From assembly GCA_937966555.1 (NCBI GenBank), contig CALCLY010000036.1:122116-186115 (forward strand): a DNA stretch of 64,000 nt, read 5' to 3'. Under the pieces are notes generated by a model. That model had not been told where the DNA came from, searched no databases, and saw nothing but the letters and a program-made list of their open reading frames with translations. The position numbers were made by a program, and so were the translations under genes. Source of the DNA: an uncultured Clostridia bacterium. Its GTDB lineage: Bacteria; Bacillota; Clostridia; UMGS1883; UMGS1540. Positions 1 through 64,000 of the stretch are shown here, in pieces; position 1 is the first letter of the stretch; every line of letters begins with the position of its first letter.

Positions 1-184
1 CATAATTTTCAATTAAATGCTTTTTATACTCCAAAACCTTTGCTTTTGAAAGCTCGCCCCCACAAAGCCACTCTGCAAAAGCTGTTAAATCACGAATATA
101 CTTTTCCGCCGTAGCTTTTGCTTTTTCCTCGCAAATAAGATACTCTTTGAATTTTTTTATTATTTTGTCTGTAATTTTTTTCAT
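1..184 (-). CDS. tyrosine recombinase/integrase, N-terminal fragment (gene continues past left edge)
   Basis: Not in the ORF track (too short). My translation from ATG 184-182 is MKKITDKIIKKFKEYLICEEKAKATAEKYIRDLTAFAEWLCGGELSKAKVLEYKKHLIENY. This fits the SAM-like N-terminal core-binding pattern of Firmicute XerC/D-type integrases. AAGGAG lies 10 nt upstream. Confidence 0.55.
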   Translation of the reverse strand, partial: MKKITDKIIKKFKEYLICEEKAKATAEKYIRDLTAFAEWLCGGELSKAKVLEYKKHLIENY

Positions 185-350
185 AGTCCGACAACTCCTT
201 TACTACTATTATTTTACCACTAACATAGTAATATCCCGTGAAGCTGTCAATAATTTGCCGTTTATAAATAAATTTCCGGTATAAAGTTTATTGAATAAGC
301 GGCAATTTGACAAATGTACGGATTTTCAGATATAAATTAATGTCTACTGA

Positions 351-588
351 ACAAATGGTTTTGCGAAACCATTTGTGTGAAACCTTCGGTTTCACACCTA
401 AAAACAGCATAAGAATGCCGTTTTTAGGTTCACAACATTGATTTAATTACTGTTTCAAGTCAACTGTCGGGGGACGACAGCCGACTTGAAAGTGCAAGAC
501 TTTTGGCAAAAAAGCACAAAATCCTTGCACTTGAACAATTACAAAATGCCGAAAAAATTAGTATATGAGTGCATTTTGTAATTGTTCA
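351..588. other. array of six consecutive stem-loops (non-coding)
   Basis: Inverted repeats read directly: 351-360/366-375 (10 bp); 375-384/388-397 (10 bp); 397-405/420-428 (9 bp, plus inner 407-410/415-418); 453-461/483-491 with nested 464-469/475-480; 492-498/524-530 (7 bp); 532-549/571-588 (18 bp perfect). Confidence 0.7.
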
Positions 589-602
589 GCAGCCATTAAA
601 TT

Positions 603-650
603 AAGCCCGAATATGCAAGCTGACATTTGCTTGTATATTCGGGCTTTTTC
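603..650. terminator. bidirectional rho-independent terminator downstream of the sigma-factor gene
   Basis: Stem AAGCCCGAATATGCAAGC (603-620) pairs with GCTTGTATATTCGGGCTT (629-646) with one G-T pair. TTTTT follows on the plus strand and a T-rich run follows on the minus strand. Confidence 0.6.
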
Positions 651-658
651 TGTTTGTG

Positions 659-1522
659 TCACCAATTACTTTTTATATATTTTCGCAATTTTTCATATGC
701 TCGGTTTACCTCATTTTCAGCAGTCTGTGCCGAGGTTAATTCGTTTTCAATTGCTATTTCCTGATATGTTTTCGACTTTTTCGTAAATCTCAGGCATTCC
801 GGGCATAAGCCGAGATGTGAATATATCATTTCCCGCTCTCTGTAACCGAGCTTTGCAAACGCTTCTTTCAGGAGCTTGTGTAATTCAATTCTCATAAGTA
901 TGTCAAGTGGTTCGGTGGTATAATCGGTAGTTACATCATCCTGTGTGTCATCATCTTCATCGGCATATTTTCTGTAAAAATCAACAATGTTTGTACTCTC
1001 AAGTCCTGCCGTAATAATTTCCGACACATATTGTTCCGAACGCTTGACTTCTTCTGTAATTTTAGATATTGCTTCATTACTGCTGCCGTACCGATAATAC
1101 AAATGCATTATTTTTCGTAAATTTCTGTATGTGGTTTGGCTGCTGCCCGAAAACCCGGTACGCATTGTGCGTATGTAATTATGCACCTCGTTCCACATTA
1201 TACGGACTTTATAGGTTATGAATTGCCCGTCTTTCGATTTATTATAGCTTTTTAGTGCTTTGTATATTCCGCTAACGCATTCCTGCTTTATATCCGCAAA
1301 ATGCCCGTACATAGCATATCTTTGAACAATGTCTGTTACAGTATCATTCAAAACTGGCTCATAATAATGCAAAAACCACATAAGATATTTTTCATCGTTT
1401 TCCGCAAAATATAAATCTATGTATTCCTGAAAATCATCTTTTTTCGGCGGTGCCGGACTCAAACGATAAATATATAGCTCTTTCTCCCATTCCTTCACGG
1501 CACTCACCTCTCTTTCAGCCAT
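659..1522 (-). CDS. sigma-70 family RNA polymerase sigma factor (mobile-element type)
   Basis: 287 aa. The central part looks like region 2 (YAMYGHFADIKQECVSGIYKALKSY). The C-terminus has a region-4-like HTH (YREREMIYSHLGL...KTYQEIAIENELTSAQTAENEVNRAYEKLRKY). The ATG sits 2 nt after the upstream stop, suggesting translational coupling. Confidence 0.6.
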   Translation of the reverse strand: MAEREVSAVKEWEKELYIYRLSPAPPKKDDFQEYIDLYFAENDEKYLMWFLHYYEPVLNDTVTDIVQRYAMYGHFADIKQECVSGIYKALKSYNKSKDGQFITYKVRIMWNEVHNYIRTMRTGFSGSSQTTYRNLRKIMHLYYRYGSSNEAISKITEEVKRSEQYVSEIITAGLESTNIVDFYRKYADEDDDTQDDVTTDYTTEPLDILMRIELHKLLKEAFAKLGYREREMIYSHLGLCPECLRFTKKSKTYQEIAIENELTSAQTAENEVNRAYEKLRKYIKSNW

Positions 1523-1524
1523 TT

Positions 1525-2748
1525 TTATACCGTAACACCTTTTTCGACCGCTTTATATAAATTGTGTTTCTCCATATCGTGCTCAAAATCTTCTGCCGTG
1601 TAATTATCGTCACGGCGAAATTTATGCTTTAAGTCCTTTGCCAGTCTTTTTGCTTTTTCCGCAAATTCCTCCGATATAACTCCCTGCGACTTTTCGGCAC
1701 GGATACAACTGCACCGCCTGTTATAAATATCCGTAATTTTATCATTTTTCGCAAGCTCCTTTTGGTTGTTCTTCGCCGCAAACTTTCTGCAAGTGATTCT
1801 TTCGCCGTCGGTAAGTTCAAGCGGCGCAAAACCCATACAATACTTTTGCTTTCTCGCATTTTCCATAAGGAAGTATGTTTCGCAAATTTCGCATTGCCTC
1901 GGATAATGTCCAAACAAAAGTCCTTCAAAGAAATCAGTTAGGATAAAGCTGTAAAATGTTTCAAAATGAAGCCTTTTTACCAACGCTTTCTTATTGCCCT
2001 TTGGAACGGCAATATATTCGGTTGTTATGTTAAATTGGGCTTTATCAAAAATTTTGTTTGCAAGTGTTAAAAGCTCACTTTCGTTGTAATGCTCCAAATC
2101 ATCCAAGCTCCAAACAAACTCCGTCAAATGTTCAAATGCTTTCATCATATCGTTACCGATATTTTCGTAAAATCTCAATATCCGTATTACAAATCCGATA
2201 AATTCGTTTGCCTTTTTTGAAAGCTCCGCATATCCGTCGGGTAGTATGTCAAGCAGCATTGCACCCTCATCTTGCGTGGATACCTTTGCTCTTTGCCTAT
2301 AATAGTCCAATATGAAGTCTGCATTTTCCTTTGTAAAGGTTTCGGATATTGTTTTTCTCTCGCTTTCAATATCCAGATAGCAGAACGGACTGAAATTTGG
2401 GAGTACATCAAGAATATACAAAATCTCTTTTCCAGTCCTTACAAATTCATAATCGTTTATATAACCTCTTTCCATTGAGGAGGACAATATGTGATTGTCA
2501 AAGGTCATTGCGGCTATCCTTGCACCGTTGTCATTTTCCTCATATCGGTTAAGAAAATCGACGGCAAAACTGCCGACAGTAAATTTATTTTTGTCTATGA
2601 AGGTAAACTTATCTCTGTAATCAACTGTGAAAAACTCTATTTTATCCGGCATATCGAACACCTCAAAACTTTTCAATTTTTTTTGCAAACTTTTATTGCG
2701 AAATATATTTCGTATATCTATTATACCATAACTTTGCTTGTATTTCAA
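1525..2748 (-). CDS. DUF6076-like protein with Cys cluster (family name from memory)
   Basis: 407 aa. C-terminal motif CEICETYF..QKYC..ITCRKFAA. A paralogous C-terminal domain occurs at 14373-15005. The track start is TTG 2748 with no clear RBS. An alternative ATG at 2652 is preceded by GAGGTG. Confidence 0.45.
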   Translation of the reverse strand: MKYKQSYGIIDIRNIFRNKSLQKKLKSFEVFDMPDKIEFFTVDYRDKFTFIDKNKFTVGSFAVDFLNRYEENDNGARIAAMTFDNHILSSSMERGYINDYEFVRTGKEILYILDVLPNFSPFCYLDIESERKTISETFTKENADFILDYYRQRAKVSTQDEGAMLLDILPDGYAELSKKANEFIGFVIRILRFYENIGNDMMKAFEHLTEFVWSLDDLEHYNESELLTLANKIFDKAQFNITTEYIAVPKGNKKALVKRLHFETFYSFILTDFFEGLLFGHYPRQCEICETYFLMENARKQKYCMGFAPLELTDGERITCRKFAAKNNQKELAKNDKITDIYNRRCSCIRAEKSQGVISEEFAEKAKRLAKDLKHKFRRDDNYTAEDFEHDMEKHNLYKAVEKGVTV

Positions 2749-2940
2749 GGGGTTTAGCTGATTGCGGTTTTTATTTTAATACACTTTCGCAATACTTACC
2801 TTTTTGTAAAATCCCTTACATTCTATATATCGGAAGGGGACAAGACAAGCCCTTTCAAATCTTTGAAATGAGATGTGATGCCTATGATTGTATCAATCTG
2901 ACACGAACAATACTAATATGAAAAACGGAGGAATTTAATT

Positions 2941-3237
2941 ATGGGAGCTTATTCAAAAAGGCAGTTTGCAAGGTCAGATTTTGACAGAACGGGATACGAA
3001 TTTAACGAAACAGAGGGAGTGTTTTCCGGAACACTCGTATGTAAAGCTTGGGGTAAAAAGTGTAACATTGTTTGTTATGCGGATTTAGATGACGGGAGAA
3101 AAATAATTTGCACCGCTTATCAAAAGCCGGGCAACTATTTTGGACTACCTGATATCGAGGTCGGTACAAGAATAATTCTTGAGTTCAAAAGAAGCAAACA
3201 AGGTAAAATGCGACTCAATTCAGTACGGGCAGAATAA
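2941..3237 (+). CDS. hypothetical protein (98 aa)
   Basis: ATG is preceded by GGAGG with a 9-nt spacer. No family recognized. Confidence 0.45.
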   Translation: MGAYSKRQFARSDFDRTGYEFNETEGVFSGTLVCKAWGKKCNIVCYADLDDGRKIICTAYQKPGNYFGLPDIEVGTRIILEFKRSKQGKMRLNSVRAE

Positions 3238-3289
3238 CTGTCCTGTACTGTAACGAGCAGGGAGCTTGTATTGCACAAACTCCGAAAAC

Positions 3290-3339
3290 GGCGAGAGTTC
3301 TTAATGAACTCCCGCCGATGATTTTAGGGAGAACCCTAA
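3290..3339 (+). promoter_or_regulatory. candidate oriT inverted repeats upstream of mobC
   Basis: GGCGAGAGTTC (3290-3300) and GAACTCCCGCC (3306-3316) form an inverted repeat with one mismatch. TTAGGG (3324-3329) and CCCTAA (3334-3339) form a second. Assignment rests on position just 5' of the mobC-relaxase pair. Confidence 0.3.
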
Positions 3340-3376
3340 TACCCCGAACAAAATTTTAATAGCAGGAGATGATTTT

Positions 3377-3664
3377 ATGAATGAGAGAACAACCGCAATT
3401 TATGTGCGTGTTACCGAAAAAGAAAAATCACGCATAAAACAAAAAGCAGACAAGTGCGGTTTATCGCAATCGGAGTATTTAAGAAAGAGAGCTTTGGGAT
3501 ATTCGCCCAAAGCTCTTTTGCCGGAAAGCTTTTATGAATTTTCGAGTAAGCTCGGCGAAGTGTATGAGCAAATCAACAAGGAATATAACACAGAAGTTGA
3601 GGAAAAACTTTTATCCCTGCTTGATGAAATTCAGCTAAAGCTACTGACACCCGAAAACGAATAA
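3377..3664 (+). CDS. mobC: MobC-type relaxosome accessory protein
   Basis: 95 aa. N-terminus looks ribbon-helix-helix (RTTAIYVRVTEKEKSRIKQKADKCGLSQSEYLRKRALG). It lies immediately upstream of the relaxase. RBS AGGAG. Confidence 0.75.
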   Translation: MNERTTAIYVRVTEKEKSRIKQKADKCGLSQSEYLRKRALGYSPKALLPESFYEFSSKLGEVYEQINKEYNTEVEEKLLSLLDEIQLKLLTPENE

Positions 3665-3671
3665 AGGAGGT

Positions 3672-5048
3672 ATGCGTGACGTGGCTACAACAGGATTTTG
3701 GCCCGTTAAGGGCAGTTTGAAAGATGTTGTAAATTATGCGGATAACCCCGATAAAACCACCAATTCGAAATACCTCAATAAAGATTTGGCAAACGCACTT
3801 AAATATGTCGAAAACGATAGTAAAACGGATATGAAAATGTTTGTAAGCGGAATCAACTGCCCGACGGTTAGGGCTTATGAACAGATGATGGTAACAAAAC
3901 GCCGTTACGGAAAACTTGGTGGAAATGTTGCATATCACGGTTATCAAAGCTTTAAATCAGGCGAAGTCACTCCCAAAGAAGCACATAAAATCGGCATTGA
4001 AACCGCAAAGCGTATGTGGGGCGGAAACTACGAAATCGTTGTCACAACGCACCTCAATACCGAAAATATCCATAATCATTTTGTAGTCAATTCAGTATCG
4101 TTTAAGACGGGTCGGAAATTTGAAAATCATATTTCAGATCATATCCGTCTGCGTGAAATTTCTGACGTGGTATGCAAGGAATTTAACAAATCGGTAATTG
4201 AAAACGCAAAATTTTATAACAGCGATAAAAAATCATATTGGATACACAAGCAAGGCAAGAAAACACATCGGGATATTTTGCGTGACGATGTGGATTTTGC
4301 GGTTAAAACCTCCGGAAATCTTATGGAATTTGAGCGGATAATGATAAATATGGGATATTCGTTTAATCGAAATATTATGTCGGCACACCCGTCTGTTATT
4401 GCTAAAGGCTGGCAAAGACCTGTTCGCATTGATAGCTTGGGAGAAGAATATTCAACCGAAGGGCTTGTAAAACGAATTGCGGATAACAAGATTTTTGTAA
4501 GCTCTTTCGCCAAAAGCGAGCGAGTACACAAAACAAAGCCAAAGCATACGCCGTTTGCGGAAATGGAATATCAACTGCGGCGGGTAAAATATATGGACAC
4601 ATTAGAGGCTATGTTTTATCTACTCTTAGAGTTGTTAAAACCGTCAAATCCTACCACTAATTACAAGCCACCTTTATCTCCGTTTATGCGTGAGGAAATA
4701 AGAAAGTTTGAACAATACCAAAAGCAGTTCAAGCTCTTGCACGATGAAAAAATCAACACCGTGTCGGAGCTTGAATTTTTTATATCCGACCTATCCAAAC
4801 AGATTAACGATTTGGAAAAGGAACGCTCAAATGCCGATAACAAACGCAGACGAGCCACAACAGATGCGGACAAGAAAATGTATAAGTCTGAAATCAGGGA
4901 TATATCCGCAAAGATAAAACCTATAAGAGAAAAACTGAAAATTGCCAAATCCACATTAGAGTCTGTGCCAAAAGTACAAGAACTGCTTAATATTGAGCGA
5001 GATATGGAAAACAAAATTTTACACAAAGAGAGGAGCAAAATACGATGA
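3672..5048 (+). CDS. MobA/VirD2-family relaxase (mobilization nuclease)
   Basis: N-terminus ATTGFWPVKGSLKDVVNYADNPDKT. His-rich metal motif HLNTENIHNHFVVNSV. C-terminal coiled coil. ATG 3672 is only 1 nt from GGAGG, so the in-frame GTG 3681 (MATTG...) may be the true start. Confidence 0.85.
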   Translation: MRDVATTGFWPVKGSLKDVVNYADNPDKTTNSKYLNKDLANALKYVENDSKTDMKMFVSGINCPTVRAYEQMMVTKRRYGKLGGNVAYHGYQSFKSGEVTPKEAHKIGIETAKRMWGGNYEIVVTTHLNTENIHNHFVVNSVSFKTGRKFENHISDHIRLREISDVVCKEFNKSVIENAKFYNSDKKSYWIHKQGKKTHRDILRDDVDFAVKTSGNLMEFERIMINMGYSFNRNIMSAHPSVIAKGWQRPVRIDSLGEEYSTEGLVKRIADNKIFVSSFAKSERVHKTKPKHTPFAEMEYQLRRVKYMDTLEAMFYLLLELLKPSNPTTNYKPPLSPFMREEIRKFEQYQKQFKLLHDEKINTVSELEFFISDLSKQINDLEKERSNADNKRRRATTDADKKMYKSEIRDISAKIKPIREKLKIAKSTLESVPKVQELLNIERDMENKILHKERSKIR

Positions 5049-5890
5049 AAAATATTACATATATAGAAATTGAAAAATTGAAACCATTTGAAAATCATCC
5101 TTATAAGGTTGTGGAGAATGAAGAAATGAACAATTTAACGCAAAGCATTAAAGAAAACGGAATTTTATCACCGTTTATTGTGCGACCTATCGAAAATGGC
5201 GAATATGAAATAGTATCGGGGCATCGCAGACTATTTGCAGGCAAACAGGCAGGACTTACGAAAATTCCGGCAATAGTATGTGAAATGGATAGAGATACTG
5301 CCGCTATTACATTGGTTGACAGCAATCTTCATAGAGAAAATATTTTACCAAGCGAAAAAGCATTCGCATATAAGCTGAAGGCAGAGGCTTTATCTCATCA
5401 AGGCAAACGCACAGATTTAACTTTGGAGCAAGTTGCACCGAAGTTAAGTACGGAAACAATCGGCGAAAGCGAAAATATAAGTAAGGATACCGTAAAGCGA
5501 TACATACGCTTGACCAAGCTTTTGCCAAAATTGTTGGAACTCGTTGATGAGGCGCGAATTGCTTTCACTCCGGCAGTCGAGCTTTCCTATCTAAATGACA
5601 TCGAGCAACAGGATTTAATTGAAATAATCGAAAGCGAGGATTGCACTCCGTCATTATCACAGGCGGTGCGTATGAAAAAGTTAAGTCAACAAGGACTACT
5701 TACAGACGATAAAATCCTTGAAATTATGTCGGAGGAAAAGGCAAATCAAAAGGAACGAATAAAAATTCCAACAGAGCGAGTGCGAAAATTCTTTCCCCAA
5801 AGTTACAGCACATCGCAAATTGAAGAAGCAATTATTAAACTGTGCGAAACGCATTATCGCAAAAAACAGCGGCAGCAACAAGAAAGGTAA
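5045..5890 (+). CDS. ParB/Spo0J-like nuclease-domain protein
   Basis: ParB N-terminal motifs LKPFENHPY and EIVSGHRRLFAGKQAGLTKIPA. ATGA overlap with the relaxase stop. Confidence 0.85.
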   Translation: MKNITYIEIEKLKPFENHPYKVVENEEMNNLTQSIKENGILSPFIVRPIENGEYEIVSGHRRLFAGKQAGLTKIPAIVCEMDRDTAAITLVDSNLHRENILPSEKAFAYKLKAEALSHQGKRTDLTLEQVAPKLSTETIGESENISKDTVKRYIRLTKLLPKLLELVDEARIAFTPAVELSYLNDIEQQDLIEIIESEDCTPSLSQAVRMKKLSQQGLLTDDKILEIMSEEKANQKERIKIPTERVRKFFPQSYSTSQIEEAIIKLCETHYRKKQRQQQER

Positions 5891-5902
5891 GGTGAGTTTT
5901 AT

Positions 5903-6085
5903 ATGACAAAACAAGCTAACAGTCTATACGAGTTTTTTTCTCCGACTTTAGATAAGGACAATTTGGATTTTGAATTAAAAATCGGCGGTACAACCTACGA
6001 GATATGCACTCGCTTTAATATCAATGGCAAACAAAGCATATTGGAGCAGTTCAAAAACTTGATTTTATCAGAAAATTTGATTTAA
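5903..6085 (+). CDS. TnpW-like small transposon protein
   Basis: 60 aa. KIGGTTYEICTRFNINGKQSILEQFKNLILSE resembles the (R/K)IGxTTYEV..F....KE..E.K...LI pattern I recall for Tn4451-type TnpW. It lies directly upstream of the serine recombinase. Confidence 0.5.
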   Translation: MTKQANSLYEFFSPTLDKDNLDFELKIGGTTYEICTRFNINGKQSILEQFKNLILSENLI

Positions 6086-6168
6086 TACATTCGACAATTT
6101 GTGTCGGGCATAGTAAAATAGCAATGAAGCCTTTGCTATGCCCGGTTGTCGGAAAGGAGAAACGAATT

Positions 6169-7860
6169 ATGACAACTCAAAATATTATAGGGCAAACAAC
6201 AGAAGAAATAACTGCATTGTACGGAAGATTATCACAAGATGACGGTTTGGAGGGCGAAAGCAACAGCATATTCAATCAAAAAGAAATTCTGATGAAATAT
6301 GCAAAAGAGCACAATCTGAAAAATCTGAGATTTTTTATTGATGACGGAATTTCAGGTACAACCTTTGAGCGAAGCGGCTTTAAGGAAATGCAAGCACTTG
6401 CAGAAGCCGGAATTGTAAAAACTATTGTGGTAAAAGATTTATCCCGTTTCGGCAGAAACTACATTGAAGTCGGCGAATATCTTGAAATCAAATATCCCAC
6501 TCTCGGCGTAAGGTTTATATCTATTCAGGAAAATGTTGACACAATGCAAAACACAGGTGCGGAAATGATGCCGTTTCATAATATATTTAATGAATGGTAC
6601 GCCGCACAGACAAGCAAGAAAATTCGTGCCGTATGGCAGATGAAAGCCTCAAGCGGAAAGCGTGTCGGCTCATCTGTCCCTTACGGATATATGAAATCTC
6701 CCGAAGATAAGGAAAAATGGATAATTGATGAAGAAGCCGCAGAGGTTGTCAGAAAGATATTTTCACTATCTCTCTCCGGGCGAGGTATTTCACAAATCGC
6801 CCGTCAATTAGAGCAAGAAAAAATACTTATTCCTACGGCATATAAAATAGAAAAAGGATTATCCGCATCGCACAAGTATCCCGAAAAACCCTATTATTGG
6901 GATTCATCAACCGTTGCAGGAATAATTGATAACAGACAGTATACGGGATGTACTGTAAATTTCAAAACAACAACAGTAAGCTACAAAGTTCATAGGGTTA
7001 TACGTAAATCCGAAGATGAGCAGCAAATAATTCCTAACACACAAGAACCGATTATAGATGAGGACTTGTGGTTACGAGTTCAAGAGCTTCGTCAGCATAA
7101 GAGAAGACCGACATCTACGGGAAGGACAAGCCTGTTTTCGGGTTTGGTTTATTGCCCCGATTGCGGAGCAAAATTGCATTTTGCCGCCGCTAAGAGTATG
7201 ACAAGACAGCAGGAGCATTTCAGATGTTCAAATTACAAGAGCGGTCGGGGTGAATGTCAAATACATTTCATAAGAGATGTAGTTCTTGAAAAAATAGTAT
7301 TTGAAGCCATAAGCAACTTATCTGATTTTGTCAGATGTTATGAATCGGTATTTTTGTACTTGATGGCAACAAAAAATCAAACGTCAAGAAAAAGTAAGCT
7401 TCAAAAACTGAAAAGCAAGGTGGAAAACGAAAAAAGACGAATATCCGAGCTTGATGTGATTATTTCACGCATTTACGAGGACAATATTTTAGGCAAGATA
7501 AGCGATGAAAGATATTCCCGAATGTCTGTTATGTACGAAAACGAGCAAAAAGAGCTTATAAAAACAGTTTCCGCCGAAGAAAAAGAATTGGAAACAGCCG
7601 AGCAAAAAAATGTTGATATGCGGCTGCTGCTAAAAACGCTGCGAGAATTGACCGATTTTAAGGAGCTTACTCCGACAATCGTTAATTCTTTGATACAACG
7701 GATAGAAGTTCACAACAACGATAAGTATGATGGTCATTGCCACGTAAAAGTCGATATTTACTTTACTGCCGTGGGAATGATTGATGTTCCTGATGAAAAA
7801 GAAATATTGGATATAATAAATAAAATCCAAGATAATCCACAGATGTACAAGGTTGGATAA
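6169..7860 (+). CDS. large serine recombinase (TnpX-like, DUF4368-type C-terminus)
   Basis: Resolvase catalytic domain (YGRLSQDDGLEGESNSI..., VVKDLSRFGRNY). Zn-ribbon CPDCGAKLHF..FRCSNY. C-terminal coiled coil and IQRIEVH tail. Start moved to ATG 6169 (GGAGA RBS) from the track start at 6124. Confidence 0.9.
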   Translation: MTTQNIIGQTTEEITALYGRLSQDDGLEGESNSIFNQKEILMKYAKEHNLKNLRFFIDDGISGTTFERSGFKEMQALAEAGIVKTIVVKDLSRFGRNYIEVGEYLEIKYPTLGVRFISIQENVDTMQNTGAEMMPFHNIFNEWYAAQTSKKIRAVWQMKASSGKRVGSSVPYGYMKSPEDKEKWIIDEEAAEVVRKIFSLSLSGRGISQIARQLEQEKILIPTAYKIEKGLSASHKYPEKPYYWDSSTVAGIIDNRQYTGCTVNFKTTTVSYKVHRVIRKSEDEQQIIPNTQEPIIDEDLWLRVQELRQHKRRPTSTGRTSLFSGLVYCPDCGAKLHFAAAKSMTRQQEHFRCSNYKSGRGECQIHFIRDVVLEKIVFEAISNLSDFVRCYESVFLYLMATKNQTSRKSKLQKLKSKVENEKRRISELDVIISRIYEDNILGKISDERYSRMSVMYENEQKELIKTVSAEEKELETAEQKNVDMRLLLKTLRELTDFKELTPTIVNSLIQRIEVHNNDKYDGHCHVKVDIYFTAVGMIDVPDEKEILDIINKIQDNPQMYKVG

Positions 7861-7976
7861 CAAGGAAAATGGAGTAGCTCCTTGATTTTGGAACTACTCC
7901 ATAAAAAACTTCCTTATCTGGCGTTGGCAAACGTCAACCGACTTTTTAAACAGCCCCTTTTCGTTTTTTTTATTTA

Positions 7977-9179
7977 TTATTTATTTACTATTCTTAAAGT
8001 TTCCCTTGCTATGGCAAGCTCTTCGTTTGTGGGAAGGAGGAGAACTTTAACTTTCGAATCGGGTGCGGAAATTACGCGTCTTTCGCCTTTTACGTTATTT
8101 GCTTCGTCATCGATTTTAACACCGAGGTATCCGAGATAATCATCGCAAATAAGTTTGCGTGCTTTTATATCGTTTTCGCCGACACCTGCCGTAAATGCGA
8201 TAGCGTCAACACCATTCATTGCAGCGGCATATGCGCCGATGTATTTTGCAACTCTGTATCTGAAAGCTTCAAGAGCCGCTTCTGCCTGATGGTTACCAGC
8301 TGCCGCAGCTTTGTCAACATCGCGGAAGTCGGAAGAAATGCCGCCGCTCATGCCCAGGATACCGGACTTTTTGTTGAGTATATTGAGCATTTCGTTAATG
8401 TCGATTCCTTCATGATTGCAGATAAACTGAAGCGCAGCGGGGTCAATGTCGCCGGAGCGAGTTCCCATGATAAGTCCCTCCAAAGGAGTGAGACCCATTG
8501 ATGTGTCAACACATTTGCCGCCTATGGAAGCAGATATGCTCGCGCCGTTTCCGAGATGGCATACGATAACTTTAGCTTTGTCGGGATCAAGGTTTGCCAT
8601 TTTTATAGCTTCGCCCGAAACAAACATATGGCTTGTGCCATGGAAGCCATAGCGGCGGAGCTTGTATTTTTTATAATAATTATAGGGGATAGCATAAAGA
8701 TATGCTTTTTCTTCCATTGACATGCCGAACGCCGTGTCAAATACAGCAACGTTGGGCTTACCCGGCATTGCTGCTTCGCATGCTTCAATACCTATAAGGT
8801 TTGCGGGGTTGTGAAGCGGTCCCAAATCAAAACACTCACGGATGACTTTTTTAACGTCCTCGTCAACCTGAATTGATTCCGTATATGTATTTCCGCCGTG
8901 GAGTACACGGTGACCGATGGCATAAATATCGGAAGTGTCTGCGATAACACCGTGCTCTTTATCCGTGAGCGCATCAAGAACCAATTTTATTGCATCTTTG
9001 TGCGAGGGCATGGGTGTTTCGGTTTCGTATTTGTCCTTGCCTGTGGGCTTATGCGTGAGTTTCGAGCCGTTTATGCCGATTCTTTCGCAAAGACCTTTTG
9101 CAAGAACCTGTTCGCTTTCGCTGTCAATAAGCTGATACTTAAGCGAAGAACTTCCGCAGTTTACTATGAATATTTTCAT
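7977..9179 (-). CDS. ackA: acetate kinase
   Basis: MKIFIVNCGSSSLKYQL N-terminus and conserved C-terminus PTNEELAIARETL. Start set to ATG 9179 (GGAG with 6-nt spacer); the track start is an upstream TTG. Confidence 0.95.
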   Translation of the reverse strand: MKIFIVNCGSSSLKYQLIDSESEQVLAKGLCERIGINGSKLTHKPTGKDKYETETPMPSHKDAIKLVLDALTDKEHGVIADTSDIYAIGHRVLHGGNTYTESIQVDEDVKKVIRECFDLGPLHNPANLIGIEACEAAMPGKPNVAVFDTAFGMSMEEKAYLYAIPYNYYKKYKLRRYGFHGTSHMFVSGEAIKMANLDPDKAKVIVCHLGNGASISASIGGKCVDTSMGLTPLEGLIMGTRSGDIDPAALQFICNHEGIDINEMLNILNKKSGILGMSGGISSDFRDVDKAAAAGNHQAEAALEAFRYRVAKYIGAYAAAMNGVDAIAFTAGVGENDIKARKLICDDYLGYLGVKIDDEANNVKGERRVISAPDSKVKVLLLPTNEELAIARETLRIVNK

Positions 9180-9197
9180 GTTTTTCTCCTTCAAAAA

Positions 9198-10205
9198 TTA
9201 TTTTTGTATCATCTGAGCCTGTACGCATGTGATTGCAACAACGCCTGCGATATCATCGGCGTTACAGCCTCTTGAAAGGTCGTTTACGGGAGCTGCTATA
9301 CCCTGGAGAACAGGACCGTATGCCTCAGCCTTTGCAAGACGCTGAACAAGCTTGTAGCCTATGTTGCCGGCATCAAGATTCGGGAATATAAGAACGTTTG
9401 CATGACCTGCAATAGCACTATCGGGAGCTTTTGCTTTGCCTATCTCGGGAACGATTGCAGCGTCAAGCTGAAGCTCGCCGTCAAGCTTTAATTCAGGAGC
9501 TTTTTCTTTTGCAAGACGTGTAGCTTCAACAACTTTTTCAACAAGCGTATGCTTTGCGGAACCGTAGCTTGAGTGAGAAAGCATTGCAACTTTCGGTTCT
9601 GCACCGAAAAGGTTCTTGAAGGACTGAGCCGAGGAAATTGCAATTTCAGAAAGCTCGTCTGCTGTGGGATCCTGGTTAAGACCGCAGTCGGCGAATACAA
9701 ATGCGCCGTTTTCGCCGTATTCGCAGTCCGGAACTATCATGGCAAAAAATGCCGATACAAGCTTTGTGCCGGGAGCTGTTTTGAGAATTTGAAGTGCGGG
9801 GCGCAAAACATTTGCCGTGGCGTTTATAGCACCTGCAACCATGCCGTCAGCGTCGCCGGACTTAACCATCATTGTGCCGAAATAAAGAACATTGTCAAGA
9901 GTTTCCAAAGCCTTTTCGGGCGTCATGCCTTTTGCTTTGCGAAGCTCATAAAACTTATCGGCATAAGCGGCTTTGTCGGGCGAAGTTTTGGGATTTATAA
10001 GCTTTGCGGCGCTGATATCAAGATTTTCACTTTCAGCCATTTTTTTGATTTCGGATTCATCACCCAAAATGATAATGTTGGCTATTTCATCTTTCAAAAC
10101 TTTTGCCGCAGCGCGGATTGTACGCATATCACTGCCTTCGGCAAGAACAACGGTTTTCTTGTCGCTCTTGGCTTTTGCAATGATTCCGTCCATAAATTTA
10201 CTCAT
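9198..10205 (-). CDS. pta: phosphate acetyltransferase
   Basis: 335 aa short-form Pta (TVVLAEGSDMRTIRAAAKVL...; GPVLQGIAAPVNDLSRGC). Forms a pta-ackA operon. Confidence 0.95.
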   Translation of the reverse strand: MSKFMDGIIAKAKSDKKTVVLAEGSDMRTIRAAAKVLKDEIANIIILGDESEIKKMAESENLDISAAKLINPKTSPDKAAYADKFYELRKAKGMTPEKALETLDNVLYFGTMMVKSGDADGMVAGAINATANVLRPALQILKTAPGTKLVSAFFAMIVPDCEYGENGAFVFADCGLNQDPTADELSEIAISSAQSFKNLFGAEPKVAMLSHSSYGSAKHTLVEKVVEATRLAKEKAPELKLDGELQLDAAIVPEIGKAKAPDSAIAGHANVLIFPNLDAGNIGYKLVQRLAKAEAYGPVLQGIAAPVNDLSRGCNADDIAGVVAITCVQAQMIQK

Positions 10206-10332
10206 ATAAAATCATCTCCAAATATTTATTTTGCTTTAACAGTATAATTATACAACACTTGTTTGCAAAATTCAAGAGAAAAATGCATAATATGTCAAAA
10301 AATAAATTATTTTTTTATTTTTCAAAAAGGGG

Positions 10333-10361
10333 TTGACATAGCTTTGAGTATAGTGTAGAAT
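10333..10361 (+). promoter_or_regulatory. sigma-A-type promoter for the ABC transporter gene
   Basis: TTGACA (10333-10338), 17-nt spacer, TAGAAT (10356-10361). Confidence 0.5.
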
Positions 10362-10393
10362 GTGGTTTAAGTAATATATAGGAGGAAAAATTT

Positions 10394-12652
10394 ATGGACG
10401 ACGTACCCCTTATATCAAACAAAAAAGTAAATGAAAAGGTGCTATCTTCCGCATCACGTATTATGAACGGCAAAAAACCTCTTTTTGCCGTTGTGGGCGA
10501 TCTCAGCCGCAACGCAAAATATTCCGAAAGCTGTCTGCTTTTCTTTGAAAGCGGATTACTTTTGTTTGAAAATAGCGAGAGCGATGGGAGAGCCTTTTAT
10601 TATTCGGAAATTACGGATATTTATACCAAACGTATGTACGGGAATGCATGTATTTTTATCTCAACCGAAAGCGAAAAGGATATGCTTTTGTTCAGATATA
10701 CTTATTCGCTTGCCGCCATTTGTGACGCTGCGGTAAATTTTGCGGACAGAGTGTGCAGCGGTGTGAATATTAAAGAAGAACTTGCGGTGGTTGAGGCTAC
10801 ATACGAAAAAGCTTTGAGTGTCTGCCCCAAATGCGGCAGAAATCTTATTCGCCCGGGTGCGGAGTGCATAATGTGCCGCTCGAAAAAGAAGATTGCCGGA
10901 AAGCTTTTAGAATATATTGCGCCGCAGAAATATGTGCTGATTTTTTGCAGCATACTGTCTCTTATAACAACGGCAATGTCGCTTTTGCCGCCTTATGTTA
11001 CGAAAATAATGGTTGACAAAATAATTCCGTCGGGAAACGAAAAAATGCTTGCGGCGGTTATCGGGGCGCTGCTTCTGTCATATATTATTCAGTACGGCAT
11101 AGGCATAATACGCAGCTATTATATGCGTGCCGCGGGTGACAAAACCGTGGAACTTCTGCGAAACGATATATACAGAAAAGCACAGTATCTGCCCATGAAG
11201 TTTTACGACAAAACGTCAACGGGTTCGGTTATAAACAGAATTGCGAGCGATTCGGCAACGCTTCAGCAATTTATGCTGAGGATAACGCAGGAGGTTGTCG
11301 TTCAGTTTTTCCTGCTTATAGGCATTGTGGTTATAATGTTTGTTTTAAACTGGAAGCTTACGCTGCTTTCGCTTCTCCCCGTACCGTTCGTTGTTATAGG
11401 TTCAAAAATTTTCGGCAAGAAAATTGCGCCGTATTACAAAAGAATCTGGAGAAGATGGTCTGCCGTTACATCTATTTTGGCGGATTCAATTCCGTGCGTG
11501 AGAATAATAAAGTCTTTTGCCGGAGAGGACAGAGCCGTTAAAAAATTTGAAAAATACAATAAAGAGTGGCTCGGGGTTGACTTAAAATCCGCAAAAATTT
11601 CAACCGCTTTTCCAAACATTGTTTCATTTATTATTACTTGCGGCTCGCTTGCAATATGGGCAATAGGCGGCGGAAGTGCCATAAGAAATCCTAATGGTGC
11701 GGTGTCGGTTGGTATGCTTGTGTCATTTATCTCATATACTACCATGTTTTACGGCCCTGTAAACTTTTTTGCAAATCTTAACGATTCTTATCAGAGTGCG
11801 CTTTCTTCAACGGAAAGAATACTTGATATATTGGAAGCGGAGCCCGAAAACGATGTTTCGGAGGGGTTGAAACCGCCGATGCTCCGCGGGAAAATAGAAT
11901 TTAAAAACGTTAATTTTTCGTTTGACAGAACCAAAAAGGTTCTAAACGATATAAATCTCACAATAGAGCCCGGAGATATTGTCGGAATAGTGGGTACAAC
12001 GGGTTCGGGCAAATCCACCCTTATAAACCTTCTTATGAGATTTTATGATAATTATGAAGGAGATATTTTGGTAGACGGTCAGAATATAAAGAATTTTGAC
12101 ATAGGAGCGTACCGCGCAAAAATCGGATACGTTCAGCAGGAACCGATGATGTTCAGCGATACGATATTCAATAATATTTCTTACGGCGTTCCGGAAGCTT
12201 CAGTTGAAGAAGTGATTCACGCGGCAGATGTTGCCAATGCACACGGATTCATAGCACGCCTCCCCGATGCGTACGATACGGTTTTGGGGGAGAGGGGAGT
12301 GGGCGTCTCCGGCGGTGAAAAGCAGAGACTTTCAATTGCACGTGCCGTTCTTAAAAATCCGAGTATAATGATATTTGACGAGGCGACCGCTGCTGTGGAT
12401 TCCGAAACCGAGAATCTTATACAGCAGGCGATTGACAAGCTTATAAGCGGCAGAACAACACTCATGATAGCACACAGACTTTCAACTTTGCGCAAGGCTA
12501 ACAAAATTGTGGTTGTTGATAAAGGCAAAATAATAGAATTCGGCTCGCCCGAAGAGCTTATGGCGCTCAAAGGCAAATACTATAAGCTTATAAAAATACA
12601 ATCCATGTCCGATGAAGTTAACAGAGAAAGGCAGGCGGAAAATTTTGAGTAG
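10394..12652 (+). CDS. ABC exporter, fused permease/ATPase, with extra ~170-aa N-terminal domain
   Basis: Walker A GTTGSGKST, signature VSGGEKQRLSIARA, Walker B IMIFDEATAAVD. Six-TM exporter core. The N-terminal extension carries a Zn ribbon CPKCGRNL..CIMC. Confidence 0.85.
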   Translation: MDDVPLISNKKVNEKVLSSASRIMNGKKPLFAVVGDLSRNAKYSESCLLFFESGLLLFENSESDGRAFYYSEITDIYTKRMYGNACIFISTESEKDMLLFRYTYSLAAICDAAVNFADRVCSGVNIKEELAVVEATYEKALSVCPKCGRNLIRPGAECIMCRSKKKIAGKLLEYIAPQKYVLIFCSILSLITTAMSLLPPYVTKIMVDKIIPSGNEKMLAAVIGALLLSYIIQYGIGIIRSYYMRAAGDKTVELLRNDIYRKAQYLPMKFYDKTSTGSVINRIASDSATLQQFMLRITQEVVVQFFLLIGIVVIMFVLNWKLTLLSLLPVPFVVIGSKIFGKKIAPYYKRIWRRWSAVTSILADSIPCVRIIKSFAGEDRAVKKFEKYNKEWLGVDLKSAKISTAFPNIVSFIITCGSLAIWAIGGGSAIRNPNGAVSVGMLVSFISYTTMFYGPVNFFANLNDSYQSALSSTERILDILEAEPENDVSEGLKPPMLRGKIEFKNVNFSFDRTKKVLNDINLTIEPGDIVGIVGTTGSGKSTLINLLMRFYDNYEGDILVDGQNIKNFDIGAYRAKIGYVQQEPMMFSDTIFNNISYGVPEASVEEVIHAADVANAHGFIARLPDAYDTVLGERGVGVSGGEKQRLSIARAVLKNPSIMIFDEATAAVDSETENLIQQAIDKLISGRTTLMIAHRLSTLRKANKIVVVDKGKIIEFGSPEELMALKGKYYKLIKIQSMSDEVNRERQAENFE

Positions 12653-13133
12653 AATATACATAAACAGCGATGAAGTCCGTTTTACAAAGAACGGTTTAAA
12701 CCATGTTGATGCGGAATTCTATGACGGAACACGCATGTATGACCTTGAACCGCGCAGACTTTTTCCCGTCAGCGGACTTGACAAATATATCACTTTACTC
12801 GATGAAAACGGAGACGAAAAAGCGGTTATCAGAAATGTTTCGCACTTAATGCCGGAGTCACGCGATGTAATTAACGATTGCCTGCGCGAATATTATCTTA
12901 TACCAAAAATCACAAGACTTCTTGACAGCGACGAAAAATATGGTATAATAAAATGGAAGGTCGAAACAGACAGAGGCATTAAAGCTTTTGATATCAGAAA
13001 CAGACACCACGATATAAAGGTGTTGTTTGACGGACGTGTGCTTGTGAGGGACAGCAATGATAACAGATATGAAATTCCCGATTATAAAAAGCTTGACAAG
13101 CACAGCAGAAAACTTCTGATTTCGGAGCTTTGA
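12612..13133 (+). CDS. DUF1854-like protein (ABC-transporter-associated; family name from memory)
   Basis: 173 aa. It overlaps the end of the ABC gene; the start is ATG 12612 or TTG 12645. This family commonly follows this type of ABC exporter. Confidence 0.55.
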   Translation: MKLTEKGRRKILSRIYINSDEVRFTKNGLNHVDAEFYDGTRMYDLEPRRLFPVSGLDKYITLLDENGDEKAVIRNVSHLMPESRDVINDCLREYYLIPKITRLLDSDEKYGIIKWKVETDRGIKAFDIRNRHHDIKVLFDGRVLVRDSNDNRYEIPDYKKLDKHSRKLLISEL

Positions 13134-13189
13134 TAAATGTCGCAGGGCTCGTGCGATGAAAAGAATTACAGAGCAGAAAGGGTTTTTAA

Positions 13190-13516
13190 ATGAAACTTGT
13201 ATTGGCAATTGTAAGTAACGATGATACCGGGGCGGTTGTTCCTGAACTTATTAAAGAAGGATATTCGGTTACCACGCTTTCAACCACAGGCGGGTTTTTG
13301 AGAGTGGGAAATACAACGCTTTTGGTTGTGACTGAAGATGAAAAGGTAACTCAGCTTCGCGATCTTTTTGCTAAATATTGCTCGTCAAGAAAAAAGGTAA
13401 ACCCCTCAACATCTTCTTTTGGAAAGAATATGCTGTCGGACAGTCCGGCTGAGGAAGTTTCCGTAGGCGGCGCAACATTTTTTGTTTTAAATGTTGATAA
13501 AATGGAAAAATTCTGA
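13190..13516 (+). CDS. darA: cyclic-di-AMP receptor, PII-like (DarA/YaaQ family)
   Basis: MKLVLAIVSNDD..TTLSTTGGFLRVGNTTLLVV...VSVGGATFFVLNVDKMEKF aligns by eye along its length with B. subtilis DarA. Confidence 0.7.
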   Translation: MKLVLAIVSNDDTGAVVPELIKEGYSVTTLSTTGGFLRVGNTTLLVVTEDEKVTQLRDLFAKYCSSRKKVNPSTSSFGKNMLSDSPAEEVSVGGATFFVLNVDKMEKF

Positions 13517-13533
13517 TTTTTTCAAAAAAACAA

Positions 13534-13562
13534 TTGACTTAATTTGTTTTTTGTGATAAAAT
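13534..13562 (+). promoter_or_regulatory. sigma-A-type promoter (extended -10) for tadA and tRNA-Ser
   Basis: TTGACT (13534-13539), 17-nt spacer ending TGa, TAAAAT (13557-13562). Confidence 0.5.
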
Positions 13563-13591
13563 ATAAGGCAGTGATTTTGTTGAATCAGTTT

Positions 13592-14017
13592 ATGAAACTT
13601 GCAATTGAAGAAGCGCGGATTGCCATGTGCGGGGGAGAGGTTCCTGTAGGCGCGGTGGTTACGAAAAACGGCGTTGTTGTGGCAAAAGCGCATAATTTGG
13701 TTGAAAAGCTTCATGATTCCACCGCACATGCAGAGATTCTTGCCATACGCAAGGCGGGAGAGGCATTGGGCAATTGGAGACTTACTGAATGCAGTTTGTA
13801 TGTCACGCTTGAGCCTTGTGCGATGTGTGCAGCGGCACTGTTGCGCGCCCGAATCGCTGCCCTTTATTTCGGCTCTTTTGACAGTGAGTTCGGAGCAGTG
13901 GAAAGCAACAGGCTGATTGTTAATCCGCGTTTGTCTGTGTATTGCGGCATAGAAGAGGATGAATGCAATAAAATCATCAGATGTTTTTTTGATAAAAAAC
14001 GTTTGAAATGCGAATAA
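13592..14017 (+). CDS. tadA: tRNA adenosine(34) deaminase
   Basis: CDA motifs HAEILAIRKA and LEPCAMCAAAL. Start set to ATG 13592, downstream of the predicted promoter; the track ORF begins at 13544. Confidence 0.85.
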   Translation: MKLAIEEARIAMCGGEVPVGAVVTKNGVVVAKAHNLVEKLHDSTAHAEILAIRKAGEALGNWRLTECSLYVTLEPCAMCAAALLRARIAALYFGSFDSEFGAVESNRLIVNPRLSVYCGIEEDECNKIIRCFFDKKRLKCE

Positions 14018-14109
14018 GGACGGGTATCGAAGTGGTCATAACGGGGCTGACTCGAAATCAGTTTGTCGGTAATACCGGCACGTGGGTTCGAATCCCACCC
14101 CGTCCGCCA
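14018..14109 (+). tRNA. tRNA-Ser (anticodon CGA), CCA encoded
   Basis: Acceptor GGACGGG/CCCGTCC. Anticodon stem-loop GCTGA-CTCGAAA-TCAGT. Long variable arm. T-arm GTGGG-TTCGAATC-CCAC. It starts 1 nt after the tadA stop. Confidence 0.9.
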
Positions 14110-14112
14110 ATT

Positions 14113-14160
14113 ATGCGGGTTTGCTTAACTTTTGCGAACCCGCATTTACTTTATGTTTTT
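14113..14160 (+). terminator. rho-independent terminator after tRNA-Ser
   Basis: 12-bp stem 14113-14124/14134-14145 (one G-T pair) followed by a T-rich tail. Confidence 0.6.
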
Positions 14161-14372
14161 TGCCCAATTTTGCCTTAAACCTCACCATTATTCGTTACCG
14201 TACAGTAATTCAAGCGGCTTGAAATACGGTATAATTATACTGCACACATTGTCGCGATAGCCGCTGTATGTAGTAAGCTGAATACTCGGTTTGACGCGTT
14301 CAAGCCATTGCTGCATTTATCGAATACCTTGCCGAGGGAACAGATAAAGCTCTTGCGGAATTTACGGCGTTT

Positions 14373-15005
14373 ATGGGCAGTGATTTTGCAGCGCCTCAAA
14401 AAGATTCGGCGCATTATATGATGAATTTTATCAATGCTATGACGGCAAGTATTGAGCAGAAAAAAGCTGAAATCAAGTTTTATATAAATGATATTATGAA
14501 AGATAAAAACGGTTCCCTTAATCAGCGTTTTGTAAACTGCGGAAAAGAGAGCAAACTGTTTGATTTTCAATTTGATTCGCATTTTGATTTTGAAAACGAT
14601 GTAATTATCTATCCTCTCGAAACTATGGATGATGTAATTCGCTTTGATATTATGCAGATGCTTGCAAATAAGATTAAATTCAAGCCGTGCAAATGCTGCG
14701 GTCATTATTTTGTGCCCGGCGGGCGCACGAACAGCGAATACTGCGACAGAATTATGCCCGGCGAAACAAGACCTTGCAATGAGTTCGGCGCACTTAAAAC
14801 ATTTGATATCACTCATAAAAACGACGATATTCATAAAGCCTATATCACCGCTTACCGCCGTATGGACTCACGCCAGCGCGCAAAGCTCATCACTAAAGAT
14901 GAATTCAAGCAGTTCGGCAAAATTGCCCGTGCCGAGCGTAAAAAATGCTATAACGGCGAAATAACTCTTGATCAGTTCAAAACTTGGCTTGATGATTTTA
15001 GATAA
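14373..15005 (+). CDS. DUF6076-like protein, short form (paralog of 1525-2748 C-terminal half)
   Basis: CKCCGHYF..SEYC..RPCNEFGA..AYRRMDSR aligns with CEICETYF..QKYC..ITCRKFAA..IYNRRCSC of the 407-aa protein. The open frame extends upstream to 14295 without an ATG. Confidence 0.45.
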   Translation: MGSDFAAPQKDSAHYMMNFINAMTASIEQKKAEIKFYINDIMKDKNGSLNQRFVNCGKESKLFDFQFDSHFDFENDVIIYPLETMDDVIRFDIMQMLANKIKFKPCKCCGHYFVPGGRTNSEYCDRIMPGETRPCNEFGALKTFDITHKNDDIHKAYITAYRRMDSRQRAKLITKDEFKQFGKIARAERKKCYNGEITLDQFKTWLDDFR

Positions 15006-15017
15006 ATGTATAGCGAA

Positions 15018-15044
15018 AGCAGCAGATTGCGGTCTGCTGCTTTT
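15018..15044. terminator. bidirectional terminator between convergent genes
   Basis: AGCAGCAGA (15018-15026) pairs with TCTGCTGCT (15033-15041), perfect 9 bp, followed by TTT. Confidence 0.6.
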
Positions 15045-15049
15045 GTGGA

Positions 15050-18000
15050 TTATACTCTGTTTGAAGTTCTATATGTTTCCTGTGCCAATGTAGCCATAAC
15101 CGTATCATAAAAGCGTTTATCCTCAAACAATTTTGAAAACGCCTTCATCTGTTCCATATAACAGTCCTGCGCAACCTGTTTGAACACTTCGGGAAATATT
15201 GACTTTGTATAAACTTCCTCATCATTTTTCTGTGCCTGACGGTTTAGTTTCTTATTTTCCTTTGCTCTGTTGTAAAGTGTTTCAACAATAACTCTGTCAC
15301 CCTCCGAAAAAATACCGTCAAACCGTTCATTTATTTTGCTGATAATTTCTTCAAGCAAAGCATCTTCTTCGGACATAAATCCGGCCGTTTTTAATGACTT
15401 CGGATTTTCGAGTGTTTTTGTTGCTTCCGTCGGTGCTAAACTAATATCTCCGTGAAAATCCTCTTGAATTTTATAGTATTCAAGTTTCAGCTTATCCTCC
15501 AAATCAACATTGCGTGTGTCGCTGACCGGCGGCAGCATTTTTTCAAGGTACTGCGTATATGTGTATTCCTCCTGCAAAGACCTGTCAAACATCCTGCTTA
15601 TCTGCGTAATATATGAATACCACTTATTAAAATTTTTAACCGTTTTCTTGACCTCAAATCTATCTTCCTCACTCATCGCCTCATATCTTGCCACAACGGG
15701 TTTTAAAAGGCTTGTGAGCTTTCCCAAATCGCTGTCATTTTGGTCTTTTTTTAAAAATATCTTTAAAAATTCCTGTATATCATTTTCGTCATATATTCCT
15801 TTTTGACGGAGAAGCTGTCTTGTATCGTAAATCATATTGACATTGATTTCTTCATCAAGATATGTAGCCTCGTAGTACGGCTCAAAGGCTTTTTGTATGT
15901 CCTCTGCTGTGTTTACAAAATCCAGTACAAATGTATCTGTTTTGCCCGGACAGGTTCGGTTAAGCCTTGAAAGGGTCTGCACGGCTTTGACATCTTTCAG
16001 TTTTTTATCGACAAACATTGTGTGCAGCAACGGCTCGTCAAATCCTGTCTGATATTTTTCCGCAACAACAAGCATTGCATATTCGTCTTTATTAAATTCG
16101 GACGGCAGCTGACTTTCTTTTATGGTCGTTCCGTCCTTTCGCTTGTTCAAGCCTTCTTCGGTGTACTCAAATTCGCCGTCTTTCACAACGCCCGAAAAGG
16201 CAACAAGAATTTCAACATCATCATATCCGTGACTTTCAATATAGCGTTTCATCTCGTGATAATATCTTATTGCGTGAAGCCGCGACGCCGTTACAACCAT
16301 TGCTTTTGCTCTGCCGTTTATTTTATTTTTTGTAACGCTTCTGTATGTTTCAATAATAATGGCGGTTTTCTGTGCAATGTTGTGAGGGTGCAGTTCCTTG
16401 TACCTCAAAACAGCCTTTACTGCTTTGTTTGCCGGCACTTCGGGGTTGTCCGGCGTTTGTTTTGCAATGCGATAACAGGTTTTATAGTGCATAAAATTTT
16501 TCAGTACATCTAAAATAAAGCCCTCTTCAATAGCTTGTTTCATAGAATAAATATGAAACGGTCTGAAACCTTTGCCATTTTCTCTTGGTGTGCCGAATAT
16601 TTCAAGCGTTTTTTCTTTCGGCGTGGCGGTGAAGGCAAAAAACGAAAGGTTTTTGTGTTTCCCGTGCGACAGCATTTCGTCAACAAGCTTGTCCTCTTGG
16701 TCTTTCACCTCATCTTCCGCAATACCTTCAAGCTCGGCATATTCTTTTAATGCGTCCTCTGTGTCGGCAAGAGCAGTTTTCAATTTTGCGGCATTTTTCC
16801 CTGTCTGCGAATTGTGAGCCTCATCAACTATAACTGCAAACCGCCTGTCTGTTGTGTCATCAATTTCATTGTATATATACGGAAATTTCTGAATTGTTGT
16901 TATAATAATTTTCTTTCCGTTGTTTATAGCCGCTTTTAAATCTGCTGAATGTTTGTCATCATCAATTTTTTCGACAACGCCTTTTGTATGGTCGAATCCG
17001 TAAATTGTGTTCTGTGTTTGGCGGTCAAGTACAGTACGATCATTGACAACTATAACAGATGTGAATATAGGTTTGTTGTCCTTATCGTGCAGTTCGGTAA
17101 GCTGATAGGCAAGCCAAGCAATGGAATTGCTCTTGCCGGAGCCGGCGGAGTGCTGAATAAGGTAATTATGCCCCGAACCGTTGTCCTTAACATCTGCGAC
17201 CAGCTTTGATACAACATCTAACTGATGAAATCGCGGAAATATCAGTTTAACCGATTTCTTTTTGACTTCTTTTCCGTTTGAATAGACAATCTTTTCTTCC
17301 TCAACTCTCTGCAAAAACCTTTGAAGTATATTTAAAAGACTGTCCTTTGTCAAAACCTTTTCCCAAAGGTAGCTTGTGGCGTACCCGTTTTTGTTTTCGG
17401 GGTTTCCTTTGCCGCCGACATTTCCGGCGCCGTTTGAGCCTTGATTAAACGGCAGAAAAAATGTTTTTTCTCCGTCGAGCTTTGTTGTCATTGCAACTTC
17501 GTATAAATCAACGGCGAAATATACAAGAAAACGGTTGTCAAAGCGAAAACAAAACTCTTTCGGATTTCTGTCCGTCATAAATTGCTTTTTTGCATTTGCA
17601 ACGCTTTGTCCCGTTAATTGGTCTTTCAGCTCCAAAGCAACAACAGGTATTCCGTTTACGGACAGCACCATATCAATAGAATTTTCATTTTCGGTTGAAT
17701 ATTTAAACTGCCTTGTGCAGGTTACAATGTTTGAATTGTAATCGGCAAGAACGGAATCGTTGAGCGTTGTGTTTTCTTTGAAAGAGACAATTTTTATTTT
17801 TGCACCCCTATCTTCAAAGCCGTGCTTTAAAACATAGGTCAATCCGAACGTGTCAACACATTCCTGAAAACGCTTGTATAATCTCTTTTCAGCGTCTGCA
17901 CCATAATTTCTTTCGTACTTTTGCCACTCTTTCGGCTGCGTTGCCTTTATGTATTGTATCAGTTTTGGCAGGTCAATGGAAGTTTCCCGGTTATATGTCG

Positions 18001-18082
18001 ATAAATCGCCCTTTGTATATCCGCCGCAGTTTAACATATAGCTTTCTATGTCCTGCTCAAAGCGTTTTTCTTTTATATTCAT
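15050..18082 (-). CDS. hsdR: type I restriction endonuclease subunit R
   Basis: 1010 aa. Walker A HSAGSGKS and DEAH box VIVDEAHNS. N-terminal nuclease-like region. An AAGGAGG RBS lies inside the end of hsdS. Confidence 0.9.
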   Translation of the reverse strand: MNIKEKRFEQDIESYMLNCGGYTKGDLSTYNRETSIDLPKLIQYIKATQPKEWQKYERNYGADAEKRLYKRFQECVDTFGLTYVLKHGFEDRGAKIKIVSFKENTTLNDSVLADYNSNIVTCTRQFKYSTENENSIDMVLSVNGIPVVALELKDQLTGQSVANAKKQFMTDRNPKEFCFRFDNRFLVYFAVDLYEVAMTTKLDGEKTFFLPFNQGSNGAGNVGGKGNPENKNGYATSYLWEKVLTKDSLLNILQRFLQRVEEEKIVYSNGKEVKKKSVKLIFPRFHQLDVVSKLVADVKDNGSGHNYLIQHSAGSGKSNSIAWLAYQLTELHDKDNKPIFTSVIVVNDRTVLDRQTQNTIYGFDHTKGVVEKIDDDKHSADLKAAINNGKKIIITTIQKFPYIYNEIDDTTDRRFAVIVDEAHNSQTGKNAAKLKTALADTEDALKEYAELEGIAEDEVKDQEDKLVDEMLSHGKHKNLSFFAFTATPKEKTLEIFGTPRENGKGFRPFHIYSMKQAIEEGFILDVLKNFMHYKTCYRIAKQTPDNPEVPANKAVKAVLRYKELHPHNIAQKTAIIIETYRSVTKNKINGRAKAMVVTASRLHAIRYYHEMKRYIESHGYDDVEILVAFSGVVKDGEFEYTEEGLNKRKDGTTIKESQLPSEFNKDEYAMLVVAEKYQTGFDEPLLHTMFVDKKLKDVKAVQTLSRLNRTCPGKTDTFVLDFVNTAEDIQKAFEPYYEATYLDEEINVNMIYDTRQLLRQKGIYDENDIQEFLKIFLKKDQNDSDLGKLTSLLKPVVARYEAMSEEDRFEVKKTVKNFNKWYSYITQISRMFDRSLQEEYTYTQYLEKMLPPVSDTRNVDLEDKLKLEYYKIQEDFHGDISLAPTEATKTLENPKSLKTAGFMSEEDALLEEIISKINERFDGIFSEGDRVIVETLYNRAKENKKLNRQAQKNDEEVYTKSIFPEVFKQVAQDCYMEQMKAFSKLFEDKRFYDTVMATLAQETYRTSNRV

Positions 18083-18085
18083 AGG

Positions 18086-20026
18086 TTAGACCTCCTTAAT
18101 AACTGTCTTTTTACCATAGCCTTTCGGAACAAGATTAAGTGCTCGCATTTTATCTATAGCACGGAGCCATACATCTTTACTAAATCTCCTTTTACTTTTG
18201 TGCCAATTATTAAGAATGTCATTTATTACATCATCATCTGTAAATGTTTTTTTATCAATCAAGAAATCATTCCAAGCCCCATACAAAGTGGCAATAATCT
18301 CTGCTTGGTCTGTGTCAAAATTATCAAAAATGGCTATAATTCGCTCGATTTCCGTATTGTAATTAGCAAAGTAATCATTATAATACTTTTTATATTTATT
18401 TACATTCTTTGTGGCTTTATAAGATACACCATAATTACTTGAAATGATATTAAACCACTTATTATTTTTGCTTATTATTGCTTCACAGCTGTAAAGAGAT
18501 TTATCAAAAGGACCTGCCGCTTCTCTGGTATATTCTGTTTCAAAATTAAATCCAATATGCTGCTCTATCACATAAAGCGTTTTTTCAAGTTTTACCCTGC
18601 CTTTATTATTATTTGATGTAGCAAGAATTTTACTCATAAGAACTGCTTGTGCAAATCTTGATTTTTTTGCATTATAAACAGCAGGATATATAGGAATAAC
18701 ACTTATGATGATATTATCATTATTCTTTGACATCAAAGCATCCTTTTTTCCTGTCACATATTCATAGATAAGTGACTTTTTGTATTCTTCCAAATTTGTA
18801 ATAAGTTTTTCTTTTTCTAAAATGATATTGTCTATTTCAGCACATTTACTATCAAGAAAAGCAATTATTTCCTTTTGTGTTGATATAGATGTATATATTA
18901 TTGGAGAATTTTTTATTGCATCAGCACTCATACCCTCTCTGTTACCGCCTGTTTGATACAAATTGACAGACATTTTTCCCAATGAAGATAACCAATAATA
19001 GTGCATATACTCCGGAAACATTATATCCTGTTTTAATCTTATAATACTGACATGCTGATTTACATTTGCCTTGCCATAAGATTTATCATATATACAACAT
19101 CTTCCAATAGATCCTCCGGTTATGTTTAAAAGTACATCTTTATCCATAACTCTTGTATTTTTCATTTCTTCGTCTATTTCTTCTGAAATGTAAGTGGGGT
19201 CGTCTAATACAAGTCCTGTATCATAAACATTTTGACTTCGCAAGAACAATACACCTTCACTTGAATAAACATCTCCACCGCCTTTTGGCGTTTTTCCGCT
19301 TCCAACTTTTGTAACACAAGACTTGATTTTTCCTAACCGCCAATCAACAGGTATTTCACCTATCCACTCAATGCCGCTATCTTTCATTGGCACATTTTTA
19401 TCAAGTCCTTTTGTGACGGCTTCTGTTATAACCGACTGCTTATACTCCTTGTAATTTTCAATACTTGCCTTTGTTTCGGAAATGATTTTATCTATTTCTG
19501 TAACCTTGCTGTCAAGGAAATCGGCTATTCTTTTCTGTTCGGGTAACAGCGGAACAGGTATATAGTAATTCATCAGCGTTTCTGTCGATAAAGTCCAGCG
19601 GTTATCATAAGAAACCCCCTTGCCGTGCGCAAAAAAAACCATTGCCCAATATTGTGTTTTAAAATAATAATCATAAAATACAGGGTAATAATTTTTGTTT
19701 GCTTTTAAGTTTATGTAGGCAGGACTAATAACGCCATAGACTTTGGATATACTGCAATTTGCACCACTGTATAAGTCCATAGGGTTTAAAAGTAAATCAA
19801 AAGGTTCCACAGGGTTGTAATTATAATAACTTTCCGCAATCTGACCTTCTCCTGTTGATACATCTCTAACTTTAACACCGCTTCTTGCAAGCGAAAGAAT
19901 AGTAGGCTCTTCTTGCTGTGCTTTTTCGTTTTTTCTGGTAAAAGCATTTTTTACCCTGCCTATTTTCCACTCACTCGGAATATCGCCTATCCACTCAACG
20001 CCGCTGTTTTTCATTTCTCTTGTCAT
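18086..20026 (-). CDS. hsdS: type I R-M specificity subunit with 218-aa C-terminal extension
   Basis: Two TRDs are separated by conserved repeats (LPEQKRIADFLDSKVTEIDKII and STQKEIIAFLDSKCAEIDNII). The canonical part ends near residue 428 (YVTGKK). The extension occupies 18086-18742. ATGA overlap with hsdM. Confidence 0.85.
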   Translation of the reverse strand: MTREMKNSGVEWIGDIPSEWKIGRVKNAFTRKNEKAQQEEPTILSLARSGVKVRDVSTGEGQIAESYYNYNPVEPFDLLLNPMDLYSGANCSISKVYGVISPAYINLKANKNYYPVFYDYYFKTQYWAMVFFAHGKGVSYDNRWTLSTETLMNYYIPVPLLPEQKRIADFLDSKVTEIDKIISETKASIENYKEYKQSVITEAVTKGLDKNVPMKDSGIEWIGEIPVDWRLGKIKSCVTKVGSGKTPKGGGDVYSSEGVLFLRSQNVYDTGLVLDDPTYISEEIDEEMKNTRVMDKDVLLNITGGSIGRCCIYDKSYGKANVNQHVSIIRLKQDIMFPEYMHYYWLSSLGKMSVNLYQTGGNREGMSADAIKNSPIIYTSISTQKEIIAFLDSKCAEIDNIILEKEKLITNLEEYKKSLIYEYVTGKKDALMSKNNDNIIISVIPIYPAVYNAKKSRFAQAVLMSKILATSNNNKGRVKLEKTLYVIEQHIGFNFETEYTREAAGPFDKSLYSCEAIISKNNKWFNIISSNYGVSYKATKNVNKYKKYYNDYFANYNTEIERIIAIFDNFDTDQAEIIATLYGAWNDFLIDKKTFTDDDVINDILNNWHKSKRRFSKDVWLRAIDKMRALNLVPKGYGKKTVIKEV

Positions 20027-21795
20027 TTGCTTTCACGCTCCTCAAACAATGCTTTAAGCGAAGCAGTGATACTTGCCTCCTGCGAGCTTATAATTTCTGC
20101 GATTTCATCGGAACTTCTCGGAGCCTGATATTTATAAAAATATCTTGTAAAAGGTATTTCATAGCCAACCTTTGTTTTGCTTTTATCTATCCACGCCGCC
20201 GCATTATACGGTTTTACCTCTCTTGCAAAATAGCTGTCTATGTCCTCCACAAGCGGAACGTTTTCATAATCCCGTTTTGAAGTGTCGGGGACAGGCTGGT
20301 TTTTCTTGCCTTTGGTTACGATTTCTCCGTTTTCATCATACAGCGGGCTTTCAATTTGAATACGGTTAAAGCCGAAATCCTCATTATTGAAAATTTTGCT
20401 TTCACACACTTTTCCGTCAAAATCATATTCCTTTGTCCTGTAATCTCCGTAAACCTTAACGATAGCCTCACGGCATTTGTCGGTTATATCGTATCTTTTA
20501 TTTCCGATATTTTTTCTGCGCTGTTCCGCCATTTTGGACGCGTCTATAAGCTGAACCTTGCCCTGCCTATGCAGAGGTTTATTTTTTGAGATTATCCATA
20601 TATATGTTGTAATTCCCGTATTATAAAATACATCTGTTGAAAGCTGAATTATACAGTCGAGCCAGTCATTCTCTATCATATATCGGCGGATTTCGCTTTC
20701 GCCGCTTTCAGCCGCACCGGTAAAAAGCGACGAGCCGTTATGTATAATCGCCATTTTGCCGTCATCTTTCAATTTTGCAATTCCGTTTAAATCAAACAGC
20801 ATTTGCCCGTCGGATATTTTGGGCAAGCCGACGCCGAATCTGCCATTGTCGCCCAGAGCGTGCTCCGCTTCAACCTCTCTTTTTGCGGTTTTCCATTCGA
20901 TACCGAACGGCGGATTTGAGATGATATAATCAAATTTATAATTCGGAAATTTATCATCCGAAAGCGTATTGCCAAGCTTCATATTATCTGCATTGCTGCC
21001 ATGAATAAGCGCAGAGGACTTTGCAATAGCAAATGTTTCGGGATTTAACTCCTGCCCGAATGTTCTTACGTCAGCCTCGGAATCAAGAGCCTTTAACCGC
21101 TCCGTCATACAGGTGAGCATTTGAGAAGTACCCATTGTCATATCATAAACCGTCTTTGCAACGCCTTCTTCAATTAAAAGGTCTTTATCTTCGGAAATAA
21201 GAATATCGGTCATAAGATATATAATATCTCTCGATGTGAAATGCGCTCCGGCTTGTTCGTCATAACTTTCCGAAAATCTCTTTATCAAATCCTCAAAAAT
21301 ATATCCCATATCAACGGAAGTAATTTTATCTGCTCCCATATAGGCACTCGGTTTATTAAACGCCTCTATGACGAGGAATAAAAGACCGTTATTTGCAAGT
21401 TTTTTGATTTCGTTGTCAAATTCGTAATTTTCCAAAATGTCCTGCACATTTTCAGAATATCCCATTATATAATTGCGGAAATTATCTTCAATATGCGTTG
21501 CGTCTTCGGTCAGCTTCCCGAAATCATATTTGCTGATGTTGTAAAATGAGTAGCCGGCGGCACGCTCCAAAAAGCCGGATTTAACTTCAAGGTGTTTTAC
21601 ATTTTCGTATGTTTCCAAAACCTTATCCTTTGTCGGAATAAGGCAGTCGTTAAATCTTTTCAAGACGCAAAACGGCAAAATTACTTTTCCGTATTCGTGC
21701 GGTTTGTAATAATCACGCAACAGGTCAGCAACGCTCCAAATCAAGTTTGATTTTTCCTGTATATTTGTTGTGGTTTGTGTAAGTAATTCTGACAT
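20023..21795 (-). CDS. hsdM: type I R-M N6-adenine DNA methyltransferase subunit
   Basis: 590 aa. HsdM N-terminal domain and catalytic motif IISNPPFGIEW. Confidence 0.9.
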   Translation of the reverse strand: MSELLTQTTTNIQEKSNLIWSVADLLRDYYKPHEYGKVILPFCVLKRFNDCLIPTKDKVLETYENVKHLEVKSGFLERAAGYSFYNISKYDFGKLTEDATHIEDNFRNYIMGYSENVQDILENYEFDNEIKKLANNGLLFLVIEAFNKPSAYMGADKITSVDMGYIFEDLIKRFSESYDEQAGAHFTSRDIIYLMTDILISEDKDLLIEEGVAKTVYDMTMGTSQMLTCMTERLKALDSEADVRTFGQELNPETFAIAKSSALIHGSNADNMKLGNTLSDDKFPNYKFDYIISNPPFGIEWKTAKREVEAEHALGDNGRFGVGLPKISDGQMLFDLNGIAKLKDDGKMAIIHNGSSLFTGAAESGESEIRRYMIENDWLDCIIQLSTDVFYNTGITTYIWIISKNKPLHRQGKVQLIDASKMAEQRRKNIGNKRYDITDKCREAIVKVYGDYRTKEYDFDGKVCESKIFNNEDFGFNRIQIESPLYDENGEIVTKGKKNQPVPDTSKRDYENVPLVEDIDSYFAREVKPYNAAAWIDKSKTKVGYEIPFTRYFYKYQAPRSSDEIAEIISSQEASITASLKALFEERESK

Positions 21796-21820
21796 TGTAA
21801 ATTTCTCCTTTATTTATAGT

Positions 21821-23209
21821 TTAACGTATCATATCTCCATACTCGACCAAACTAACATTACCCATCTCACTTGCCTTATCTTCACAGCCTTTTGTAAAGC
21901 CTGATTTTGAGAACAGATAATAATATTTAGTTTTGTAATTGAACAGTTCGCTTCGTTTAACAAGTGTTTCCAACACGCCGAGATCGACCTTTTCGTTTGT
22001 CCATTTACATTCCGCAAAAAGGGCAGTGTTTTTGTCCTGCTCGCCCATAATGTCGATTTCTTCCTGACGCTTTTCTTTCGGATTATTGCCCCACCAACGA
22101 CCGAGAGCCGTAAACTCAACAGGGCAGTTGCCGGAAAGGAGCTGTTTCCACAGATACTGTTTACAGATTTCCTCAAAAACCTTGCCCATATAGTCCGAAA
22201 GCTGCGGCTCAATACGCTTATATGCCAAATCTGCGGCGCCGCGGGCGATGATTGAATTATTTTCAAACACGAACCGATACCAAAAGCGGAACATATTATC
22301 TTCAATCGAATAAACCGACTTTCGAGAAGCTTTTTCGCCGTACGGTGTTTCTTTCTGCACAATTCCCAAATTGATCAAATTTTTGAGATACATTGCGCAA
22401 ACATTGGTATCTTCGCCGACCTTGCCCGAAATCTCCGACATTCTCGACGCTCCCGTTGCAATAGCGGCAATTATCGCCGTATAGATTGCCGGTTCTCTGA
22501 CTTCCTGTTTCAAGAGGTTTATCGGCTCTTCATACAAGAATGAAACGGGGTTCAAAAATGTATCTTTGATATTATCCTCAACGCTCAATGCGTCATTAAT
22601 CTGCAATAGATACTGCGGAGTACCGCCGACAACCCCATAGATAAGCGCTTTATCTTCGGCAGTGAAATTTTTGAAGTAGCGGCAGGTTTCCTCAAAGTCG
22701 AACGGCAAAAGTTTTATTTGCGCCGTTCTTCTGCCATAAAGAGGTGCTTTATAGGCGAGAACGTGATCTTCCATATACGACATTGACGAACCGCAGAGAA
22801 TCAGCATCAGCTTTGATTTATCCTTATATTTATCAATCAAAAGTTGCAGGGTAGAGGCAAGACTCTTTGACGAGCGTGCAACATACGGGTATTCGTCGAT
22901 TGCAAGAATGATGCGTTCTTTTTCGGCAAGTCGGAACACATATTCGAGTGCCGATTGAAACGACGAGAATATGCTGTCAATCTCCGTACCGCTGACATAC
23001 TCCATAATGCTCTTTGAAAAATTTTCGAGATTTTGCTTTGCATTACTCTCAACACCCATAAAATAAATAGCATTTTTATCATCAATAAATTTGTTGATAA
23101 GTGCGGTTTTACCCACACGGCGTCTGCCATAGATAACCGCAAATTCAAATTTATCCGATTTGTATAATCTTTCAAGAGCTGAAAGCTCTCGCTGTCTGCC
23201 TATAAACAT
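21821..23209 (-). CDS. AAA-type ATPase with DUF234-like C-terminal nuclease-fold domain
   Basis: FIGRQRELSALERLY...FAVIYGRRRVGKTALI (Walker A) and ILAIDEYPY (Walker B). C-terminus has EIDIMGE...ALFAECKW, a D..ExK-like motif. It lies 25 nt upstream of hsdM. Confidence 0.75.
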   Translation of the reverse strand: MFIGRQRELSALERLYKSDKFEFAVIYGRRRVGKTALINKFIDDKNAIYFMGVESNAKQNLENFSKSIMEYVSGTEIDSIFSSFQSALEYVFRLAEKERIILAIDEYPYVARSSKSLASTLQLLIDKYKDKSKLMLILCGSSMSYMEDHVLAYKAPLYGRRTAQIKLLPFDFEETCRYFKNFTAEDKALIYGVVGGTPQYLLQINDALSVEDNIKDTFLNPVSFLYEEPINLLKQEVREPAIYTAIIAAIATGASRMSEISGKVGEDTNVCAMYLKNLINLGIVQKETPYGEKASRKSVYSIEDNMFRFWYRFVFENNSIIARGAADLAYKRIEPQLSDYMGKVFEEICKQYLWKQLLSGNCPVEFTALGRWWGNNPKEKRQEEIDIMGEQDKNTALFAECKWTNEKVDLGVLETLVKRSELFNYKTKYYYLFSKSGFTKGCEDKASEMGNVSLVEYGDMIR

Positions 23210-23237
23210 AATTCAACCTCCAATTCGAGTTATTATC

Positions 23238-23266
23238 ATTATATCATAATTTTTATAAATAGTCAA
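23238..23266 (-). promoter_or_regulatory. near-consensus sigma-A promoter for the ATPase-hsdMSR operon
   Basis: Minus strand reads TTGACT (23266-23261), a 17-nt spacer ending TGa, then TATAAT (23243-23238). GGAGG RBS precedes ATG 23209. Confidence 0.55.
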
Positions 23267-23334
23267 GTGTAATTGAGTAACTTATAATTTGATAAATGTG
23301 TTTTACTTATAACTCCGAACACATCTCCAAACAT

Positions 23335-24030
23335 CTATTCAATATGCTCGCTGTTGATTTTTAATAACTGCGACTTTACAACCTCTCTTGAGAAATCATT
23401 TCCGGCGATGCGTACCGTTTTGGAATTACCGCATATAGTTTCCGCCATAACACTCACAAGTTCATCAAGTATATCGCCGCTGTACCTCTCGCAAAGAATG
23501 TCATAATCAATATTTTCTTTTATCCGATTCGTCATCGCATCTATCTCGTTTTCTGTGATTGATAGATTGATGTTGTTAAAAGAATTATTAATATTTTTAT
23601 TTATATATTGATTGGGTGCACACTGTTCACTGCGTGGTGCAGATATTTCACTACCCGGTAGTGAAGGCTGTTCATCAGGTGGTGAATTATATTAATTACC
23701 CTGTGGTGCAGGCATTTCACCGGGCAGAGAAAAATCAGGTATTCCGATAAGCACTTCATAGTCGTTAGCTGTATGATCACCCTTGCTGCTTCTTCGTTCA
23801 GTCTTTTTTATGCAGCCCAATGTCACAAGCTCGCTTATAATATCAATAACCTTTCGCCTGCTGATTCCGCTGTCATCAGCAATCGTCTGATAAGACGGAA
23901 AGGCAATATTACTGCTGTTTGAATAACTGCAAATTACGCTGAGAACCACCTTGTGCAGCGGCTTTAATGTATGGCTCCTCAAAATATTATTCGGCATTTG
24001 TGTAAATCCCGTATCGTATGTAATTTTCAT
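23335..24030 (-). pseudogene. replication-initiator-like gene (wHTH plus DUF6017-like) interrupted by one in-frame TAA
   Basis: ORFs 23692-24030 and 23335-23535 are in the same frame. My codon-by-codon read of 23536-23691 found no other stop. The only interruption is TAA at 23692-23694. Confidence 0.5.
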
Positions 24031-24245
24031 TCTCGCTCAACTCCTTCCGGGTAAACATATTCGGCAAGCACAAGTTCCTCCGCATAATGCCTTGCAAAAT
24101 TCATACGCCGAACCCATTCCATTTGGTCGGTGCAAGTCGAACCGATGCTTTTTCTGAATTTGCTTATGATGTCATCATAATAGTTTATGACTGCATAGTA
24201 CAGTCCTTTCTTCTCTCGTATAGTTCCTGTTACATTTTTGCTCAA
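24027..24245 (-). CDS. small protein resembling an integrase arm-binding N-terminus (possible remnant)
   Basis: 72 aa. GTIREKKGLYYAVINYYD..KFRKSIGST resembles the GSIrKr..W.a.i.y....Krk..stG pattern. TTG start with GGAGG 8 nt upstream. ATGA overlap with the next gene. Confidence 0.3.
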   Translation of the reverse strand: MSKNVTGTIREKKGLYYAVINYYDDIISKFRKSIGSTCTDQMEWVRRMNFARHYAEELVLAEYVYPEGVERE

Positions 24246-24336
24246 TTTTTAGACCTCCTTTGTTTTTTGAGAGAAAAAACAAACACCTATCATTGACATT
24301 ACTATTATATCAACAATAGGTACCAAACGCAAAAAA

Positions 24337-24528
24337 TCACGATGTTGTTTTATTTTTTCTCATCAAGAAATCAACTACACTGATTTTTGTTATACAATAC
24401 TCTCGACCGACTTTTATACTTTCGATTTTGTTTTCACGAAGTAATTTATATCCTGTTTTTGTACTTATACCGCCGAGAACTTCGCACATATCTTTAATTT
24501 TCAGCACATCGGGATAATTTTTCATCAT
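24337..24528 (-). CDS. excisionase-family HTH DNA-binding protein
   Basis: 63 aa. LKIKDMCEVLGGISTKTGYKLLRENKIESIKVGREYCITKISVVDFL matches the excisionase/MerR-like HTH pattern. Confidence 0.6.
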   Translation of the reverse strand: MMKNYPDVLKIKDMCEVLGGISTKTGYKLLRENKIESIKVGREYCITKISVVDFLMRKNKTTS

Positions 24529-24796
24529 TGAAAGAAGGATGAAGTAGAAGCAAAAACTATCGTCTTGGCGTATCTGCCGCTTGGCTCGTCCATACCGGAA
24601 TGTATCTGTTGCCGTTATACTGCACCGCCGTTATCTTGCGTGCTTTCTTTGTAAAAAATTATATTGCGGTTTTGGGCATTGAAAACTTATTGATGATGTT
24701 GCTCGCAATGTTTTTCTCCGGCTGGTCGAGAGTGTCTATAATTTCAGTAAGCACTCTTTCTTCATCATAGGATAAATACCGGAAAACTCTGTTGTG

Positions 24797-25039
24797 TTAA
24801 GCCTCCATCAAGAATATTCCGCCGTTTACACCGCTTTTTACACGGATGGGAGCGTAACGACCTAAAAAGGTAATATCGTTATATACCGTGTTTTTATGTA
24901 CGGAATACCTTTTTGATAATTCGGACAAAGTAACTTTTTTTGAACTTATTATAAAAAACAGGATTTCTATCCGTCTTTCAAAGGTAGACAATTTACCTGT
25001 CACAGCCGTTACACCTCCTTCCAAAAAACATTCTAACAT
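24797..25039 (-). CDS. HTH (DeoR/YafY-like N-terminal) protein, possibly truncated
   Basis: 80 aa. RRIEILFFIISSKKVTLSELSKRYSVHKNTVYNDITFL. Confidence 0.4.
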   Translation of the reverse strand: MLECFLEGGVTAVTGKLSTFERRIEILFFIISSKKVTLSELSKRYSVHKNTVYNDITFLGRYAPIRVKSGVNGGIFLMEA

Positions 25040-25361
25040 TTAATGTCACAAGCTCATTGTAACTTTCAAAAAATAATTTCATAATTTCACCCTTTTGTGT
25101 AAATTTTGTTGAATTTGCACAAGAGAGAGGCGGAGCACGGCTGTGATACGGTGGCGGTTTTCTGTGATGTTTTCCCGAAGATTTGCGGTTATGTCCTTTA
25201 GGCTTATGCTTTTTGCGCTTTGCTCTGTGCTTCATAAAGTGTCCTCCGTGCCGCAGGGCATATCCGACAAAAAGCATAATTTTGTCCTATGCAGGGCAAT
25301 TTTTTGTTTATGCGGTAATCGCTTTCGCTTCCTTTGCTTTGTAATATCATATAAAAAGGCA

Positions 25362-25411
25362 CAAAAAAAGCCGCCCGGCAATAAAGGCGTTTTGCCTCTA
25401 TACCGGGCGGC
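25362..25411 (-). terminator. rho-independent terminator of the SLH surface-protein gene
   Basis: GCCGCCCGG (25370-25378) pairs with CCGGGCGGC (25403-25411). On the minus strand the hairpin is followed by T7 (plus-strand A-run 25363-25369). Confidence 0.65.
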
Positions 25412-25469
25412 CTGCTGTGCCGTCGTTTGTCCTCATTTTAAGAGAACGGTTTTAATATTAAGCTTTGTT

Positions 25470-28400
25470 TTATTTTAGGTTTTCCAGCACACGCATAAAT
25501 ACCGCGGCTGCCTGCGCTCTTGTCGTATTGGCCTTTGGTGCAAAGCTCCCATCCGTATTACCTGTCATAATGGACTTTTCCGCCGCCCATGTTACAGCGT
25601 CCTTCGCATAGTCTGAAATGTCGCTGTTGTCCATATAGGCTGTGCTGCCGCTTGTCGTTATATCATATCCCTTGAATGTTGCATAGCGATAGATCATTAC
25701 TACCATCTGCTCTCTGGTTATATTATCATTCGGAGCAAATTGATTTTCGGAAATTCCGAAGATTATACCGTTATTGCTTGCCCACGCAACAGCCTTTTCA
25801 TAATAGCTTCCGCTTTCTATGTCAATAAAGGCGGCTGCAGCTGTCTGCGGCTCATTTTCCATTCTGTAAAGAATTGTAACAAACATTGCCCTTGTAATAT
25901 CGCTTTGGGGTGCAAATTCCGTATTTGATACGCCTTTCATCAGACCGTTTTCGTATGCGTATTTCACCGAATCATAAAACCAGTCGTTTTTGTGAATGTC
26001 TGTAAACGGATTTTCCCATTCTGTCGGTTTTGGTGGGTCAACCGGATCAACAGGCTTTTCGTTTTCGTTCCACTTTGCATAAAGCGTAAAGTCCTTTGTA
26101 ACCTTGCTTGCAAAATCATATTTTGCAGTCAATTTTTCATCTGTGTACCAGCCGTCAAAGGTAAAACCTTCTTTTGCAGGAGCAGTCGGCTCTTTAACAA
26201 CACTATTTTTTGTTACGGAAGATGATGTAATTGCGTTTCCGCCGTTTGTTTCAAACTTAACTGTGTAGCGTGTTGTTCCGCCGCCGCCACCGCCGCCGCC
26301 ACCGCCGCCGGACGAATTAACAGTAAAGCGGATTGTCTTATCAATCGTGGTCAAATTGGTGGCTGTTACACGAACTGTTGCGGTGTAAGTGCCTGCGGCC
26401 AAGCCTGTGTTGGGCTTGATGGTGAAAGTTGTGGTGCCGGATGTTGCCAGATTCGTATTAAAACCCGTCTTATCCAGCGTGAAGCTGTCGGCATTGGCTC
26501 CGGTCAGGGTCACATCCAGAGAAGCAAGAGCACCGGTGCCGGTATTGGTGATCGTAAAGGTCTCTGCGGTCTGCTCGCCGTAGCCTACGGTCCGTGCAGC
26601 AAAAGTTTTACCGTCCGGTGTGACTGTTGCCGTATAAGTCAGGGGCACATCGTCTGCCGGGACGGTGACCGTAGTGGTTGCACCTGCAAAGTGTGTATCA
26701 GTTTCCGCTATGCGGACATAGTAGGTGCCTGCGGTAAGTCCGGTGATCTCGGTGCCGGAGCATACAGTACCTGCGGGGCTGGCAAAGTTAGAGTCGGTGC
26801 TGTACTCCATAGCTGTGGTTGTACCGGTTATCTTACCGTCGGAGCCGCCCAAAGTGGTGGGATTCACTCCGTTCAAACCGGTAGGAGCACCGGGACTGTC
26901 AGCCTTTTTAACCGCAGCGGTTGCGGCGCTGGTAAGTGTGCCGGTTTCCTCGCTGCTGGAAATCTCCACGGTGATGGTCGAGCCGATGTCGGCCTTAACC
27001 AGCGTGTAGGTGCTGTTCATTGCGCCGGAGATGTCGGAGCCATCACGCTTCCACTGATAGGACAGCGTGCCGGTATTATTGCCGCTTTCAAGAGATGCTG
27101 TCAGGGTCTGACCGAACTTAGCCGTACCGGTGATCGTGGCTGTGCCGGTCAGGGCGGGGTTCTCCGTCCAGCGCGCGTAATATTCGCTACTTGAATCTGT
27201 ATAAACTGTGTCCAGACTCAACAAAGTGCCGCCGCTTTCTGCTGTATACCACCCGGCAAAGATGTAGTGCTCTTTTGTCGGTGTCGGCACCTGTTCCGCG
27301 GTCAACTTGCCGTCCGTACCGGTAACAAGTTCCACACGATAACTTTCATCTCCGATTTTTCCGCCCTGCGTATAGAAGCCAACGATATATTTTGTAACGC
27401 CGCCGAGAGGACTCATAGAAAACGGAACGCCGTAAGAATATTTCACTTCGTCTATCGTATAGTTAGTATACACAACCCCCGGGTTATTGCCTCCCAAGGT
27501 GACATCTGTTTCATTCAGCTCTGCCAGTGCCAACCCGTCCTGTGCCTTGAAGTATATCCACAGAGTGTATTTAATCCCCGAAATGAACTGTGCAGAAAGC
27601 TTTGTTGCGTCAGAATAACTTCCGCCGGAGTCTGAGTATTGCCACTTATACGTGAATTCTACACCCGCCGTATTGCAGGTGACAACCGCATCCGCAACAT
27701 TTTCTCCCTCCGTATATCCGGTATAGGAAAATGAAACGCTGTCAATCGCTCCCCACAAGGCATATACCGTGGTTGCCTCGCTGAAAACCGTTGTCTCCGT
27801 TATCTTCATTCCTCCGCTTGCTGCGGTATACCATCCGTCGAAGGTGTAGCCCTCCCTTGTCGGAACCGGAAGTGATGCCAATTTACCTTTATCCGCCGCC
27901 GGTATCGTTATTGTATCCGTATCCTTGCCGTTTACCTTGCCGCCGTTTGCATCAAATGTTACATCAATGTCAACGGCGGGCACCCAGCGCGCGTAAAATT
28001 GGTTTCTTGGATCTGTATAAACTGTGTCCAGACTCAACAAAGTGCCGCCGCTTTCTGCTGTATACCACCCGGCAAAGATGTAGTGCTCTTTTGTCGGTGT
28101 CGGCACCTGTTCCGCGGTCAACTTGCCGTCCGTACCGGTAACAAGTTCCACACGATAACTTTCATCTCCGATTTTTCCGCCCTGCGTATAGAAGCCAACG
28201 ATATATTTTGTAACGCCGCCGAGAGGACTCATAGAAAACGGAACGCCGTAAGAATATTTCACTTCGTCTATCGTATAGTTAGTATACACAACCCCCGGGT
28301 TATTGCCTCCCAAGGTGACATCTGTTTCATTCAGCTCTGCCAGTGCCAACCCGTCCTGTGCCTTGAAGTATATCCACAGAGTGTATTTAATCCCCGAAAT

Positions 28401-28664
28401 GAACTGTGCAGAAAGCTTTGTTGCGTCAGAATAACTTCCGCCGGAGTCTGAGTATTGCCACTTATACGTGAATTCTACACCCGCCGTATTGCAGGTGACA
28501 ACCGCATCCGCAACATTTTCTCCCTCCGTATATCCGGTATAGGAAAATGAAACTGCTTCTATCTCTGTTCCCGCCGCACTCGCCGTCACGCCCATGGCGG
28601 GCACGAGGGAAAGCAGCATTGCCAGTGTCAGTAAAACAGAAAAAAATTGTCTTGTCTTTTTCAC
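25470..28664 (-). CDS. SLH-anchored surface protein with Listeria-Bacteroides (Flg_new) repeats
   Basis: Start revised to GTG 28664 (GGAGG 8 nt upstream), giving VKKTRQFFSVLLTLAMLLSLVPAMGVTASA as signal peptide. Repeats of the YxFxGWYT type occur several times. Three C-terminal SLH domains. An 11-Gly run is present. Confidence 0.8.
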   Translation of the reverse strand: MKKTRQFFSVLLTLAMLLSLVPAMGVTASAAGTEIEAVSFSYTGYTEGENVADAVVTCNTAGVEFTYKWQYSDSGGSYSDATKLSAQFISGIKYTLWIYFKAQDGLALAELNETDVTLGGNNPGVVYTNYTIDEVKYSYGVPFSMSPLGGVTKYIVGFYTQGGKIGDESYRVELVTGTDGKLTAEQVPTPTKEHYIFAGWYTAESGGTLLSLDTVYTDPRNQFYARWVPAVDIDVTFDANGGKVNGKDTDTITIPAADKGKLASLPVPTREGYTFDGWYTAASGGMKITETTVFSEATTVYALWGAIDSVSFSYTGYTEGENVADAVVTCNTAGVEFTYKWQYSDSGGSYSDATKLSAQFISGIKYTLWIYFKAQDGLALAELNETDVTLGGNNPGVVYTNYTIDEVKYSYGVPFSMSPLGGVTKYIVGFYTQGGKIGDESYRVELVTGTDGKLTAEQVPTPTKEHYIFAGWYTAESGGTLLSLDTVYTDSSSEYYARWTENPALTGTATITGTAKFGQTLTASLESGNNTGTLSYQWKRDGSDISGAMNSTYTLVKADIGSTITVEISSSEETGTLTSAATAAVKKADSPGAPTGLNGVNPTTLGGSDGKITGTTTAMEYSTDSNFASPAGTVCSGTEITGLTAGTYYVRIAETDTHFAGATTTVTVPADDVPLTYTATVTPDGKTFAARTVGYGEQTAETFTITNTGTGALASLDVTLTGANADSFTLDKTGFNTNLATSGTTTFTIKPNTGLAAGTYTATVRVTATNLTTIDKTIRFTVNSSGGGGGGGGGGGTTRYTVKFETNGGNAITSSSVTKNSVVKEPTAPAKEGFTFDGWYTDEKLTAKYDFASKVTKDFTLYAKWNENEKPVDPVDPPKPTEWENPFTDIHKNDWFYDSVKYAYENGLMKGVSNTEFAPQSDITRAMFVTILYRMENEPQTAAAAFIDIESGSYYEKAVAWASNNGIIFGISENQFAPNDNITREQMVVMIYRYATFKGYDITTSGSTAYMDNSDISDYAKDAVTWAAEKSIMTGNTDGSFAPKANTTRAQAAAVFMRVLENLK
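27195..28553. repeat. two identical 543-bp direct copies (27195-27737 and 28011-28553), 816 bp apart, inside one CDS
   Basis: I compared both copies base by base by eye and saw no mismatch. The period of 816 nt equals 272 codons, so the protein carries a duplicated 181-aa block. Confidence 0.8.
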
Positions 28665-28692
28665 ATTTATATCCTCCTTTTGATGTGATGTT

Positions 28693-29280
28693 CTACTTGC
28701 CTCCGATATTCCGGCTTGAAATTGCATTACCGCAATACTCGCATTTGCCGGAGCTTCCGGCGCGAATTCTTGTTGTTCCGCTGCATTTTTCACACACAAT
28801 GTTAACAAAGCTTGTTTTACTGCCTTCTCTGCCCGAAAGAATCACGCAGGGCATGCCCTGCTTTTGCAGAGTGCAGTCACAGAATACTCCTTTGCCGAAA
28901 AGCTTCTCAAGCTCGGAAAGTACCTTGAACGGCGGTTTCCCCGATTGCTTTGCAAGCTCGTCAATTGTCACCATGCCGTCAGCATCACACATAAAGATTG
29001 AGTTGTAGCGATATGCAAGACCTGCCCTTCTGCCGTTTTTAATCCCGTTTAACAAAAGCAATCCGGACGGAACAACCATGACTATATTGGTAATCAAGTT
29101 ATCGCGAAGCTCTTCGTTATACCCGGTAACCCCGGAAATAATTCCAAACAGAAAAACCGCCGTGAAGAATCCGCCTATAATCATTTGTATGTGCTTTTTT
29201 AATGTAAGCCTTGCAATTGCCACTTTTGAAATATATGTTCCGCCACCCGAAAAGATTGTTTGATTCGTCTTCATTTTCAC
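28693..29280 (-). CDS. membrane protein with C-terminal zinc ribbon
   Basis: 195 aa. Two predicted TM helices, then CEKCSG..CEYCGN. ATGA-type overlap with the upstream gene. Confidence 0.5.
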   Translation of the reverse strand: MKMKTNQTIFSGGGTYISKVAIARLTLKKHIQMIIGGFFTAVFLFGIISGVTGYNEELRDNLITNIVMVVPSGLLLLNGIKNGRRAGLAYRYNSIFMCDADGMVTIDELAKQSGKPPFKVLSELEKLFGKGVFCDCTLQKQGMPCVILSGREGSKTSFVNIVCEKCSGTTRIRAGSSGKCEYCGNAISSRNIGGK

Positions 29281-30125
29281 TGCCTCCGAAATGCCATCAT
29301 TCCCACTCCGATGATTGCAAGCAATATACCGGTTACTATGCCGAAAATCGAGCCGCCGCGCACTCCTTTTTTGTTCTCCCCGGCAAATTCTTCTGCTGTC
29401 ATAATTCCCTTAACGGTTGTAACCGAATCCACATCCTCGGCTTCTATCAGGGTATCGCCTTTTTGTACGCCGACAATCGTATATTCGAGCGGATCGTCGG
29501 GCGAAACGATGCCGTAGGATATTTTTTGAGATCCGTATCCCGTCGATGAGTACATACCTGTTGATTTTTTCGGCAGCCAATTTTCTTTTGAAACGCAGTA
29601 GCTGCTTTCTCTTCCGCCCGAAAGCACCTTCCAGCCCGCATTGAGGCTCTTCTCGTCATATTGCGTAAATTCGGTGTTTCTTATAAGCGGATTGAGCAGC
29701 TTGCTTTCCACCTTAAATTCTCCGAGTAGGGTAGGTGCGGCGAGCATGGTTGATGTAAGTATCTCGGCGTTTATTCCAAAATTCGCCTTTTCGCTGTAGT
29801 CTGTATTCTCCGGATACCAGTCCCACACTTTTTCATCACCGCTGCCGGTATCCTGTTTATAAGTCCAAACCGTTCTTTTCGCCGTTACTCCGGGAAGCTT
29901 AACGCCCGTTATGGGATCCTGAAGCTGTTCGGCAGGTTTAAGAGTTCCCGAAACAACCACAAGCTTTCCCTCGTTTTCGGGAGTAAGCTTGCCGTCTTTA
30001 ATCGTTGGCGCAGCTTTGATTTTCTCATAGGACTGCGGTGCTGACACAAGAGCTTTTATGGCAAGCGAAGCAAAGAGCAAGCCTCCTATAATCAGTATAA
30101 CGCCGATTATTTTTTTCATAGTCAT
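29277..30125 (-). CDS. membrane protein with N- and C-terminal TM anchors (TMEM43/DUF1625-like?)
   Basis: 282 aa. N-terminal TM IIGVILIIGGLLFASLAI and C-terminal TM IFGIVTGILLAIIGVGMMAF. The family guess is weak. Confidence 0.45.
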   Translation of the reverse strand: MTMKKIIGVILIIGGLLFASLAIKALVSAPQSYEKIKAAPTIKDGKLTPENEGKLVVVSGTLKPAEQLQDPITGVKLPGVTAKRTVWTYKQDTGSGDEKVWDWYPENTDYSEKANFGINAEILTSTMLAAPTLLGEFKVESKLLNPLIRNTEFTQYDEKSLNAGWKVLSGGRESSYCVSKENWLPKKSTGMYSSTGYGSQKISYGIVSPDDPLEYTIVGVQKGDTLIEAEDVDSVTTVKGIMTAEEFAGENKKGVRGGSIFGIVTGILLAIIGVGMMAFRRQ

Positions 30126-30140
30126 TCCTCCGTTCTGTAG

Positions 30141-31313
30141 CTATTCAAGCTTATTCGCCTGATTTTTATATTCGTCCTGTATAAATTTCGCGTCCTTGTC
30201 GCTAAGTGCGTTTATAACCGTGCCGAGTGCGTCAAACTGCGCTCTTGTGCAGTGCACCGCAACAGGTTTGCAGGCATATCCGCGCGTCATACGTCCTAAA
30301 TTTTCGTTTTTTACAAGTCCGAGCATAACTTCATAAAGCTCATCCGTATTGAAATAGGTTGCTTTTGCCTTCCATGCGTCATAGTTCTCCTCGGATTTGT
30401 TGATAAAGCTTGTTACGGCTGCCCATGCGGGAACTTTGTCGCTGCCCGGTGTGGTTTTAAAGTAGTCCATCGTGGCTCTGTATGCCGCCTCGCTTGTGTT
30501 TTCGTGTGACGGATAATCATACCACAGCCAAACAAGACCTTTTACACCGCTTGAATGAAGGTCTGCGTCAGCCTCGTTTTTCAGCATTTCCGAGATAGGC
30601 GCAACCACCCTGTCATCACCGAGGAGACCGGCATACTCATACGCTGCCTTCCGAACATCGTTATCCGAATCTTTCATCAGCTCGATTTCCGCATCAACCG
30701 CTCCGTTAAGAGTCTTGTTCCATGTGCTTCCGAGAGCAACCGCCGCCTGCCTTCTTACAACTGCGTTTTCATTCTTTGCCGCATCAAGCAGGAATTTGCC
30801 GATTTCTGCATCCTTGCCGCCTTCATTTCCAAGAGCTTTTACCGCACATTTAATAACATAAGGCTCTTTTTCGGTTTTCAGAATCTCCTTTGCCGACGCT
30901 TTATGCGAATCACTTACCCCGAAAAATGTGGCGATGTTTGAAAAAGCATAGCCTCTTACCTGCGGTGCATCGCTTTTTAAAAGAGGCTCAACAAATTCCT
31001 TTGCCGCAGGGAGTGTTGCCTTGTTATCCTTAAGCTTTTTGATTGCTTTGTCTGTTATATTTTCATCAAGCTCAAGCTTATTGTTGATTGTTGCATATGA
31101 ATATGTGGAAGCAAGATTTACAAATTCGTCCAAGGTTATATTCTGCTCATCTTTAATAAACTCTTTTATCAGATCGTCCTCTGTCATATTTGCGTAGTCA
31201 ATCTTTTTGGTTTCCTGCTTTGTTTCGGTTTCTTTTCCGGTATTTTCACCGCCGCACGCAGCGAGCGAAAATACCATTCCTACAGCTAAAATGAACGCTA
31301 ATATTTTTTTCAT
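30141..31313 (-). CDS. HEAT-repeat lipoprotein
   Basis: Lipobox FSLAAC. Repeated DAPQVRGYA, NAVVRRQAAVALG and DNDVRKAAYEYAG motifs. Confidence 0.55.
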   Translation of the reverse strand: MKKILAFILAVGMVFSLAACGGENTGKETETKQETKKIDYANMTEDDLIKEFIKDEQNITLDEFVNLASTYSYATINNKLELDENITDKAIKKLKDNKATLPAAKEFVEPLLKSDAPQVRGYAFSNIATFFGVSDSHKASAKEILKTEKEPYVIKCAVKALGNEGGKDAEIGKFLLDAAKNENAVVRRQAAVALGSTWNKTLNGAVDAEIELMKDSDNDVRKAAYEYAGLLGDDRVVAPISEMLKNEADADLHSSGVKGLVWLWYDYPSHENTSEAAYRATMDYFKTTPGSDKVPAWAAVTSFINKSEENYDAWKAKATYFNTDELYEVMLGLVKNENLGRMTRGYACKPVAVHCTRAQFDALGTVINALSDKDAKFIQDEYKNQANKLE

Positions 31314-31337
31314 AATATAAAATTCCTCCTGATTCTT

Positions 31338-32663
31338 TTATTGTTTATCATTATCGTCAAATATGTCGCCGCATTCAGGGCAGAATTTCGGCGGATTTTT
31401 GGGATCTTCAGGCTCCCAGCCGCATTTATCGCATTTATAGGTCGGTGCGCCCGCAGGTTTCGGATTCCCACAGTTTTGGCAGAACCTACCCTTGTTGACC
31501 GTTCCGCACGAACACGTCCAGCCGTCGGGCGATGCCTGCGGTTTTCCGCAATTCATACAGAATTTCCCGGTATTGCCCGTCTGACCGCATTCACAGCTCC
31601 AGCCTGCCGCTTGAGGCTGCTGTGCCTGCTGCTGAGACTGCTGTTGCTGCTGACCCATCGCAAAAAGATTGCCCGCATTCATACCGCCTGCATTCTGCGC
31701 CATACTCATTCCGAAAAAGCCGCCCATTGCGCCCATTCCGCCTTCGTTTGCCGCTGCCGTTCTCATAGCGTCTGTCTGCCCGCCGACTATGCGCGCCGCC
31801 GCAATATTCGGATTGGTTGTCATAACGTTTTCTTCCCATTCGGTAATCTTTTTTCTCTGGTCATCCGGGATAGATACACCGTTAATGCTTACGGCAAAGA
31901 GCTCGATTCCGCGCTTTTCCTTCCACTCAACTTTAAGCTCCTCGGAAAGAGCCTTTGTAACCTCTTTTGTATGTGCAGGAATTTCCGAATACATTATTTT
32001 CATTGCCGAAATCTGCGCAAATGCCGGTCTCAGAGCGTCCAAAAGCTCACTCTTTAACATTTCGTCAATTTCCGAACGGCTGTATACATATTCCACATTA
32101 CCGCTTACGTTTGTATAAAACATAACAGGGTCGGCTATTTTATAGGAATACACACCGTTACACCTTAAATCCACCGACAGCTTATAGTTCATCGATTCAT
32201 CTATAGTCACCCTGAATGGCACGGGAGAGGAGGTGCCGAATTTATTGCCGGTAATTTCCTTTGTGTTGAAATAATAAACCCTCTGATCCTTGCCCGGTTC
32301 GCCGCCGAAAGTAAAACGCTTGCCTACCTGCTGAAAGCTTTGTTTAATGCTTTCGCCTAAGTTGCCGCAAAAAATGCTCGGCTCGGTTGAATTATCATAA
32401 ACAAACTCACCCGCCTCGGCGCAAAATTCAACAATTTTGCCCGATTCCACGATAATCATGCTCTGTCCTTCGTTTACCGAAATGATAGAACCGTTTGAAA
32501 TAATGTTGTCGTCTCCCTTTTTGTTGGAGCTTCTTTTTCCCACTCGTTTTTCACCTTTTGCCACAAGTGTGTCGGCATCTAAACTTTCGCAGTAGAAAAA
32601 TTCTCTCCACTGGTCAGCCAAAACACCGCCAAGAGCGCCTGCGCCCGCTTTTAAAAGTCCCAT
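31338..32663 (-). CDS. SPFH-domain protein with C-terminal zinc ribbons (YdjI/COG4260-like)
   Basis: MGLLKAGAGALGGVLADQWREFFYC... N-terminus is typical of the YdjI / virion-core-protein-like family. A Gln-rich linker precedes three CxxC..CxxC ribbons. Confidence 0.8.
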   Translation of the reverse strand: MGLLKAGAGALGGVLADQWREFFYCESLDADTLVAKGEKRVGKRSSNKKGDDNIISNGSIISVNEGQSMIIVESGKIVEFCAEAGEFVYDNSTEPSIFCGNLGESIKQSFQQVGKRFTFGGEPGKDQRVYYFNTKEITGNKFGTSSPVPFRVTIDESMNYKLSVDLRCNGVYSYKIADPVMFYTNVSGNVEYVYSRSEIDEMLKSELLDALRPAFAQISAMKIMYSEIPAHTKEVTKALSEELKVEWKEKRGIELFAVSINGVSIPDDQRKKITEWEENVMTTNPNIAAARIVGGQTDAMRTAAANEGGMGAMGGFFGMSMAQNAGGMNAGNLFAMGQQQQQSQQQAQQPQAAGWSCECGQTGNTGKFCMNCGKPQASPDGWTCSCGTVNKGRFCQNCGNPKPAGAPTYKCDKCGWEPEDPKNPPKFCPECGDIFDDNDKQ

Positions 32664-32687
32664 AATTCTGTTCTCCTCTCAAAATTT

Positions 32688-33218
32688 TTATTCTTTATAG
32701 TCTGTTATATCCCATATATCGGGTGTACATATCAGCCTGCCGTTTTCATCCGTATCAAGCGTGATTTTGTGTCCGCCGCGTATGACGATATAAATTTCAA
32801 CATTGCCGCCGCAGTTTATTATATACGGTGTGCCGTCATCTGCTTTTTGCAAATTTTTCTTATCGCCGTTTTGAATCAGCTCGTTTTCCTCTCCGTACCG
32901 CGGAATAACAAGATACCATTTTTCTCCGCCGTAATCATAATGACTGATTGCCCGGCGTTTTTCCTCGGAAAGCTCCGAAAAAAGCTTTTCTATATATTCA
33001 TTTGCCGTATTTTTGCCGGTTTCTCCCTCTCCGAGATATGCGACCGCCCAATAGGGATAGTCCTCGATTTCATCGAACGGAAGAGTATTTGCGTATTCTG
33101 TACGATGCTCACTGTCAACATACACCATGCCCGGTCCGTCCAGTATAAAAGGGTTTTCTCCGGGAGCCCTGCATCCGAAAAGACCGGCAATAACCGTAAA
33201 TATCGCAATTGCTTTCAT
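32688..33218 (-). CDS. lipoprotein, unknown function
   Basis: MKAIAIFTVIAGLFGC lipobox. Start taken at ATG 33218; the track uses GTG 33236. Confidence 0.5.
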   Translation of the reverse strand: MKAIAIFTVIAGLFGCRAPGENPFILDGPGMVYVDSEHRTEYANTLPFDEIEDYPYWAVAYLGEGETGKNTANEYIEKLFSELSEEKRRAISHYDYGGEKWYLVIPRYGEENELIQNGDKKNLQKADDGTPYIINCGGNVEIYIVIRGGHKITLDTDENGRLICTPDIWDITDYKE

Positions 33219-33232
33219 CAGCCTTACCTTAA

Positions 33233-34426
33233 TCACCCTTTCGGCAATTCAATTCGCATATCGTAGCAAAGAATTCTCGAAATAAGAGCCGCCGCTTCAC
33301 TGCGTTTTACCTGTGAATCCGGATAGAACGCCATGTATTCATTGCTTCCCACTGCGATCCCTTTATTATAAAGATCCAAAATTTCATATGCGAAGGGCGT
33401 TGTGTCATAAACGTCCGGAATATCGGTTATCGGAACATCGTTTATAAAATACGGATTGACGTCGCACCGTGAAAACAGATATGCCATCTGTGCACGCGTT
33501 GCGTTTTTCTCCCAATCGAAGATAATATGATCTTCAAGTATTGCTTTGTCATAGCAATAATCCACATAAACATCATACCAGTTTTCACCGGTCATTTGGA
33601 ATTCAACTTCCTCTCCTTCGTATTGGCTTTTCTTGTGAATTACCGCGGCAATTTTGGCTGCCTCCGCGCAGGTAAGCCCTGCATTCGGGTCAAATTCTCT
33701 TTTGTTTTTCCCGTTTAAGATGCCAAAGCTGTACGCCGTCTGCACATAAGAATAGTACCATGCGTCCGGCGATATGTCCGCAAACGGCAGAGAGGTATTC
33801 TCCAGATATTTGCTTCCTTTAAAACCACAGTCCTCGCAGTATATCATGTTTTCACCGAAAATACCCTTTTCCGTCATACTCTCAACAAGCGCAGTATGCA
33901 TAAGTGAAAAACTAAAATTCCCGTCACCCTTTGCATCGGATATTTTTTCGTACATCACATGCTCATCTGCCGTGCACGGGATATAAAATTGTATAAATCC
34001 GGTTCCGGCAAACACATCAAAATCAAACGTTATTTCCTCTGAATTCAATGTAACCTCATTAAGATTTGCGCAGTTGGCAAAAGCGCGCTCACCAATATTT
34101 TTCACACTTGACGGAATATATGCACTTTCGGCATTGCAGCCTTCAAATGCATTTGTGTTTATCAATTCAATTCCTTCAGCAACGGATATGGCTTCAAGTC
34201 CTAAGTCAAAACAAGCCATAACACCGATTTCATTGATTTTTGTTCCGTCTATTTCTGCCGGGAAAAAGGCAAATTCATCACCGTAATAAGCGGTAATTAC
34301 TCCATCCTTTGTGTATTCATACATACCGTCTGCCGATTTGAATGTTTCCCATTCCGCACTGACAACAGTGCTGCTTAAGATCAGCAGTGCTGCAAGCAAT
34401 AACGATAGTTTTTTCACGTTTTGCAC
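33233..34426 (-). CDS. secreted leucine-rich-repeat (BspA-like) protein with SLH-like C-terminal domains
   Basis: Signal peptide present. LRR-like IELINTNAFEGCNAESAYIPSSVKNIGERAFANCANL. SLH-like FADISPDAWYYSYVQTAYSFGILNG and a C-terminal repeat. Confidence 0.6.
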   Translation of the reverse strand: MQNVKKLSLLLAALLILSSTVVSAEWETFKSADGMYEYTKDGVITAYYGDEFAFFPAEIDGTKINEIGVMACFDLGLEAISVAEGIELINTNAFEGCNAESAYIPSSVKNIGERAFANCANLNEVTLNSEEITFDFDVFAGTGFIQFYIPCTADEHVMYEKISDAKGDGNFSFSLMHTALVESMTEKGIFGENMIYCEDCGFKGSKYLENTSLPFADISPDAWYYSYVQTAYSFGILNGKNKREFDPNAGLTCAEAAKIAAVIHKKSQYEGEEVEFQMTGENWYDVYVDYCYDKAILEDHIIFDWEKNATRAQMAYLFSRCDVNPYFINDVPITDIPDVYDTTPFAYEILDLYNKGIAVGSNEYMAFYPDSQVKRSEAAALISRILCYDMRIELPKG

Positions 34427-34432
34427 CTCCCG

Positions 34433-35302
34433 CTACTTTATTTTGGCTTCCGCATCGTCCGCGCGTCTTGTGTAAACCGCCATGCCGCCGGTCGCTGCGT
34501 CATTCATAGCATTTATGCCTTCCTTCAGTTTTTCTTTGTCTGCCTCCGTTATGGCTTCCTCACCTTTTGTTGCAGCCTTAAAAGCCGTTCCGAATGCCGC
34601 CGCCATTCCAATCGCTGCCGCATCCTCTCTTTTTTCCGCCTTGCTTCTGCCGAAGCCGAATAACCCTCTTTCGTCATCGTGAACGCCGAAAATATAGTCA
34701 AAATGCTGCTTTGCATTGTGCGCATATTGTACGTCTGAACGATTGTTCTTGCTGAAGCAGATTTTAAGCTCCTGCTTAATATAAGGGTGAGGACGCAGTC
34801 CTTTTTTGTTATCCGTATTCACCCTGCTCATATTTCCGCCCAACAGTTTGATTTTCAAGCCGCAGCCCTTAAACTCGGGCTGTTTGCCCGGCTCGGTTGC
34901 GGGTGTTTCATCTACATATTCCTCATAGCTTGCCACCTGATCGTAGCGGAAAAGCTCTTTCATCTTGCCTCTGCTCGTGTCGCTTCTGTATACAATTCTG
35001 AACATTCCCAGCTCGTCGCAAAATTCAATGCCCATATCATTAAGCGTGGACGGATATGTGCTTTTTTTGCCCTCCTTTGAGTAAACCTCTTCAAACAGTC
35101 TGTTCTGGCGCTTCATGTACTCAATGTGTCCCTTGATTTCGTCAAGCGTAAGCTCGCTTAAACGAATGTATTTTGAACACAGGTTTCCGCATTCGCTGCA
35201 GATAAATTCCTTGTTCTTGATTTTCGAGCGGTGCATCACGCCACACTCTTTGCCGCATAGTGCGCAGGTTTTTTTACCGAAAATATTTTTAAAGAATCCC
35301 AT
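34433..35302 (-). CDS. zinc-ribbon protein (DUF4428-like N-terminus)
   Basis: 289 aa. N-terminus CALCGKEC..FICSECGNLC. Confidence 0.5.
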   Translation of the reverse strand: MGFFKNIFGKKTCALCGKECGVMHRSKIKNKEFICSECGNLCSKYIRLSELTLDEIKGHIEYMKRQNRLFEEVYSKEGKKSTYPSTLNDMGIEFCDELGMFRIVYRSDTSRGKMKELFRYDQVASYEEYVDETPATEPGKQPEFKGCGLKIKLLGGNMSRVNTDNKKGLRPHPYIKQELKICFSKNNRSDVQYAHNAKQHFDYIFGVHDDERGLFGFGRSKAEKREDAAAIGMAAAFGTAFKAATKGEEAITEADKEKLKEGINAMNDAATGGMAVYTRRADDAEAKIK

Positions 35303-35320
35303 TTTTCAACCTCCAATGAT

Positions 35321-36100
35321 TTAATAGCTTCCGCCCCTGCCGCCGTGGGTTTCGCCCGACGACGATGTGTGGGTTCCGGAATTGTTTTTTTGTTTTTCCG
35401 TTTTTGTGACCGTACTGTAAAGAAATATATCCCTTGAATCATGCATATTCATGCTTCCGGGCTTCATGTAATCGGACGCATAATCCTGTTTTACGGCTGT
35501 TTTCATTTTTTCCAGCTGCTTTTTCGTCATGTAATACGCCAGAAGCAGCGGAAGGAGCAGCGCTCCGCCGATTACGCAAAGAAGGTAGCCTAAGGTATAC
35601 TGTTTTTCGTTAAAGATATTGCCGCTGCTTGCCATGCCCAGAAGCTTTTCCGATTGTTCGAAAAACGCCTCTGCCGCGGCATCGAAGTTATCCTCCTTGA
35701 GAAAGGGCAAAACTTGTTTTTCCATATACGCCAAGCCGTTTTTATTAAAATATTTGATACCCTTGCCGTGTGTTGAGAAATGATACGCTCTCGGCATTTC
35801 GGAAATGTAAAGAATAATACCGTCTTTTTCCGCGCCGCAGCCGTAGCCGCCGTAGTCGAAAATATCGTCTGCGCGGCTTTCCGCATCATCGCCCGACATG
35901 TATTCCTCCGTGTATATCGCTACGTCAAAATTGTATTTGCTTCTTATTGCGTCGGCTTTTTTCGAGAGCTTGTCAAATTCGCTTTCCGACAAAAGCTCCG
36001 CCTCGTCCGTAATCGACGGATTTGCAAAATCCGCAAGGGCTCCGAAAGCCGACGTAAGCAAAAGAATAGCCGCCAAAAACGATAAAAGTATTTTTTTCAT
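35321..36100 (-). CDS. TPM-domain membrane protein (YdjH-like)
   Basis: Start set at ATG 36100 (GGAGG 8 nt upstream). Signal peptide, then TPM pattern ITDEAELLS...DVAIYT...DGIILYIS. C-terminal TM and Gly-rich tail. Confidence 0.75.
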   Translation of the reverse strand: MKKILLSFLAAILLLTSAFGALADFANPSITDEAELLSESEFDKLSKKADAIRSKYNFDVAIYTEEYMSGDDAESRADDIFDYGGYGCGAEKDGIILYISEMPRAYHFSTHGKGIKYFNKNGLAYMEKQVLPFLKEDNFDAAAEAFFEQSEKLLGMASSGNIFNEKQYTLGYLLCVIGGALLLPLLLAYYMTKKQLEKMKTAVKQDYASDYMKPGSMNMHDSRDIFLYSTVTKTEKQKNNSGTHTSSSGETHGGRGGSY

Positions 36101-36113
36101 GCCTGCCGCCTCC

Positions 36114-37193
36114 TCAGTGTAACAGGAAATATGCAATTACCGCCGCAGCAACGTACGCGATGCCTGCAATTTTCGCAAAATATATGTTTTTCTTCTTTTT
36201 GTCAACGGGGTATTCTCCCACCACCTTGCCCGTCTGCCCGTTTATGGCGAATTTGTACATTGTATTCATGTACTTGATGTTGAGCATCCACACCGGAAGC
36301 AGCGAATATCTGATTTTACCGCCTGAAAAGCTTATTCTCGTGCTTTCGGGAATTACCGCCGCATAGCCGCCCGTGGTTTCACGAAATACCGAAACCGTCG
36401 ATGCCTTGACGCGCTCGTTTGCTCTTTCTATGCTATCCTCCGCCGTAACGTCGTATTTGTCCGCCAGATATCCCGAAAGATACGCTCCGTTAAAAACGAC
36501 GGCGTCCTCGTAATTGAAGGGCTCGACAGCCTCCATATATGCGTTGTCCGCCTTTTTCGAGCCGTCAACGGGGATATTGGCAAAGCCGACGCTGCCGCTT
36601 CTGAAAAGTCTGTAATAATCGGTTTTTGTATAATTGTAGCTCGAATCGCTCCAGCTTGTAACCCTCTGCGCGCTGTATGTAATCGCCGCGTTGCAGTCGC
36701 AGTCAAACATCCAGAACGGTACGTAAACACCTGCCATTTCTTCTATTTTCTTTTTTACCTTAAATTCGTCCGGCAGAAACGGCGCATTTTTAAAATCATC
36801 TTCAAACGCCGCCGTTGCCGCTTTTTTATCCTTTTTGAACGGAATGATGTAATCGGGGCGGAGCGTTCCCTCAAACTGTCCCTTGATTACCGCGGCGTCG
36901 CCGCAATAAGGGCATACGGTAGAGCCCATGGTGTCATCGCCCGTTATTTCAGCGCCGCATGAAGGGCAGGTGTAGCTTGCAAGATCAATTTCTCCGTCCG
37001 CTTCATAATTTCTCGGCTCGTAGCTCTCCCAGTCATATTTTGATTCACCCTGCATTTCGGCGTTCGCATCGTCGATTTGCCGCATAGCGTCAAGCTCAAA
37101 ATTGTTTCCGCAGGAATCGCAGTGCAGCGATTCGTTTTTGAAAACCAGCGCAGCTCCGCAGCAGGGACATTTATAGCTTTGTACAGTTTCCAT
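36114..37193 (-). CDS. multi-zinc-ribbon protein with C-terminal TM anchor (YdjG-like)
   Basis: CPCCGAAL..CDSCGN and CPSCGAEI..CPYCGD ribbons. C-terminal TM IAGIAYVAAAVIAYFLL. Confidence 0.55.
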   Translation of the reverse strand: METVQSYKCPCCGAALVFKNESLHCDSCGNNFELDAMRQIDDANAEMQGESKYDWESYEPRNYEADGEIDLASYTCPSCGAEITGDDTMGSTVCPYCGDAAVIKGQFEGTLRPDYIIPFKKDKKAATAAFEDDFKNAPFLPDEFKVKKKIEEMAGVYVPFWMFDCDCNAAITYSAQRVTSWSDSSYNYTKTDYYRLFRSGSVGFANIPVDGSKKADNAYMEAVEPFNYEDAVVFNGAYLSGYLADKYDVTAEDSIERANERVKASTVSVFRETTGGYAAVIPESTRISFSGGKIRYSLLPVWMLNIKYMNTMYKFAINGQTGKVVGEYPVDKKKKNIYFAKIAGIAYVAAAVIAYFLLH

Positions 37194-37214
37194 TGTTTCC
37201 CTCCTTTTTGCCCG

Positions 37215-37251
37215 GCCGCTCCCCGTGTCCGTTTTCGGGCAGGGGAGCGGC
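37215..37251 (-). other. intercistronic GC-rich hairpin
   Basis: GCCGCTCCCC (37215-37224) pairs with GGGGAGCGGC (37242-37251), perfect 10 bp. No U-tract follows. It lies between the 129-aa gene and the ydjG-like gene. Confidence 0.6.
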
Positions 37252-37263
37252 TGACACTTTTGC

Positions 37264-37653
37264 CTATGCCTTGTTTTTTGCCGCTCCGATTATGTATAAA
37301 ATCGGAACAATCAAACCCGAGGCATAACTCATGATATTGAATTTGCTGCCGACTACGTTTGACATAACGTTTCCGGCTACGCTGAGCAGAGCCACAATAA
37401 CGCCCATAACAAGGCACGCCTGTGCCTTTTCCGGCTTCTCGCAGTTTTTCACGCCCATAATCCCCGCTATCAGCTGGAACACGGCGCCGGCGAGAATAAG
37501 AACACTTGCAAGCGTCAGAGTACCCGTGCTTGTGTCAAGCAGCGCCGCCATTGTTGCCACACTGACAAGAGCGACAATACCTCCGATGATACCGAACGCG
37601 CTGCCGATAATCATCAGAATTCCCGTGACCTTCAAAAATTGCTTTCCTTTCAT
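37264..37653 (-). CDS. small 4-TM membrane protein
   Basis: 129 aa, hydrophobic throughout, with no recognized family. Confidence 0.5.
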   Translation of the reverse strand: MKGKQFLKVTGILMIIGSAFGIIGGIVALVSVATMAALLDTSTGTLTLASVLILAGAVFQLIAGIMGVKNCEKPEKAQACLVMGVIVALLSVAGNVMSNVVGSKFNIMSYASGLIVPILYIIGAAKNKA

Positions 37654-37712
37654 ACCGAACCTCCTTTAAAAAATATTTATATCTGTTTTTTCAAAAAGAT
37701 ATGACAAACGTG

Positions 37713-40700
37713 TTATTCCACCGTTACGACATCGCAGAGCGGCTGCATACCTTGGCTTTCGTGTCCCCAGAGCATAAGCTTGTAAACGTATCCGTCGCCG
37801 GGAGTGCCTTTTAAATAGTAATCCTCCCGATTAACATATTTTATAAGGTAATTTACAAGATTTCCGTTTGCGTCATACTTGGCGCTGTGAAGCCTTGCGC
37901 TGCTGTCAGGTGCAAAGCCGATTACGGTGTTAAGCTCTTTGTTGTAGCTGATAAAGGCTGCGTCCTCCGGCGCAATCAGCGCATACCATGCGTTCGGCAC
38001 ATCGCCGGGGTCTGACATGACATACGACAAATCGCTGCTGTTTTTTGCTCCTACGACTTTCATGGGAGAATATTCGCTTTGCGTAAACATCTGCGTAAAT
38101 GCCTTAAAGCTTGTGCCGTTGTAATTTCCCCAATAAATTTCCGTTATGCCGTAAGCAAGCATCGTTTTGCCGTCAAACGCGGTTTTGCAGTCCCTCACGC
38201 TCAGCTTTTCGGCAAGATTTTCGATTTTCGTGGCTTTTATGCCCTTGTCATACGTCAGCTTGCCCGCACCATTGATTGTGAGTGTTCCGCTGCCGTAAAA
38301 AGAAACCTTGCCTCCGCACAGAATACCCACGGCATCTATAGTGTCCGCTTCGATGATACTGTTTCCCATAAGCTCTATGTCAAGGTCGCCGTTTGCATAA
38401 ATTCCGACAGATTCCGCCGTGGCGTAAATCGGATGCGTATCAATATGCGCATTGTTCAGCGTCAGCTTTGCGGGAGACATTGATGTTTCCGGAGTAAAGC
38501 TTACCGCTCCTCCAAACAGCGCCTCGGCATTGTCCTGCGTGATGCTTTCGCCACCCACCGTTATTATAGGTTCGGCAAATACCGCATAAAGCGAAAGCCC
38601 CATAGGTACGAAAACCTCATCTCCCGGCAGATAATCCACCGTTTTGCCGTTTCTGTCGACAGTCCAGCCCAAAAAGCTGTATCCGTTTTTTATCGGACGA
38701 ACATTGGGCAGAATTACTTTATTATACATTTTCATCCGTATGGTTTTATACGGCTGGCTGCCGGCTTCTCTTTTATCGAACAGGAAGAGAACCGTGCTGC
38801 TCTGCATATCGCTTTTTGTAAACGAATTGACAGCAGACGGCTGATATCCGCACTTGGCGCAGGTTTTGCGATACAGCCCGTCTACGGTGTCGGTTGCTTC
38901 TCTTAAAAGCTCATATTTGTAGATGTGTTCTTCGTCCTTCTTGTACGTCACGGTATTTCCGCTCTCATCCTCGTAGCTGCAGCGGCTGCATATAAGGCTG
39001 TGGTTTGTACCGTCCTTCGGGGTGCACGAATCAAATATATGCCTTACAGAGTGACTGACAAGGTTGCCGTTTACCCCTTTTGTAACTTCTTCGCCGTTTA
39101 CCTTTACAACGCATCTGTATGTTTCGCTTTCCGGCATCCTGTTTGTTATGACAAATCCCGGCGTCTCATAGCCGACAAACATGCCGACGCCTACCCCATA
39201 ATCAACAAGCTGTTTTATGCTGATAAACGCCGAATCCTGTTTAAGCTGCCAGTCATATGTAACCGTTGCCCCCTCGGGCGCGCACACCTTGATGTGGAAT
39301 GCGGCGCTCCTGTCACACTCCGTAACAACCTTGTCTGTAAGGTTTTCGATAAAGGGCGCGGTTTCCGTTCTCCCGATATGCACCGGAAGATATTTGCTCT
39401 CGTCGCCCGACGTCACCGTCAGCGTAAAGCTTTTTTCCTCCGTTGCCGCGGACGGGTAAACGCCGGTGATATAACGATTGCCTGTGATTGAAAGCCCGTA
39501 AGCTGCAAATTCCGCATCGCCCGTCACCGTATAGCTGTCGGCACAGCTTATATAATTTTTCAAATCAACATTGATGGAAGATCCCGAAACACCTGCCGGA
39601 ATTTCGACGGGCTTCAGGTTATATACTTTAAACTCCGAAGCTTCCGCGCAAGTATATTCACGTCCGATGTATATGTCCCTTGAAGGCTTGGAAAGATGAT
39701 TCTCAACGGAGACATCGTTTATATACAGCTTTGTTTCCGCCGTAAACCAGGCGTCACCCGTGGCTTTTTCATAGGCGCCGTATTCGTATACGGTATTTTC
39801 GGTATATTCCTCCAATAAGCTGTATTCGGCTTCTCCCGCAAACAGCGCGTTTTGTGCCTCATTGTCCGAAATAATATTCCCGTCATCGTCTTCATAACTC
39901 TGCATTACGGTATACTCCGATGTTCCGAGAGGATAAAAAACGGGTTTTCTGCCCGGCATCGGCTCGATATTGTAAAGCCGCAGCTCTTTTATTATCGGCT
40001 TCCATTGCGCGTAGATTGTCGTATCCTTATTATATACCCTGCCGAGGTCAACCCGTTCGCCGCCTTCGGGCTCGGTATACCAACCCTCAAGATAAAACCC
40101 TTCTCTGTTGATAACGGTGTGGTCATAATGTAAACTCATAATCGTTCCGTCAATCCCCGTCTGCATCTCAAGCGTTGCGGCGCCGGCAGCGCCCACAAAG
40201 CTGCCGCCGTTTGTGTCAAGCGTTATCGTGTTTGGCTTCGGACTTTTGATTGTGTATTCGAACGTAACGCTCGGTTTGTTCACTCCCACGGTGCTTTTTC
40301 TTATCGCTCTCGGCGGCGCGCCGTCCGTCAGCAGTATCTGAGTATTCCGACTCATGCCGAAGCCTTCCTCAAAATCAAACGTCACCGTCAGCGTGCAGCG
40401 GGTTGTGTTTTTAAAACTCGTTGCATTGACATAGCTTTTTTTAATGGGGTCATATACCTTCCATTTAATCCCCCATATGCTGTAAGGTCTGCCGGCAGAC
40501 ACCTTTACCGCCTGCGTCAGCTCCTCTACCGAGCTGTTTGGCCCGGGCTGCTGCACGCCCATAAGCTCAAGCGAATCCAAATAATTCTTCCTAACTCCTT
40601 CGGTGCACAGATTTTTTGTTTTTATATACAGATACCCGGCATAATAGTCTATGTTTTCTTGCGGCACAGGCTCATCGTCAATATAAAACGCGGTACTGCT

Positions 40701-41033
40701 GTTTACCACATAATTTCCGTTTTTGATGATCACTTTAAAACGGTAATAATACTCTGTGCCGCTGTCAAACGGGTCATAATTTGAACTCAGCTTTGCATCG
40801 TCGCAAGCCCTGTACCACTTTCCCTCATCAATCTTTAATATCTCGTCGGAACCGGGACAGGTTAATTTAACAGGCGCTGCTTTGACGCCTTTCTTAATGC
40901 TTACCTCGCTCATCCCCTCAAACCTCACTTCGGGTATAACGGTTTGAGCCGCAAGCGTTGTCTGCGGCAAAACGCCCAAAAGCACTGCCGCGCAAAGAAC
41001 AGCCGAAAAAAGCCTGCCCTTTTTTATTTTCAT
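37713..41033 (-). CDS. large secreted protein with Flg_new repeats and H..C-x2-C modules
   Basis: Start revised to ATG 41033, giving MKIKKGRLFSAVLCAAVLLGVLPQTTLA as signal peptide. FYLEGWYTEPEGG and YSFLGWTVDRNG repeats. CSRCSY...DGLYRKTCAKCGY module. Confidence 0.65.
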   Translation of the reverse strand: MKIKKGRLFSAVLCAAVLLGVLPQTTLAAQTVIPEVRFEGMSEVSIKKGVKAAPVKLTCPGSDEILKIDEGKWYRACDDAKLSSNYDPFDSGTEYYYRFKVIIKNGNYVVNSSTAFYIDDEPVPQENIDYYAGYLYIKTKNLCTEGVRKNYLDSLELMGVQQPGPNSSVEELTQAVKVSAGRPYSIWGIKWKVYDPIKKSYVNATSFKNTTRCTLTVTFDFEEGFGMSRNTQILLTDGAPPRAIRKSTVGVNKPSVTFEYTIKSPKPNTITLDTNGGSFVGAAGAATLEMQTGIDGTIMSLHYDHTVINREGFYLEGWYTEPEGGERVDLGRVYNKDTTIYAQWKPIIKELRLYNIEPMPGRKPVFYPLGTSEYTVMQSYEDDDGNIISDNEAQNALFAGEAEYSLLEEYTENTVYEYGAYEKATGDAWFTAETKLYINDVSVENHLSKPSRDIYIGREYTCAEASEFKVYNLKPVEIPAGVSGSSINVDLKNYISCADSYTVTGDAEFAAYGLSITGNRYITGVYPSAATEEKSFTLTVTSGDESKYLPVHIGRTETAPFIENLTDKVVTECDRSAAFHIKVCAPEGATVTYDWQLKQDSAFISIKQLVDYGVGVGMFVGYETPGFVITNRMPESETYRCVVKVNGEEVTKGVNGNLVSHSVRHIFDSCTPKDGTNHSLICSRCSYEDESGNTVTYKKDEEHIYKYELLREATDTVDGLYRKTCAKCGYQPSAVNSFTKSDMQSSTVLFLFDKREAGSQPYKTIRMKMYNKVILPNVRPIKNGYSFLGWTVDRNGKTVDYLPGDEVFVPMGLSLYAVFAEPIITVGGESITQDNAEALFGGAVSFTPETSMSPAKLTLNNAHIDTHPIYATAESVGIYANGDLDIELMGNSIIEADTIDAVGILCGGKVSFYGSGTLTINGAGKLTYDKGIKATKIENLAEKLSVRDCKTAFDGKTMLAYGITEIYWGNYNGTSFKAFTQMFTQSEYSPMKVVGAKNSSDLSYVMSDPGDVPNAWYALIAPEDAAFISYNKELNTVIGFAPDSSARLHSAKYDANGNLVNYLIKYVNREDYYLKGTPGDGYVYKLMLWGHESQGMQPLCDVVTVE

Positions 41034-41154
41034 ACAATTCAGCTCCTTTTTTCTTTCGGCGCGCGGCAGCTGCCGCGCTCCTACTGCTTTTTTTATGATT
41101 GTTTCTCCGTCGGCCGGGCCGCAAAATGCCGTAAGCCCGACTTGCATATTGGTT

Positions 41155-44100
41155 TTATGAGCCTGTTATTTTCAGTCTTGCCGAAGGCAAAAGAGGTTTT
41201 ATGTTCTTGTCATAGTTAAACATAAACGCTCTTATCTCATCCGCATCCGAAATATTCAGCTCAAGGGTGCCGACGGAAGCGTCGAGTACCGGCATATCCA
41301 TTTGGCGGATAAATTCTCTTTTTATGTCAATCATCCGTCCGTTTTTGTAGCTTGCTATCCAAATATAGGCAGAGAGTCCGCCGTTGGAAGCGTGGATGCA
41401 ATACTCACCGTTTTTCTCGAACAGCTGCAAGACAGGTTTTTCGGTAAGCTTCGGAAGCGTTACATCCTCTTCGTAAAGGCATACGGAGCAGACATGATGG
41501 CCGATTCCTTCCTCGGTCAAAGTCGGTTTTTTGGGAAATACCATCTGATTGTAGCGGTGAGGAATCACGCGGAGCTTTTCGGAGCAGTCCGGACTCTCGC
41601 ATTCCAGCCAGTGACTTGTTTCGTCGTGCTCATATGAACTGTTGACAAAGGAACAGACATGCGTCAACGCTGCTATCGGCGCGGTTTGTTCGTTCCAGCA
41701 GCCGGCTTGCGAGCAGATGCGTTTCTTAAGGCCCGGCGCAGCTGCTGTCGGTGCCGTAACGGTCACCCAGTCGCTGTATGTATGGCGAACATAGGAGTTG
41801 TCGGAACGTCCGCAAGCTTCGTCGGAGCAAGTATTCCAGTGCGCAATGTTGTCATGCGCCACCACGGTGAAGCTGTGCGTATGCGGTGCGGAAAGCTTGG
41901 GAATGCTCTGCTTCTGCCTTGTTAAGCCGCAGTCGGCACAGTAATAGGTCTGCTCGCCCTCGGCGTCAACCGTAGGCTCCTTGGTGGTTTTCCAATAACC
42001 CGGTGTGTGCGACTGCAAATAAAATTCTTCGTAACAGTTTTTGCACAGTACCATATGTCTGTCTGTCCGACTGCCTGTATATGCCACACTATTTCTGTAC
42101 TCATAAGACGAGGTGTCATGCTGAGGAATAATGCGAATCGGATTGGACTGCGCCGTGCCGCCGTCGCCGGTAACAACGCAGACAAACATGAATTCATCCT
42201 CATATCGCAAAACCTCGCCGCACATGGCGTCATACAGCCCAACGGTCAGCGTATCGGTTTTTGTGCCCGCATGACCGTTTTCGGGGTGTTCCTCTATGTC
42301 GGGAACTTTATACAACTTAACATCTCCGTTGGCATCGTAATAAGCGTTGTACCACTGATAAGTAAGATTGTTGCCGCGCGCCTTGACCGAAAGCTTTACG
42401 AAGTTGTCGTCGCGTCCGTGTCTGTAGGTCGGCTTTATTTCGGCAGGCGACTGCCATGTGATGCGCACGGGGCGGATCCTTCCGCAGGCAACGCAGGAGT
42501 CGCCGTGGCGCCAGTCGTGTGCGCCGATATTCACGCGCTTGCCGCCGTCGGGGCAATCAGAATTGGAGCAGATCTTCCAATGCTGCGTTTCGTTCATCTG
42601 CCACTCATCCGTTTCGTGCGGCAGGTTGATAAAGAACCGCACGTCGCTGTTGTAGTATGCCTCATAATTTCCAAGCTCGTTATGTGCGCGCAGGATAAAT
42701 TCGTATCTGCCGCACTGACCGTACAAGTGCTTGAACAGACGTTGGCACTGCGGCTCCTGTAAATCCAAAATAACGCTGTCTTTGGTATAGGTTACCAGCT
42801 GCTGGGCATACATATTCCAAAACGGCGTGCTCTGCTGCGGATTTATCTTCATCCCCGTTTCGGGGTCGATAATCGACATCTTTACATTTTCGCCGCATAG
42901 CAGCGTATATGGAATTACCAGTTTTTCACCGAATATCGCCGTAAATTCGTCCGCAGCGTAATATTTTTCTTTGCCGTTGACATATGTAACGTAGTCCCAT
43001 TCAAGATCTTTGCCGCCGACCGTATCAATTGCCGGCGCGGCAATTTTCTTATAATAACAGTTCAAAGCGCCGCAGGCATAGGGGTTCTTCGAGAAATCGT
43101 GCGTTGTTTTTGTGCTGGCTTTTACATCGCCGCAAAGGCTGCATTGCCTCCAGTGATGCGTTGCGTTATACGCCAGCACTTCACTGCCTTCGCACGTTCC
43201 GTTTACGCAGGCGGACGAAACACTGCTTGTTTTTCTCAAAAAGTATCCGCAGTCAAGGCAGTTGGAATGTATGATTGCAATAGGTTTTCCGAAAACTTCG
43301 GAAAAGTTTTCACGAACCCATTCTCCGAATCTGTGTCTGTTTTGGTTCATCGCCATACCGCAAATGGTACAGGTCTGATAATGTCTGTTGACGTCCCCCT
43401 GTACATAGGTGCTTCCCGGCGTATGCGTATGTGCGCCGTGGGAGCATTTCGAGAAGCAGGTTCCGTGCGATGTGCAATAGTGGTCGACCCATTTCGGGTC
43501 GCTCGGACATATGTCGTTTCCGCAGGAGCAGGGCGTTGCCGCCTTGCAGCAGACAAGGCACTTGCCGCAGTATTGGCACATCTCGCCGGGCGCAAAGCAC
43601 TTATTGCACGTTTTGCAGAAATGCTTGCTCCAGCCCGAGGAGCCCGGGCAAACGTGTGTATGCGTGCATTGCTCCTCCTCGCGCATCTGATTGCAGCAGC
43701 CGGCACAGCCGCCGCAGATGTTACACAAAACCTCTACACAGCCGCCGTGTTCCTCGCAGTAATGGCTTCTCCATTCGCTTCCTTCTATACATATGCCGTG
43801 TTCGCAGCCCAGAAAATCTGCGTTGCTTAAACAGCAATTCAGACAGTAGCCGCAGTCAGGGCAAAACTCATTATCCTCAAAACAGTTGCCGCAGTTGCCG
43901 CAGCGGTGGGTATCCGCGTCCCACTCCGTGCTTTCAACGCATATGCCGTGGTCGCAGCCATTCCTCTGACTTTCGTTAAGGCAGCACTCTGCGCAAAGGC
44001 TGCAGTCATCACACATCTCATCTTCTTCAAAGCAGTTTTCGCAGGATTGGCAGCGGTGAGAATAATCGTCCCAGTCGCTGCTTTCCACGCATATATCGTG

Positions 44101-45129
44101 GTAGCAGCCGTTTTCTTCGCTGGTTCTGCGGCAGCATTCCTCGCATTTTTCGCATTCGTAGCAGAAATTTTCGCACGAGCTGCAGTAATCTCCGCAATCA
44201 GAGCAAAGTATGTAGCCTTCGTAGTTACACTGATTACAGTTTTCACAAATCCACTCCCAGCACTTGTCGCAGTGATCCCCGTCCTCGCAGCGTCTGCCAT
44301 ATTCTTCGGGGCAAGCGCCGCAGTTGGGGCAAATATCGCTCGGCTCCCAGTCGCAGCAAAAGCCGCAGCTGCCGCAGCTTTGGCAGATTCTGTCGTCTTT
44401 TTCGGCGCAATTTTCGCACATTTCGCAGGTATCGTGGTATTCATATGCACAGCTGTTACATTCCGTACAGTGATCATCCAGCCAGCAATCCCTACACCTA
44501 TCGCATTCCCGGCAGATGACGCCGTCCGTAACACAGTTGTTGCACTTTTCGCAACCTTTACAGAAATCGTCCTCCGATTTACATTGGTTGCAGGCTGACA
44601 AACAATCCTGGCAAACGATTTCCAGACAGCAGCCGAGAGTTGCGCGGCAGGTCTTGCACATATCCTCCTCCTCAAACCCTCCGCTCCCGTAAAGGCAGGT
44701 CAGACACTCGTCGCAGTACGGGCACATGGCGCCGTTCGTCCGGCGGCAGTCTTCGCATACATTACAGCCGCTGCAAATGTCTCTGCCGCATTCTCCGCAA
44801 TACCTGCAGTGGTCGTTTTCGCCGCATTCGATACAATTCCAGCATTCGGTGCAGTATTGGTTTTCGCTCAAATCGTTAAAGCATGCGCCGCAGCTGTGGC
44901 AATGAGTGATTTCAAAACAGTCGCTTCTGCAGTCCTCCGTACAGCGGCCGCAGTTTCCGCAGCAATAGCTGTCCCAATGATAGTGACCGCAGCTTCCGCA
45001 GTTCTGACCGTCGGAATAGTCTGCAAATGCCGTAAAGCTGAAAATGGCTGCTAAAAGGACAACGGCAAAAAGAATAACGGCAAAAAGAACAACGGCATGT
45101 TTCACATGATTTCTTTTCATAATCTTCAT
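41155..45129 (-). CDS. exported giant cysteine-rich repeat protein
   Basis: The track start is TTG 45135 and the first ATG is 45129. N-terminus is KRNHVKH plus a hydrophobic stretch ending AFA. By hand count there are 116 Cys between track residues 46 and 564. Confidence 0.7.
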   Translation of the reverse strand: MKIMKRNHVKHAVVLFAVILFAVVLLAAIFSFTAFADYSDGQNCGSCGHYHWDSYCCGNCGRCTEDCRSDCFEITHCHSCGACFNDLSENQYCTECWNCIECGENDHCRYCGECGRDICSGCNVCEDCRRTNGAMCPYCDECLTCLYGSGGFEEEDMCKTCRATLGCCLEIVCQDCLSACNQCKSEDDFCKGCEKCNNCVTDGVICRECDRCRDCWLDDHCTECNSCAYEYHDTCEMCENCAEKDDRICQSCGSCGFCCDWEPSDICPNCGACPEEYGRRCEDGDHCDKCWEWICENCNQCNYEGYILCSDCGDYCSSCENFCYECEKCEECCRRTSEENGCYHDICVESSDWDDYSHRCQSCENCFEEDEMCDDCSLCAECCLNESQRNGCDHGICVESTEWDADTHRCGNCGNCFEDNEFCPDCGYCLNCCLSNADFLGCEHGICIEGSEWRSHYCEEHGGCVEVLCNICGGCAGCCNQMREEEQCTHTHVCPGSSGWSKHFCKTCNKCFAPGEMCQYCGKCLVCCKAATPCSCGNDICPSDPKWVDHYCTSHGTCFSKCSHGAHTHTPGSTYVQGDVNRHYQTCTICGMAMNQNRHRFGEWVRENFSEVFGKPIAIIHSNCLDCGYFLRKTSSVSSACVNGTCEGSEVLAYNATHHWRQCSLCGDVKASTKTTHDFSKNPYACGALNCYYKKIAAPAIDTVGGKDLEWDYVTYVNGKEKYYAADEFTAIFGEKLVIPYTLLCGENVKMSIIDPETGMKINPQQSTPFWNMYAQQLVTYTKDSVILDLQEPQCQRLFKHLYGQCGRYEFILRAHNELGNYEAYYNSDVRFFINLPHETDEWQMNETQHWKICSNSDCPDGGKRVNIGAHDWRHGDSCVACGRIRPVRITWQSPAEIKPTYRHGRDDNFVKLSVKARGNNLTYQWYNAYYDANGDVKLYKVPDIEEHPENGHAGTKTDTLTVGLYDAMCGEVLRYEDEFMFVCVVTGDGGTAQSNPIRIIPQHDTSSYEYRNSVAYTGSRTDRHMVLCKNCYEEFYLQSHTPGYWKTTKEPTVDAEGEQTYYCADCGLTRQKQSIPKLSAPHTHSFTVVAHDNIAHWNTCSDEACGRSDNSYVRHTYSDWVTVTAPTAAAPGLKKRICSQAGCWNEQTAPIAALTHVCSFVNSSYEHDETSHWLECESPDCSEKLRVIPHRYNQMVFPKKPTLTEEGIGHHVCSVCLYEEDVTLPKLTEKPVLQLFEKNGEYCIHASNGGLSAYIWIASYKNGRMIDIKREFIRQMDMPVLDASVGTLELNISDADEIRAFMFNYDKNIKPLLPSARLKITGS

Positions 45130-45131
45130 AA

Positions 45132-45419
45132 TCAAATCGCCTCTCTTTCATGAATTTGCTTTGCTCCGCACATGGGGCAATACTCCGCATCATTAGGGAG
45201 AACATTTTCACATTTGGTGCAGCAACGATGCTTTGCTCTGTAAATATCAAAAACTGTTTCCTCCGGCAGTTTTGTCTGACAAACTTTGCAAAACTTGTTT
45301 TTTGCAGCCTGCGCATTTCCGCAGCACGGGCAGATTTTAAACCTTTTCATATTTTGGGTGCCAAAACCGAAATGCTCCAAAACATCTTTTCTTAACGGTC
45401 TATATCTCGTCACTCTCAT
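45132..45419 (-). CDS. double zinc-ribbon protein
   Basis: Start taken at ATG 45419 (GGAGG upstream). CPCCGN..CKVCQ and CTKCEN..CPMCGA. The stop lies 3 nt before the ATG of the Cys-rich gene. Confidence 0.5.
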   Translation of the reverse strand: MRVTRYRPLRKDVLEHFGFGTQNMKRFKICPCCGNAQAAKNKFCKVCQTKLPEETVFDIYRAKHRCCTKCENVLPNDAEYCPMCGAKQIHEREAI

Positions 45420-45873
45420 CAGCTCCTCCATATAATAGTTTTTTGCCGCATACAAAGCAAATTATATCTCCGTTTTTTGCTTTTGCGCCGCAGTGCTTGC
45501 AATACTTTGCTTCTTCCTCAAGAGGAGCACAATTCACGCACATAAGCATATCCGGATTATATACAATCGAATCAACCCATCTGCCGCACAAGTGGCATAA
45601 ATTAAAATTTTTCTTGCCCTCCGCTTCCCATGCCGCCGAAAGCTCTGCCTCGAAATCGTCTGCATAATACTTTCCTGTGGTACAGACAAGCTTTCCCGAC
45701 AATTCACAGAAAAAGCTGTAACGGTTTCCGCCATGTGACGGAATAATTTTGTATGCAGCCGTTTTATGCTTCTCATTTATCATACGCCTCGCCTCCTCTC
45801 TGAAAAACTTATAAACCCGTTTCTTTTGCACAAACCTACGCAAATTATCCGCAAGCCGTTGACTAATTGCCAA
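45400..45873 (-). CDS. zinc-ribbon protein
   Basis: 157 aa. CHLCGR..CVNC and CKHCGA..CFVCGK. First gene of the minus-strand block. Confidence 0.5.
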   Translation of the reverse strand: MAISQRLADNLRRFVQKKRVYKFFREEARRMINEKHKTAAYKIIPSHGGNRYSFFCELSGKLVCTTGKYYADDFEAELSAAWEAEGKKNFNLCHLCGRWVDSIVYNPDMLMCVNCAPLEEEAKYCKHCGAKAKNGDIICFVCGKKLLYGGADESDEI

Positions 45874-46235
45874 AAATGTGATATACTTGTGATGGATAAA
45901 TCTGCTAAAAAGGAACCCGTCTTTTTATTTAAGAAACTGCGATTACTTTATAATAGGTTGAAACACATACGTAAAAGAACGCCTCTTTATCTTTTTTTTG
46001 CAGATAATTCTTTCCGGTGCTGCAAATTGTTGTTTTTACATGTTTTCATTATACATAAAAATATCTTTTTGTCCCCATACTTTTTGCCAAAAGTATAGGA
46101 TGAATTTCAAAAAAATCAGGTTTTTTTAAAAAAGTAGGGGGAAAAGTATAGGAGAATTACATTTATTGGTAATTTTTTGATGTAAAACCGAAGGACAGAA
46201 AAAATCATTAAAACATATTACGGAGGAATTTTTGT

Positions 46236-47558
46236 ATGCAACCTGTAAAAAAAATTTTTTTATTTTTACTCATTTTCAGCATATTGGTATGCTGTCTTTC
46301 CGGCTGCAAAAAATCGGAACTTGATAAAAACAAGCCCGTTACGCTTACAATGTGGCACGTTTACGGAGAACAAGCGGATTCGCCGATGAATCGGCTTATT
46401 GACGAATTTAACGAGACAGTTGGCATGGAAAAAGGCATTATTATCAATGTCACGGCAATGTCCAACGCCTCCAAAATAGGCGAAAAACTGCTTGACGCAC
46501 ATAATAAGATTCCCGGTTCCGCCGAAATGCCCGACCTTTTCTTTGCACACAAAAGCAACGCGCTGGAGCTTGGAACGGATTGTTTACTTGACTGGAACGA
46601 ATATTTTTCCGAAAAAGAGCTTTCGGCATACGTTCCGGGGTTTTTGGAGGACGGCACGGCAGACGGAAATCTGTCCGTGTTCCCGGTTTCCAAATCCACG
46701 CATCTTTTATTCATCGCCGGAGGTCAGTTTGAACGCTTTTCAGCCGATACGGGCGTTACATATGAAGCACTGTCCACATGGGATGGGTTTTTCGATGCTG
46801 CCGCGAAATATTATGACTGGTCGGGCGGAAAACCGTTCTGCGCTCTTGATTATCCGCTGCGCGCCATTGAGCTTGCGGCTACGGAAAGCGGCGCAGGAAA
46901 TATTTTTGCCGACAACGGATTCTATGACCCGTCAAACGTGATTTTTAAGCAAACCTTCATGAAATTTGCGGATTCGCTTGCAAAAGGGCATATTATGCTT
47001 TCAAATCTCTATTCAAACACACAGGTGATGACAGGCGATGTTGTAGCCGGCATAGGCTCGTCCGCCGCAATTCTTTACTATAATGATACCGTGACATATG
47101 AGGACGGAACGAGTGAGCCGATGGAGCTGGAGATACTGCCTCTGCCCGCTGAAAACGGAAAAAAGCCGTATATCACGCAAGCCGGAGTCGGTCTTTGCGC
47201 ATATAAAACATCAAGTCAAAAAGCAGAGGCTGCAGTGATTTTTGCCAAATGGCTCACCGAGCCGGAGAGAAATCTTGAGTTCGTATGCCAAACAGGTTAT
47301 ATGCCCGTTACAAACGGTGCATTTGACAAAATAGACGACTGCCATTTCAAGACAGCCGATTATGAAAAACTTTATGCAGCCCTAAAAAAAATTAAGGAAA
47401 GCTCGGAGGTTTTATCGGAACAGCAAAGTCCCGAATATTACAGCAGAGTTTACGCATTTTACGATTATTTAAGAAACGAACAGAAACAATTTATATTAAG
47501 CAACACGCCGCCCGAAGCACTTGCCAATGGACTTTGGCAAAAGCTCTGCGAAAAATAG
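46236..47558 (+). CDS. extracellular solute-binding lipoprotein (ABC sugar-type SBP)
   Basis: Lipobox LSGC. Overall family-1 SBP look (TLTMWHVYGEQ...). No permease or ATPase gene is adjacent. Confidence 0.75.
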   Translation: MQPVKKIFLFLLIFSILVCCLSGCKKSELDKNKPVTLTMWHVYGEQADSPMNRLIDEFNETVGMEKGIIINVTAMSNASKIGEKLLDAHNKIPGSAEMPDLFFAHKSNALELGTDCLLDWNEYFSEKELSAYVPGFLEDGTADGNLSVFPVSKSTHLLFIAGGQFERFSADTGVTYEALSTWDGFFDAAAKYYDWSGGKPFCALDYPLRAIELAATESGAGNIFADNGFYDPSNVIFKQTFMKFADSLAKGHIMLSNLYSNTQVMTGDVVAGIGSSAAILYYNDTVTYEDGTSEPMELEILPLPAENGKKPYITQAGVGLCAYKTSSQKAEAAVIFAKWLTEPERNLEFVCQTGYMPVTNGAFDKIDDCHFKTADYEKLYAALKKIKESSEVLSEQQSPEYYSRVYAFYDYLRNEQKQFILSNTPPEALANGLWQKLCEK

Positions 47559-47571
47559 ACGGGGGATTATT

Positions 47572-49176
47572 ATGCAAATATCGGTAAGAAACAAAAGACA
47601 ATCTATGCAAAAAAAGCTGTTTGGATATATGTTTATCCTGGCTATCGTTTTATTGCTTATATTTGCGGCTTTTCTTTTCCTGTTCGGACGTTTTTCGACA
47701 ACCGAGGATAAAATATCGGATATATTAAGCCTTCAGATTGAGTTTTTCGACCGTGAAATGACGGCTTACTACAATAATATTACCTTGCGCGGCGCACAGC
47801 TTTCCGAAAAAGCCGCGCAGCTTACCGAGCAATATCTCAATTCGGAAAATACAGATTTTGGCGGCGTTCAAAATTCTTCTTTGCATATCAACGCTCTTGA
47901 GGAACGCTATATTGATTTATTGAAGAACGAGCTTTTAAAGGCAAGCTGTTCCGGCGCTTTTATTCTGATTAACGCATCTCAAACCGGCGAAAGCGGTTCA
48001 AAAGCAGGCGTGTACCTTAATCAGGATCTGTTCGGAACAACGGACAAGGAAACAATGCTTCTTTACAGGGGAAATGTGAAGGCTGCAATAAACAAAGGCA
48101 TTATGCCTCACCGAAAATGGCATTTGGAATTTGACACCGGGGGATTCCCAAATTTTGAAGAAGTTCTTTCGGATACCGCCGAGCCGATTGAAAAAGCCTC
48201 TCACATTTGTAATATTATAATGCTTCCCGGAACGTCGGAGCATGTTATGCTTGTAGCGCTTCCTATCAGAGGCGACGGCGGCCGCGTTTACGGCATCTGC
48301 GGCTTTGAAGTAAACGAAAGCGTTTTTAAGTCCGCACACGCACAGCCGTCCACGCTTCCGCACATAACCTGCATATTCTCCCGCTCGGACGATAAAGAAA
48401 TCAATATCAAAGAGGGATTAAGCTGCGGAGCAAAAAACGGATATTTTCTTGCACCTAAGGATTCCCTCAAAATCAAGCCGCTGAAAAAGGGTCTTGTCGC
48501 TTTAAAAAATGAATACGGCGCATATATTGGCATGACGAGAAACACAACTCTTTATTCCGAAAACACACCTTATTCGATTACGGTTATGATGCCGTATGCG
48601 GATTATTCCGAGCTGGAAACGAAAAACACCATACAGCTTATACTCATAATTCTGATTTTGGGATTTGCTGTTTTAAGCCTTAGCCTGTATTTTTCAAAAC
48701 GATTTATCCTTCCGATAAAAAAATCGCTTGACAAAATAAAGCAATCCGAAAAGACATATTCCGACGAAAGTCAAAGCGGTATTATGGAAATTGACGACCT
48801 TTTTGCATTTCTTGCCGGAAAGGATAACGAATATCAAAAAATCTTCGATGAGCATTCCGAAAAAAACGAGAGTCTGCAAAGCGAGATTGAACGCATCAGA
48901 ACCGAAAACAAGCGTCTGATGAAAGAGCATAAAAATATCATCATACAGGATGATTATGATCATTTCTGTTCTGGTTTACGCAGCCTTACTCCCAAGGAGA
49001 GAACAATATTTGACCTCTATCTGGAGGGAAAAACCGTTCCTGAAATTTTACAGATTGCAAAAGTTAAAGAGAGTACACTTAAATACCATAACGGCAATAT
49101 TTACAGCAAGCTCGGCGTTTCCTCAAAAAAGCAGCTTCTTAATTTTGCGGCACTGTATGCACAGGAAAAAAAATAA
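47572..49176 (+). CDS. membrane-anchored LuxR-family transcriptional regulator
   Basis: Start at ATG 47572. Two TM helices flank an extracytoplasmic region of about 330 aa. C-terminal LuxR HTH ERTIFDLYLEGKTVPEILQIAKVKESTLKYHNGNIYSKLGV. Confidence 0.7.
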   Translation: MQISVRNKRQSMQKKLFGYMFILAIVLLLIFAAFLFLFGRFSTTEDKISDILSLQIEFFDREMTAYYNNITLRGAQLSEKAAQLTEQYLNSENTDFGGVQNSSLHINALEERYIDLLKNELLKASCSGAFILINASQTGESGSKAGVYLNQDLFGTTDKETMLLYRGNVKAAINKGIMPHRKWHLEFDTGGFPNFEEVLSDTAEPIEKASHICNIIMLPGTSEHVMLVALPIRGDGGRVYGICGFEVNESVFKSAHAQPSTLPHITCIFSRSDDKEINIKEGLSCGAKNGYFLAPKDSLKIKPLKKGLVALKNEYGAYIGMTRNTTLYSENTPYSITVMMPYADYSELETKNTIQLILIILILGFAVLSLSLYFSKRFILPIKKSLDKIKQSEKTYSDESQSGIMEIDDLFAFLAGKDNEYQKIFDEHSEKNESLQSEIERIRTENKRLMKEHKNIIIQDDYDHFCSGLRSLTPKERTIFDLYLEGKTVPEILQIAKVKESTLKYHNGNIYSKLGVSSKKQLLNFAALYAQEKK

Positions 49177-49400
49177 CAGAGCCACACAGCAGAGAATAAT
49201 TCTCGGTTGTGTGGTTCTTTCATACAGACAGCGAAAGGCATATAGAAATGCTCCCCGCTGTCTTATGTTTTTAATAGCACCTCGGTCTTGCCGCAAAGCT
49301 CGCAAATACTGTTCGTTTCATTGAAATTCCTCTGTTTCAGTAGTTTATTTTCGGTATCTTTATTGTATCATCATATAAAAAGACCGTCAAAAAATTTTCT

Positions 49401-49431
49401 GAAACGAAAAAGACAACCCGTACAGGTTGCC
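49401..49431 (-). terminator. rho-independent terminator of the mmcQ-like gene
   Basis: Minus strand reads GGCAACC-tgtacg-GGTTGTC (one mismatch) followed by TTTTTCGTTTC. Confidence 0.5.
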
Positions 49432-49460
49432 TTAAAAGCCTGTTATAAAAACAGAAACTG

Positions 49461-49838
49461 TCAGCTTTTTTTCTTATGAGTTTTTAGTGCTGTTGCATCG
49501 TAACTCATATCCAAAAGCATTTTTATTGTATCATCATTTACACTTTTATCAAGTGCAACAGTAATCCAGCTTTCTTTATTCATATGATATGCAGGAAAAA
49601 ACCCTGCTTCCTTTAATAAAGAGCCAATCAGCAAAGGATCGCACTTGAAATTTACCACATCAATTATATCCGTTCCCGGCAATCCGAGTTTATTTTTAGG
49701 TATATCCATAATCAAAGCAAACCACTTACGGTTATTGCTATGCCGAAACACTTCGTAATTCGGATATTTAAGCCACGGATAATCTGATTCAGCGTTATAG
49801 TTTTCATTGATAAACTGTTCCAAATCATCACGGTTCAT
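49461..49838 (-). CDS. MmcQ/YjbR-family DNA-binding protein
   Basis: YPWLKYPNYEVFRH..RKWFALIM..VNFKCDP..PAYHMNKESWITVAL matches the family pattern. Confidence 0.75.
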   Translation of the reverse strand: MNRDDLEQFINENYNAESDYPWLKYPNYEVFRHSNNRKWFALIMDIPKNKLGLPGTDIIDVVNFKCDPLLIGSLLKEAGFFPAYHMNKESWITVALDKSVNDDTIKMLLDMSYDATALKTHKKKS

Positions 49839-49970
49839 ATTGTTTCACCTACATATTCACATTTATCTTGCAAATATTATACCACAGAAACAGCGAGAAA
49901 GCAATGTTTCCGACTGCTTTCTCCCATTTGCACAAAGGTTTATTTTACCCAAGTTTCAGTGTTGTTTGCC

Positions 49971-50069
49971 GTGTTTACGCGCGAATACGCCGACATGATA
50001 GGCGCCGATTGCTATGCGCCCGATGCGCTTGCAACGGTTAATTACGCAAAGAAAGTGTTCGGAAGGTAA
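49971..50069 (+). pseudogene. C-terminal remnant of a cobalamin-binding-domain (corrinoid) protein
   Basis: My translation is ..EYADMIGADCYAPDALATVNYAKKVFGR*. This matches the typical ..A.EIGADGYAPDA..AV..AK.. C-terminus of B12-binding domains. No start codon or upstream domain is present. Confidence 0.4.
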
Positions 50070-50126
50070 TTATATTGAGTGTTTTCTGATTGTCTTCTGC
50101 TTAAAACGCAAGGTCTTTTGATAGAT

Positions 50127-51110
50127 TTAACGCACATAACTGCCGTTGCAGATAAACTCGTATTTACATTCAATATTGCAGGTTGCAAAATCGCGGGGAC
50201 AATTTCTCACTTCCTTAACGGCTCTTTTAAATTCGGTAGGAGTCATATGTATATATTTTCTGAAAACATCCCGAAAATGTTTTATATCTGAATATCCGAC
50301 GCTTTCCGCCACCGATTCGAGATTCAGAGGCGTTTCGGAAAAAAGAATACAGCTTTGAAAAATGCGCAGTTTCTGAATGTATTCGTGAAACTGCACCCCC
50401 GTTTTATGTGCAAATTCGCGCGAAAGCGCGGAAACGCTTATATTTAATGAATTTGCAATGTCCGAGAGAGAAATATTTTCCGAATAATTCTCATTTACAT
50501 AGTGTATAACGTAATTTATATGGTCATTGTCATCCGTGGTGTGTCTGCCTAAATATGTTTTTAAAATTTTTATCAAAATCAACGATAAAATGCATTTTAT
50601 TGCTTTTTTTGAAGTCACATCGGCGTCTTCGAATTCTTTGAGCATTTCTTCAAACATATATAAAACAGTCTTGTTTTCGTTATCGTGATAAATATATTCA
50701 TCAGTTAAATTGTGAGATCCGACAGGGGTGTAAAAGCAGTTCTGCATAAGCTCCTTCAGCGATGTTTTATATGTTAATCGGCTGTCAAGAAAGCCGGAGT
50801 GAAATGTGCATATAATCATATCAAGCTTTTCTTTTACATTTTGGAAGCTGTGTCTGCTGTTGCTTATAATGAAAAAATCACCGGCTTTAATCTTAAATAC
50901 TTTATCGTTAATTATTTGTTCCGCCTCGCCGGATATAATATAAGACAGCTCATATACTTGATTGTGAACATGACAATTTGTATTGTAATGCGAAGCTCTG
51001 TAGACACGCAGTGTGGAATTTGTAATATTAAAAAAAGGCGATTTCAACTCAGGCACAACAAAATACCCCCCTAATTCTAAAAATGTTCCTTCTTGTAAAG
51101 ATTGTATCAT
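50127..51110 (-). CDS. AraC-family transcriptional regulator (cupin plus HTH)
   Basis: C-terminal AraC HTH pair (LSDIANSLNISVSALSREF...; VAESVGYSDIKHFRDVFRKYIHMTPTEF). Confidence 0.85.
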   Translation of the reverse strand: MIQSLQEGTFLELGGYFVVPELKSPFFNITNSTLRVYRASHYNTNCHVHNQVYELSYIISGEAEQIINDKVFKIKAGDFFIISNSRHSFQNVKEKLDMIICTFHSGFLDSRLTYKTSLKELMQNCFYTPVGSHNLTDEYIYHDNENKTVLYMFEEMLKEFEDADVTSKKAIKCILSLILIKILKTYLGRHTTDDNDHINYVIHYVNENYSENISLSDIANSLNISVSALSREFAHKTGVQFHEYIQKLRIFQSCILFSETPLNLESVAESVGYSDIKHFRDVFRKYIHMTPTEFKRAVKEVRNCPRDFATCNIECKYEFICNGSYVR

Positions 51111-51412
51111 AATGTTATAATTAAATCAAGATATATTTAATATATTGACATGGTTTTGGTTAAAAAATAAGTTTTTAATTATGATTACAATTACTTTTTG
51201 AGTATTTTAATACCGTGGATGATAATAAGCCGGTCTGCTTTAAAGACAAATTATTTATATTGTTTTCATTCTGCTGATTATTTTTCTGCAAATATATCCC
51301 CTGTTTTTTTAGAAGACGGCAGGGAATATGGGAGGTGCGGTATCAAATGGTTAATTTGTAAAAAACAAAAGAACTCGGTCGGTATTAATTTTTTTGAAAG
51401 GATGTATTTTTT

Positions 51413-52915
51413 ATGAAAAAGATTTTATTGGCAGTATTTACGGCGGTGATTTGCATAACAACATCGGTAACGCCGATATGCGCAGCCAAAAATGAGGGCG
51501 TGAATGTACACGCCGTACATTATTATCAGAATGAAAAAGAAATCACAAAGCTGACGGAAAGCGGAGAAATTAACTGCAAGGTGGAATTTACTCCCGGCAG
51601 AGAATGGAGGGACAATTCCTTATGTATTATTCACGCTGCATATCGCGGAAATGTTTTGTCGGATGTATCGTTTGATAAGCTGACGGCTTTTTCACCCGAT
51701 TACGGCGCGGTAGACTATTATCGGACCGCGACGTCGGGACTGCCCGTGTCCGACGAGACAACTGAAGTGGCATCTTTTGTGTGGAGCGCAGACTATAAAC
51801 CGTTTGTAAAGGCAAAAACAATAAAAAAAGCTGCTTCAAACGATACAAGGATTTATTCGGCAGTCGTAACAATAGGAGAAAAAACTTACGAAGCGGATAT
51901 TGACAACACAAATAAAACGGTTACATTCAATGTTGACAGAATAATATATGAATCAAGCAAAAGCGTTGTATACGAAGTAAGTGATGAAATCTATAACAGT
52001 AATATAACTGCCCTTGCGCCATCCTTTGTATTGGGAGAGGGCGCCGATATTGCCGACAGGGAAGTGCCGCGAGATTTTACGGCGCCGCAGACATATACCG
52101 TTACGGCCGAGGACGGCAGCTCCGAAGAATATTTAGTTCTGATTGAGACCGTAGGAGTATATTACGATTATTGTTTTGACGCAAAAGAGGGCGATCCAAA
52201 CACTGAAATAGGCATAAGAAGAGGTGTTCCCGGCAGTGCTTTTTCGGTAAGCGGAGCAGATGTGACAAAGCTTGCCGATGATCCCGATACCGCAAATCAC
52301 AGCGGCGAAAAGGCTTACAGAATAAGCAAAACGGGAAATGAAAGCTGCAATATTGCATACAGCGGCAATCCGAACCTTCCGAAATGGAGCCCTCTTAAAG
52401 TGATTTGCGACTATGATGTGTATTTTAACTCCATTGACGCGGCACAGTTTTTTGTAGCCTTCCCCGTCGATGCGACAAGAAACGTTAAACCGACCTTTTA
52501 TTTTGCGAAAAGCAATACGGAAGGCTATGTTGACATTATTCCCACAAGACATTCAAGAACAAATCTTCCGAATGCGGGCACGGCAAGAAACTGGGTAACG
52601 GTTTGCAAAATTCCTTTGAATACATGGACAAATATCAGAATGATTTTTACAAATACGCAGGACGGCACATATACGGACGCAAGCGGAGAAACCAAACCGA
52701 TTTACAAAAAAGGTTATTCGCTTTATATTAACAACGAGCATGTGTACAGCGGAATGCTTGATATTGATCCCGACATGACAAATTTTGATTCATGGCAGAA
52801 TGATGCGATAAGACAGCTTGGTTTTTCTTTAAACAGCAATTTTATGGGCTCGGGCTCGGCAAGCGCAAAATTTGACATTTACTTTAAAAACATGTCATTA
52901 CTGTTTACAAAATAA
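51413..52915 (+). CDS. secreted protein with C-terminal ConA/LamG-like domain, unknown function
   Basis: Signal peptide MKKILLAVFTAVICITTSVTPICA. The C-terminal about 180 aa resemble the C-terminus of the next gene (W..i.m.f......YiN.e.vy). Confidence 0.5.
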   Translation: MKKILLAVFTAVICITTSVTPICAAKNEGVNVHAVHYYQNEKEITKLTESGEINCKVEFTPGREWRDNSLCIIHAAYRGNVLSDVSFDKLTAFSPDYGAVDYYRTATSGLPVSDETTEVASFVWSADYKPFVKAKTIKKAASNDTRIYSAVVTIGEKTYEADIDNTNKTVTFNVDRIIYESSKSVVYEVSDEIYNSNITALAPSFVLGEGADIADREVPRDFTAPQTYTVTAEDGSSEEYLVLIETVGVYYDYCFDAKEGDPNTEIGIRRGVPGSAFSVSGADVTKLADDPDTANHSGEKAYRISKTGNESCNIAYSGNPNLPKWSPLKVICDYDVYFNSIDAAQFFVAFPVDATRNVKPTFYFAKSNTEGYVDIIPTRHSRTNLPNAGTARNWVTVCKIPLNTWTNIRMIFTNTQDGTYTDASGETKPIYKKGYSLYINNEHVYSGMLDIDPDMTNFDSWQNDAIRQLGFSLNSNFMGSGSASAKFDIYFKNMSLLFTK

Positions 52916-52930
52916 AAAGGGGGCATACCG

Positions 52931-55267
52931 ATGACCGGATTTTTAAAAAAATTATTGGTAATTTTATTATCGGCAGCATTATTTATTCCATTCGGAAGCG
53001 GAAACAAAGCATTTGCGGAGGATGACGTTTCCGTGTATATCGATTATGTAAAGCTTGAAACGGACCAGCCGGCGATTATACTTAATTCCCGGACGATGGT
53101 GCCTCTCCGCGGGATTTTTGAGGCAATTAAGGCAAAGGTTACGTGGGATGACGAAACAAGAACGGTAACGGCTGTACGACGTGATACAACGGTAAAGCTT
53201 GAAATAGGCAAGAATATCGCTTTTATAAACGATAATGAATGCGTACTTGATGCTGTGCCCGTTATCCAAAACGGCAGAACACTTGTTCCGCTTCGTTTTA
53301 TAAGCGAGGCATTCGGCTTTGATGTTGGCTGGGACGCGGAAAGCAAAAAAGCAACGGTATATTATAAGACCACAAAGGAAATTCAGGAGGCTCTGAATGA
53401 ATATACGGAGTATATGCACAGCTTTAAAAGACTGCAATGGCTTGCGTCGCTGTACGATACGGAATCGGGCGGGTTTTATTATGCGGTAAGCTCAAGAGAC
53501 AACTATCCTTTTCTGCCCGATTTGGAAAGCACTTATCAGGCCTGCAGTCTGCTTGTAAACATGGGAGTCTTTAAAGATTTTGAGGATATGAAGGCAAGGC
53601 TGCCCAAGGAATTTTCCGAAAAAATGGTAAATTTTGCACGTGAAATGCAAAGTGAGGATGACGGATACTTTTATCATCCGCAATGGGGTAAGGATATTTC
53701 CGTTTCCAGACAGGGGCGTGATTTGGGACACGCAAAGAATATAATAAAAAAATTCGGTAACGGTGAGTTCAAATATCCTCTTCCCGAAGAAAGAAAAAAC
53801 CCTCAGGAAGCAAATAAAGCCGCGGCAGATAATTTAAAGTCCGGCGCCGAAGAATTTCTCAAAAGCGAAGAAAACTTTAAAGATTGGCTTCAAAATACAC
53901 TTTTGTGGGATACGGCACAGCATTGCTATGAGTCGTCAAATACGCTTGCGGCAACATATCAAAATATAAAAGCCGCAGGCTACTCTGACATAGCAATTGA
54001 TTTTTTAAAGTCAATTCAGAATCAGCAAACAGGTCTTTGGGGATCGGAAACGGGCAAGGATCTCACGACAATTAACAGTGACGCGGCAATGAAGGCTTGT
54101 CTTTGTTTTTATTATGCAAAGGTGCCTGTTCCGTTTTTTGAGAAAATATTTGACAGTGTGATGTATATTATCGAAAACTGCTCGCCGCGTTCAACGTCAA
54201 GCATGTATAATACATGGACGACGCTGACTGTCGCAAGAATGTCTTTGAGCTCTGACAGTGACGACTATTTGAAAAATGAAACATTTAAAAGTGTTTTGAA
54301 AAAGGTTCCGAAGCTGATTAGAAGCACCATGGAAAAAAACGAGGTGTTTGTCAAAGACGACGGCGGCTGCTCATACCTGCCCGACAAATCCTCTGCAGCC
54401 AGCCAGCAAGCAAGCGTTGGACTCGGTCTTGCCGAAGGGGATGTAAACGGCACAGGAACATGGTACAACGGCAGGCTGCAGGTATTTTATTTCCTAAACA
54501 TGGACGGTATTGAAATTCCGCCTGTATATACAGAGGAAGACAGGGACGCGTTTATAGAGCTTATAAAAAATGCAAAGCCTGTTCAGAAGAAAGGCGGAGT
54601 TCCTGCGGAAAAAAGCCTTACCCTGTCAAACGGCAGAACAATTGATTTTGAAGCTTATAAAATAGGCGAAGCCATTGATGACAATGCGCTCTATTCTCCG
54701 CTTGTAGCAGACAAAAGCAGTCTTGTCGAAATAAGCAAGGACCCTTATAACAAGAAAAACAAATGCCTGAAAATTTCACGGGTTCCGTCGGCAAAAACAT
54801 CAATAGAATTTAAAATCAATAATAAAAGCACCGTTAAACAGATATCCTTGGAGTACGATTTGATGATAGACGAATACAGCAATAACGGCGGAAAACCATT
54901 CTGGCTGTATCTTTCACCGTGTCAAAACTGGATTTACGATGCGAGAAATGACGGATTTACCCTCATTCAAAGAAATTGCGTTTCTCCGGAAAAGCTTACC
55001 GAAAAATTCGGCTTGATGGATTTCAGCGATTGGACACATTTTAAAATAGTCTATGAAGAGACGGATGAAACGGAAAGCGGCACGTGGGTTACATATTACA
55101 TTAACGGCAAAGAGGTGTATAAATCCGACGGTTATTTGGCGGAAAGCGACACTTCAACTACCAAACGCCTGCCGTCAAAGGTTACGCGTTTTACGGTAAC
55201 GGCGTCACCTCAATCAAAGGATGATGCGGTTCTGTACTTAGACAATATAAAGATTGAAACAAAATAG
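52931..55267 (+). CDS. secreted multidomain protein (copper-amine-oxidase-N-like stalk, alpha/alpha-toroid-like core, LamG-like C-terminus)
   Basis: Signal peptide present. RTMVPLRGIFEAIKAKVTWD...GRTLVPLRFISEAFGFDVGWD is the Cu_amine_oxidN1-like repeat. The central and C-terminal assignments are by motif only. Confidence 0.55.
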   Translation: MTGFLKKLLVILLSAALFIPFGSGNKAFAEDDVSVYIDYVKLETDQPAIILNSRTMVPLRGIFEAIKAKVTWDDETRTVTAVRRDTTVKLEIGKNIAFINDNECVLDAVPVIQNGRTLVPLRFISEAFGFDVGWDAESKKATVYYKTTKEIQEALNEYTEYMHSFKRLQWLASLYDTESGGFYYAVSSRDNYPFLPDLESTYQACSLLVNMGVFKDFEDMKARLPKEFSEKMVNFAREMQSEDDGYFYHPQWGKDISVSRQGRDLGHAKNIIKKFGNGEFKYPLPEERKNPQEANKAAADNLKSGAEEFLKSEENFKDWLQNTLLWDTAQHCYESSNTLAATYQNIKAAGYSDIAIDFLKSIQNQQTGLWGSETGKDLTTINSDAAMKACLCFYYAKVPVPFFEKIFDSVMYIIENCSPRSTSSMYNTWTTLTVARMSLSSDSDDYLKNETFKSVLKKVPKLIRSTMEKNEVFVKDDGGCSYLPDKSSAASQQASVGLGLAEGDVNGTGTWYNGRLQVFYFLNMDGIEIPPVYTEEDRDAFIELIKNAKPVQKKGGVPAEKSLTLSNGRTIDFEAYKIGEAIDDNALYSPLVADKSSLVEISKDPYNKKNKCLKISRVPSAKTSIEFKINNKSTVKQISLEYDLMIDEYSNNGGKPFWLYLSPCQNWIYDARNDGFTLIQRNCVSPEKLTEKFGLMDFSDWTHFKIVYEETDETESGTWVTYYINGKEVYKSDGYLAESDTSTTKRLPSKVTRFTVTASPQSKDDAVLYLDNIKIETK

Positions 55268-55281
55268 AAGGGATACATAAA

Positions 55282-56340
55282 ATGAACAACAAGACAGTAA
55301 ATTTTGCCTTAATCGGCACAGGAGTAATAGGAAAAAATTATTTAAGATCGGTAAAAACTATCAATAATGCGGCAATCACAGCCGTTTGCGATACAAACGA
55401 GACTGCGCTGAAGGAGGCAATTTCAGGAACGCCCGGGATGTTCGGCACAACGGATTACAGAAAACTTTTAGAAAAAAGCGATATAGACGCTGTTATAGTT
55501 GCGACAAACGACCAGTCGCACAGAATGATTACGGTGGATGCATTAAAGGCGGGAAAACATGTGTTGTGCGAAAAACCCATGGCGTTGACGGACGAGGATT
55601 GCAGAGCGATGCTCGAGGCTGAGCGTAAAACAAAGGCAAAGCTTATGATAGGTCAGGTTTGCAGGTATACGCCGTCTTTTAAAAAAGCAAAGGAACTTGT
55701 TGAAAAAGGCGAAATCGGAGATTTGTTTTTTGTTGAAAGCGAATACGCACATGACTATTCCAAAATTCCCGGAATGAAGGGATGGAGAACGGATGAGGTG
55801 AATCTGAGAAATCCCGTCACGGGCGGCGGCTGTCATGCTGTTGATTTGCTGAGGTGGATTGCGGGAAACCCGACTGAGGTTTGCGCATATGCCAACAGAA
55901 AATCATTAACAGATTGGCCTGTGGACGATTGTACTGTTGCGATTATGAAATTCCCGAATAATGTTATAGGTAAGGTATTGACATCAATCGGCTGCCAGAG
56001 AGGCTATACTATGAGAACATGTCTTTACGGTACAAAAGGAACAATAATTGTCGAAAACCAGAAACCGCAGTTTACTGTTTTCAAAACAGAGTTTTGCGGC
56101 TGTGACCATGCATTTGACAGCAGTATGAAGGCTATTGAAATGAAGATTCCCGTGCAGGTTAACAATCACAATCTTGCGGCCGAGGTGAAAGAATTTGCCG
56201 AATGTATCGCAGAGGACAGACCTGTTGTAACGGACGGTGTGGAGGGAGCTACAACTGTTGCGGTCTGCAATGCTATTGTAAATTCGGCAAACAGCGGAGA
56301 AAAAGCGGAACCTGATTACTCCTTTTTTCAAAAAAAATAA
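55282..56340 (+). CDS. Gfo/Idh/MocA-family oxidoreductase
   Basis: Rossmann N-terminus NFALIGTGVIGKNY and the EKP motif VLCEKPMALT. Confidence 0.85.
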   Translation: MNNKTVNFALIGTGVIGKNYLRSVKTINNAAITAVCDTNETALKEAISGTPGMFGTTDYRKLLEKSDIDAVIVATNDQSHRMITVDALKAGKHVLCEKPMALTDEDCRAMLEAERKTKAKLMIGQVCRYTPSFKKAKELVEKGEIGDLFFVESEYAHDYSKIPGMKGWRTDEVNLRNPVTGGGCHAVDLLRWIAGNPTEVCAYANRKSLTDWPVDDCTVAIMKFPNNVIGKVLTSIGCQRGYTMRTCLYGTKGTIIVENQKPQFTVFKTEFCGCDHAFDSSMKAIEMKIPVQVNNHNLAAEVKEFAECIAEDRPVVTDGVEGATTVAVCNAIVNSANSGEKAEPDYSFFQKK

Positions 56341-56355
56341 TAATAATTAAAAAAA

Positions 56356-56398
56356 CAGCGGGTTTGTATCAATTTTTTTATTTGATACAAACCCGCTG
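56356..56398. other. perfect 17-bp intercistronic hairpin
   Basis: CAGCGGGTTTGTATCAA (56356-56372) pairs with TTGATACAAACCCGCTG (56382-56398). No U-tract follows on the plus strand. Confidence 0.6.
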
Positions 56399-56412
56399 TG
56401 AGGACTGAGTAA

Positions 56413-58755
56413 ATGTTTGATATTGTCTTTAAACAAATGACAAATGAATATGAGCCATGCTATACATGGCTTTGGAATACAAAAATCACTCGATACGGAA
56501 TAAAAAAAAGAATTGATGAAATGCATGAAACAGGCATAAAATCATTTTACGTGTTGGGGGAACCGAAAAATTTCCGACCGCAAAAAAGAAAAACCTTCCT
56601 TGAGCCGGACTATTTGTCGGATGAATACATAGAATTGCTGCGCTATGCCATCGGGTATGCGAAGAAAAAAGGTATGCGCTGCTGGCTTTACAACGAAGGA
56701 GGATTCCCTTCGGGCATGGCGGCGGGGAAAATAGTCTCAACAGATCCAAGCCTGCGGAAAAAGGGGATTTCGGTACGGGAAACAAATGTAAGCAAGGGCG
56801 AAAAATACAAACCGCATGAAAGGCTTATCAGCGCTTTTTTTGAAAATTCAAGGATAAAGGAAGATTTTGTTTTTCCGCGCGACGGAGCCGTTTGTGAATA
56901 TACAGCCTGCGAAAAGCGAGAAATATCGGCATGGTGCGATGAGAAGCAGGCAGATATTGCAGATGAGAAAACAACCGCGCTGTTTTTGAAGGTCACGCAC
57001 GAAAGGCTTTTAAAGGGCTTGGGCGATGAGAATATGCGCCGCTGCCTTTATCTGTTTGACGATGAATCAAACATGGGCGGCTGGTCGGAGGGCTTTGAAG
57101 TCTTGTTTATGAACAAATACGGATATGACATTGCCGGTTTCATGCCATATATATGCGGAAAAAAGAAAAAAGGAAACGAAAATGATAAAAAGGCAAAAGC
57201 GGATTACGAAATGCTTTGCGGAGAGCTGCAAAACGTCAATTATTTCCTCAAAATGAAGCGGTGGCTCAATAAACACGGCATGAAAAGCGTCGGACACCTT
57301 GATAAGGATAACGAAACAGACGGCTTTATGCAGCTGCATTACGGCAATTCTCTTAAAATACTGAGAAGCTTTGATGTGCCCGGAATAGATGTTATATGGG
57401 GGCAGATAACATATCCGAAGGATGAAAAATGCTGCTTTGAAGGGTATGAATTCTTTCCGCTTATTGCGTCCTCGGCATCAAGGCAAAACGGAAGCAATGA
57501 AGCGCTGTCTGAAACCTTTGCGGTATACGGCTCGCAGCTTAATGCCGAGGAAATGCGCTTTGTTATTAATTATCAGGCGGTAAGAGGAATCAATATTTTT
57601 AATTTTATGACCATGTCATACGAAAAGAAGGGCATTTTGCCGTTTCAGTACAGACCGAGCTTTATCCCCGAAAACCCGGGCTGCGAATGCCTTTCGGAAA
57701 TAAACGGGTATACCGCAAGACTTTCATATCTCATGAGAAGCGGAAATGCCGTAATCGATACGGCGCTTTACTATCCCTTCAGAACAATATGCGCAGGGGG
57801 AGAAGAAGCCGAAAAAGCAAAAGAAAGCTTTGAAAAAAAGGGGCTTATGCTGGAAAGAGCGGGGATATGCTTTGACCTGGTCGACGAGGAATATCTTAAA
57901 AGCCCTAAAAAGCCCGTAGAATACAAAAATATATATGTTCCGTTTGCTCCGCTTGAAACAGATGAAACGAAGGCCTTGCTTTCAAAGTATAAGGCGTGTG
58001 CCGAGCCGCTGATAAAGTGCGAAAACTTCGTCAGATGCAGAGCGGTGGAAAACGGAGGCGAGAGACTTTATTTTGTCACAAACGAGAGCGGCGTGAGAAA
58101 GAAAACGGAAATTGTACTGCCCGAGAACAGAAACGTATACGAGATTAATTTGCGTGACGGCAAAATTTACGGCGTGAAGTGCAAAGCTGCGGATAACGGT
58201 GTAAAAATTACGATTGATGCTTACAGGGGAGAGGGAAAGATGTTTCTTTGTACCGACAGAAGCATAGATGCGGTGAATGTAAAAACAGAAGAACCCGTAA
58301 CCCTTATTTGCGGCAGCGCCCATATTTTAAGAAGATACACGGTTGAAAACGGAGCCGTAAACAAAAAAGTAAACGAAAAAACGGTATTGGGCTATGCTCC
58401 GAAGGATTTTTCGGGAGAAATAAAATATTCGCTTAAACTGCCCGGTGAAATTGAGGAGGGAGAGTATTATATAGAGCTTGATGAGCCGAGATATTTTGTT
58501 AAAGCATATAAAAACGGCGGAAAAATCGCAGAGGTAACAATGCCTCCTTATATAATTAAAACATTCTTAAAGCCGGGAGACGAGCTTGATTTCCTTGTAT
58601 CAAATACGGCTGCAAACGCCTGTGCGGCTACGGATTTTTTTGATAATATCCCGCCCGATAAGCTTGGCAGCTACAGTGCGGATATGATAAAGCGCGAAAG
58701 AAAAGCCCTGTGCGGAGGGTTTGGCGGCAGAGTTATGCTGTACAAAATCATTTAA
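56413..58755 (+). CDS. putative glycoside hydrolase (GH106/rhamnosidase-like by N-terminal motifs)
   Basis: 780 aa with no signal peptide. PCYTWLWNTKIT...GIKSFYVLGEP...YLSDEY...GMRCWLYNEGGFPSG resembles the N-terminal TIM-barrel pattern I recall for this family. This is a weak call. Confidence 0.45.
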   Translation: MFDIVFKQMTNEYEPCYTWLWNTKITRYGIKKRIDEMHETGIKSFYVLGEPKNFRPQKRKTFLEPDYLSDEYIELLRYAIGYAKKKGMRCWLYNEGGFPSGMAAGKIVSTDPSLRKKGISVRETNVSKGEKYKPHERLISAFFENSRIKEDFVFPRDGAVCEYTACEKREISAWCDEKQADIADEKTTALFLKVTHERLLKGLGDENMRRCLYLFDDESNMGGWSEGFEVLFMNKYGYDIAGFMPYICGKKKKGNENDKKAKADYEMLCGELQNVNYFLKMKRWLNKHGMKSVGHLDKDNETDGFMQLHYGNSLKILRSFDVPGIDVIWGQITYPKDEKCCFEGYEFFPLIASSASRQNGSNEALSETFAVYGSQLNAEEMRFVINYQAVRGINIFNFMTMSYEKKGILPFQYRPSFIPENPGCECLSEINGYTARLSYLMRSGNAVIDTALYYPFRTICAGGEEAEKAKESFEKKGLMLERAGICFDLVDEEYLKSPKKPVEYKNIYVPFAPLETDETKALLSKYKACAEPLIKCENFVRCRAVENGGERLYFVTNESGVRKKTEIVLPENRNVYEINLRDGKIYGVKCKAADNGVKITIDAYRGEGKMFLCTDRSIDAVNVKTEEPVTLICGSAHILRRYTVENGAVNKKVNEKTVLGYAPKDFSGEIKYSLKLPGEIEEGEYYIELDEPRYFVKAYKNGGKIAEVTMPPYIIKTFLKPGDELDFLVSNTAANACAATDFFDNIPPDKLGSYSADMIKRERKALCGGFGGRVMLYKII

Positions 58756-58845
58756 ATACAGAAATTTCATTTTTAGCTTTAAATTAAAAGCATAAAGAGA
58801 GGGTGGTGCAAAACGAAATTGCAATCACCCTCTTTAATATATTTA

Positions 58846-58960
58846 TTATTTTTCGCTGACGATTCTTAAAGTTTCTCTTGCTATGGCAAGCTCCTCTTTT
58901 GTCAGAGAAAGAAGGAAAACGAATGGCTGCAAAAATACAGACTTGCGCATCAAGCGTATG
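58846..58960 (-). pseudogene. 3'-end remnant of an acetate-kinase paralog
   Basis: My translation is ..VFLLSLTKEELAIARETLRIVSEK*, compared with ackA ..VKVLLLPTNEELAIARETLRIVNK*. The core attcttaaagtttcNcttgctatggcaagctc is nearly identical to 7994-8025. Similarity decays with indels further 5'. Confidence 0.5.
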
Positions 58961-59002
58961 CCCCCTCGGGCAGGGGCGGGCAAACGAGATGTTCAAAACT
59001 GT

Positions 59003-59176
59003 ATATCTGTAATCCTGAAATCAGTACACTCCGACAGAATAAAGGAAAATATTGATATTTTCGATTTTGTTCTTACAGATGAAGAAATGAGCGCACTTTT
59101 GGCGCTTGATACCGCAAAACCGATGATTGGAAAAGCCGAAAACTCCGAAACAACTGAATTTGCAATGACATGGTAA
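59003..59176 (+). pseudogene. 3'-end remnant of an aldo/keto reductase
   Basis: ISVILKSVHSDRIKENIDIFDFVLTDEEMSALLALD matches the conserved AKR C-terminus (..IPKS....RI.EN..IFDF.L..E.M..I..LD). About 230 N-terminal residues are missing. Confidence 0.55.
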
Positions 59177-59359
59177 AATCTTTCTTTACTCTAAAACAAC
59201 TTGCCGATTGATAGCTTATCGTTTTTCGGCAGGTTACACGAGTTTTCTGTTCCAGGCGAAAAAGAAGTATGTTTGAATATTGTTATTGACTTAAAGATTC
59301 CCGGGTATGCCCCAAGTATGCTTTACAGTTCAAGCAAGACTTGAAAAACAGAGAAAAGG

Positions 59360-59408
59360 AAGATAAAAAGAAAAATACGAACAATCATAAAAATGAAAGT
59401 TCGTATTT
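59360..59408 (-). terminator. rho-independent terminator of the tRNA-Ser pair
   Basis: AAATACGAAC (59373-59382) pairs with GTTCGTATTT (59399-59408). A T-rich run follows on the minus strand. Confidence 0.65.
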
Positions 59409-59411
59409 AGA

Positions 59412-59503
59412 TGGCGGAGAAGGAGAGATTCGAACTCTCGCACCGGTTTCCCAGCCTACTCCCTTAGCAGGGGAGCCCCTTCGACCTACTTGGGTACTTC
59501 TCC
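59412..59503 (-). tRNA. tRNA-Ser (anticodon GCU), CCA encoded
   Basis: Reverse complement reads GGAGAAG...CTCCC-CTGCTAA-GGGAG...long variable arm...GAGAGTTCGAATCTCTC-CTTCTCC-G-CCA. Confidence 0.9.
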
Positions 59504-59532
59504 GTATGTGTTAAGTTTTAAAAGAGAATGTT

Positions 59533-59619
59533 TGGCGGAGAAGGTGGGATTCGAACCCACGGCTCTTTCGAGTCACTGGTTTTCAAGACCAGCTCCTTAA
59601 ACCGCTCGGACACCTCTCC
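59533..59619 (-). tRNA. tRNA-Ser (anticodon UGA), CCA encoded
   Basis: Reverse complement reads GGAGAGG...CTGGT-CTTGAAA-ACCAG...variable arm...GTGGGTTCGAATCCCAC-CTTCTCC-G-CCA. Confidence 0.9.
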
Positions 59620-59643
59620 GCGTTGAGTTTAACAGCATATATT

Positions 59644-59672
59644 ATTATAACAAAACGAAAACAGTTTGTCAA
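59644..59672 (-). promoter_or_regulatory. consensus sigma-A promoter for the tRNA-Ser pair
   Basis: Minus strand reads TTGACA (59672-59667), a 17-nt spacer, then TATAAT (59649-59644). Confidence 0.6.
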
Positions 59673-59768
59673 GAGTTTTTTAGAAAAAAATGCATTTTTC
59701 AAAAAAATAATATAAAAGAGTGTCATATACGCTTTACTTGCATATAATAAAAAAGGCGGTGATTAAAC

Positions 59769-60446
59769 ATGCGCAGGTACATACACAGACGGCGCAGATT
59801 GCGCACGGCGTTAATTTGCGCCGTGCTGTGCGTTTCGGTATTTGGGGTTTTGACGCTTTTTGAATTTCGTGTGAGACCCATAATAACTGAGGTAGCAGTT
59901 TCGCGTGCCAAAAATACGGCGGTGCGCGTTATATCGGACGTTGTTAACGATACAATGAGCAAGATTTCCGTAAATTATACCGACCTTGTACAATTCCAAA
60001 AAAACGGCTCGGAAAACATAACGGCGGTTACGGCAAATATTGTTGAAATCAACAAGCTTAAATCAACTTTGACATCTAAAATCGAGGAAAAAATATCCGA
60101 TATCGATTCCATGACGGCGAGAATTCCGCTCGGAAATCTTTTGGGGCAAAGCGCTCTTACAGGATTGGGGCCGAAAATAAAAATTAAGATGATTCCGGTC
60201 GGATATGCCGTGGTTAACATTCAAAATGAGTTCACGGAGGCAGGAATTAATCAGACAAAACATAAAATTTTTCTGAAAGCCGGCTGTACAATATCTGTGC
60301 TGCTTCCGATTTCGTCTTGTTCGGCATTTGTTGAAACCGAAATTCCGATTGCCGAAACAATAATTGTGGGAGCGGTTCCGGATACGTATACGCATGTTAC
60401 GGGGCAGGAGGATCCAAATGATTCCGTACTTAATATGCTGCCTTAA
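59769..60446 (+). CDS. yunB: sporulation protein YunB
   Basis: N-terminal TM followed by the YunB pattern (RPIITEVAVSRAKNTAVRVISDVVN...RIPLGNLLG...GPKIKIKMIPVG). Confidence 0.8.
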   Translation: MRRYIHRRRRLRTALICAVLCVSVFGVLTLFEFRVRPIITEVAVSRAKNTAVRVISDVVNDTMSKISVNYTDLVQFQKNGSENITAVTANIVEINKLKSTLTSKIEEKISDIDSMTARIPLGNLLGQSALTGLGPKIKIKMIPVGYAVVNIQNEFTEAGINQTKHKIFLKAGCTISVLLPISSCSAFVETEIPIAETIIVGAVPDTYTHVTGQEDPNDSVLNMLP

Positions 60447-60638
60447 TTAAAGACCCGCTAAAATGAACGCTGCAACAAGAGGATGGCTGACCGTCTTTGA
60501 TACGGACGTGGATAGTCCAAGAAAGGAGTCGTCAGACCAATTACTCCTCTTATTGTAGCTTAGGCAAGAGACGGAGTAAAGCATATCCGGCTGATATGCT
60601 TTACCCACAAATATATTGTAACAGAAAAGGAGATATTT

Positions 60639-61910
60639 ATGCAGGAACTGAAACGAGGCGACAGAGGAGCATATGTGTATATGCTTCAGCTTGCACTGCA
60701 AAGAAGCGGATATTTAAGCGCGCGCAAGGACGGGATTTTCGGGCCTGTGACGGAAAATGCGCTGCGCGGATTTCAAAGCGCGTTTATGATTCCCGTAACG
60801 GGAACGGCGGACGAAAAAACATGGAGATATTTAAACGACTTTATTCGAGGTTATGTAAAATACCGCGTAAAGCCGGGAGATACTCTTTTTAAAATTGCGG
60901 AGAAAAACTTTACAACAGTAAAAAGCATTGTCACGGCAAATTCACTGAAAAATCCGGATATGATAGAGGCAGGACAAACGCTTGTCGTGCCGTTCCGTTT
61001 CGACGTTGTGCCGTTTGACGTACCGTATACTTATGAACTTACAAACCTTTTGTGCGAGGGAATCTCTGGGCGTTACTCGTTTGTTGAGCTGAAGGAAAGC
61101 GGAAGGAGCGTTGAGGGGAAGCGGCTTAATCTTTTTGAAATGGGCAAAAAGGGGAGAAGTGTGTTTGTTAACGCTTCGCACCATGCCAATGAGTGGATTA
61201 CAACGCCGCTGGTGCTGAAGTTTTTGGAAAGATATGCCGCTTCATATGCAAACAGTGACAGCATAGAAGGTTTTAATGCGTCGCGGCTTTTCGAAAACAG
61301 CCGCCTTTACATGATGCCGCTTGTAAATCCGGACGGGGTAGACCTTGTAAACGGCGTGGCGGATGGTACGTATTTGGCAAATGCATGCAAAATAGCCGAG
61401 GCTTATCCGAACATACGTTTTCCCGAAGGGTGGAAAGCCAATATAGAAGGGACGGATTTAAATCTGAATTATCCGGCAGAGTGGGAAAAAGCAAAGAGAA
61501 TAAAATACGGACTGGGCTTTAAAACGCCGGCGCCGCGTGATTTTGTGGGGGAAAACCCACTTTCTGCGCCCGAAAGCCGCAGCGTTTATAATCTCACAAA
61601 ATCGGAAAATTTTGTATTTACAATTTCATATCATACGCAGGGTGAGGAAATTTATTACACATTTCAGGGTCAAACACCGCCGGGCGGACGTTTTTATGGG
61701 GAAGAATTTGCACGCCTGAGCGGCTACCTACTGGCAGACGCTCCGTATAACTCTTCTTTTGCCGGATATAAGGACTGGGTGATTCAGGACTACAATGTGC
61801 CCTCTTATACGATTGAAGCCGGAAAGGGCGAAAATCCGCTTCCGCTTTCGGAACTTCCGCTTATGTATCGTGATAATGCGGGGATAATGGCATATGCATT
61901 GTCGCTTTGA
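60639..61910 (+). CDS. M14 gamma-D-glutamyl-diamino-acid peptidase with PG-binding and LysM domains
   Basis: PG_binding_1-like GDRGAYVYMLQLAL..DGIFGPVTENALRGFQ. LysM YRVKPGDTLFKIAEKN...GQTLVVP. M14 motif NASHHANEWITT. Confidence 0.8.
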   Translation: MQELKRGDRGAYVYMLQLALQRSGYLSARKDGIFGPVTENALRGFQSAFMIPVTGTADEKTWRYLNDFIRGYVKYRVKPGDTLFKIAEKNFTTVKSIVTANSLKNPDMIEAGQTLVVPFRFDVVPFDVPYTYELTNLLCEGISGRYSFVELKESGRSVEGKRLNLFEMGKKGRSVFVNASHHANEWITTPLVLKFLERYAASYANSDSIEGFNASRLFENSRLYMMPLVNPDGVDLVNGVADGTYLANACKIAEAYPNIRFPEGWKANIEGTDLNLNYPAEWEKAKRIKYGLGFKTPAPRDFVGENPLSAPESRSVYNLTKSENFVFTISYHTQGEEIYYTFQGQTPPGGRFYGEEFARLSGYLLADAPYNSSFAGYKDWVIQDYNVPSYTIEAGKGENPLPLSELPLMYRDNAGIMAYALSL

Positions 61911-61940
61911 TTTTGGGTTATAATATCTGCGGAGGTAGGT

Positions 61941-62096
61941 ATGGCTGAAATAAAAAAACACAAAAAGATACTGAAGGAAAACGAAACGCTTGCGCTTGCC
62001 GAGAGAAAGCATACGGACAAACGAAGCAAGGCTTCGCGCCCGTCGGAAGAAAATGTTGAAAATATGCGCGAGTGGTCAATAGAAAAAAAGCTGTGA
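61941..62096 (+). CDS. small hypothetical protein (51 aa; DUF3787-like?)
   Basis: Not in the track. GGAGG lies 6 nt upstream of ATG 61941. Translation is MAEIKKHKKILKENETLALAERKHTDKRSKASRPSEENVENMREWSIEKKL. Confidence 0.4.
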   Translation: MAEIKKHKKILKENETLALAERKHTDKRSKASRPSEENVENMREWSIEKKL

Positions 62097-62230
62097 AAAA
62101 AGGGGATGTTAAAAAACTCCGGAACGCAAGCAAATTTCTCCTCTCGACGTACCCATGTACGCCTTCGGGTATCCCAAACTTTAGTTTTGGCTCAGTTTGC
62201 CGATTCCAAAGCTTTTTTCCTATCCCCTTG

Positions 62231-62275
62231 AAAAAATGGGCTGCTTAAAAAGTCAACCGACTTTTTAAACAGCCC
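62231..62275 (-). terminator. rho-independent terminator of the ThrE-type exporter operon
   Basis: GGGCTGCTTAAAAAGTC (62238-62254) pairs with GACTTTTTAAACAGCCC (62259-62275) with one mismatch and loop AACC. T6 follows on the minus strand. Confidence 0.7.
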
Positions 62276-62714
62276 GCTTTTTTATAAACTTGGATATTAT
62301 AAGATTAAATACAAGTTTTGAAACGACAAGACCTACGGCAATCGCGCCGCCTATTTTTACTGTATAAAGCAAATTGCTTAAAAAACTTGCGTTTTCACCG
62401 CGGAGAAAATCCTCCATGGTATAAAATATTCTTGCTCCCGGTACGAGCGGCACCATACCGATTATAAGATACAGCGTTACGGGAACTTTGCGCAGGCGCG
62501 CAAGTATTTCTGCCTGAAGACCGAGGGCCGCCGCAGCAAAAAGATATTGCATTATATCGGTTTCGAACATTCCGCCGAAAAGCAGATATACAAGCCACGA
62601 GAGCATTCCGCAAAGCCCGGAAAGAAATACATCAGCTCCTCTCACGTTAAAAAGAAAGCAAAAGCCGCATGAGCCGAAAAAAGCATAAAGACACGGCAAA
62701 ACAAATTCCTGCAT
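62265..62714 (-). CDS. threonine/serine exporter family protein, small subunit (ThrE_2/DUF3815-like)
   Basis: 149 aa with 4-5 TM helices. It is paired with the upstream DUF1212-like gene. Confidence 0.65.
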   Translation of the reverse strand: MQEFVLPCLYAFFGSCGFCFLFNVRGADVFLSGLCGMLSWLVYLLFGGMFETDIMQYLFAAAALGLQAEILARLRKVPVTLYLIIGMVPLVPGARIFYTMEDFLRGENASFLSNLLYTVKIGGAIAVGLVVSKLVFNLIISKFIKKRAV

Positions 62715-62726
62715 AAAAAATCACCT

Positions 62727-63494
62727 CTACATAATAACGATTGCCGCCGCAACGCCCACAGCGATTGCGGTTGCGGTGACGAGTGCTTCCGTAAGCCGCA
62801 GAAAACCCGAGAGATAGTCCTTGGCAAGAAAATCGCGCATACTGTTTGTTATGGCGATGCCGGGCACCAGCGTCATCAAAACACCGATTATAATTTTTGT
62901 CCCGTCTATATAAGGAACACGCATTTCAACGGAAAACGATATAAGAGCCGTTACGGCGCTGCACACAATAATTCCTGTAAAGACTCCGCCGCCGATTCGC
63001 CGCAGAAGTATATCTATAATGCAAGTCAGAATTCCGACAAAGAATGCAACCACACCGGCAGGTGCATTTCCGCCGAAAAACATTGCAAACGAGGCGGAAA
63101 TTATTCCGTATCCGAATATGCGCATATACTGTGGATAAACGGGGCTTGTTTTTATTTTTTTGATTTCCTCTTCCACTTCCGCACGGGATGGGGTGCATAC
63201 GCATATTCGGCGTGAAAGTGAATTAAGCATGCATATTTTGTCGAAATCATAGCTGTAGCCTTTCACACGCCATGTTTCGGTACGGCTTTGCCCCGCTGTA
63301 TTGTATACGGTCACGGTTATATTTGAACCTATGGCAAAAACATGTGAGCCGTGAACGCCGTCATACGAAGCGCATATTCTTGAAATGGTGTCCTCAACGC
63401 GCTGAATTTCGGCACCGCAGCGAAGGAGATTAAATCCGACGCTCATGGCAATATAAAGCACATCATCGAGAACGGTAAGCTTTGTTTGTTCCAT
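62727..63494 (-). CDS. threonine/serine exporter family protein (ThrE/DUF1212-like)
   Basis: Start at ATG 63494 (GGGAGA RBS). LLRCGAEIQRVEDTISRI is the family signature. Confidence 0.7.
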   Translation of the reverse strand: MEQTKLTVLDDVLYIAMSVGFNLLRCGAEIQRVEDTISRICASYDGVHGSHVFAIGSNITVTVYNTAGQSRTETWRVKGYSYDFDKICMLNSLSRRICVCTPSRAEVEEEIKKIKTSPVYPQYMRIFGYGIISASFAMFFGGNAPAGVVAFFVGILTCIIDILLRRIGGGVFTGIIVCSAVTALISFSVEMRVPYIDGTKIIIGVLMTLVPGIAITNSMRDFLAKDYLSGFLRLTEALVTATAIAVGVAAAIVIM

Positions 63495-63623
63495 TTTTTT
63501 CTCCCAAATATAAATCTTTTTATATTTTAGCACATTAAAGTGATTTTGGCAACATGTTTAAAATAAATTGAATAAAAAATTTATGTTTGGCTATACTTAT
63601 TGACAGAAAGGAAGGTGAAGAGA

Positions 63624-63806
63624 ATGACACCAAAAGAGCTTTTGTACGTGGAAGATTCTCTTAATATGGAAAGCCAGCTTGCAACAAAATGTAATGACTA
63701 TGCAAGCAAGGTCAGTGATACGGTATTAAAAACAACGCTTACGGAATTGGCGGCACAGCATGCACAGCATTATAATTTGCTGCTTTCGCAGCTTGGAAAA
63801 TGGTAG
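63624..63806 (+). CDS. small spore-coat-associated (CotF-partner-like) protein
   Basis: 60 aa starting at ATG 63624. It lies directly upstream of a Coat_F-like gene. This is a weak call. Confidence 0.4.
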   Translation: MTPKELLYVEDSLNMESQLATKCNDYASKVSDTVLKTTLTELAAQHAQHYNLLLSQLGKW

Positions 63807-63819
63807 AAAGGGGTAAATT

Positions 63820-64000
63820 ATGAACGAAATAAAGCAGAATATGAGCGACAGGGAGTATATGGATGATATTCTTCTGACAAGTAAAACACTTTCGGCAATG
63901 TATCATTATGCAGTGCAGGAATCATCTACAAACGATGTACACACAAACTTTAAAAATATACTGAATGATTCTTTGGATATGCAGCACAGGATTTTTTCAC
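63820..64000 (+). CDS. spore coat protein F-like (partial, runs off right edge)
   Basis: Own translation is MNEIKQNMSDREYMDDILLTSKTLSAMYHYAVQESSTNDVHTNFKNILNDSLDMQHRIFS, which fits the Coat_F pattern (D.L...K.....Y..a..E....). Confidence 0.55.
   Translation, partial: MNEIKQNMSDREYMDDILLTSKTLSAMYHYAVQESSTNDVHTNFKNILNDSLDMQHRIFS

What the first reader, a model, noticed from the sequence alone, without database searches (positions are those of the whole stretch)
7861..7960. Element junction maps to the loop of the ackA terminator; an intact copy of that hairpin at 62238-62275 may be an empty target site
Seen in sequence: the 24 nt gtcaaccgactttttaaacagccc at 7933-7956 are identical to 62252-62275.
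At 62238-62275 this sequence is the loop and right arm of a clean terminator hairpin (left arm GGGCTGCTTAAAAAGTC).
At the ackA locus the matching left arm is replaced by unrelated sequence (ctggcgttggcaaac) that continues into the serine-recombinase gene, which ends 75 nt away.
Inference: the TnpX-like recombinase inserted the element into the terminator hairpin downstream of ackA, making this an attR-type hybrid site. The 62.2-kb hairpin would be an unoccupied attB-like paralog.
Established knowledge: large serine recombinases recognize imperfectly palindromic att sites and cross over at a central dinucleotide.
Basis: partly seen in the sequence, partly recalled or inferred. Interest (0 to 1): 0.5.

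Follow-up and report, generated by a model that had tools for sequence, protein, structure and literature searches.

The report
Mobile island splits ackA terminator hairpin
A 21-kb mobilizable island with a TnpX-like serine recombinase inserted at a TT/AA dinucleotide in the terminator hairpin shared by ackA and mreB, and the intact look-alike hairpin 54 kb away is a real spare target that related miniature elements occupy in other strains; this is a well-resolved example of a known kind of element, not a new mechanism.

Summary

- **Repeat:** the 24-mer occurs exactly twice, with 0 expected by chance.
- **Empty site:** strains with an identical AckA carry a complete 38-nt bidirectional terminator hairpin between convergent ackA and mreB.
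- **Insertion:** here that hairpin is split by a 21.3-kb integrative mobilizable island. It runs TnpV ... AbiE, methyltransferase ... NikA, relaxase, ParB-like, DUF4368 large serine recombinase. The far junction, read on a contig 100% identical to the window, supplies the missing arm.
- **Crossover:** the two junctions share only AAA. The crossover therefore lies at an AA/TT dinucleotide in the mreB-side arm, next to the loop rather than in it.
- **Multiple targets:** the identical recombinase and island sit at four or more chromosomal sites, all in terminators. One site has a clean empty allele crossing over at a loop TT.
- **Site motif:** 109 of 114 flanks of this end motif have TT/AA, and there is an A-tract fixed 12-17 nt outward.
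- **62.2-kb hairpin:** it belongs to a ~180-nt paralogous module. It is empty here, but in other strains it holds a 277-bp MITE-like element with the same terminal repeats.

The closest known relatives are the Tn4451/TnpX family and the multi-targeting DUF4368 recombinases. The recombinase-type MITE family is the possibly new part.

The parts
1..7931 (.). Right-hand 7.9 kb of a 21,315-bp integrative mobilizable island. The rest lies about 13.4 kb beyond the window's left edge.
   Evidence: Window 1-10300 is 100% identical to L011. L139 overlaps L011 at 100% over 5.7 kb and reaches mreB. The length was computed.
1..184 (-). N-terminal part of a 279-aa XerC/D-like tyrosine recombinase gene inside the island (cargo or an internal module).
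   Evidence: Coordinates mapped from L128. NCBIfam Xer-type hits fall below the curated cut-offs.
659..1522 (-). Sigma-70-family protein gene of the island.
   Evidence: Pfam Sigma70_r2; NCBIfam sigma70-ECF superfamily.
1525..2652 (-). DUF6076 protein gene of the island.
   Evidence: Pfam PF19553, E = 5e-45.
3377..5048 (+). Mobilization module: NikA-like accessory protein (3377-3664) and MobA/VirD2-type relaxase (3681-5048).
   Evidence: Pfam PF21983, E = 4e-17, and PF03432, E = 4e-37.
5045..5890 (+). ParB-N-domain protein gene.
   Evidence: Pfam PF02195, E = 6e-22; TIGR00180.
6169..7860 (+). Large serine recombinase of 563 aa (an alternative start is at 6124), TnpX-like, with a C-terminal DUF4368 domain.
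   Evidence: Pfam Resolvase, Recombinase, Zn_ribbon_recom and DUF4368. YGRLSQDD catalytic-serine motif. The best PDB match is the TnpX N-terminal domain 2MHC, E = 3e-34.
7869..7902 (.). The recombinase's own 13-bp-stem terminator hairpin. On the minus strand it can also stop ackA read-through now that the ackA terminator is split.
   Evidence: Terminator scan; fold of 7860-7975 on the minus strand.
7908..7928 (+). Recombinase-proximal att arm ACTTCCTTATCTGGCGTTGGC. It is the inverted-repeat partner of the far end GGCGAGACCAGATAAGGAAGT.
   Evidence: The same 21-mer lies 70-90 nt after the stop codon of 56-68%-identical recombinases in eight other genomes. The far end is shown.
7929..7931 (.). 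AAA shared by both junctions. It contains the inferred AA/TT crossover dinucleotide.
   Evidence: The identical element end is followed by C-GTCAACC, A-GCCACAA or C-CCTGTGCG at three sites. The far junctions end ...AAA-GGCGAGA. The AraC-site empty allele shares only TT with the occupied one.
7932..7976 (.). Retained half of the ackA/mreB terminator: the B' half-site CGTCAACCGACTTTTT, then AAACAGCCCC, a T-run and the ackA stop.
   Evidence: Alignment with the empty sites L008, L009 and L142.
7977..9179 (-). ackA (acetate kinase), intact.
   Evidence: Pfam PF00871, E = 7e-147. Start chosen. The exact protein was found on contigs in 232 index blocks of the collection.
62098..62275 (.). Paralogous ~180-nt copy of the mreB-side intergenic module, ending in the intact hairpin.
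   Evidence: 95% identity over 146 nt and 97% over 37 nt to the ackA-mreB intergenic region of empty-site strains.
62238..62275 (.). Intact bidirectional terminator hairpin between the peptidase-M14/51-aa genes and ThrE_2. It is an unoccupied target. The predicted crossovers lie in the A-run 62247-62251 or, in mirror image, the T-run 62262-62266.
   Evidence: Fold and scan. The same hairpin carries a 277-bp MITE in L148, L149, L150, L153, L155 and L156, and a scar allele in L151 and L154.

Best explanation
The window holds the recombinase-side junction of a 21.3-kb integrative mobilizable element. Its TnpX-like, DUF4368-type large serine recombinase integrated the circular element by conservative recombination.

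The reconstructed attP is ACTTCCTTATCTGG-CGTTGGC-AAA-GGCGAGA-CCAGATAAGGAAGT. The reconstructed attB, about 40 bp, lies inside the nested terminator hairpin shared by convergent mreB and ackA: AAAAAAGGGGCTGTGGCT-AA-ACGTCAACCGACTTTTT. The staggered 2-nt cut falls in the AA/TT at 7929-7931.

The enzyme is multi-targeting. It appears to recognise a loose palindromic site, A-tract, G-rich stretch, about 9-10 nt, TT, then the mirror image. That is essentially the anatomy of a bidirectional intrinsic terminator, so the element lands between convergent genes without disrupting them, and it brings its own terminator.

The 62.2-kb hairpin is a paralogous copy of the same site. It is empty in this genome and used by 277-bp non-autonomous relatives in other strains.

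**Shown:** both junctions, the empty sites, multiple insertion sites, the site motif, and occupancy of the paralog.
**Inferred:** catalysis by the serine recombinase, the 2-nt stagger, a circular intermediate, and direct recognition of the A/T tracts.
For: - **Empty sites:** contigs with the identical AckA have the full hairpin.
- **Far junction:** on the same contig as the window (L178) and on L139, the normal mreB flank and the other hairpin arm abut an inverted copy of the end motif.
- **Junction overlap:** only AAA is shared between the two junctions, which fits a serine-recombinase 2-nt crossover and not a 6-8-bp tyrosine-recombinase core.
- **Independent insertion:** the identical 563-aa recombinase sits at a canonical terminator, empty AAAAAACGCACAGGG-TT-ACTGCCTGTGCGTTCTTTTTT against occupied ...CACAGGG-TT-TGCCAACGCC.
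- **Further sites:** pheT/SLH and PEPCK. In one metagenome sample the ackA site is empty while the island sits at pheT, both at about 15.5x coverage (L001 and L127).
- **Conserved linkage:** the 21-mer end lies next to the stop codon of 56-68%-identical recombinases in eight other genomes, two of them with the same NikA-relaxase-ParB-recombinase order.
- **Flank statistics:** 109 of 114 have TT/AA, and A reaches 0.71-0.87 at positions -18 to -16 against a 0.28 background.
- **Protein identity:** domain architecture and the TnpX match.
- **Literature:** DUF4368 marks the multi-targeting clade, with a TT core and A/T-rich flanks (PMC10083194).
Against: - No excision product or attP joint was observed. 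The one JGI metagenome scan for the joint found nothing.
- The exact attB allele reconstructed for the ackA site (GGCT-AA-ACGTCAACC) was not seen among the sampled empty sites. Each half occurs in different alleles (L001/L005 for the left half; L004/L006 for AAAACGTC), so one base next to the core rests on assumed polymorphism.
- The island also encodes a Xer-like tyrosine recombinase and an IS256-type transposase, so other enzymes are present.
- The A-tract signal could partly reflect survival of insertions in terminators rather than recognition.
- Two MITE copies (L020, L099) have TT facing outward at both ends. A single conservative recombination does not produce that.
Confidence: 0.85

Rival explanations
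1. The island is integrated and excised by its internal Xer-like tyrosine recombinase. The serine recombinase would then be cargo or a resolvase.
For: A 279-aa Phage_integrase-domain protein travels with the island at all sites.
Against: - It lies about 7 kb from either end.
- The junctions share only 2-3 nt rather than a 6-8-bp overlap region.
- It is truncated or split in L130 and L134, while the island still sits at its site.
- The conserved end motif is physically linked to the serine recombinase gene in other genomes.
- Every NCBIfam hit is below its cut-off.
Confidence: 0.03
2. The ends are terminal inverted repeats of a DDE-type transposon. The TT/TTT at the junctions would be a short target-site duplication made by a transposase acting in trans, such as the IS256-type gene in the island or an unidentified one.
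For: - The elements have 21-25-nt terminal inverted repeats and many dispersed copies.
- A 2-3-nt direct repeat cannot by itself distinguish a duplication from a crossover.
- An IS256-family transposase gene lies in the island.
Against: - That transposase gene is split in most copies.
- It sits internally and would be expected to have its own ends. IS256 makes 8-9-bp duplications (own knowledge).
- The motif is conserved next to serine recombinase genes across 56-68%-identical homologues.
- The targets are long palindromic sites of about 40 bp with a fixed A-tract spacing, as expected for large serine recombinase attB sites.
- The reconstructed joint is a palindrome around TT/AAA, like an attP.
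Confidence: 0.05
3. The 24-nt identity only reflects a dispersed terminator module. The island would have arrived next to ackA by homologous or illegitimate recombination between hairpin-like sequences, not by site-specific recombination.
For: - The hairpin belongs to a ~180-290-nt module present at three or more loci.
- The element arms resemble the hairpin arm (ACAGCCC).
- Scar alleles show that short-repeat deletions do happen here.
Against: - The same island end joins three unrelated flanks at exactly the same base.
- The AraC-site target shares nothing with the element except TT.
- The empty and occupied alleles differ by a precise insertion.
Confidence: 0.02
4. This rival concerns the 62.2-kb site only. 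The 277-bp elements would be inert remnants of decayed islands (CIME-like) inherited vertically, so their presence in that hairpin would say nothing about current target use.
For: - No recombinase-bearing island was seen at the 62.2-kb site.
- The MITE repeats differ from the island's arms at 4-5 of 21 positions.
- Some copies look recombination-dead (L020, L099).
Against: - Presence/absence polymorphism occurs at two paralogous hairpins and in either arm of the ackA hairpin (L002-type against L004-type).
- Single genomes hold eight or more copies at unrelated terminators, often breaking assemblies.
- The 21-mer of some MITEs is identical to the far-end 21-mer of a full-length-type end (L043).
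Confidence: 0.15

Closest known systems
Tn4451/Tn4453 family (TnpX) and Tn5397 (TndX): clostridial mobilizable or conjugative transposons moved by a large serine recombinase
   Same: - A large serine recombinase with DUF4368; the N-terminal domain matches the solved TnpX domain at E = 3e-34.
- A TnpV gene at the opposite end.
- A Mob relaxase and no conjugation machinery.
- A 2-nt crossover and several target sites. Targets that resemble the element's own joint are own knowledge for Tn4451; here the pheT-site target GGGGCTGTGGCT-AA-AGCCACAACCCC is of that kind.
   Different: - The core here is TT/AA, not the GA reported for Tn4451 and Tn5397 (own knowledge).
- The accessory genes differ: NikA with a MobA/VirD2-type relaxase, a ParB-like protein, a sigma factor and DUF6076, rather than tnpZ, tnpY and catP.
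- The cargo is defence-type (AbiE, methyltransferase with a DndB/DpdB-like protein) rather than chloramphenicol resistance.
- The island is 21 kb. The target is terminator-shaped with fixed A/T tracts.
Multi-targeting DUF4368 clade of large serine recombinases, for example Cp36 (Durrant et al. 2022, PMC10083194)
   Same: - DUF4368 is present.
- One recombinase sequence is found at four or more distinct targets.
- The TT core is conserved, with A/T-enriched outer positions.
   Different: That paper gives a general motif and does not mention terminators in the passages read. Here the targets are specifically bidirectional terminator hairpins, and the family has abundant miniature derivatives.
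CIMEs (cis-mobilizable elements), att-flanked remnants of ICEs and IMEs (Guedon group; review PMC5704250)
   Same: The 277-bp elements retain both att-type ends and no genes, and they occupy the same sites as the full element.
   Different: - CIMEs are described as single decayed copies at one specific site.
- These elements are short and uniform, with about 25-nt inverted repeats.
- They occur in many copies per genome at unrelated terminators across many species, which is MITE-like behaviour.
Tn7 at attTn7, the glmS terminator (own knowledge)
   Same: It works in a similar way at the level of outcome: insertion into the terminator region downstream of a conserved gene, which is a safe harbour that leaves the gene intact.
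   Different: The machinery is unrelated (TnsABCD, a DDE-type transposase and a 5-bp duplication), it uses one dedicated site, and recognition lies in the glmS coding end.
DUF6783 162-nt MITE of Eubacteriales (SPLASH preprint, 10.1101/2024.01.18.576133)
   Same: A palindromic miniature element in gut Firmicutes with no target duplication and insertion at TT|AG. The MITE here also reads TT|AGCCAC.
   Different: The length and sequence differ, and translations of the present MITE give no DUF6783 hit. That element was not linked to a recombinase.

Membership tests
Large serine recombinase | N-terminal resolvase catalytic domain with the nucleophilic serine | tested here: met
   PF00239, E = 7e-24, residues 31-179. 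YGRLSQDD motif. TnpX N-terminal domain 2MHC, E = 3e-34.
Large serine recombinase | Recombinase domain plus zinc-ribbon domain C-terminal to the catalytic domain | tested here: met
   PF07508, E = 1e-22, and PF13408, E = 2e-12.
Large serine recombinase | Conservative recombination at a central dinucleotide, with no target duplication | tested here: met
   - AraC site: the empty and occupied alleles share only TT.
- ackA site: the two junctions share AAA.
- MITE at ackA and at 62.2 kb: T5 becomes T3 + T5.

This is sequence inference only, with no biochemistry.
Large serine recombinase | attP is an imperfect palindrome of about 40-50 bp around the crossover | tested here: met
   The reconstructed joint is ACTTCCTTATCTGG-CGTTGGC-AAA-GGCGAGA-CCAGATAAGGAAGT, with 14-nt perfect outer repeats. 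The joint itself was not observed.
Multi-targeting DUF4368 / TndX-like clade | DUF4368 domain | tested here: met
   PF14287, E = 1e-20, residues 488-554.
Multi-targeting DUF4368 / TndX-like clade | The same recombinase (90% identity or more) integrated at more than 3 distinct target loci | tested here: met
   - The identical protein is at the ackA, pheT and AraC-type sites.
- The island's other end is additionally at a PEPCK site and a LeuA-side site.
Multi-targeting DUF4368 / TndX-like clade | Conserved core dinucleotide with degenerate A/T-rich flanks | tested here: met
   109 of 114 flanks have TT/AA, with an A-tract at -20 to -15. The comparison is with PMC10083194.
Tn4451/Tn5397 proper | GA crossover dinucleotide (own knowledge) and the tnpX-tnpV-catP-tnpY-tnpZ-tnpW gene set | tested here: not met
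   The core is TT/AA. Only TnpV and the recombinase are shared, and the relaxase is MobA/VirD2-type with NikA. It is a relative, not a member.
Integrative mobilizable element (IME) | Own integration/excision enzyme plus a relaxase and accessory protein, but no mating-pore genes | tested here: met
   The recombinase, NikA and relaxase are present. The gene lists covering the whole 21.3 kb show no VirB4, VirD4 or T4SS families. They rest on precomputed Pfam hits. The oriT was not located.
Integrative mobilizable element (IME) | Excision to a circular form and transfer with a helper | not testable with these tools
   Only indirect support is available: different sites in different strains, and within one sample. 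The joint search was negative.
MITE-like non-autonomous element (the 277-bp relatives) | Short, non-coding, with terminal inverted repeats matching an autonomous element | tested here: met
   - Most complete copies are 274-277 bp, and one is 199 bp.
- The repeats are about 25 nt, GCCACAGCCCGGCAAGGAAGTATTG and GCCACAACCCGATAAGGAAGTATTG.
- There are no Pfam or Rfam hits.
- The 21-mer is shared with recombinase-linked ends.
MITE-like non-autonomous element (the 277-bp relatives) | Many copies per genome and presence/absence polymorphism | tested here: met
Single MAGs hold eight or more copies, often at contig ends.
- The element is polymorphic at the ackA and 62.2-kb hairpins.
MITE-like non-autonomous element (the 277-bp relatives) | Mobilised in trans by the related recombinase | not testable with these tools
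   This is inferred from the shared ends, the shared target position and the TT core. Two copies (L020, L099) do not fit a single conservative event.

The most novel reading that the evidence does not exclude
The island's recombinase family also drives a large, previously undescribed family of about 277-bp MITE-like elements in uncultured gut Clostridia. Their terminal repeats would be serine-recombinase att arms, not transposase ends, and they home to bidirectional terminators through an A-tract/TT/T-tract site. Their imprecise loss leaves scar alleles that resemble the element's own joint, such as GGGGCTGTGGCT-AA-A. These scars then serve as preferred landing sites for the full islands and as substrates for chromosomal rearrangements.
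Probability: 0.5. Interest if true: 0.7.

Novelty: new member of a known kind. Interest (0 to 1): 0.5.

Why it matters
- **A fully resolved natural example.** Both junctions, several empty sites, four or more alternative targets and a site motif are documented for a multi-targeting DUF4368 serine recombinase. This enzyme class is being developed for genome insertion, and such data give direct attP and attB candidates for testing.
- **Why the element is harmless where it lands.** It sits inside a shared terminator and brings a replacement terminator.
- **Terminators as a mobile-DNA niche.** The data suggest that bidirectional terminators are a general niche for mobile DNA in gut Clostridia.
- **A possible new route to MITEs.** If the miniature relatives are indeed moved by the recombinase, they would be a route to MITE formation that does not involve a DDE transposase. 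They would also be a source of strain-level rearrangements and assembly breaks in gut metagenomes.

Tried and rejected
- **Missing arm inside the window.** I searched for it and for a second copy of the end motif with up to 3 and up to 6 mismatches. Only the known sites turned up, so the far end is outside the window.
- **Plasmid collection.** Megablast of 1-10300 gave no match.
- **Viral contigs.** A scan with the end motif found nothing.
- **Direct MreB look-up.** I got round this with cluster-member ids.
- **pheT-site empties.** The pheT allele I looked up occurs only with the island, so no empty pheT site was obtained.
- **Circular joint.** The search in JGI metagenomes found nothing.
- **Rfam.** Scans of the window and of the MITE/intergenic module gave only tRNAs and sub-threshold noise.
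- **DUF6783 MITE.** I tested whether the MITE is the described DUF6783 element. There was no hit.
- **The 62.2-kb copy as the displaced other half of the ackA site.** I considered an inversion and rejected it. The copy has both arms, different flanking genes, and the same arrangement in strains without the island.
- **Literature.** Searches for serine-recombinase MITEs or terminator targeting found no direct precedent.

Full report
**1. The observation**

The 24-mer GTCAACCGACTTTTTAAACAGCCC occurs at 7933-7956 and 62252-62275 and nowhere else in the window, even with 3 mismatches. None is expected by chance.

At 62238-62275 it forms the loop and one arm of a 17-bp-stem hairpin flanked by an A-run and a T-run. 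The hairpin folds at -27 to -30 kcal/mol on either strand (z about -7.6) and is called as a terminator.

Downstream of ackA (7977-9179, minus strand) the other arm is missing. In its place is ...ACTTCCTTATCTGGCGTTGGCAAAC. This follows the terminator (7869-7902) and stop codon (7858-7860) of a 563-aa large serine recombinase.

**2. What lies to the left**

Window 659-7860 encodes a sigma-70-family protein, a DUF6076 protein, a 98-aa ORF, a NikA-like protein, a MobA/VirD2 relaxase, a ParB-N protein, a 60-aa ORF and the recombinase. The recombinase has the Resolvase, Recombinase, Zn_ribbon_recom and DUF4368 domains. Its best solved relative is the N-terminal domain of TnpX (2MHC, E = 3e-34).

No complementary arm and no second copy of the end motif exists in the window. 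The other end is therefore outside it.

**3. Empty sites**

Looking up the exact AckA protein gave contigs from conspecific gut metagenome strains. In L008, L009 and L142, ackA and mreB are convergent and 315-320 nt apart. Directly after ackA lies the complete hairpin TGGGCTGTCTAAAAAGTC-GGTT-GACTTTTTAAACAGCCC, followed by ATTTTTTCAAGGGGATAGG.... L003/L011 carry the same element as the window, at 100% identity over 10.3 kb.

**4. The far junction**

Via the commonest MreB allele and the TnpV protein I reached the other end on L139. I also reached it on L178, which is the same contig as L011.

The mreB-proximal intergenic sequence runs unchanged up to ...CCTATACCCTTGAAAAAAGGGGCTGTGGCT-AAA. It then meets GGCGAGACCAGATAAGGAAGTAATTTTG..., followed by TnpV, an IS256-type transposase, a DndB/DpdB-like protein, an N6/N4 methyltransferase, AbiEii/AbiEi, DUF6591, a Band_7 protein, two zinc-ribbon proteins, an HTH protein and a Xer-like tyrosine recombinase. 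After these come the genes seen in the window.

The island is 21,315 bp. Its two ends are inverted repeats, so the reconstructed joint is ACTTCCTTATCTGG-CGTTGGC-AAA-GGCGAGA-CCAGATAAGGAAGT. The two junctions share only AAA. The crossover is therefore an AA/TT dinucleotide within window 7929-7931. That position is in the mreB-side arm, 1-3 nt outside the inner GTC stem, and not in the loop.

The flanking arm is a variant, GGGGCTGTGGCTAAAG instead of GGGCTGTTTAAAAAG. The same variant occurs in empty-site strains (L001, L005).

**5. The recombinase is multi-targeting**

The identical 563-aa protein, with the same neighbouring genes, is found at three sites: downstream of ackA, downstream of pheT, and downstream of a 710-aa AraC/dCache regulator. 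The element end is identical up to GTTGGCAAA and is then followed by C-GTCAACCGAC..., A-GCCACAACCCCATTTTTT or C-CCTGTGCGTTTTTT.

For the regulator site there are empty alleles: AAAAAACGCACAGGG-TT-ACTGCCTGTGCGTTCTTTTTT. This is a textbook bidirectional terminator. The occupied allele reads ...CGCACAGGG-TT-TGCCAACGCC, so the exchange is at the TT in the loop and nothing else is shared.

The TnpV end is additionally found next to a PEPCK gene and next to LeuA. In sample ERZ4560346 the ackA site is empty (L001) while the island sits at pheT (L127), both at about 15.5x coverage.

**6. The end motif is a family signature**

Nearly all are in uncultured gut Clostridia, plus Solibaculum intestinale.

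In eight loci the motif lies 70-90 nt beyond the stop codon of a recombinase 56-68% identical to the window's. Two of these loci have the same NikA-relaxase-ParB-recombinase order.

Of 114 unique outer flanks, 109 have TT or AA at positions -3 and -2. A reaches 0.71-0.87 at positions -18 to -16, against a background of 0.28, and a G-rich stretch follows.

So the half-site is A-tract, G-rich stretch, about 9-10 nt, then TT. A full site is effectively a bidirectional terminator. The sharpness of the A-tract position argues for recognition rather than mere survival in terminators, but that is inference.

The ackA attB fits this pattern. The outer A-run of the big hairpin forms one half-site and the inner GACTTTTT forms the other. 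This also explains why the nested hairpin offers two mirror-image sites.

**7. Miniature relatives and the 62.2-kb hairpin**

Many motif hits are +/- pairs enclosing a 274-277-bp non-coding element with about 25-nt inverted repeats (one copy is 199 bp). No Pfam or Rfam family matches it.

In conspecific strains this element sits in the ackA hairpin at the same position as the island. L002, L006 and L007 read GAC-T-TT-A|GCCACAGCCCGG...GGGTTGTGGC|T-TT-TTAAACAGCCC. In the mirror-image arm it sits in the opposite orientation (L004, L137, L138, L141, L143).

Window 62098-62275 is a ~180-nt paralog of the mreB-side intergenic module. Looking up the neighbouring ThrE_2 protein gave three kinds of allele:
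- The hairpin is empty in L147 and L152. L152 comes from the same sample as the window-type contig.
- It carries the 277-bp element at the equivalent TT in L148, L149, L150, L153, L155 and L156.
- It carries a scar allele, GACTTTAGCCACAGCCCATTTTTTC, in L151 and L154.

The scar is what deletion between the ACAGCCC of the hairpin arm and the ACAGCCC of the element's repeat would leave. The same kind of scar forms the island's left flank at both the ackA and pheT sites.

The 62.2-kb hairpin is therefore a genuine, currently empty target. Its use is shown for the miniature elements and not for the 21-kb island.

**8. Comparison with what is known**

DUF4368-bearing large serine recombinases form the multi-targeting clade that includes TndX-like transposases. 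For one of them, a TT core with A/T-rich flanks has been reported (PMC10083194). IMEs with such recombinases, and att-flanked remnants called CIMEs, are described (PMC5704250 and 10.1101/2024.01.18.576133).

The island is thus a new member of a known kind. It is related to Tn4451/Tn4453 (TnpX-like recombinase, TnpV, a Mob gene). It is not a member of that family, because the core is TT rather than GA (own knowledge) and the gene set differs.

I found no paper that links serine recombinases to MITE-like families or to terminator targeting. That absence covers only the held library.

**9. Caveats**

- Catalysis, the 2-nt stagger and the circular intermediate are inferred. A scan of JGI metagenomes for the joint found nothing.
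- The exact pre-insertion allele at ackA was not sampled. One base next to the core (C in AAAC-GTC) is explained by an allele seen in L001, L004 and L006.
- Two miniature copies (L020, L099) have fully palindromic flanks with TT facing outward on both sides. One conservative recombination cannot produce that.

Noticed in passing
window 62098-62237; L142 11018-11290; L148 4750-5010; L183 about 2240-2310: The hairpin is the end of a longer intergenic module of about 180-290 nt (...CTTGCGTTCCGGAGTTTTTTAACATCCCC...GGTACCCGAAGGCGTACATG...CAAGGGGATAGGAAAAAAGC...). The module recurs downstream of mreB, downstream of the peptidase-M14/51-aa genes, next to a 2315-aa gene and next to LeuA. It has no Rfam match and its nature is unknown; it could be an sRNA, a 3'UTR or another repeat.
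   Followed up: partly
L138 11290-11650; L148 and L149 4470-5060: Contigs in which the sequence beyond a 277-bp MITE switches to a different chromosomal neighbourhood. L138 has mreB, the MITE and then no ackA. L148 and L149 have ThrE_2, the MITE and then other genes. This suggests rearrangements with breakpoints at MITE copies, or assembly chimeras at the repeat.
   Followed up: no
L020 89-363; L099 1095-1370: Two MITE copies whose flanks are perfect inverted repeats right up to the element, with TT facing outward on both sides. This does not fit a single conservative recombination with a TT core.
   Followed up: no
ackA hairpin alleles in L001-L009 and L137-L146: The 4-nt loop and the adjacent mismatch occur in both orientations among strains (GGTT against AACT/AGTT; AAAACGTC on either arm). 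It looks as if the inner hairpin flips between alleles.
   Followed up: no
window 14018-23209: A tRNA gene (14018-14106) next to the dCMP-deaminase gene is followed by a DUF6076 remnant and a type I restriction-modification locus (HsdR, 1010 aa). In other strains the same spot holds different tyrosine-integrase elements (L001, L002, L006, L007). It is a second, unrelated integration hotspot.
   Followed up: no
L150 8122-8450, equivalent to about window 59300: In one strain another DUF4368 serine recombinase gene (546 aa) lies beside YunB, where the window has two tRNA genes (59415-59619). This is probably a further element of the same clade at yet another site.
   Followed up: no
island outside the window: L011 12872-20864; L139 11483-15964; L180 3383-4609: The cargo looks defence-oriented:
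- AbiEi/AbiEii, with PADLOC E-values down to 1e-90.
- A type II-like N6/N4 methyltransferase next to a DndB/DpdB-like 580-aa protein.
- A Band_7/GYF protein with two zinc-ribbon proteins.

The IS256-type transposase is split into two ORFs in most copies and intact (408 aa) in L180.
   Followed up: partly
L134 1-3400: A pheT-site variant of the island in which the Xer-like recombinase gene is truncated to 142 aa. It directly abuts an inverted TnpV gene and an IS3-family transposase. This indicates an internal deletion or inversion of about 10 kb.
   Followed up: no
window 447-490: An imperfect 17-bp hairpin, TTTCAAGTCAACTGTCG-GGGGA-CGACAGCCGACTTGAAA, lies in the non-coding stretch between the Xer-like gene and the sigma-factor gene. 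It contains GTCAAC/GTCGGC like the inner ackA hairpin. This is possibly coincidence, or possibly an internal recombination or oriT-type site.
   Followed up: no

What the first reader, a model, noticed from the sequence alone, without database searches (positions are those of the whole stretch)
21821..23266. AAA-ATPase with DUF234-like nuclease-fold C-terminus is the promoter-proximal gene of the type I R-M operon
Seen in sequence:
- A near-consensus extended -10 promoter (23238-23266) precedes a 462-aa ORF with Walker A (GRRRVGKT) and Walker B (ILAIDEYPY) motifs.
- The C-terminal block contains EIDIMGE...FAECKW, which fits a D...ExK nuclease-fold motif.
- hsdM starts 25 nt after its stop, hsdM and hsdS overlap by ATGA, and hsdR starts 3 nt after hsdS. 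No other promoter-like sequence is seen in between.
Inference: this is a four-gene transcription unit in which an NTPase-nuclease is co-expressed with hsdMSR. It may be a second, R-M-linked defence effector or a helper, rather than a bystander.
Basis: partly seen in the sequence, partly recalled or inferred. Interest (0 to 1): 0.5.

Follow-up and report, generated by a model that had tools for sequence, protein, structure and literature searches.

The report
Candidate defence nuclease heading swappable cargo
The gene is a real ATP-driven nuclease of an already catalogued, still unproven phage-defence candidate family (PADLOC PDC-S27), and it sits with its own promoter at the edge of a mobile-element slot that holds a type I restriction system here and quite different defence systems in relatives, so it is a neighbour of the restriction system and probably not its partner.

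Summary
The 462-aa ORF, its Walker A and B motifs, the D...ExK block, the extended -10 promoter and the tight junctions to hsdM, hsdS and hsdR are all at the stated coordinates. A hairpin follows hsdR and no terminator lies inside, so a four-gene transcript is likely.

The protein is ATPase_2 + winged helix + DUF234. Structure prediction gives an ORC/Cdc6- and STAND-like NTPase and a Mrr-like PD-(D/E)XK nuclease with its catalytic residues intact. It matches PADLOC PDC-S27 (E 7.7e-67). That candidate class was defined from genes embedded in type I R-M, BREX or DISARM loci, so the defence idea is already published. It is also unproven: the one member tested in E. coli did not protect.

Comparison with about 160 related loci argues against a specific link to R-M. 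Promoter plus ATPase is a self-contained module. It is the first gene after the backbone of an integrative mobilizable element of gut Clostridia. Homology breaks inside its last codons. Downstream, relatives carry unrelated type I, II, IIG or III R-M, Gabija, Druantia, SIR2-pAgo, Qat or DISARM-like genes. Homologues below 78% identity are rarely next to hsd genes.

Verdict: an ordinary member of a known candidate family that marks a defence-cargo hotspot. Interest is low to moderate.

The parts
23238..23266 (-). Sigma-70-type promoter with extended -10: TTGACT, 17 nt, TGa, TATAAT.
   Evidence: It scores 11/12 with the TG and is the best site in 14-25.5 kb. A match to the looser pattern TTGA(C/A)N, 16-18 nt, TAnnnT is found upstream of the start codon in 69 of 72 distinct upstream sequences of relatives at 78% identity or more.
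23217..23221 (-). Ribosome-binding site GGAGG, 7 nt before the ATG.
   Evidence: Read from the sequence. It is conserved as GGAGG or GGGGG in most relatives.
21821..23209 (-). ATPase-nuclease gene, 462 aa, PADLOC PDC-S27 family (Pfam ATPase_2 + DUF234).
   Evidence: Pfam and PADLOC hits. AlphaFold2 model with mean pLDDT 95.4.
22595..23209 (-). N-terminal P-loop NTPase domain (aa 1-205). Walker A is at aa 28-35; Walker B is D105/E106.
22310..22492 (-). Winged-helix-like domain (about aa 240-300).
21824..22234 (-). C-terminal PD-(D/E)XK (Mrr-like) nuclease domain, aa 326-462. Candidate catalytic residues are E346, D386, E400 and K402.
20023..21795 (-). hsdM, 590 aa. It starts 25 nt after the ATPase stop codon.
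   Evidence: HsdM_N and N6_Mtase. PADLOC MTase_I at 1.9e-224.
18086..20026 (-). hsdS, 646 aa, overlapping hsdM by ATGA. It carries an extra C-terminal domain of about 217 aa.
   Evidence: Methylase_S and PADLOC Specificity_I at 2.2e-105. The extension is described.
15050..18082 (-). hsdR, 1010 aa. It starts 3 nt after hsdS.
   Evidence: HSDR_N, ResIII, SWI2_SNF2 and T1R_D3-like. PADLOC REase_I.
15016..15043 (.). GC-rich hairpin between the convergent hsdR and DUF6076 genes. It is a likely bidirectional terminator and the right edge of the cargo slot.
   Evidence: Folding gives -17.6 kcal/mol (z -5.0) on the minus strand and -25.2 kcal/mol (z -5.5) on the plus strand. It lies inside the block shared with L002.
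14373..15005 (+). DUF6076 gene, the conserved right-hand border gene of the cargo slot.
   Evidence: Pfam DUF6076 at 2.6e-16. The same border gene is seen in L001, L002, L083 and L086.
23335..24528 (-). Decayed element backbone upstream: HTH_17 (24528..24337), a TnpV stub (24245..24027) and a split HTH_36 | DUF6017 gene (24030..23692 and 23535..23335).
   Evidence: Pfam hits. Intact versions of 278 aa, followed by MobC, occur in L002, L083 and L174.

Best explanation
The gene encodes a stand-alone, single-protein NTP-dependent nuclease of the PDC-S27 candidate-defence family. It has an ORC/Cdc6- and STAND-like P-loop NTPase, a winged-helix DNA-binding module and a Mrr-like PD-(D/E)XK nuclease.

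The gene and its own strong promoter form a compact module. This module is the first gene after the backbone of an integrative mobilizable element of gut Clostridia. The backbone runs tyrosine integrase, HTH_17, TnpV, HTH_36/DUF6017, MobC. The stretch between the ATPase stop codon and the convergent DUF6076 gene is a cargo slot where whole defence systems are exchanged. In this window the slot holds a complete type I R-M system.

That R-M system abuts the ATPase with no terminator and no strong promoter of its own. It is therefore probably transcribed by read-through from the ATPase promoter as one mRNA of about 8.2 kb that ends at the hairpin after hsdR.

The two products most likely act independently as layered defences. 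By inference, the ATPase-nuclease uses nucleotide-dependent DNA binding or oligomerisation to switch on its nuclease against invading or damaged DNA.

Shown by computation: the gene, its motifs, the folds, family membership, modularity and the cargo swapping. Inferred: the single transcript, nuclease and ATPase activity, and any role in defence.
For: Architecture:
- Pfam ATPase_2 + DUF234 and PADLOC PDC-S27 at 7.7e-67 over aa 2-429.
- AlphaFold2 mean pLDDT 95.4 for the whole protein and 96.5 for the C-terminal domain.
- The catalytic and Walker residues are conserved.

Modularity:
- Window and L002 share only HTH_36/DUF6017 (81% nt), promoter plus ATPase (83%) and DUF6076 (83%). These three blocks are about equally diverged, while the hsd genes between them are unrelated.
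- Homology breaks within the last codons of the ATPase ORF in 16 representative loci.
- The promoter is conserved in 69 of 72 distinct upstream sequences.

Hotspot:
- 114 loci gave 73 distinct first large downstream proteins.
- 14 of 20 large downstream proteins sampled from these cargo regions hit PADLOC models: GajA/GajB, SIR2-pAgo, PDC-S53, type III and type IIG R-M, QatA, DrmD and Helicase_II.
- Other cargo includes Druantia DruE1 at 1.9e-266 and a C5-MTase-NgoFVII fusion.
- One identical MobC protein (P0303) was read on 24 contigs. In all 6 displayed contexts that extend past it, the ATPase comes next, and the cargo after it differs.

Operon: tight junctions, an unstructured spacer, no internal terminator-like site, and a hairpin after hsdR.

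Literature: the PDC class was defined by embedding in type I R-M, BREX or DISARM. PDC-S27 is described as an ATPase fused to PD-(D/E)XK.
Against: - No member of the family has a demonstrated activity. The single PDC-S27 representative tested in E. coli B against T7, T5 and T4 was not among the four of eight candidates that protected (PMC12881386).
- Outside the clade at 78% identity or more, the large neighbours are mostly not defence genes (1 of 10 with a PADLOC hit). The family-wide link to defence is therefore modest.
- In the subclade at 88% identity or more, nearly every cargo seen is an R-M system of type I, IIG or III. A generic synergy with restriction is not excluded.
- The transcript structure is inferred from sequence only. 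Weaker promoter-like matches exist inside hsdM and hsdR.
- The loci were not dereplicated, so the percentages are approximate.
Confidence: 0.55

Rival explanations
1. R-M helper or second effector coupled to restriction. The ATPase-nuclease works with hsdMSR, for example by being held in check or triggered by the R-M complex as PrrC is by EcoprrI, or by degrading DNA that restriction has already cut.
For: - It sits in the same likely transcript as hsdMSR.
- In the subclade at 88% identity or more, cargo is an R-M system in 8 of the 9 loci where cargo could be identified.
- A type I hsd gene is among the first two same-strand downstream genes in 19 of 74 loci at 78% identity or more.
- The PDC class was defined from genes embedded in R-M, BREX or DISARM loci.
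Against: - The R-M partners belong to unrelated families and different types (I, II, IIG, III) with different subunit make-up. A specific protein contact is therefore unlikely.
- ATPases at about 82% identity precede Gabija, Druantia, pAgo, Qat and DISARM-like cargo.
- In 21 of 74 loci the next gene is on the opposite strand.
- The gene lies outside the hsd cluster, not embedded in it.
- Only 1 of 45 homologues below 78% identity has an adjacent type I gene.
Confidence: 0.1
2. Element-level regulator or gatekeeper. The winged-helix ATPase binds the palindromic operator that overlaps its own -35 box. It would control expression of itself and of whatever cargo lies downstream, as BrxR/CapW-type regulators do at the head of defence islands, or it would otherwise serve the mobile element.
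For: - It holds a fixed position at the head of the cargo slot and is as diverged as the backbone genes.
- It is always present after the identical MobC P0303 in the contexts that could be read.
- A 14-21-nt palindrome (AGTCAAGTACGATT ... AATCGTACTTGACT) covers the -35 box in 30 of 64 distinct upstream sequences at 78-90% identity. Second copies lie about 680 nt upstream in some elements.
- The protein has a winged-helix module.
Against: - The palindrome is degenerate in the window's own subclade (8/14 in the window; 7-8/14 in all 8 distinct upstream sequences at 90% identity or more).
- The nuclease active site is intact and conserved, which a pure regulator would not need.
- The element encodes several other HTH proteins that could bind the operator.
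- A related element works without the ATPase.
- Most family members lie outside such elements.
Confidence: 0.12
3. Not a defence gene. The family could have a housekeeping or selfish role in DNA metabolism, such as repair, replication-linked processing or addiction. Its position next to defence cargo would then be incidental hitch-hiking on a mobile element.
For: - The one heterologous phage test of a PDC-S27 member did not show protection.
- The family is very large: 10,538 clusters at 50% identity. PDC-S27 is reported in 71% of Halobacteria genomes, which is more typical of a general function.
- Neighbours of distant homologues are mostly not defence genes.
- The closest solved relatives, 2qen and 2fna, have no known function.
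Against: - Within the element the gene occupies the first position of a slot otherwise filled almost only with defence systems.
- An NTPase fused to a PD-(D/E)XK nuclease is a recurrent defence architecture; the C-terminal domain resembles the nuclease domains of type ISP restriction enzymes, Can2, Cap4, Shedu and HamA.
- The family is rare in phage records (8 of 50,697).
- PADLOC's authors excluded families with assigned non-defence functions.
Confidence: 0.18

Closest known systems
PADLOC phage defence candidate PDC-S27 (Payne et al. 2024, bioRxiv 10.1101/2024.01.29.577857)
   Same: A single-gene ATPase fused to a PD-(D/E)XK nuclease. The HMM match is 7.7e-67 over nearly the whole protein. 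The class was defined from genes embedded in type I R-M, BREX or DISARM loci.
   Different: Here the gene lies in front of the hsd cluster, not inside it. It belongs to a subclade tied to one mobile-element family. The family's defence activity is still unproven, and one tested member did not protect.
Archaeal Walker-type ATPases PAB2304 (PDB 2qen) and SSO1545 (PDB 2fna), Pfam ATPase_2
PrrC anticodon nuclease embedded in the EcoprrI type I R-M locus
   Same: An NTPase-nuclease encoded with hsd genes. It is the classical case of a second effector functionally tied to type I R-M, and cites it as found almost exclusively embedded in type I R-M systems.
   Different: From my own knowledge, PrrC is an ABC-type ATPase with an RNase domain, lies between hsd genes and is regulated by the R-M complex. 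The present protein has a different fold, lies outside the cluster, and pairs with many unrelated cargos.
STAND/NLR-like defence NTPases (Avs/AVAST)
   Different: There is no C-terminal repeat or sensor domain. The protein is only 462 aa. The effector is C-terminal. There are no Avs hits in PADLOC.
Defence-cargo hotspots of mobile elements (for example P2/P4 prophage hotspots, SXT ICE hotspot 5, Tn7-like cargo regions; cited from my own knowledge)
   Same: A slot bounded by conserved backbone genes is filled with interchangeable defence systems.
   Different: The host element here is a small integrative mobilizable element of gut Clostridia (tyrosine integrase, HTH_17, TnpV, HTH_36/DUF6017, MobC ... 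DUF6076). In one lineage the slot is headed by a fixed PDC-S27 gene with its own promoter.

Membership tests
PADLOC PDC-S27 | Match to the family HMM over most of its length (single-gene system). | tested here: met
   PDLC04984 at E 7.7e-67, 224 bits, aa 2-429 against profile positions 4-440 of 474. The second model, PDLC04985, gives 3.6e-37.
PADLOC PDC-S27 | Anti-phage activity. | not testable with these tools
   The family is a candidate only. One representative tested in E. coli B against T7, T5 and T4 was not among those that protected.
Pfam ATPase_2 + DUF234 architecture (COG1672) | Both domains score above their gathering cut-offs, in the order N-terminal ATPase then C-terminal DUF234. 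| tested here: met
   ATPase_2 scores 107.9 bits against a cut-off of 33.2 (aa 2-203). DUF234 scores 101.6 bits against a cut-off of 22.5 (aa 310-406).
P-loop NTPase (AAA+/STAND-like) | Intact Walker A (GxxxxGK[ST]) and Walker B (hhhhDE), and the matching fold. | tested here: met
PD-(D/E)XK nuclease superfamily | An alpha-beta-beta-beta-alpha-beta core with D on strand 2 and (D/E)xK on strand 3. | tested here: met
Type I restriction-modification system (the neighbouring genes) | HsdM, HsdS and HsdR are all present, full-length and co-oriented. | tested here: met
   Pfam and PADLOC hits for all three. The same three ORFs occur on 6 contigs.
R-M-coupled accessory effector (PrrC-like) | The gene is embedded within the hsd cluster and consistently associated with type I R-M across relatives. 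| tested here: not met
   The gene lies upstream of hsdM, not between hsd genes. A type I gene is directly downstream in 19 of 74 loci at 78% identity or more and in 1 of 45 below 78%. The other cargos are unrelated systems.
Avs/AVAST STAND defence NTPases | A STAND NTPase with a C-terminal repeat sensor domain and an N-terminal effector. | tested here: not met
   No repeat domain is present in the 462 aa. The effector is C-terminal. There are no Avs models among the PADLOC hits.

The most novel reading that the evidence does not exclude
The ATPase-nuclease with its operator-bearing promoter could be more than one defence gene among many. It could be the dedicated leader of the cargo slot in this element family. 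In that reading it is a sensor or regulator that sets expression of whichever defence system lies downstream, or a factor that promotes cassette exchange at its own 3' end, where homology always breaks. That would be a new way for mobile elements to organise and control interchangeable immunity.
Probability: 0.08. Interest if true: 0.65.

Novelty: new member of a known kind. Interest (0 to 1): 0.3.

Why it matters
The gene adds no new kind of system. It is a well-preserved member of a very abundant candidate family that no one has yet shown to do anything, and its association with R-M loci is already in the literature.

The comparison does yield two useful things. First, it gives a clean natural experiment: the same promoter and ATPase sit in front of many different defence systems. 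That argues for independence from R-M and gives matched constructs for testing PDC-S27 in a Gram-positive background. Second, it defines a defence-cargo slot in small integrative mobilizable elements of gut Clostridia. Some of the slot's uncharacterised occupants are reasonable candidates for new defence systems: the 931 + 786 aa pair in L098, the 379 aa + DUF4365 pair in L124, and the amidoligase + GATase pair in L153.

Tried and rejected
- The 40-sequence family alignment was too diverse for the search for related loci. A 10-sequence alignment was used instead.
- NCBIfam gave only sub-threshold hits (DS8 and DS41 'antiphage' at E about 1e-3, far below their cut-offs), so they were ignored.
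- The Pfam HTH_Cmi2_C hit (E 0.0067) is too weak to use except as a hint of a winged helix.
- Plasmid and phage collections held only distant relatives (below 60% identity) annotated 'ATP-binding protein', which added nothing on function.
- A third target-recognition domain was considered for the long HsdS and rejected. The extra 217 aa show no similarity to the protein's own target-recognition domains and no Pfam hit.
- Homology between that extension and the PIN or 208-aa genes that replace it in L001 was tested and not found.
- A full-text search for 'DUF234' returned mostly type VI secretion papers, apparently matching other DUF numbers that begin with 234, and was of no use.
- The inverted repeat over the -35 box seen in relatives was looked for in the window and is not there (8/14).
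Full report
**1. Observation**

The ORF on the minus strand at 23209..21821 encodes 462 aa.
- Walker A GRRRVGKT is at aa 28-35.
- Walker B ILAIDEYPY is at aa 101-109.
- EIDIMGE is at aa 384-390 and FAECKW at aa 398-403.

The promoter is TTGACT (23266-23261), 17 nt, TGa, TATAAT (23243-23238). It scores 11/12 with the TG and is the best site in the 11.5 kb scanned. GGAGG lies 7 nt before the ATG.

The 25-nt spacer has no predicted structure. The scan finds no terminator-like site on the coding strand between 23209 and 15050. A hairpin at 15016-15043 follows the hsdR stop codon. It folds at -17.6 kcal/mol (z -5.0), and at -25.2 kcal/mol on the other strand, where it would also serve the convergent DUF6076 gene.

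One detail needs correcting. Weaker promoter-like matches do exist inside hsdM (10/12) and hsdR (11/12 at 17353..17325). The region gave 47 such sites against 33 +/- 6 in shuffles, so most are probably chance.

The exact protein and layout recur on six contigs from different metagenomes.

**2. What the protein is**

Pfam gives ATPase_2 (9e-31, aa 2-203) and DUF234 (3.6e-29, aa 310-406). Both are far above their gathering scores. There is also a weak Mrr_cat hit.

A 40-sequence alignment at 34-60% identity keeps G28, R29-31, G33, K34, D105, E106, W372, W373, G374, D386 and C401 in at least 90% of sequences. By my reading of that alignment, E400 and K402 are kept in roughly three quarters of the sequences. 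Both are at least 90% conserved in the subset used for the C-terminal alignment.

- plant NB-ARC resistosomes (15.8 and 15.0)
- Cdc6/Orc1 (15.3)
- generic AAA+ proteins, TnsC and Avs5 at about 12

The C-terminal 158 residues, modelled alone (pLDDT 96.5), match PD-(D/E)XK nucleases:
- the nuclease domain of the type ISP enzyme LlaBIII (10.4)
- Can2 (10.1)
- AspBHI (9.9)
- NucS (9.5)
- MspJI, FokI and Shedu SduA

The secondary-structure order places E346 on the long helix, D386 on the second strand, and E400 and K402 on the third. These are the canonical positions for this fold.

DUF234 was already placed in the PD-(D/E)XK superfamily in 2012 (PMC3424549).

**3. What is already known**

PADLOC-DB matches the protein to PDC-S27 (E 7.7e-67). 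The PDC models come from Payne et al. 2024. They collected genes embedded in type I R-M, BREX and DISARM loci. They kept 145 candidate systems and built HMMs from clusters that contained at least one embedded member.

Later surveys describe PDC-S27 as an ATPase fused to PD-(D/E)XK. They report it as abundant: 3,503 archaeal and 4,562 bacterial instances, and presence in 71% of Halobacteria genomes. They state that validation is still pending.

One representative was cloned into E. coli B and challenged with T7, T5 and T4. It was not among the four of eight candidates that protected (PMC12881386).

My exhaustive search found 10,538 clusters at 50% identity with E at or below 1e-3. RefSeq calls these proteins 'ATP-binding protein'.

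**4. Context**

I fetched 80 loci from species-representative genomes (48-89% identity, plus two partial matches at 80% and 99%). I fetched another 80 from metagenomes (78-99% identity), plus individual contigs. I called genes myself and labelled hsdM, hsdS, hsdR and the element genes with iterated profile searches.

*The sister contig L001* (ATPase 98% identical) is syntenic with the window over the whole island and both flanks. It differs in two ways. It lacks a 3.2-kb surface-protein gene, and it carries PIN and 208-aa genes between a 431-aa hsdS and hsdR.

*L002* (93% identical at protein level) shares only three blocks with the window:
- HTH_36/DUF6017 (81% nt)
- promoter plus ATPase (83% nt; L002 9878-11382 = window 23341-21828)
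- DUF6076 (83% nt)

Its hsd genes are a different type I system.

*Break point and promoter.* Across 16 representative loci, homology ends within the last few codons of the ATPase. The promoter is present in 69 of 72 distinct upstream sequences.

*Counts:*

| Measure | Loci at 78% identity or more | Loci below 78% identity |
|---|---|---|
| Loci with at least 2.5 kb downstream | 74 | 45 |
| Next gene on the same strand | 53 | 28 |
| Same strand with a gap of 60 nt or less | 18 | 12 |
| Type I gene among the first two same-strand downstream genes | 19 | 1 |
| Any hsdM or hsdS in the locus | 21 | 4 |
| TnpV, MobC or HTH_36 within two genes upstream | 38 of 76 | 0 of 52 |

The 19 loci with a type I gene represent at least three unrelated type I systems.

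*Cargo diversity.* The 114 usable loci gave 73 distinct first large downstream proteins. The cargo identified includes:
- Gabija (GajA 3e-152, GajB 7e-88)
- a 1,047-aa SIR2-pAgo fusion
- PDC-S53
- type III and type IIG R-M
- QatA
- DrmD
- Helicase_II/MzaC-like proteins
- a UvrD-like helicase
- Druantia DruE1 at 1.9e-266
- a C5-MTase-NgoFVII fusion
- an amidoligase + GATase pair

By contrast, only 1 of 10 large neighbours of homologues below 78% identity hit PADLOC.

**5. The element**

Intact relatives read: tyrosine integrase, HTH_17, TnpV, HTH_36/DUF6017, MobC/NikA-like, ATPase, cargo, then a convergent DUF6076 gene.

One identical MobC protein (P0303) was read on 24 contigs. In all six displayed contexts that extend past it, the ATPase comes next, and the cargo after the ATPase differs. 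One of these cargos is the window's own hsdM590/hsdS645 type.

A related element with a MobC 75% identical to that of L083 has no ATPase. It runs from MobC into a Dam-type methyltransferase, PDDEXK_11, DpnII and AIPR.

The ATPase is therefore a fixed first occupant of the cargo slot in one lineage. It is as diverged as the backbone, yet the element type can do without it.

In the window the backbone has decayed. HTH_36/DUF6017 is split, TnpV is a 72-aa stub, and there is no MobC or integrase.

**6. Interpretation**

The four-gene operon is probably real. It is best explained as a promoterless R-M cassette inserted directly behind a self-contained promoter-ATPase module. It does not indicate a dedicated partnership.

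The ATPase-nuclease is most likely an independent, single-protein NTP-switched nuclease, that is, a candidate defence gene. I put this at 0.55.

The alternatives:
- Partnership with restriction (0.10). It is weakened by the variety of cargos, but not excluded as a generic synergy, because the closest subclade carries almost only R-M systems of types I, IIG and III.
- A regulator or gatekeeper role (0.12). It is suggested by a 14-21-nt palindrome over the -35 box in 30 of 64 relatives, with second copies about 680 nt upstream in some. The palindrome is degenerate in the window, and the nuclease site is intact.
- No role in defence (0.18). It stays open because the only experimental test did not show protection and the family is very widespread.

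**7. Verdict**

The gene is a new member of a known candidate kind, and interest is low to moderate. The added value is the defence-cargo slot and the natural set of constructs that share the ATPase but carry different cargo.

Noticed in passing
window 18086-18742 (minus strand), 3' part of hsdS: HsdS is 646 aa. Residues 1-428 are 98% identical to the 431-aa HsdS of sister contig L001. Residues 430-646 are an extra domain with no Pfam hit and no similarity to the protein's own target-recognition domains. The same domain is conserved in the long HsdS proteins of L105, L106 and L108 (E about 1e-91). In L001 this stretch is replaced by separate PIN (150 aa) and 208-aa genes embedded between hsdS and hsdR.
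   Followed up: partly
window 23335-25424 (minus strand): The mobile-element backbone is decayed. The HTH_36/DUF6017 gene is split into 112-aa and 66-aa ORFs, against 278 aa when intact. TnpV is a 72-aa stub. There is no MobC and no integrase. The same state is found on six independent contigs, so the island appears fixed in this species.
   Followed up: partly
L005:3120-3162, L123:7912-7950 and many other relatives; the window equivalent at 23261-23300 is degenerate: A 14-21-nt inverted repeat (AGTCAAGTACGATT ... AATCGTACTTGACT) has the -35 box of the ATPase promoter in its right arm. It is present at 12/14 or better in 30 of 64 distinct upstream sequences at 78-90% identity and in 0 of 8 at 90% or more. 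A second copy lies about 680 nt upstream in L105, L125 and L126. It looks like an operator; the binding protein is unknown.
   Followed up: partly
window 25470-28664 (minus strand): A 3.2-kb segment with higher G+C (about 0.52) encodes a surface protein of roughly 1,064-1,112 aa with four Flg_new repeats and three SLH domains. It is present here and on contigs L163-L165 but absent from the otherwise syntenic L001.
   Followed up: no
window 14050-14159: A 110-bp stretch just beyond DUF6076 is 83% identical to L002 7628-7732. In L002 that stretch lies at the opposite (left) end of the element, upstream of HTH_17. It may be an element end or attachment-site remnant.
   Followed up: no
window 17325-17353 (minus strand), inside hsdR: A TTGACA, 17 nt, TATACT site scores 11/12 within the hsdR coding sequence. 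It may be chance in AT-rich DNA or an internal promoter.
   Followed up: no
L098:10123-15280, L124:1394-4444, L153:9768-11791: Some occupants of the same cargo slot have no PADLOC match: a 931 + 786 aa pair, a 379-aa protein with a 598-aa DUF4365 protein, and an amidoligase_2 + glutamine amidotransferase pair followed by a resolvase. Given the slot's other contents, these are candidates for uncharacterised defence systems.
   Followed up: partly
L091:7127-7969 and L098 (same position): In some relatives a pP_pnuc_1 gene (predicted pPIWI-associating nuclease, E 3.9e-37) lies between TnpV and the ATPase. The conserved promoter and operator then sit in front of that gene instead.
   Followed up: no

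Follow-up and report, generated by a model that had tools for sequence, protein, structure and literature searches.

We propose that the ten genes at 28693-37653 of a 64-kb window (the whole stretch of DNA analysed here) encode a lineage-specific, enlarged YdjG/YdjH/YdjI module without an adjacent PspA, and that their products probably make up an SPFH-scaffolded complex that spans membrane and wall. In Bacillus subtilis, the pspA-ydjGHI operon is controlled by sigmaW and YdjI helps to recruit PspA to the membrane. YdjG and YdjH in turn recruit YdjI, a soluble SPFH protein, to the membrane (Scholz et al., 2021, PMC8581546). YdjG consists of two zinc ribbons, an uncharacterised alpha/beta (YpeB/NTF2-like) domain and a transmembrane (TM) segment (PMC8581546; Ravi et al., 2024, PMC11237479). 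YdjH combines a TPM domain, a TM segment and a low-complexity tail, and YdjI is a soluble SPFH protein of the Band_7_1 type (COG4260) that also has a low-complexity linker and, at its C-terminus, a zinc ribbon (PMC8581546, PMC11237479).

The ten open reading frames, numbered g1 to g10 from 37653 downwards, all lie co-directionally on the minus strand. The largest intergenic gap, between g1 and g2, is 70 nt and every other gap is 24 nt or less, in agreement with a preliminary description of the region, and a GGAGG-type ribosome-binding site is present for all ten genes. That description had also reported two ATGA-type overlaps. Two 4-nt overlaps do exist (g5/g6 and g9/g10), but with the longest-ORF starts their sequence is GTGA, and the g9/g10 overlap is lost with Met3 as the first residue of g10, the start preferred by the gene callers. 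Terminator-like sites in a promoter/terminator scan occurred at chance frequency and none fell inside an intergenic gap; an Rfam search of the window returned three tRNAs and nothing else. The g1-g2 spacer carries a GC-rich RNA hairpin (37215-37251, minus strand; -33.9 kcal/mol, z -3.6) without a U tract, which is kept with a different sequence in three related loci (L018, L020 and L053). Domains were assigned by Pfam profile search, TM segments by hydropathy, and CxxC and lipobox motifs by motif scan. These checks upheld the domains previously listed for the ten proteins, including the count of four with zinc ribbons, and two further zinc-ribbon genes lie just upstream of the range. None of the ten matched an informative NCBIfam family.

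By architecture, g2, g3 and g7 match YdjG, YdjH and YdjI, with published descriptions and primer-derived termini serving as the B. subtilis side of the comparison. The YdjG-like g2 (36114-37193) has four CxxC motifs forming two N-terminal zinc ribbons, an alpha/beta domain with long beta-hairpins (AF2 model, pLDDT 90.7) and one C-terminal TM segment, and is predicted to be tail-anchored with its bulk in the cytoplasm. Its N-terminus reads SYKCPCCG, compared with SYKCPNC in B. subtilis YdjG (the latter read from a primer; PMC8581546), and its homologs amount to 6318 representative clusters at E<=1e-3. The YdjH-like g3 (35321-36100) comprises a signal/anchor segment, an extracytoplasmic TPM domain (Pfam, 8e-21), one TM segment by hydropathy and a Gly-rich, conserved cytoplasmic tail ending in GGRGGSY, the primer-derived end of B. 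subtilis YdjH being SRGSF. Between sister species the tail is conserved and the TPM domain is only ~50% identical. The YdjI-like g7 (31338-32663) is a soluble SPFH protein (Band_7_1, 1.4e-17) with no TM segment by hydropathy, a Gly/Met/Gln-rich linker and three C-terminal zinc ribbons whose cysteines are invariant. PDB sequence searches found no solved relative with the g7 SPFH profile and no relative of the TPM protein g3. The assignment of a G/H/I triad made in the preliminary description is therefore backed by agreement in Pfam domains, ribbons and topology.

Of 91 loci, 56 have a g2-like gene next to the SPFH gene, arranged as G-H-I or I-G-H, and this adjacency persists down to 33% identity as well as in Enterococcus. 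SPFH homologs without G or H also exist, for example in L072 and L075-L079, and the triad is not invariant because TPM is absent from a cluster variant of 28% GC. A mobile-element origin of the SPFH homologs was considered and rejected, as phage and plasmid collections gave no sign of it; within these, the homologs turned up in a few unannotated 'phage' fragments and in 'plasmids' that look chromosomal.

To look for pspA, we translated the window and the related loci in six frames and searched every ORF by phmmer and with an HMM whose sources were PspA of E. coli and Vipp1 of Synechocystis. Neither the 64-kb window nor ~175 related loci, covered to 6-10 kb from the anchor gene, yielded a pspA; the best E-value anywhere in this set was 0.88. 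With the E. coli PspA query, relatives in cyanobacteria and plants scored between 1e-30 and 1e-10. The triad thus occurs without pspA in the window and loci searched, as had been stated, but the lack of PspA does not make it distinctive: judging by the ~175 related loci, a triad without PspA is what Clostridia normally have, and Enterococcus provides one further example. A sigmaW-type promoter (TGAAAC-N16-CGTA) was not found at the cluster, and the sole match in the window (57118-57142) is distant and of chance-level frequency.

Four of the additional genes, g4, g5, g6 and g9, are previously undescribed, regular companions of the triad. They recur beside scaffold genes, by which we mean SPFH plus a YdjG-like gene and usually TPM too, in independently rearranged clusters from lineages of 28% to 60% GC. 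g4 (34433-35302) encodes an adaptor-like cytoplasmic protein with a DUF4428 zinc ribbon (Pfam, 1.1e-6, 28.8 bits against a cut-off of 27.8), a PH-like beta-sandwich and a C-terminal three-helix bundle in its predicted fold. Clusters anchored on g4 homologs of 52-57% identity hold Band_7_1, YdjG-like, TPM, DUF6935 and SLH/LRR proteins and lipoproteins in differing orders. The DUF6935 gene is recurrent in related clusters and missing from the window strain. g5 (33233-34426) encodes a secreted, predicted wall-anchored protein with LRR_5 (1.7e-14) and SLH (2.3e-13) domains in Pfam, and full-length homologs lie within triads or next to them in L027, L032, L033, L035, L040 and L041. In the small lipoprotein g6 (32688-33236) the signal peptide is followed by a conserved LFGC, and an iterated HMM placed homologs in clusters L039, L040, L063 and L087-L091. 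In L040, G-H-I is followed by LRR-SLH, DUF4428 and g6-like lipoprotein genes. A Toastrack (DUF4097) protein, a known domain of the PSP network (Ravi et al., 2024, PMC11237479), adjoins a homologous SPFH gene in L056 and L069.

The remaining companion, g9 (29277-30125), has an N-terminal and a C-terminal TM segment around a large central domain and is a borderline match to the TMEM43 family (PF07787; 3.5e-5, 23.7 bits, cut-off 23.3), only some of its close homologs being flagged. The matches listed in the homolog search were all at least 90% identical, and distant relatives were reached by an alignment-based metagenome scan. One of these, L148:7878-8723, is 34% identical to g9 over 117 aa, matches TMEM43 at 6.8e-18 (65.4 bits) and sits within an SPFH/YdjG-like/DUF4428 cluster. 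Clusters anchored on g9 include ~30 loci at 28% GC, and complete clusters of this kind contain, in this order, SPFH(+SHOCT), YdjG-like, lipoprotein, DUF4428, TMEM43 and giant surface protein genes. TMEM43-like genes were also found alone (L130, L131, L134 and L137).

The earlier view that all extra genes are cluster partners is supported for these four, which recur in rearranged distant clusters, but not to the same extent for g1, g8 and g10, which are confined to one clade. g1 (37264-37653) encodes a small protein of 129 aa with four hydrophobic segments and no significant match in a Pfam search, and its homologs occur only in window-like clusters. g8 (30141-31313) encodes a HEAT-repeat lipoprotein (HEAT_2, 1.1e-15 in Pfam; lipobox LAAC) and g10 (28693-29280) a protein with two TM segments, a cytoplasmic domain and a C-terminal zinc ribbon (CxxC...CxxC), as judged by hydropathy and motifs. 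All three were seen only where the SPFH protein is ~90% identical or more, and because co-occurrence is limited to this narrow clade, the case for including them is synteny in closely related genomes. Such confinement would also suit a cluster in which only G/H/I are functional and the other seven are unrelated envelope genes sharing a surface-protein-rich, operon-like run. Most triads elsewhere are indeed plain, surface-protein and lipoprotein genes abound in these genomes and the downstream flank is variable. We nevertheless regard this explanation as unlikely, since g4, g5, g6 and g9, along with DUF6935 in relatives, recur despite extensive rearrangement and across 28-60% GC, which chance adjacency does not predict. 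Five MAGs carry the expanded cluster as well as a second triad locus, which is a plain G-H-I in CAKSQL, CAKSOE and CAUGRT. As the same genomes retain a plain triad, the expanded cluster appears to be a specialised paralog.

The unit probably begins further upstream than g1, with two double-zinc-ribbon genes at 45132-45873 (minus strand) as upstream members. The first of these, U3 (45400-45873, likely start near 45783), encodes a cytoplasmic protein (Pfam DZR, 1.3e-5); in L089/L090 the rearranged cluster begins with a homolog (1.5e-35), and others were found in L009, L014, L020 and L021. The second, U3b (45132-45350), has a product of 72 aa with four CxxC motifs; its stop codon and the start of the gene that follows overlap, and homologs are present in L009, L014, L020, L021, L023, L089 and L090. 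Between U3b and g1 lie the genes of two giant surface proteins (37713-45135, minus strand), the Cys-rich, secreted U2 (1326 aa) and U1 (1144 aa), which has a Flg_new repeat. U2 was considered as a multihaem cytochrome and rejected, its motifs being CxxCxxC repeats and not CxxCH. Across L009, L017, L018, L020, L021 and L023, U1 and U2 are present, absent or replaced, and given this variability among species they are possibly cargo or partners.

Giant secreted proteins in or near the clusters of several lineages raise the question of whether the module serves specifically as a platform on which co-encoded giant surface proteins are assembled or anchored, rather than as a general stress system. 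The window has U1, U2 and D1, L089 and L090 have SLH proteins of 784, 543 and 802 aa, L087 has an LRR protein of >850 aa and L148 a giant protein of 1530 aa, and SLH and LRR partners recur. We doubt this explanation, however, as the giant genes differ in family, their presence varies among sister species and most plain triads lack them; such genes are also common in these genomes, so that adjacency may be due to chance. At the other end, the conserved block stops after g10 and the context beyond varies among strains. Here the cluster adjoins a type I R-M system, a DUF234 ATPase and mobile-element remnants, and although this strain-variable neighbourhood, the DUF4428 and PH domains known in homologs of the SNIPE defence nuclease and the unusual divergence of the exposed TPM domain among sister species might point to a membrane-based anti-phage or abortive-infection system, we consider this very improbable because PADLOC matched only the generic HEAT repeats of g8 and, weakly, one zinc ribbon, no nuclease, protease, NTPase or toxin-like domain was found in the ten proteins, homologous clusters are embedded amid housekeeping genes (ribosomal proteins in L040, dnaX-recR in Enterococcus) and the variable flank starts only past g10.

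An enlarged YdjG/YdjH/YdjI module shares with the B. subtilis pspA-ydjGHI operon the same three architectures and adjacent, co-directional genes. It differs by the lack of pspA in cluster and window and of a sigmaW-type promoter, by the insertion of three genes between H-like g3 and I-like g7, and by the three ribbons of its SPFH protein. Its extras are the DUF4428-PH, TMEM43-family and LRR-SLH proteins, the lipoproteins including the HEAT lipoprotein, the 4-TM protein and the 2-TM zinc-ribbon protein. Classical SPFH-NfeD operons (HflK/C, QmcA-YbbJ, FloT-YuaF/NfeD2, archaeal stomatin-NfeD) likewise encode an SPFH scaffold beside one or more membrane partners, and an oligomeric membrane microdomain is the behaviour expected of both. 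Unlike those scaffolds, g7 lacks its own membrane anchor, falls within the Band_7_1 subfamily and is partnered by YdjG-like and TPM proteins. Pfam gave no match to an NfeD/OB-fold partner among the ten proteins, nor any NfeD hit among the flanking genes.

We know of no function for any bacterial TMEM43 member. TMEM43/LUMA is a eukaryotic inner nuclear membrane protein with noted bacterial homologs (PMC3198171). g9 and its homologs resemble it in their match to Pfam TMEM43 (borderline for g9) and in a large domain flanked by TM segments, yet g9 has two TM segments instead of four and a bacterial context. Accessory systems of the PSP network (PspC/Toastrack/LiaIF; PMC11237479) are also envelope modules able to occur without PspA, whereas the window cluster has no Toastrack, PspC, LiaI/F or two-component genes. 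In SNIPE nuclease homologs without a TM segment, PH or DUF4428 takes the position that the TM segment has in other homologs (bioRxiv 10.1101/2025.11.03.685801), which fits a membrane-proximal targeting role for g4. The two have in common a DUF4428 and/or PH-like module at the membrane periphery, but g4 carries a helical bundle and no nuclease domain.

By homology to B. subtilis, the tail-anchored zinc-ribbon protein g2 and the TPM protein g3 would bring g7 to the membrane on its cytoplasmic side, where g7 would oligomerise into a scaffold. Gene context and predicted folds suggest that g4 may replace PspA as the recurrent cytoplasmic partner of this scaffold, and that the outer face may be tied to the wall or surface layer through the TPM domain, g9, the lipoproteins g6 and g8 and the SLH-anchored g5. 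The whole complex might then organise or monitor the envelope, with g1, g8 and g10 as putative clade-specific add-ons. We infer complex formation among the cluster proteins from gene linkage only, and a role in envelope stress from B. subtilis.

To our knowledge, all that is known of YdjI-type SPFH proteins comes from a single study in B. subtilis, in which they link PspA to the membrane. As G/H/I units lacking PspA are widespread, recruiting PspA is probably not their primary role. The recurrent partner set, which consists of the DUF4428-PH adaptor, TMEM43-family, DUF6935, SLH/LRR wall and small double-zinc-ribbon proteins and has no described function, yields concrete, testable interaction hypotheses and gives a bacterial context to TMEM43, a human cardiomyopathy gene family with unexplained bacterial homologs. 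We tentatively speculate that Clostridia, and perhaps Bacillota more widely, might possess an undescribed PspA-independent machine in which a YdjI-type scaffold, brought in by YdjG- and YdjH-like proteins and docking a DUF4428-PH adaptor on the inside, is combined with a TMEM43 homolog, lipoproteins and SLH/LRR proteins that couple membrane state to the wall or surface layer. The hosts are abundant, uncultured Oscillospirales-like Clostridia of the human gut whose envelope biology is little known, and such a machine, if real, would for the first time place bacterial TMEM43/LUMA homologs, DUF4428 and DUF6935 in a functional context.

The preliminary description had proposed ten co-directional, closely packed genes, and the ORF listing bears this out: window positions 28693-37653 are filled by ten minus-strand ORFs (g1 to g10), each preceded by a GGAGG-type ribosome-binding site, with successive gaps of 70 (g1 to g2), 13, 18, 6, -4, 24, 24, 15 and -4 nt. 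Both described 4-nt overlaps are present when the longest-ORF starts are used, but they read GTGA and not ATGA, and starting g10 at Met3, the gene callers' choice, removes the one between g9 and g10. The domain and topology description was accurate as judged by Pfam, hydropathy and motif scans. g1 has four transmembrane segments (TM), g2 is tail-anchored with four CxxC motifs, and g3 has a signal segment, one TM and a TPM domain (8e-21). g4 scores barely over the DUF4428 threshold, g5 matches LRR_5 and SLH, and the lipoprotein g6 has a conserved, lipobox-like LFGC. g7 joins Band_7_1 (SPFH; 1.4e-17) to three Zn ribbons without a TM, g8 is a HEAT protein with a lipobox, g9 has two membrane anchors and a borderline TMEM43 match, and g10 has two TM and a ribbon at its terminus. 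Of the four families put forward for profile searches, TPM, SPFH and DUF4428 were matched, and TMEM43 at the borderline. The g1-g2 spacer holds a GC-rich hairpin without a U tract (37215-37251, minus strand; -33.9 kcal/mol, z -3.6), whose position is kept with a different sequence in the related loci L018, L020 and L053; it may act in processing, stabilisation or attenuation. Over 26000-46000, the stretch with the cluster and the surface-protein genes, GC content is 0.45-0.52, versus about 0.37-0.42 in the flanks.

The genes g2, g3 and g7 form a triad (G, H and I) of the known YdjGHI kind. YdjI reaches the membrane only with the membrane proteins YdjG and YdjH, and PspA recruitment requires YdjI (Scholz et al., PMC8581546). 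In YdjG, two Zn ribbons are combined with a YpeB-related domain and a TM; YdjH has TPM with a low-complexity tail, and in the SPFH protein band-7 is joined to a C-terminal Zn ribbon (Ravi et al. 2024, PMC11237479). The architectures of g2, g3 and g7 are exactly these, which together with Pfam and topology upholds the proposed triad. The N-terminus of g2, METVQSYKCPCCG, resembles that of YdjG (MIISYKCPNC, deduced from a published primer), and the last residues of g3 (...GGRGGSY) are similar to those of YdjH (...SRGSF). In g3 (35321-36100, minus strand) the extracytoplasmic TPM domain is only ~50% identical between sister species (versus L009, L018, L020, L021, L023 and L053), whereas neighbouring genes are 75-93% identical and, unlike this domain, the cytoplasmic tail of g3 is conserved, which suggests allelic replacement or diversifying selection.

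An SPFH-anchored scan of one genome per species yielded 80 loci, analysed by tblastn, called-ORF clustering and iterated HMMs; adding six contigs with the exact protein and five loci anchored on g4 gives a set of 91 labelled loci. A YdjG-like gene adjoins the SPFH gene in 56 of the 91, and TPM is usually present, in the order G-H-I or I-G-H. The g2 family comprises 6318 representative clusters (E<=1e-3); a homolog at 33% identity still lies within a G-H-I triad, and Enterococcus gallinarum carries SPFH, hypothetical protein and TPM genes beside dnaX-recR. Directly upstream of the SPFH homolog of Monoglobus pectinilyticus (L095, NZ_OY725743.1, locus 6951-9203) lies a gene for a 'TIM44-like domain-containing protein', which may be an alternative partner in place of YdjG. 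Human-gut metagenome contigs carry an identical SPFH protein; relatives at the species level are MAGs of uncultured Clostridia, Oscillospiraceae or 'Ruminococcus' from the guts of humans and ruminants.

The triad had been described as lacking pspA. This holds for the window but is no peculiarity of it, since the PspA-less state is the rule for the sampled SPFH family. We searched with an HMM of E. coli PspA (agreeing with PDB 4WHE) and Synechocystis Vipp1, and by phmmer with each; the E. coli query detects cyanobacterial and plant Vipp1 (1e-30 to 1e-10). No match below E=0.88 came from the window or the first 86 loci, read as six-frame ORFs, and none below E=4.7 from later loci, so pspA is locally absent wherever this family was sampled. 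The window cluster differs in this from the B. subtilis PspA operon, and a promoter search found no sigmaW-type promoter near it. In L056 and L069 (L069:442-1398), whose SPFH gene is without G or H partners, a TM plus Toastrack (DUF4097, 1.3e-29) protein and a small multi-TM protein are encoded directly upstream of it, linking this SPFH subfamily independently with the envelope network of the PSP type.

Of the extra genes, g4, g5, g6 and g9 recur beside the scaffold genes (SPFH and YdjG-like, usually with TPM) in rearranged clusters, whereas iterated HMMs on the loci and a g9-anchored metagenome scan never found g1, g8 and g10 outside a narrow clade. The recurrent companions are g4, g5, g6, g9, the upstream Zn-ribbon genes U3 (45400-45873) and U3b (45132-45350), and DUF6935. 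All ten genes occur together only alongside an SPFH protein of about 90% identity or higher. Among 624 g4 homologs, those at 52-57% identity again neighbour Band_7_1, YdjG-like, TPM, DUF6935, SLH or LRR and lipoprotein genes in differing order. L087 (60% GC), L088 and L091 encode lipoproteins, I, DUF4428, a lipoprotein, G, H, a 143-aa 2-TM protein, DUF6935 and g6-like lipoproteins; L089 and L090 (39% GC) encode a U3-like DZR, a DZR, G, H, two SLH proteins, DUF4428, lipoproteins, DUF3298, g6-like, I, a 151-aa protein and DUF6935. L040 reads small Zn ribbon, G, H, I, LRR-SLH, DUF4428, lipoproteins, g6-like, and DUF4428 lies between I and G in L063 and L082. LRR-SLH homologs lie between H and I (L027, L032, L033) or after I-G-H (L035, L041). 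The g9-anchored scan added about 30 loci at 28% GC; complete ones encode SPFH (389 aa), a YdjG-like protein (488 aa) and a DUF5640 lipoprotein, then DUF4428 (288 aa), TMEM43 (281 aa; Pfam 6.8e-18) and a surface protein of 1530 aa, with no TPM gene. In this variant (L143-L175, e.g. L148:3917-5086) the SPFH protein ends in SHOCT, not Zn ribbons, so its C-terminal module is exchangeable. In sister strains whose SPFH protein is identical (L001, L003, L004, L006; ~11377-11865), g7 and g8 are separated by a gene for a DUF6935 protein of 162 aa, absent from the window (~31314-31337); DUF6935 adjoins SPFH homologs in many further arrangements (L028, L044, L063, L065, L082, L086-L089, L091).

The linkage is common without being obligate, since TMEM43-like genes and SPFH genes are each sometimes found on their own. 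That the extra genes are mere chance neighbours of the triad is improbable, being weakened by their recurrence in rearranged clusters. In five MAGs an expanded cluster coexists with another triad locus (L013/L022, L014/L027, L020/L043, L009/L034, L017/L048), the latter being plain G-H-I in CAKSQL, CAKSOE and CAUGRT, G-H-LRR-SLH-I in CAJKHT and G-I, with TPM unlabelled, in CAKSCV; we therefore take the expanded cluster to be a specialised paralog. We found no description of the enlarged partner set in the searchable literature, nothing on DUF6935, only incidental mentions of DUF4428 among the papers listed, and no discussion of the genomic neighbourhood of TMEM43 homologs in bacteria.

A role for the module as a dedicated platform for the giant surface proteins encoded with it is suggestive, since the association is found in four lineages; the giant genes vary, however, and we regard this reading as unlikely. 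One of them, U2 (41155-45135, minus strand), encodes a secreted protein of 1326 aa without a Pfam match, with about 60 CxxC/CxxCxxC motifs in its N-terminal ~530 residues; it was rejected as a CxxCH haem protein, the motifs being Cys-rich repeats. Directly after g10, a Flg_new plus SLH gene (25470-28664, minus strand), present in some strains and missing from others, contains an internal duplication (27168-27467 and 27984-28283; 98% identical, 816 nt apart). The downstream flank (14018-25400) differs between strains and resembles an island of defence or mobile-element genes, with a tRNA (14018-14106), type I R-M genes (hsdR 15050-18082, hsdS 18086-20026, hsdM 20023-21795), a DUF234/ATPase_2-Mrr protein (21821-23209) and small HTH genes (23300-25100); at the left end of the window (3672-7860), genes for a MobA/VirD2-type relaxase (3672-5048) and a large serine recombinase (6124-7860) point to an integrated mobilisable element. 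It is very improbable that the cluster is itself an anti-phage defence system, since the nearby R-M system, DUF234 ATPase and mobile remnants sit past the conserved boundary in a strain-variable region, PADLOC is negative for the cluster, its proteins have no effector domain and homologous clusters lie amid housekeeping genes.

For the expanded YdjGHI-like module, topology predictions place g2, g4, g7, U3, U3b and the g10 ribbon on the cytoplasmic side, and the TPM domain, g5, g6, g8 and the g9 central domain outside. The AF2 model of g4 (pLDDT 85.9, pTM 0.82) has an N-terminal Zn ribbon and helix, a PH-like beta-sandwich with a C-terminal helix (81-204) and a three-helix bundle (221-286). PH or DUF4428 domains occur in TM-less SNIPE homologs (bioRxiv 10.1101/2025.11.03.685801), which by analogy is consistent with a membrane-peripheral targeting role for g4. 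Recruitment of YdjI to the membrane by YdjG and YdjH has been shown only in B. subtilis (Scholz et al., PMC8581546). By the same route g7 would be recruited by g2 and g3 and would build an SPFH scaffold, with g4 as its putative recurrent cytoplasmic client or adaptor, and TPM, the TMEM43 protein, the lipoproteins and LRR-SLH may link this scaffold to the cell wall.
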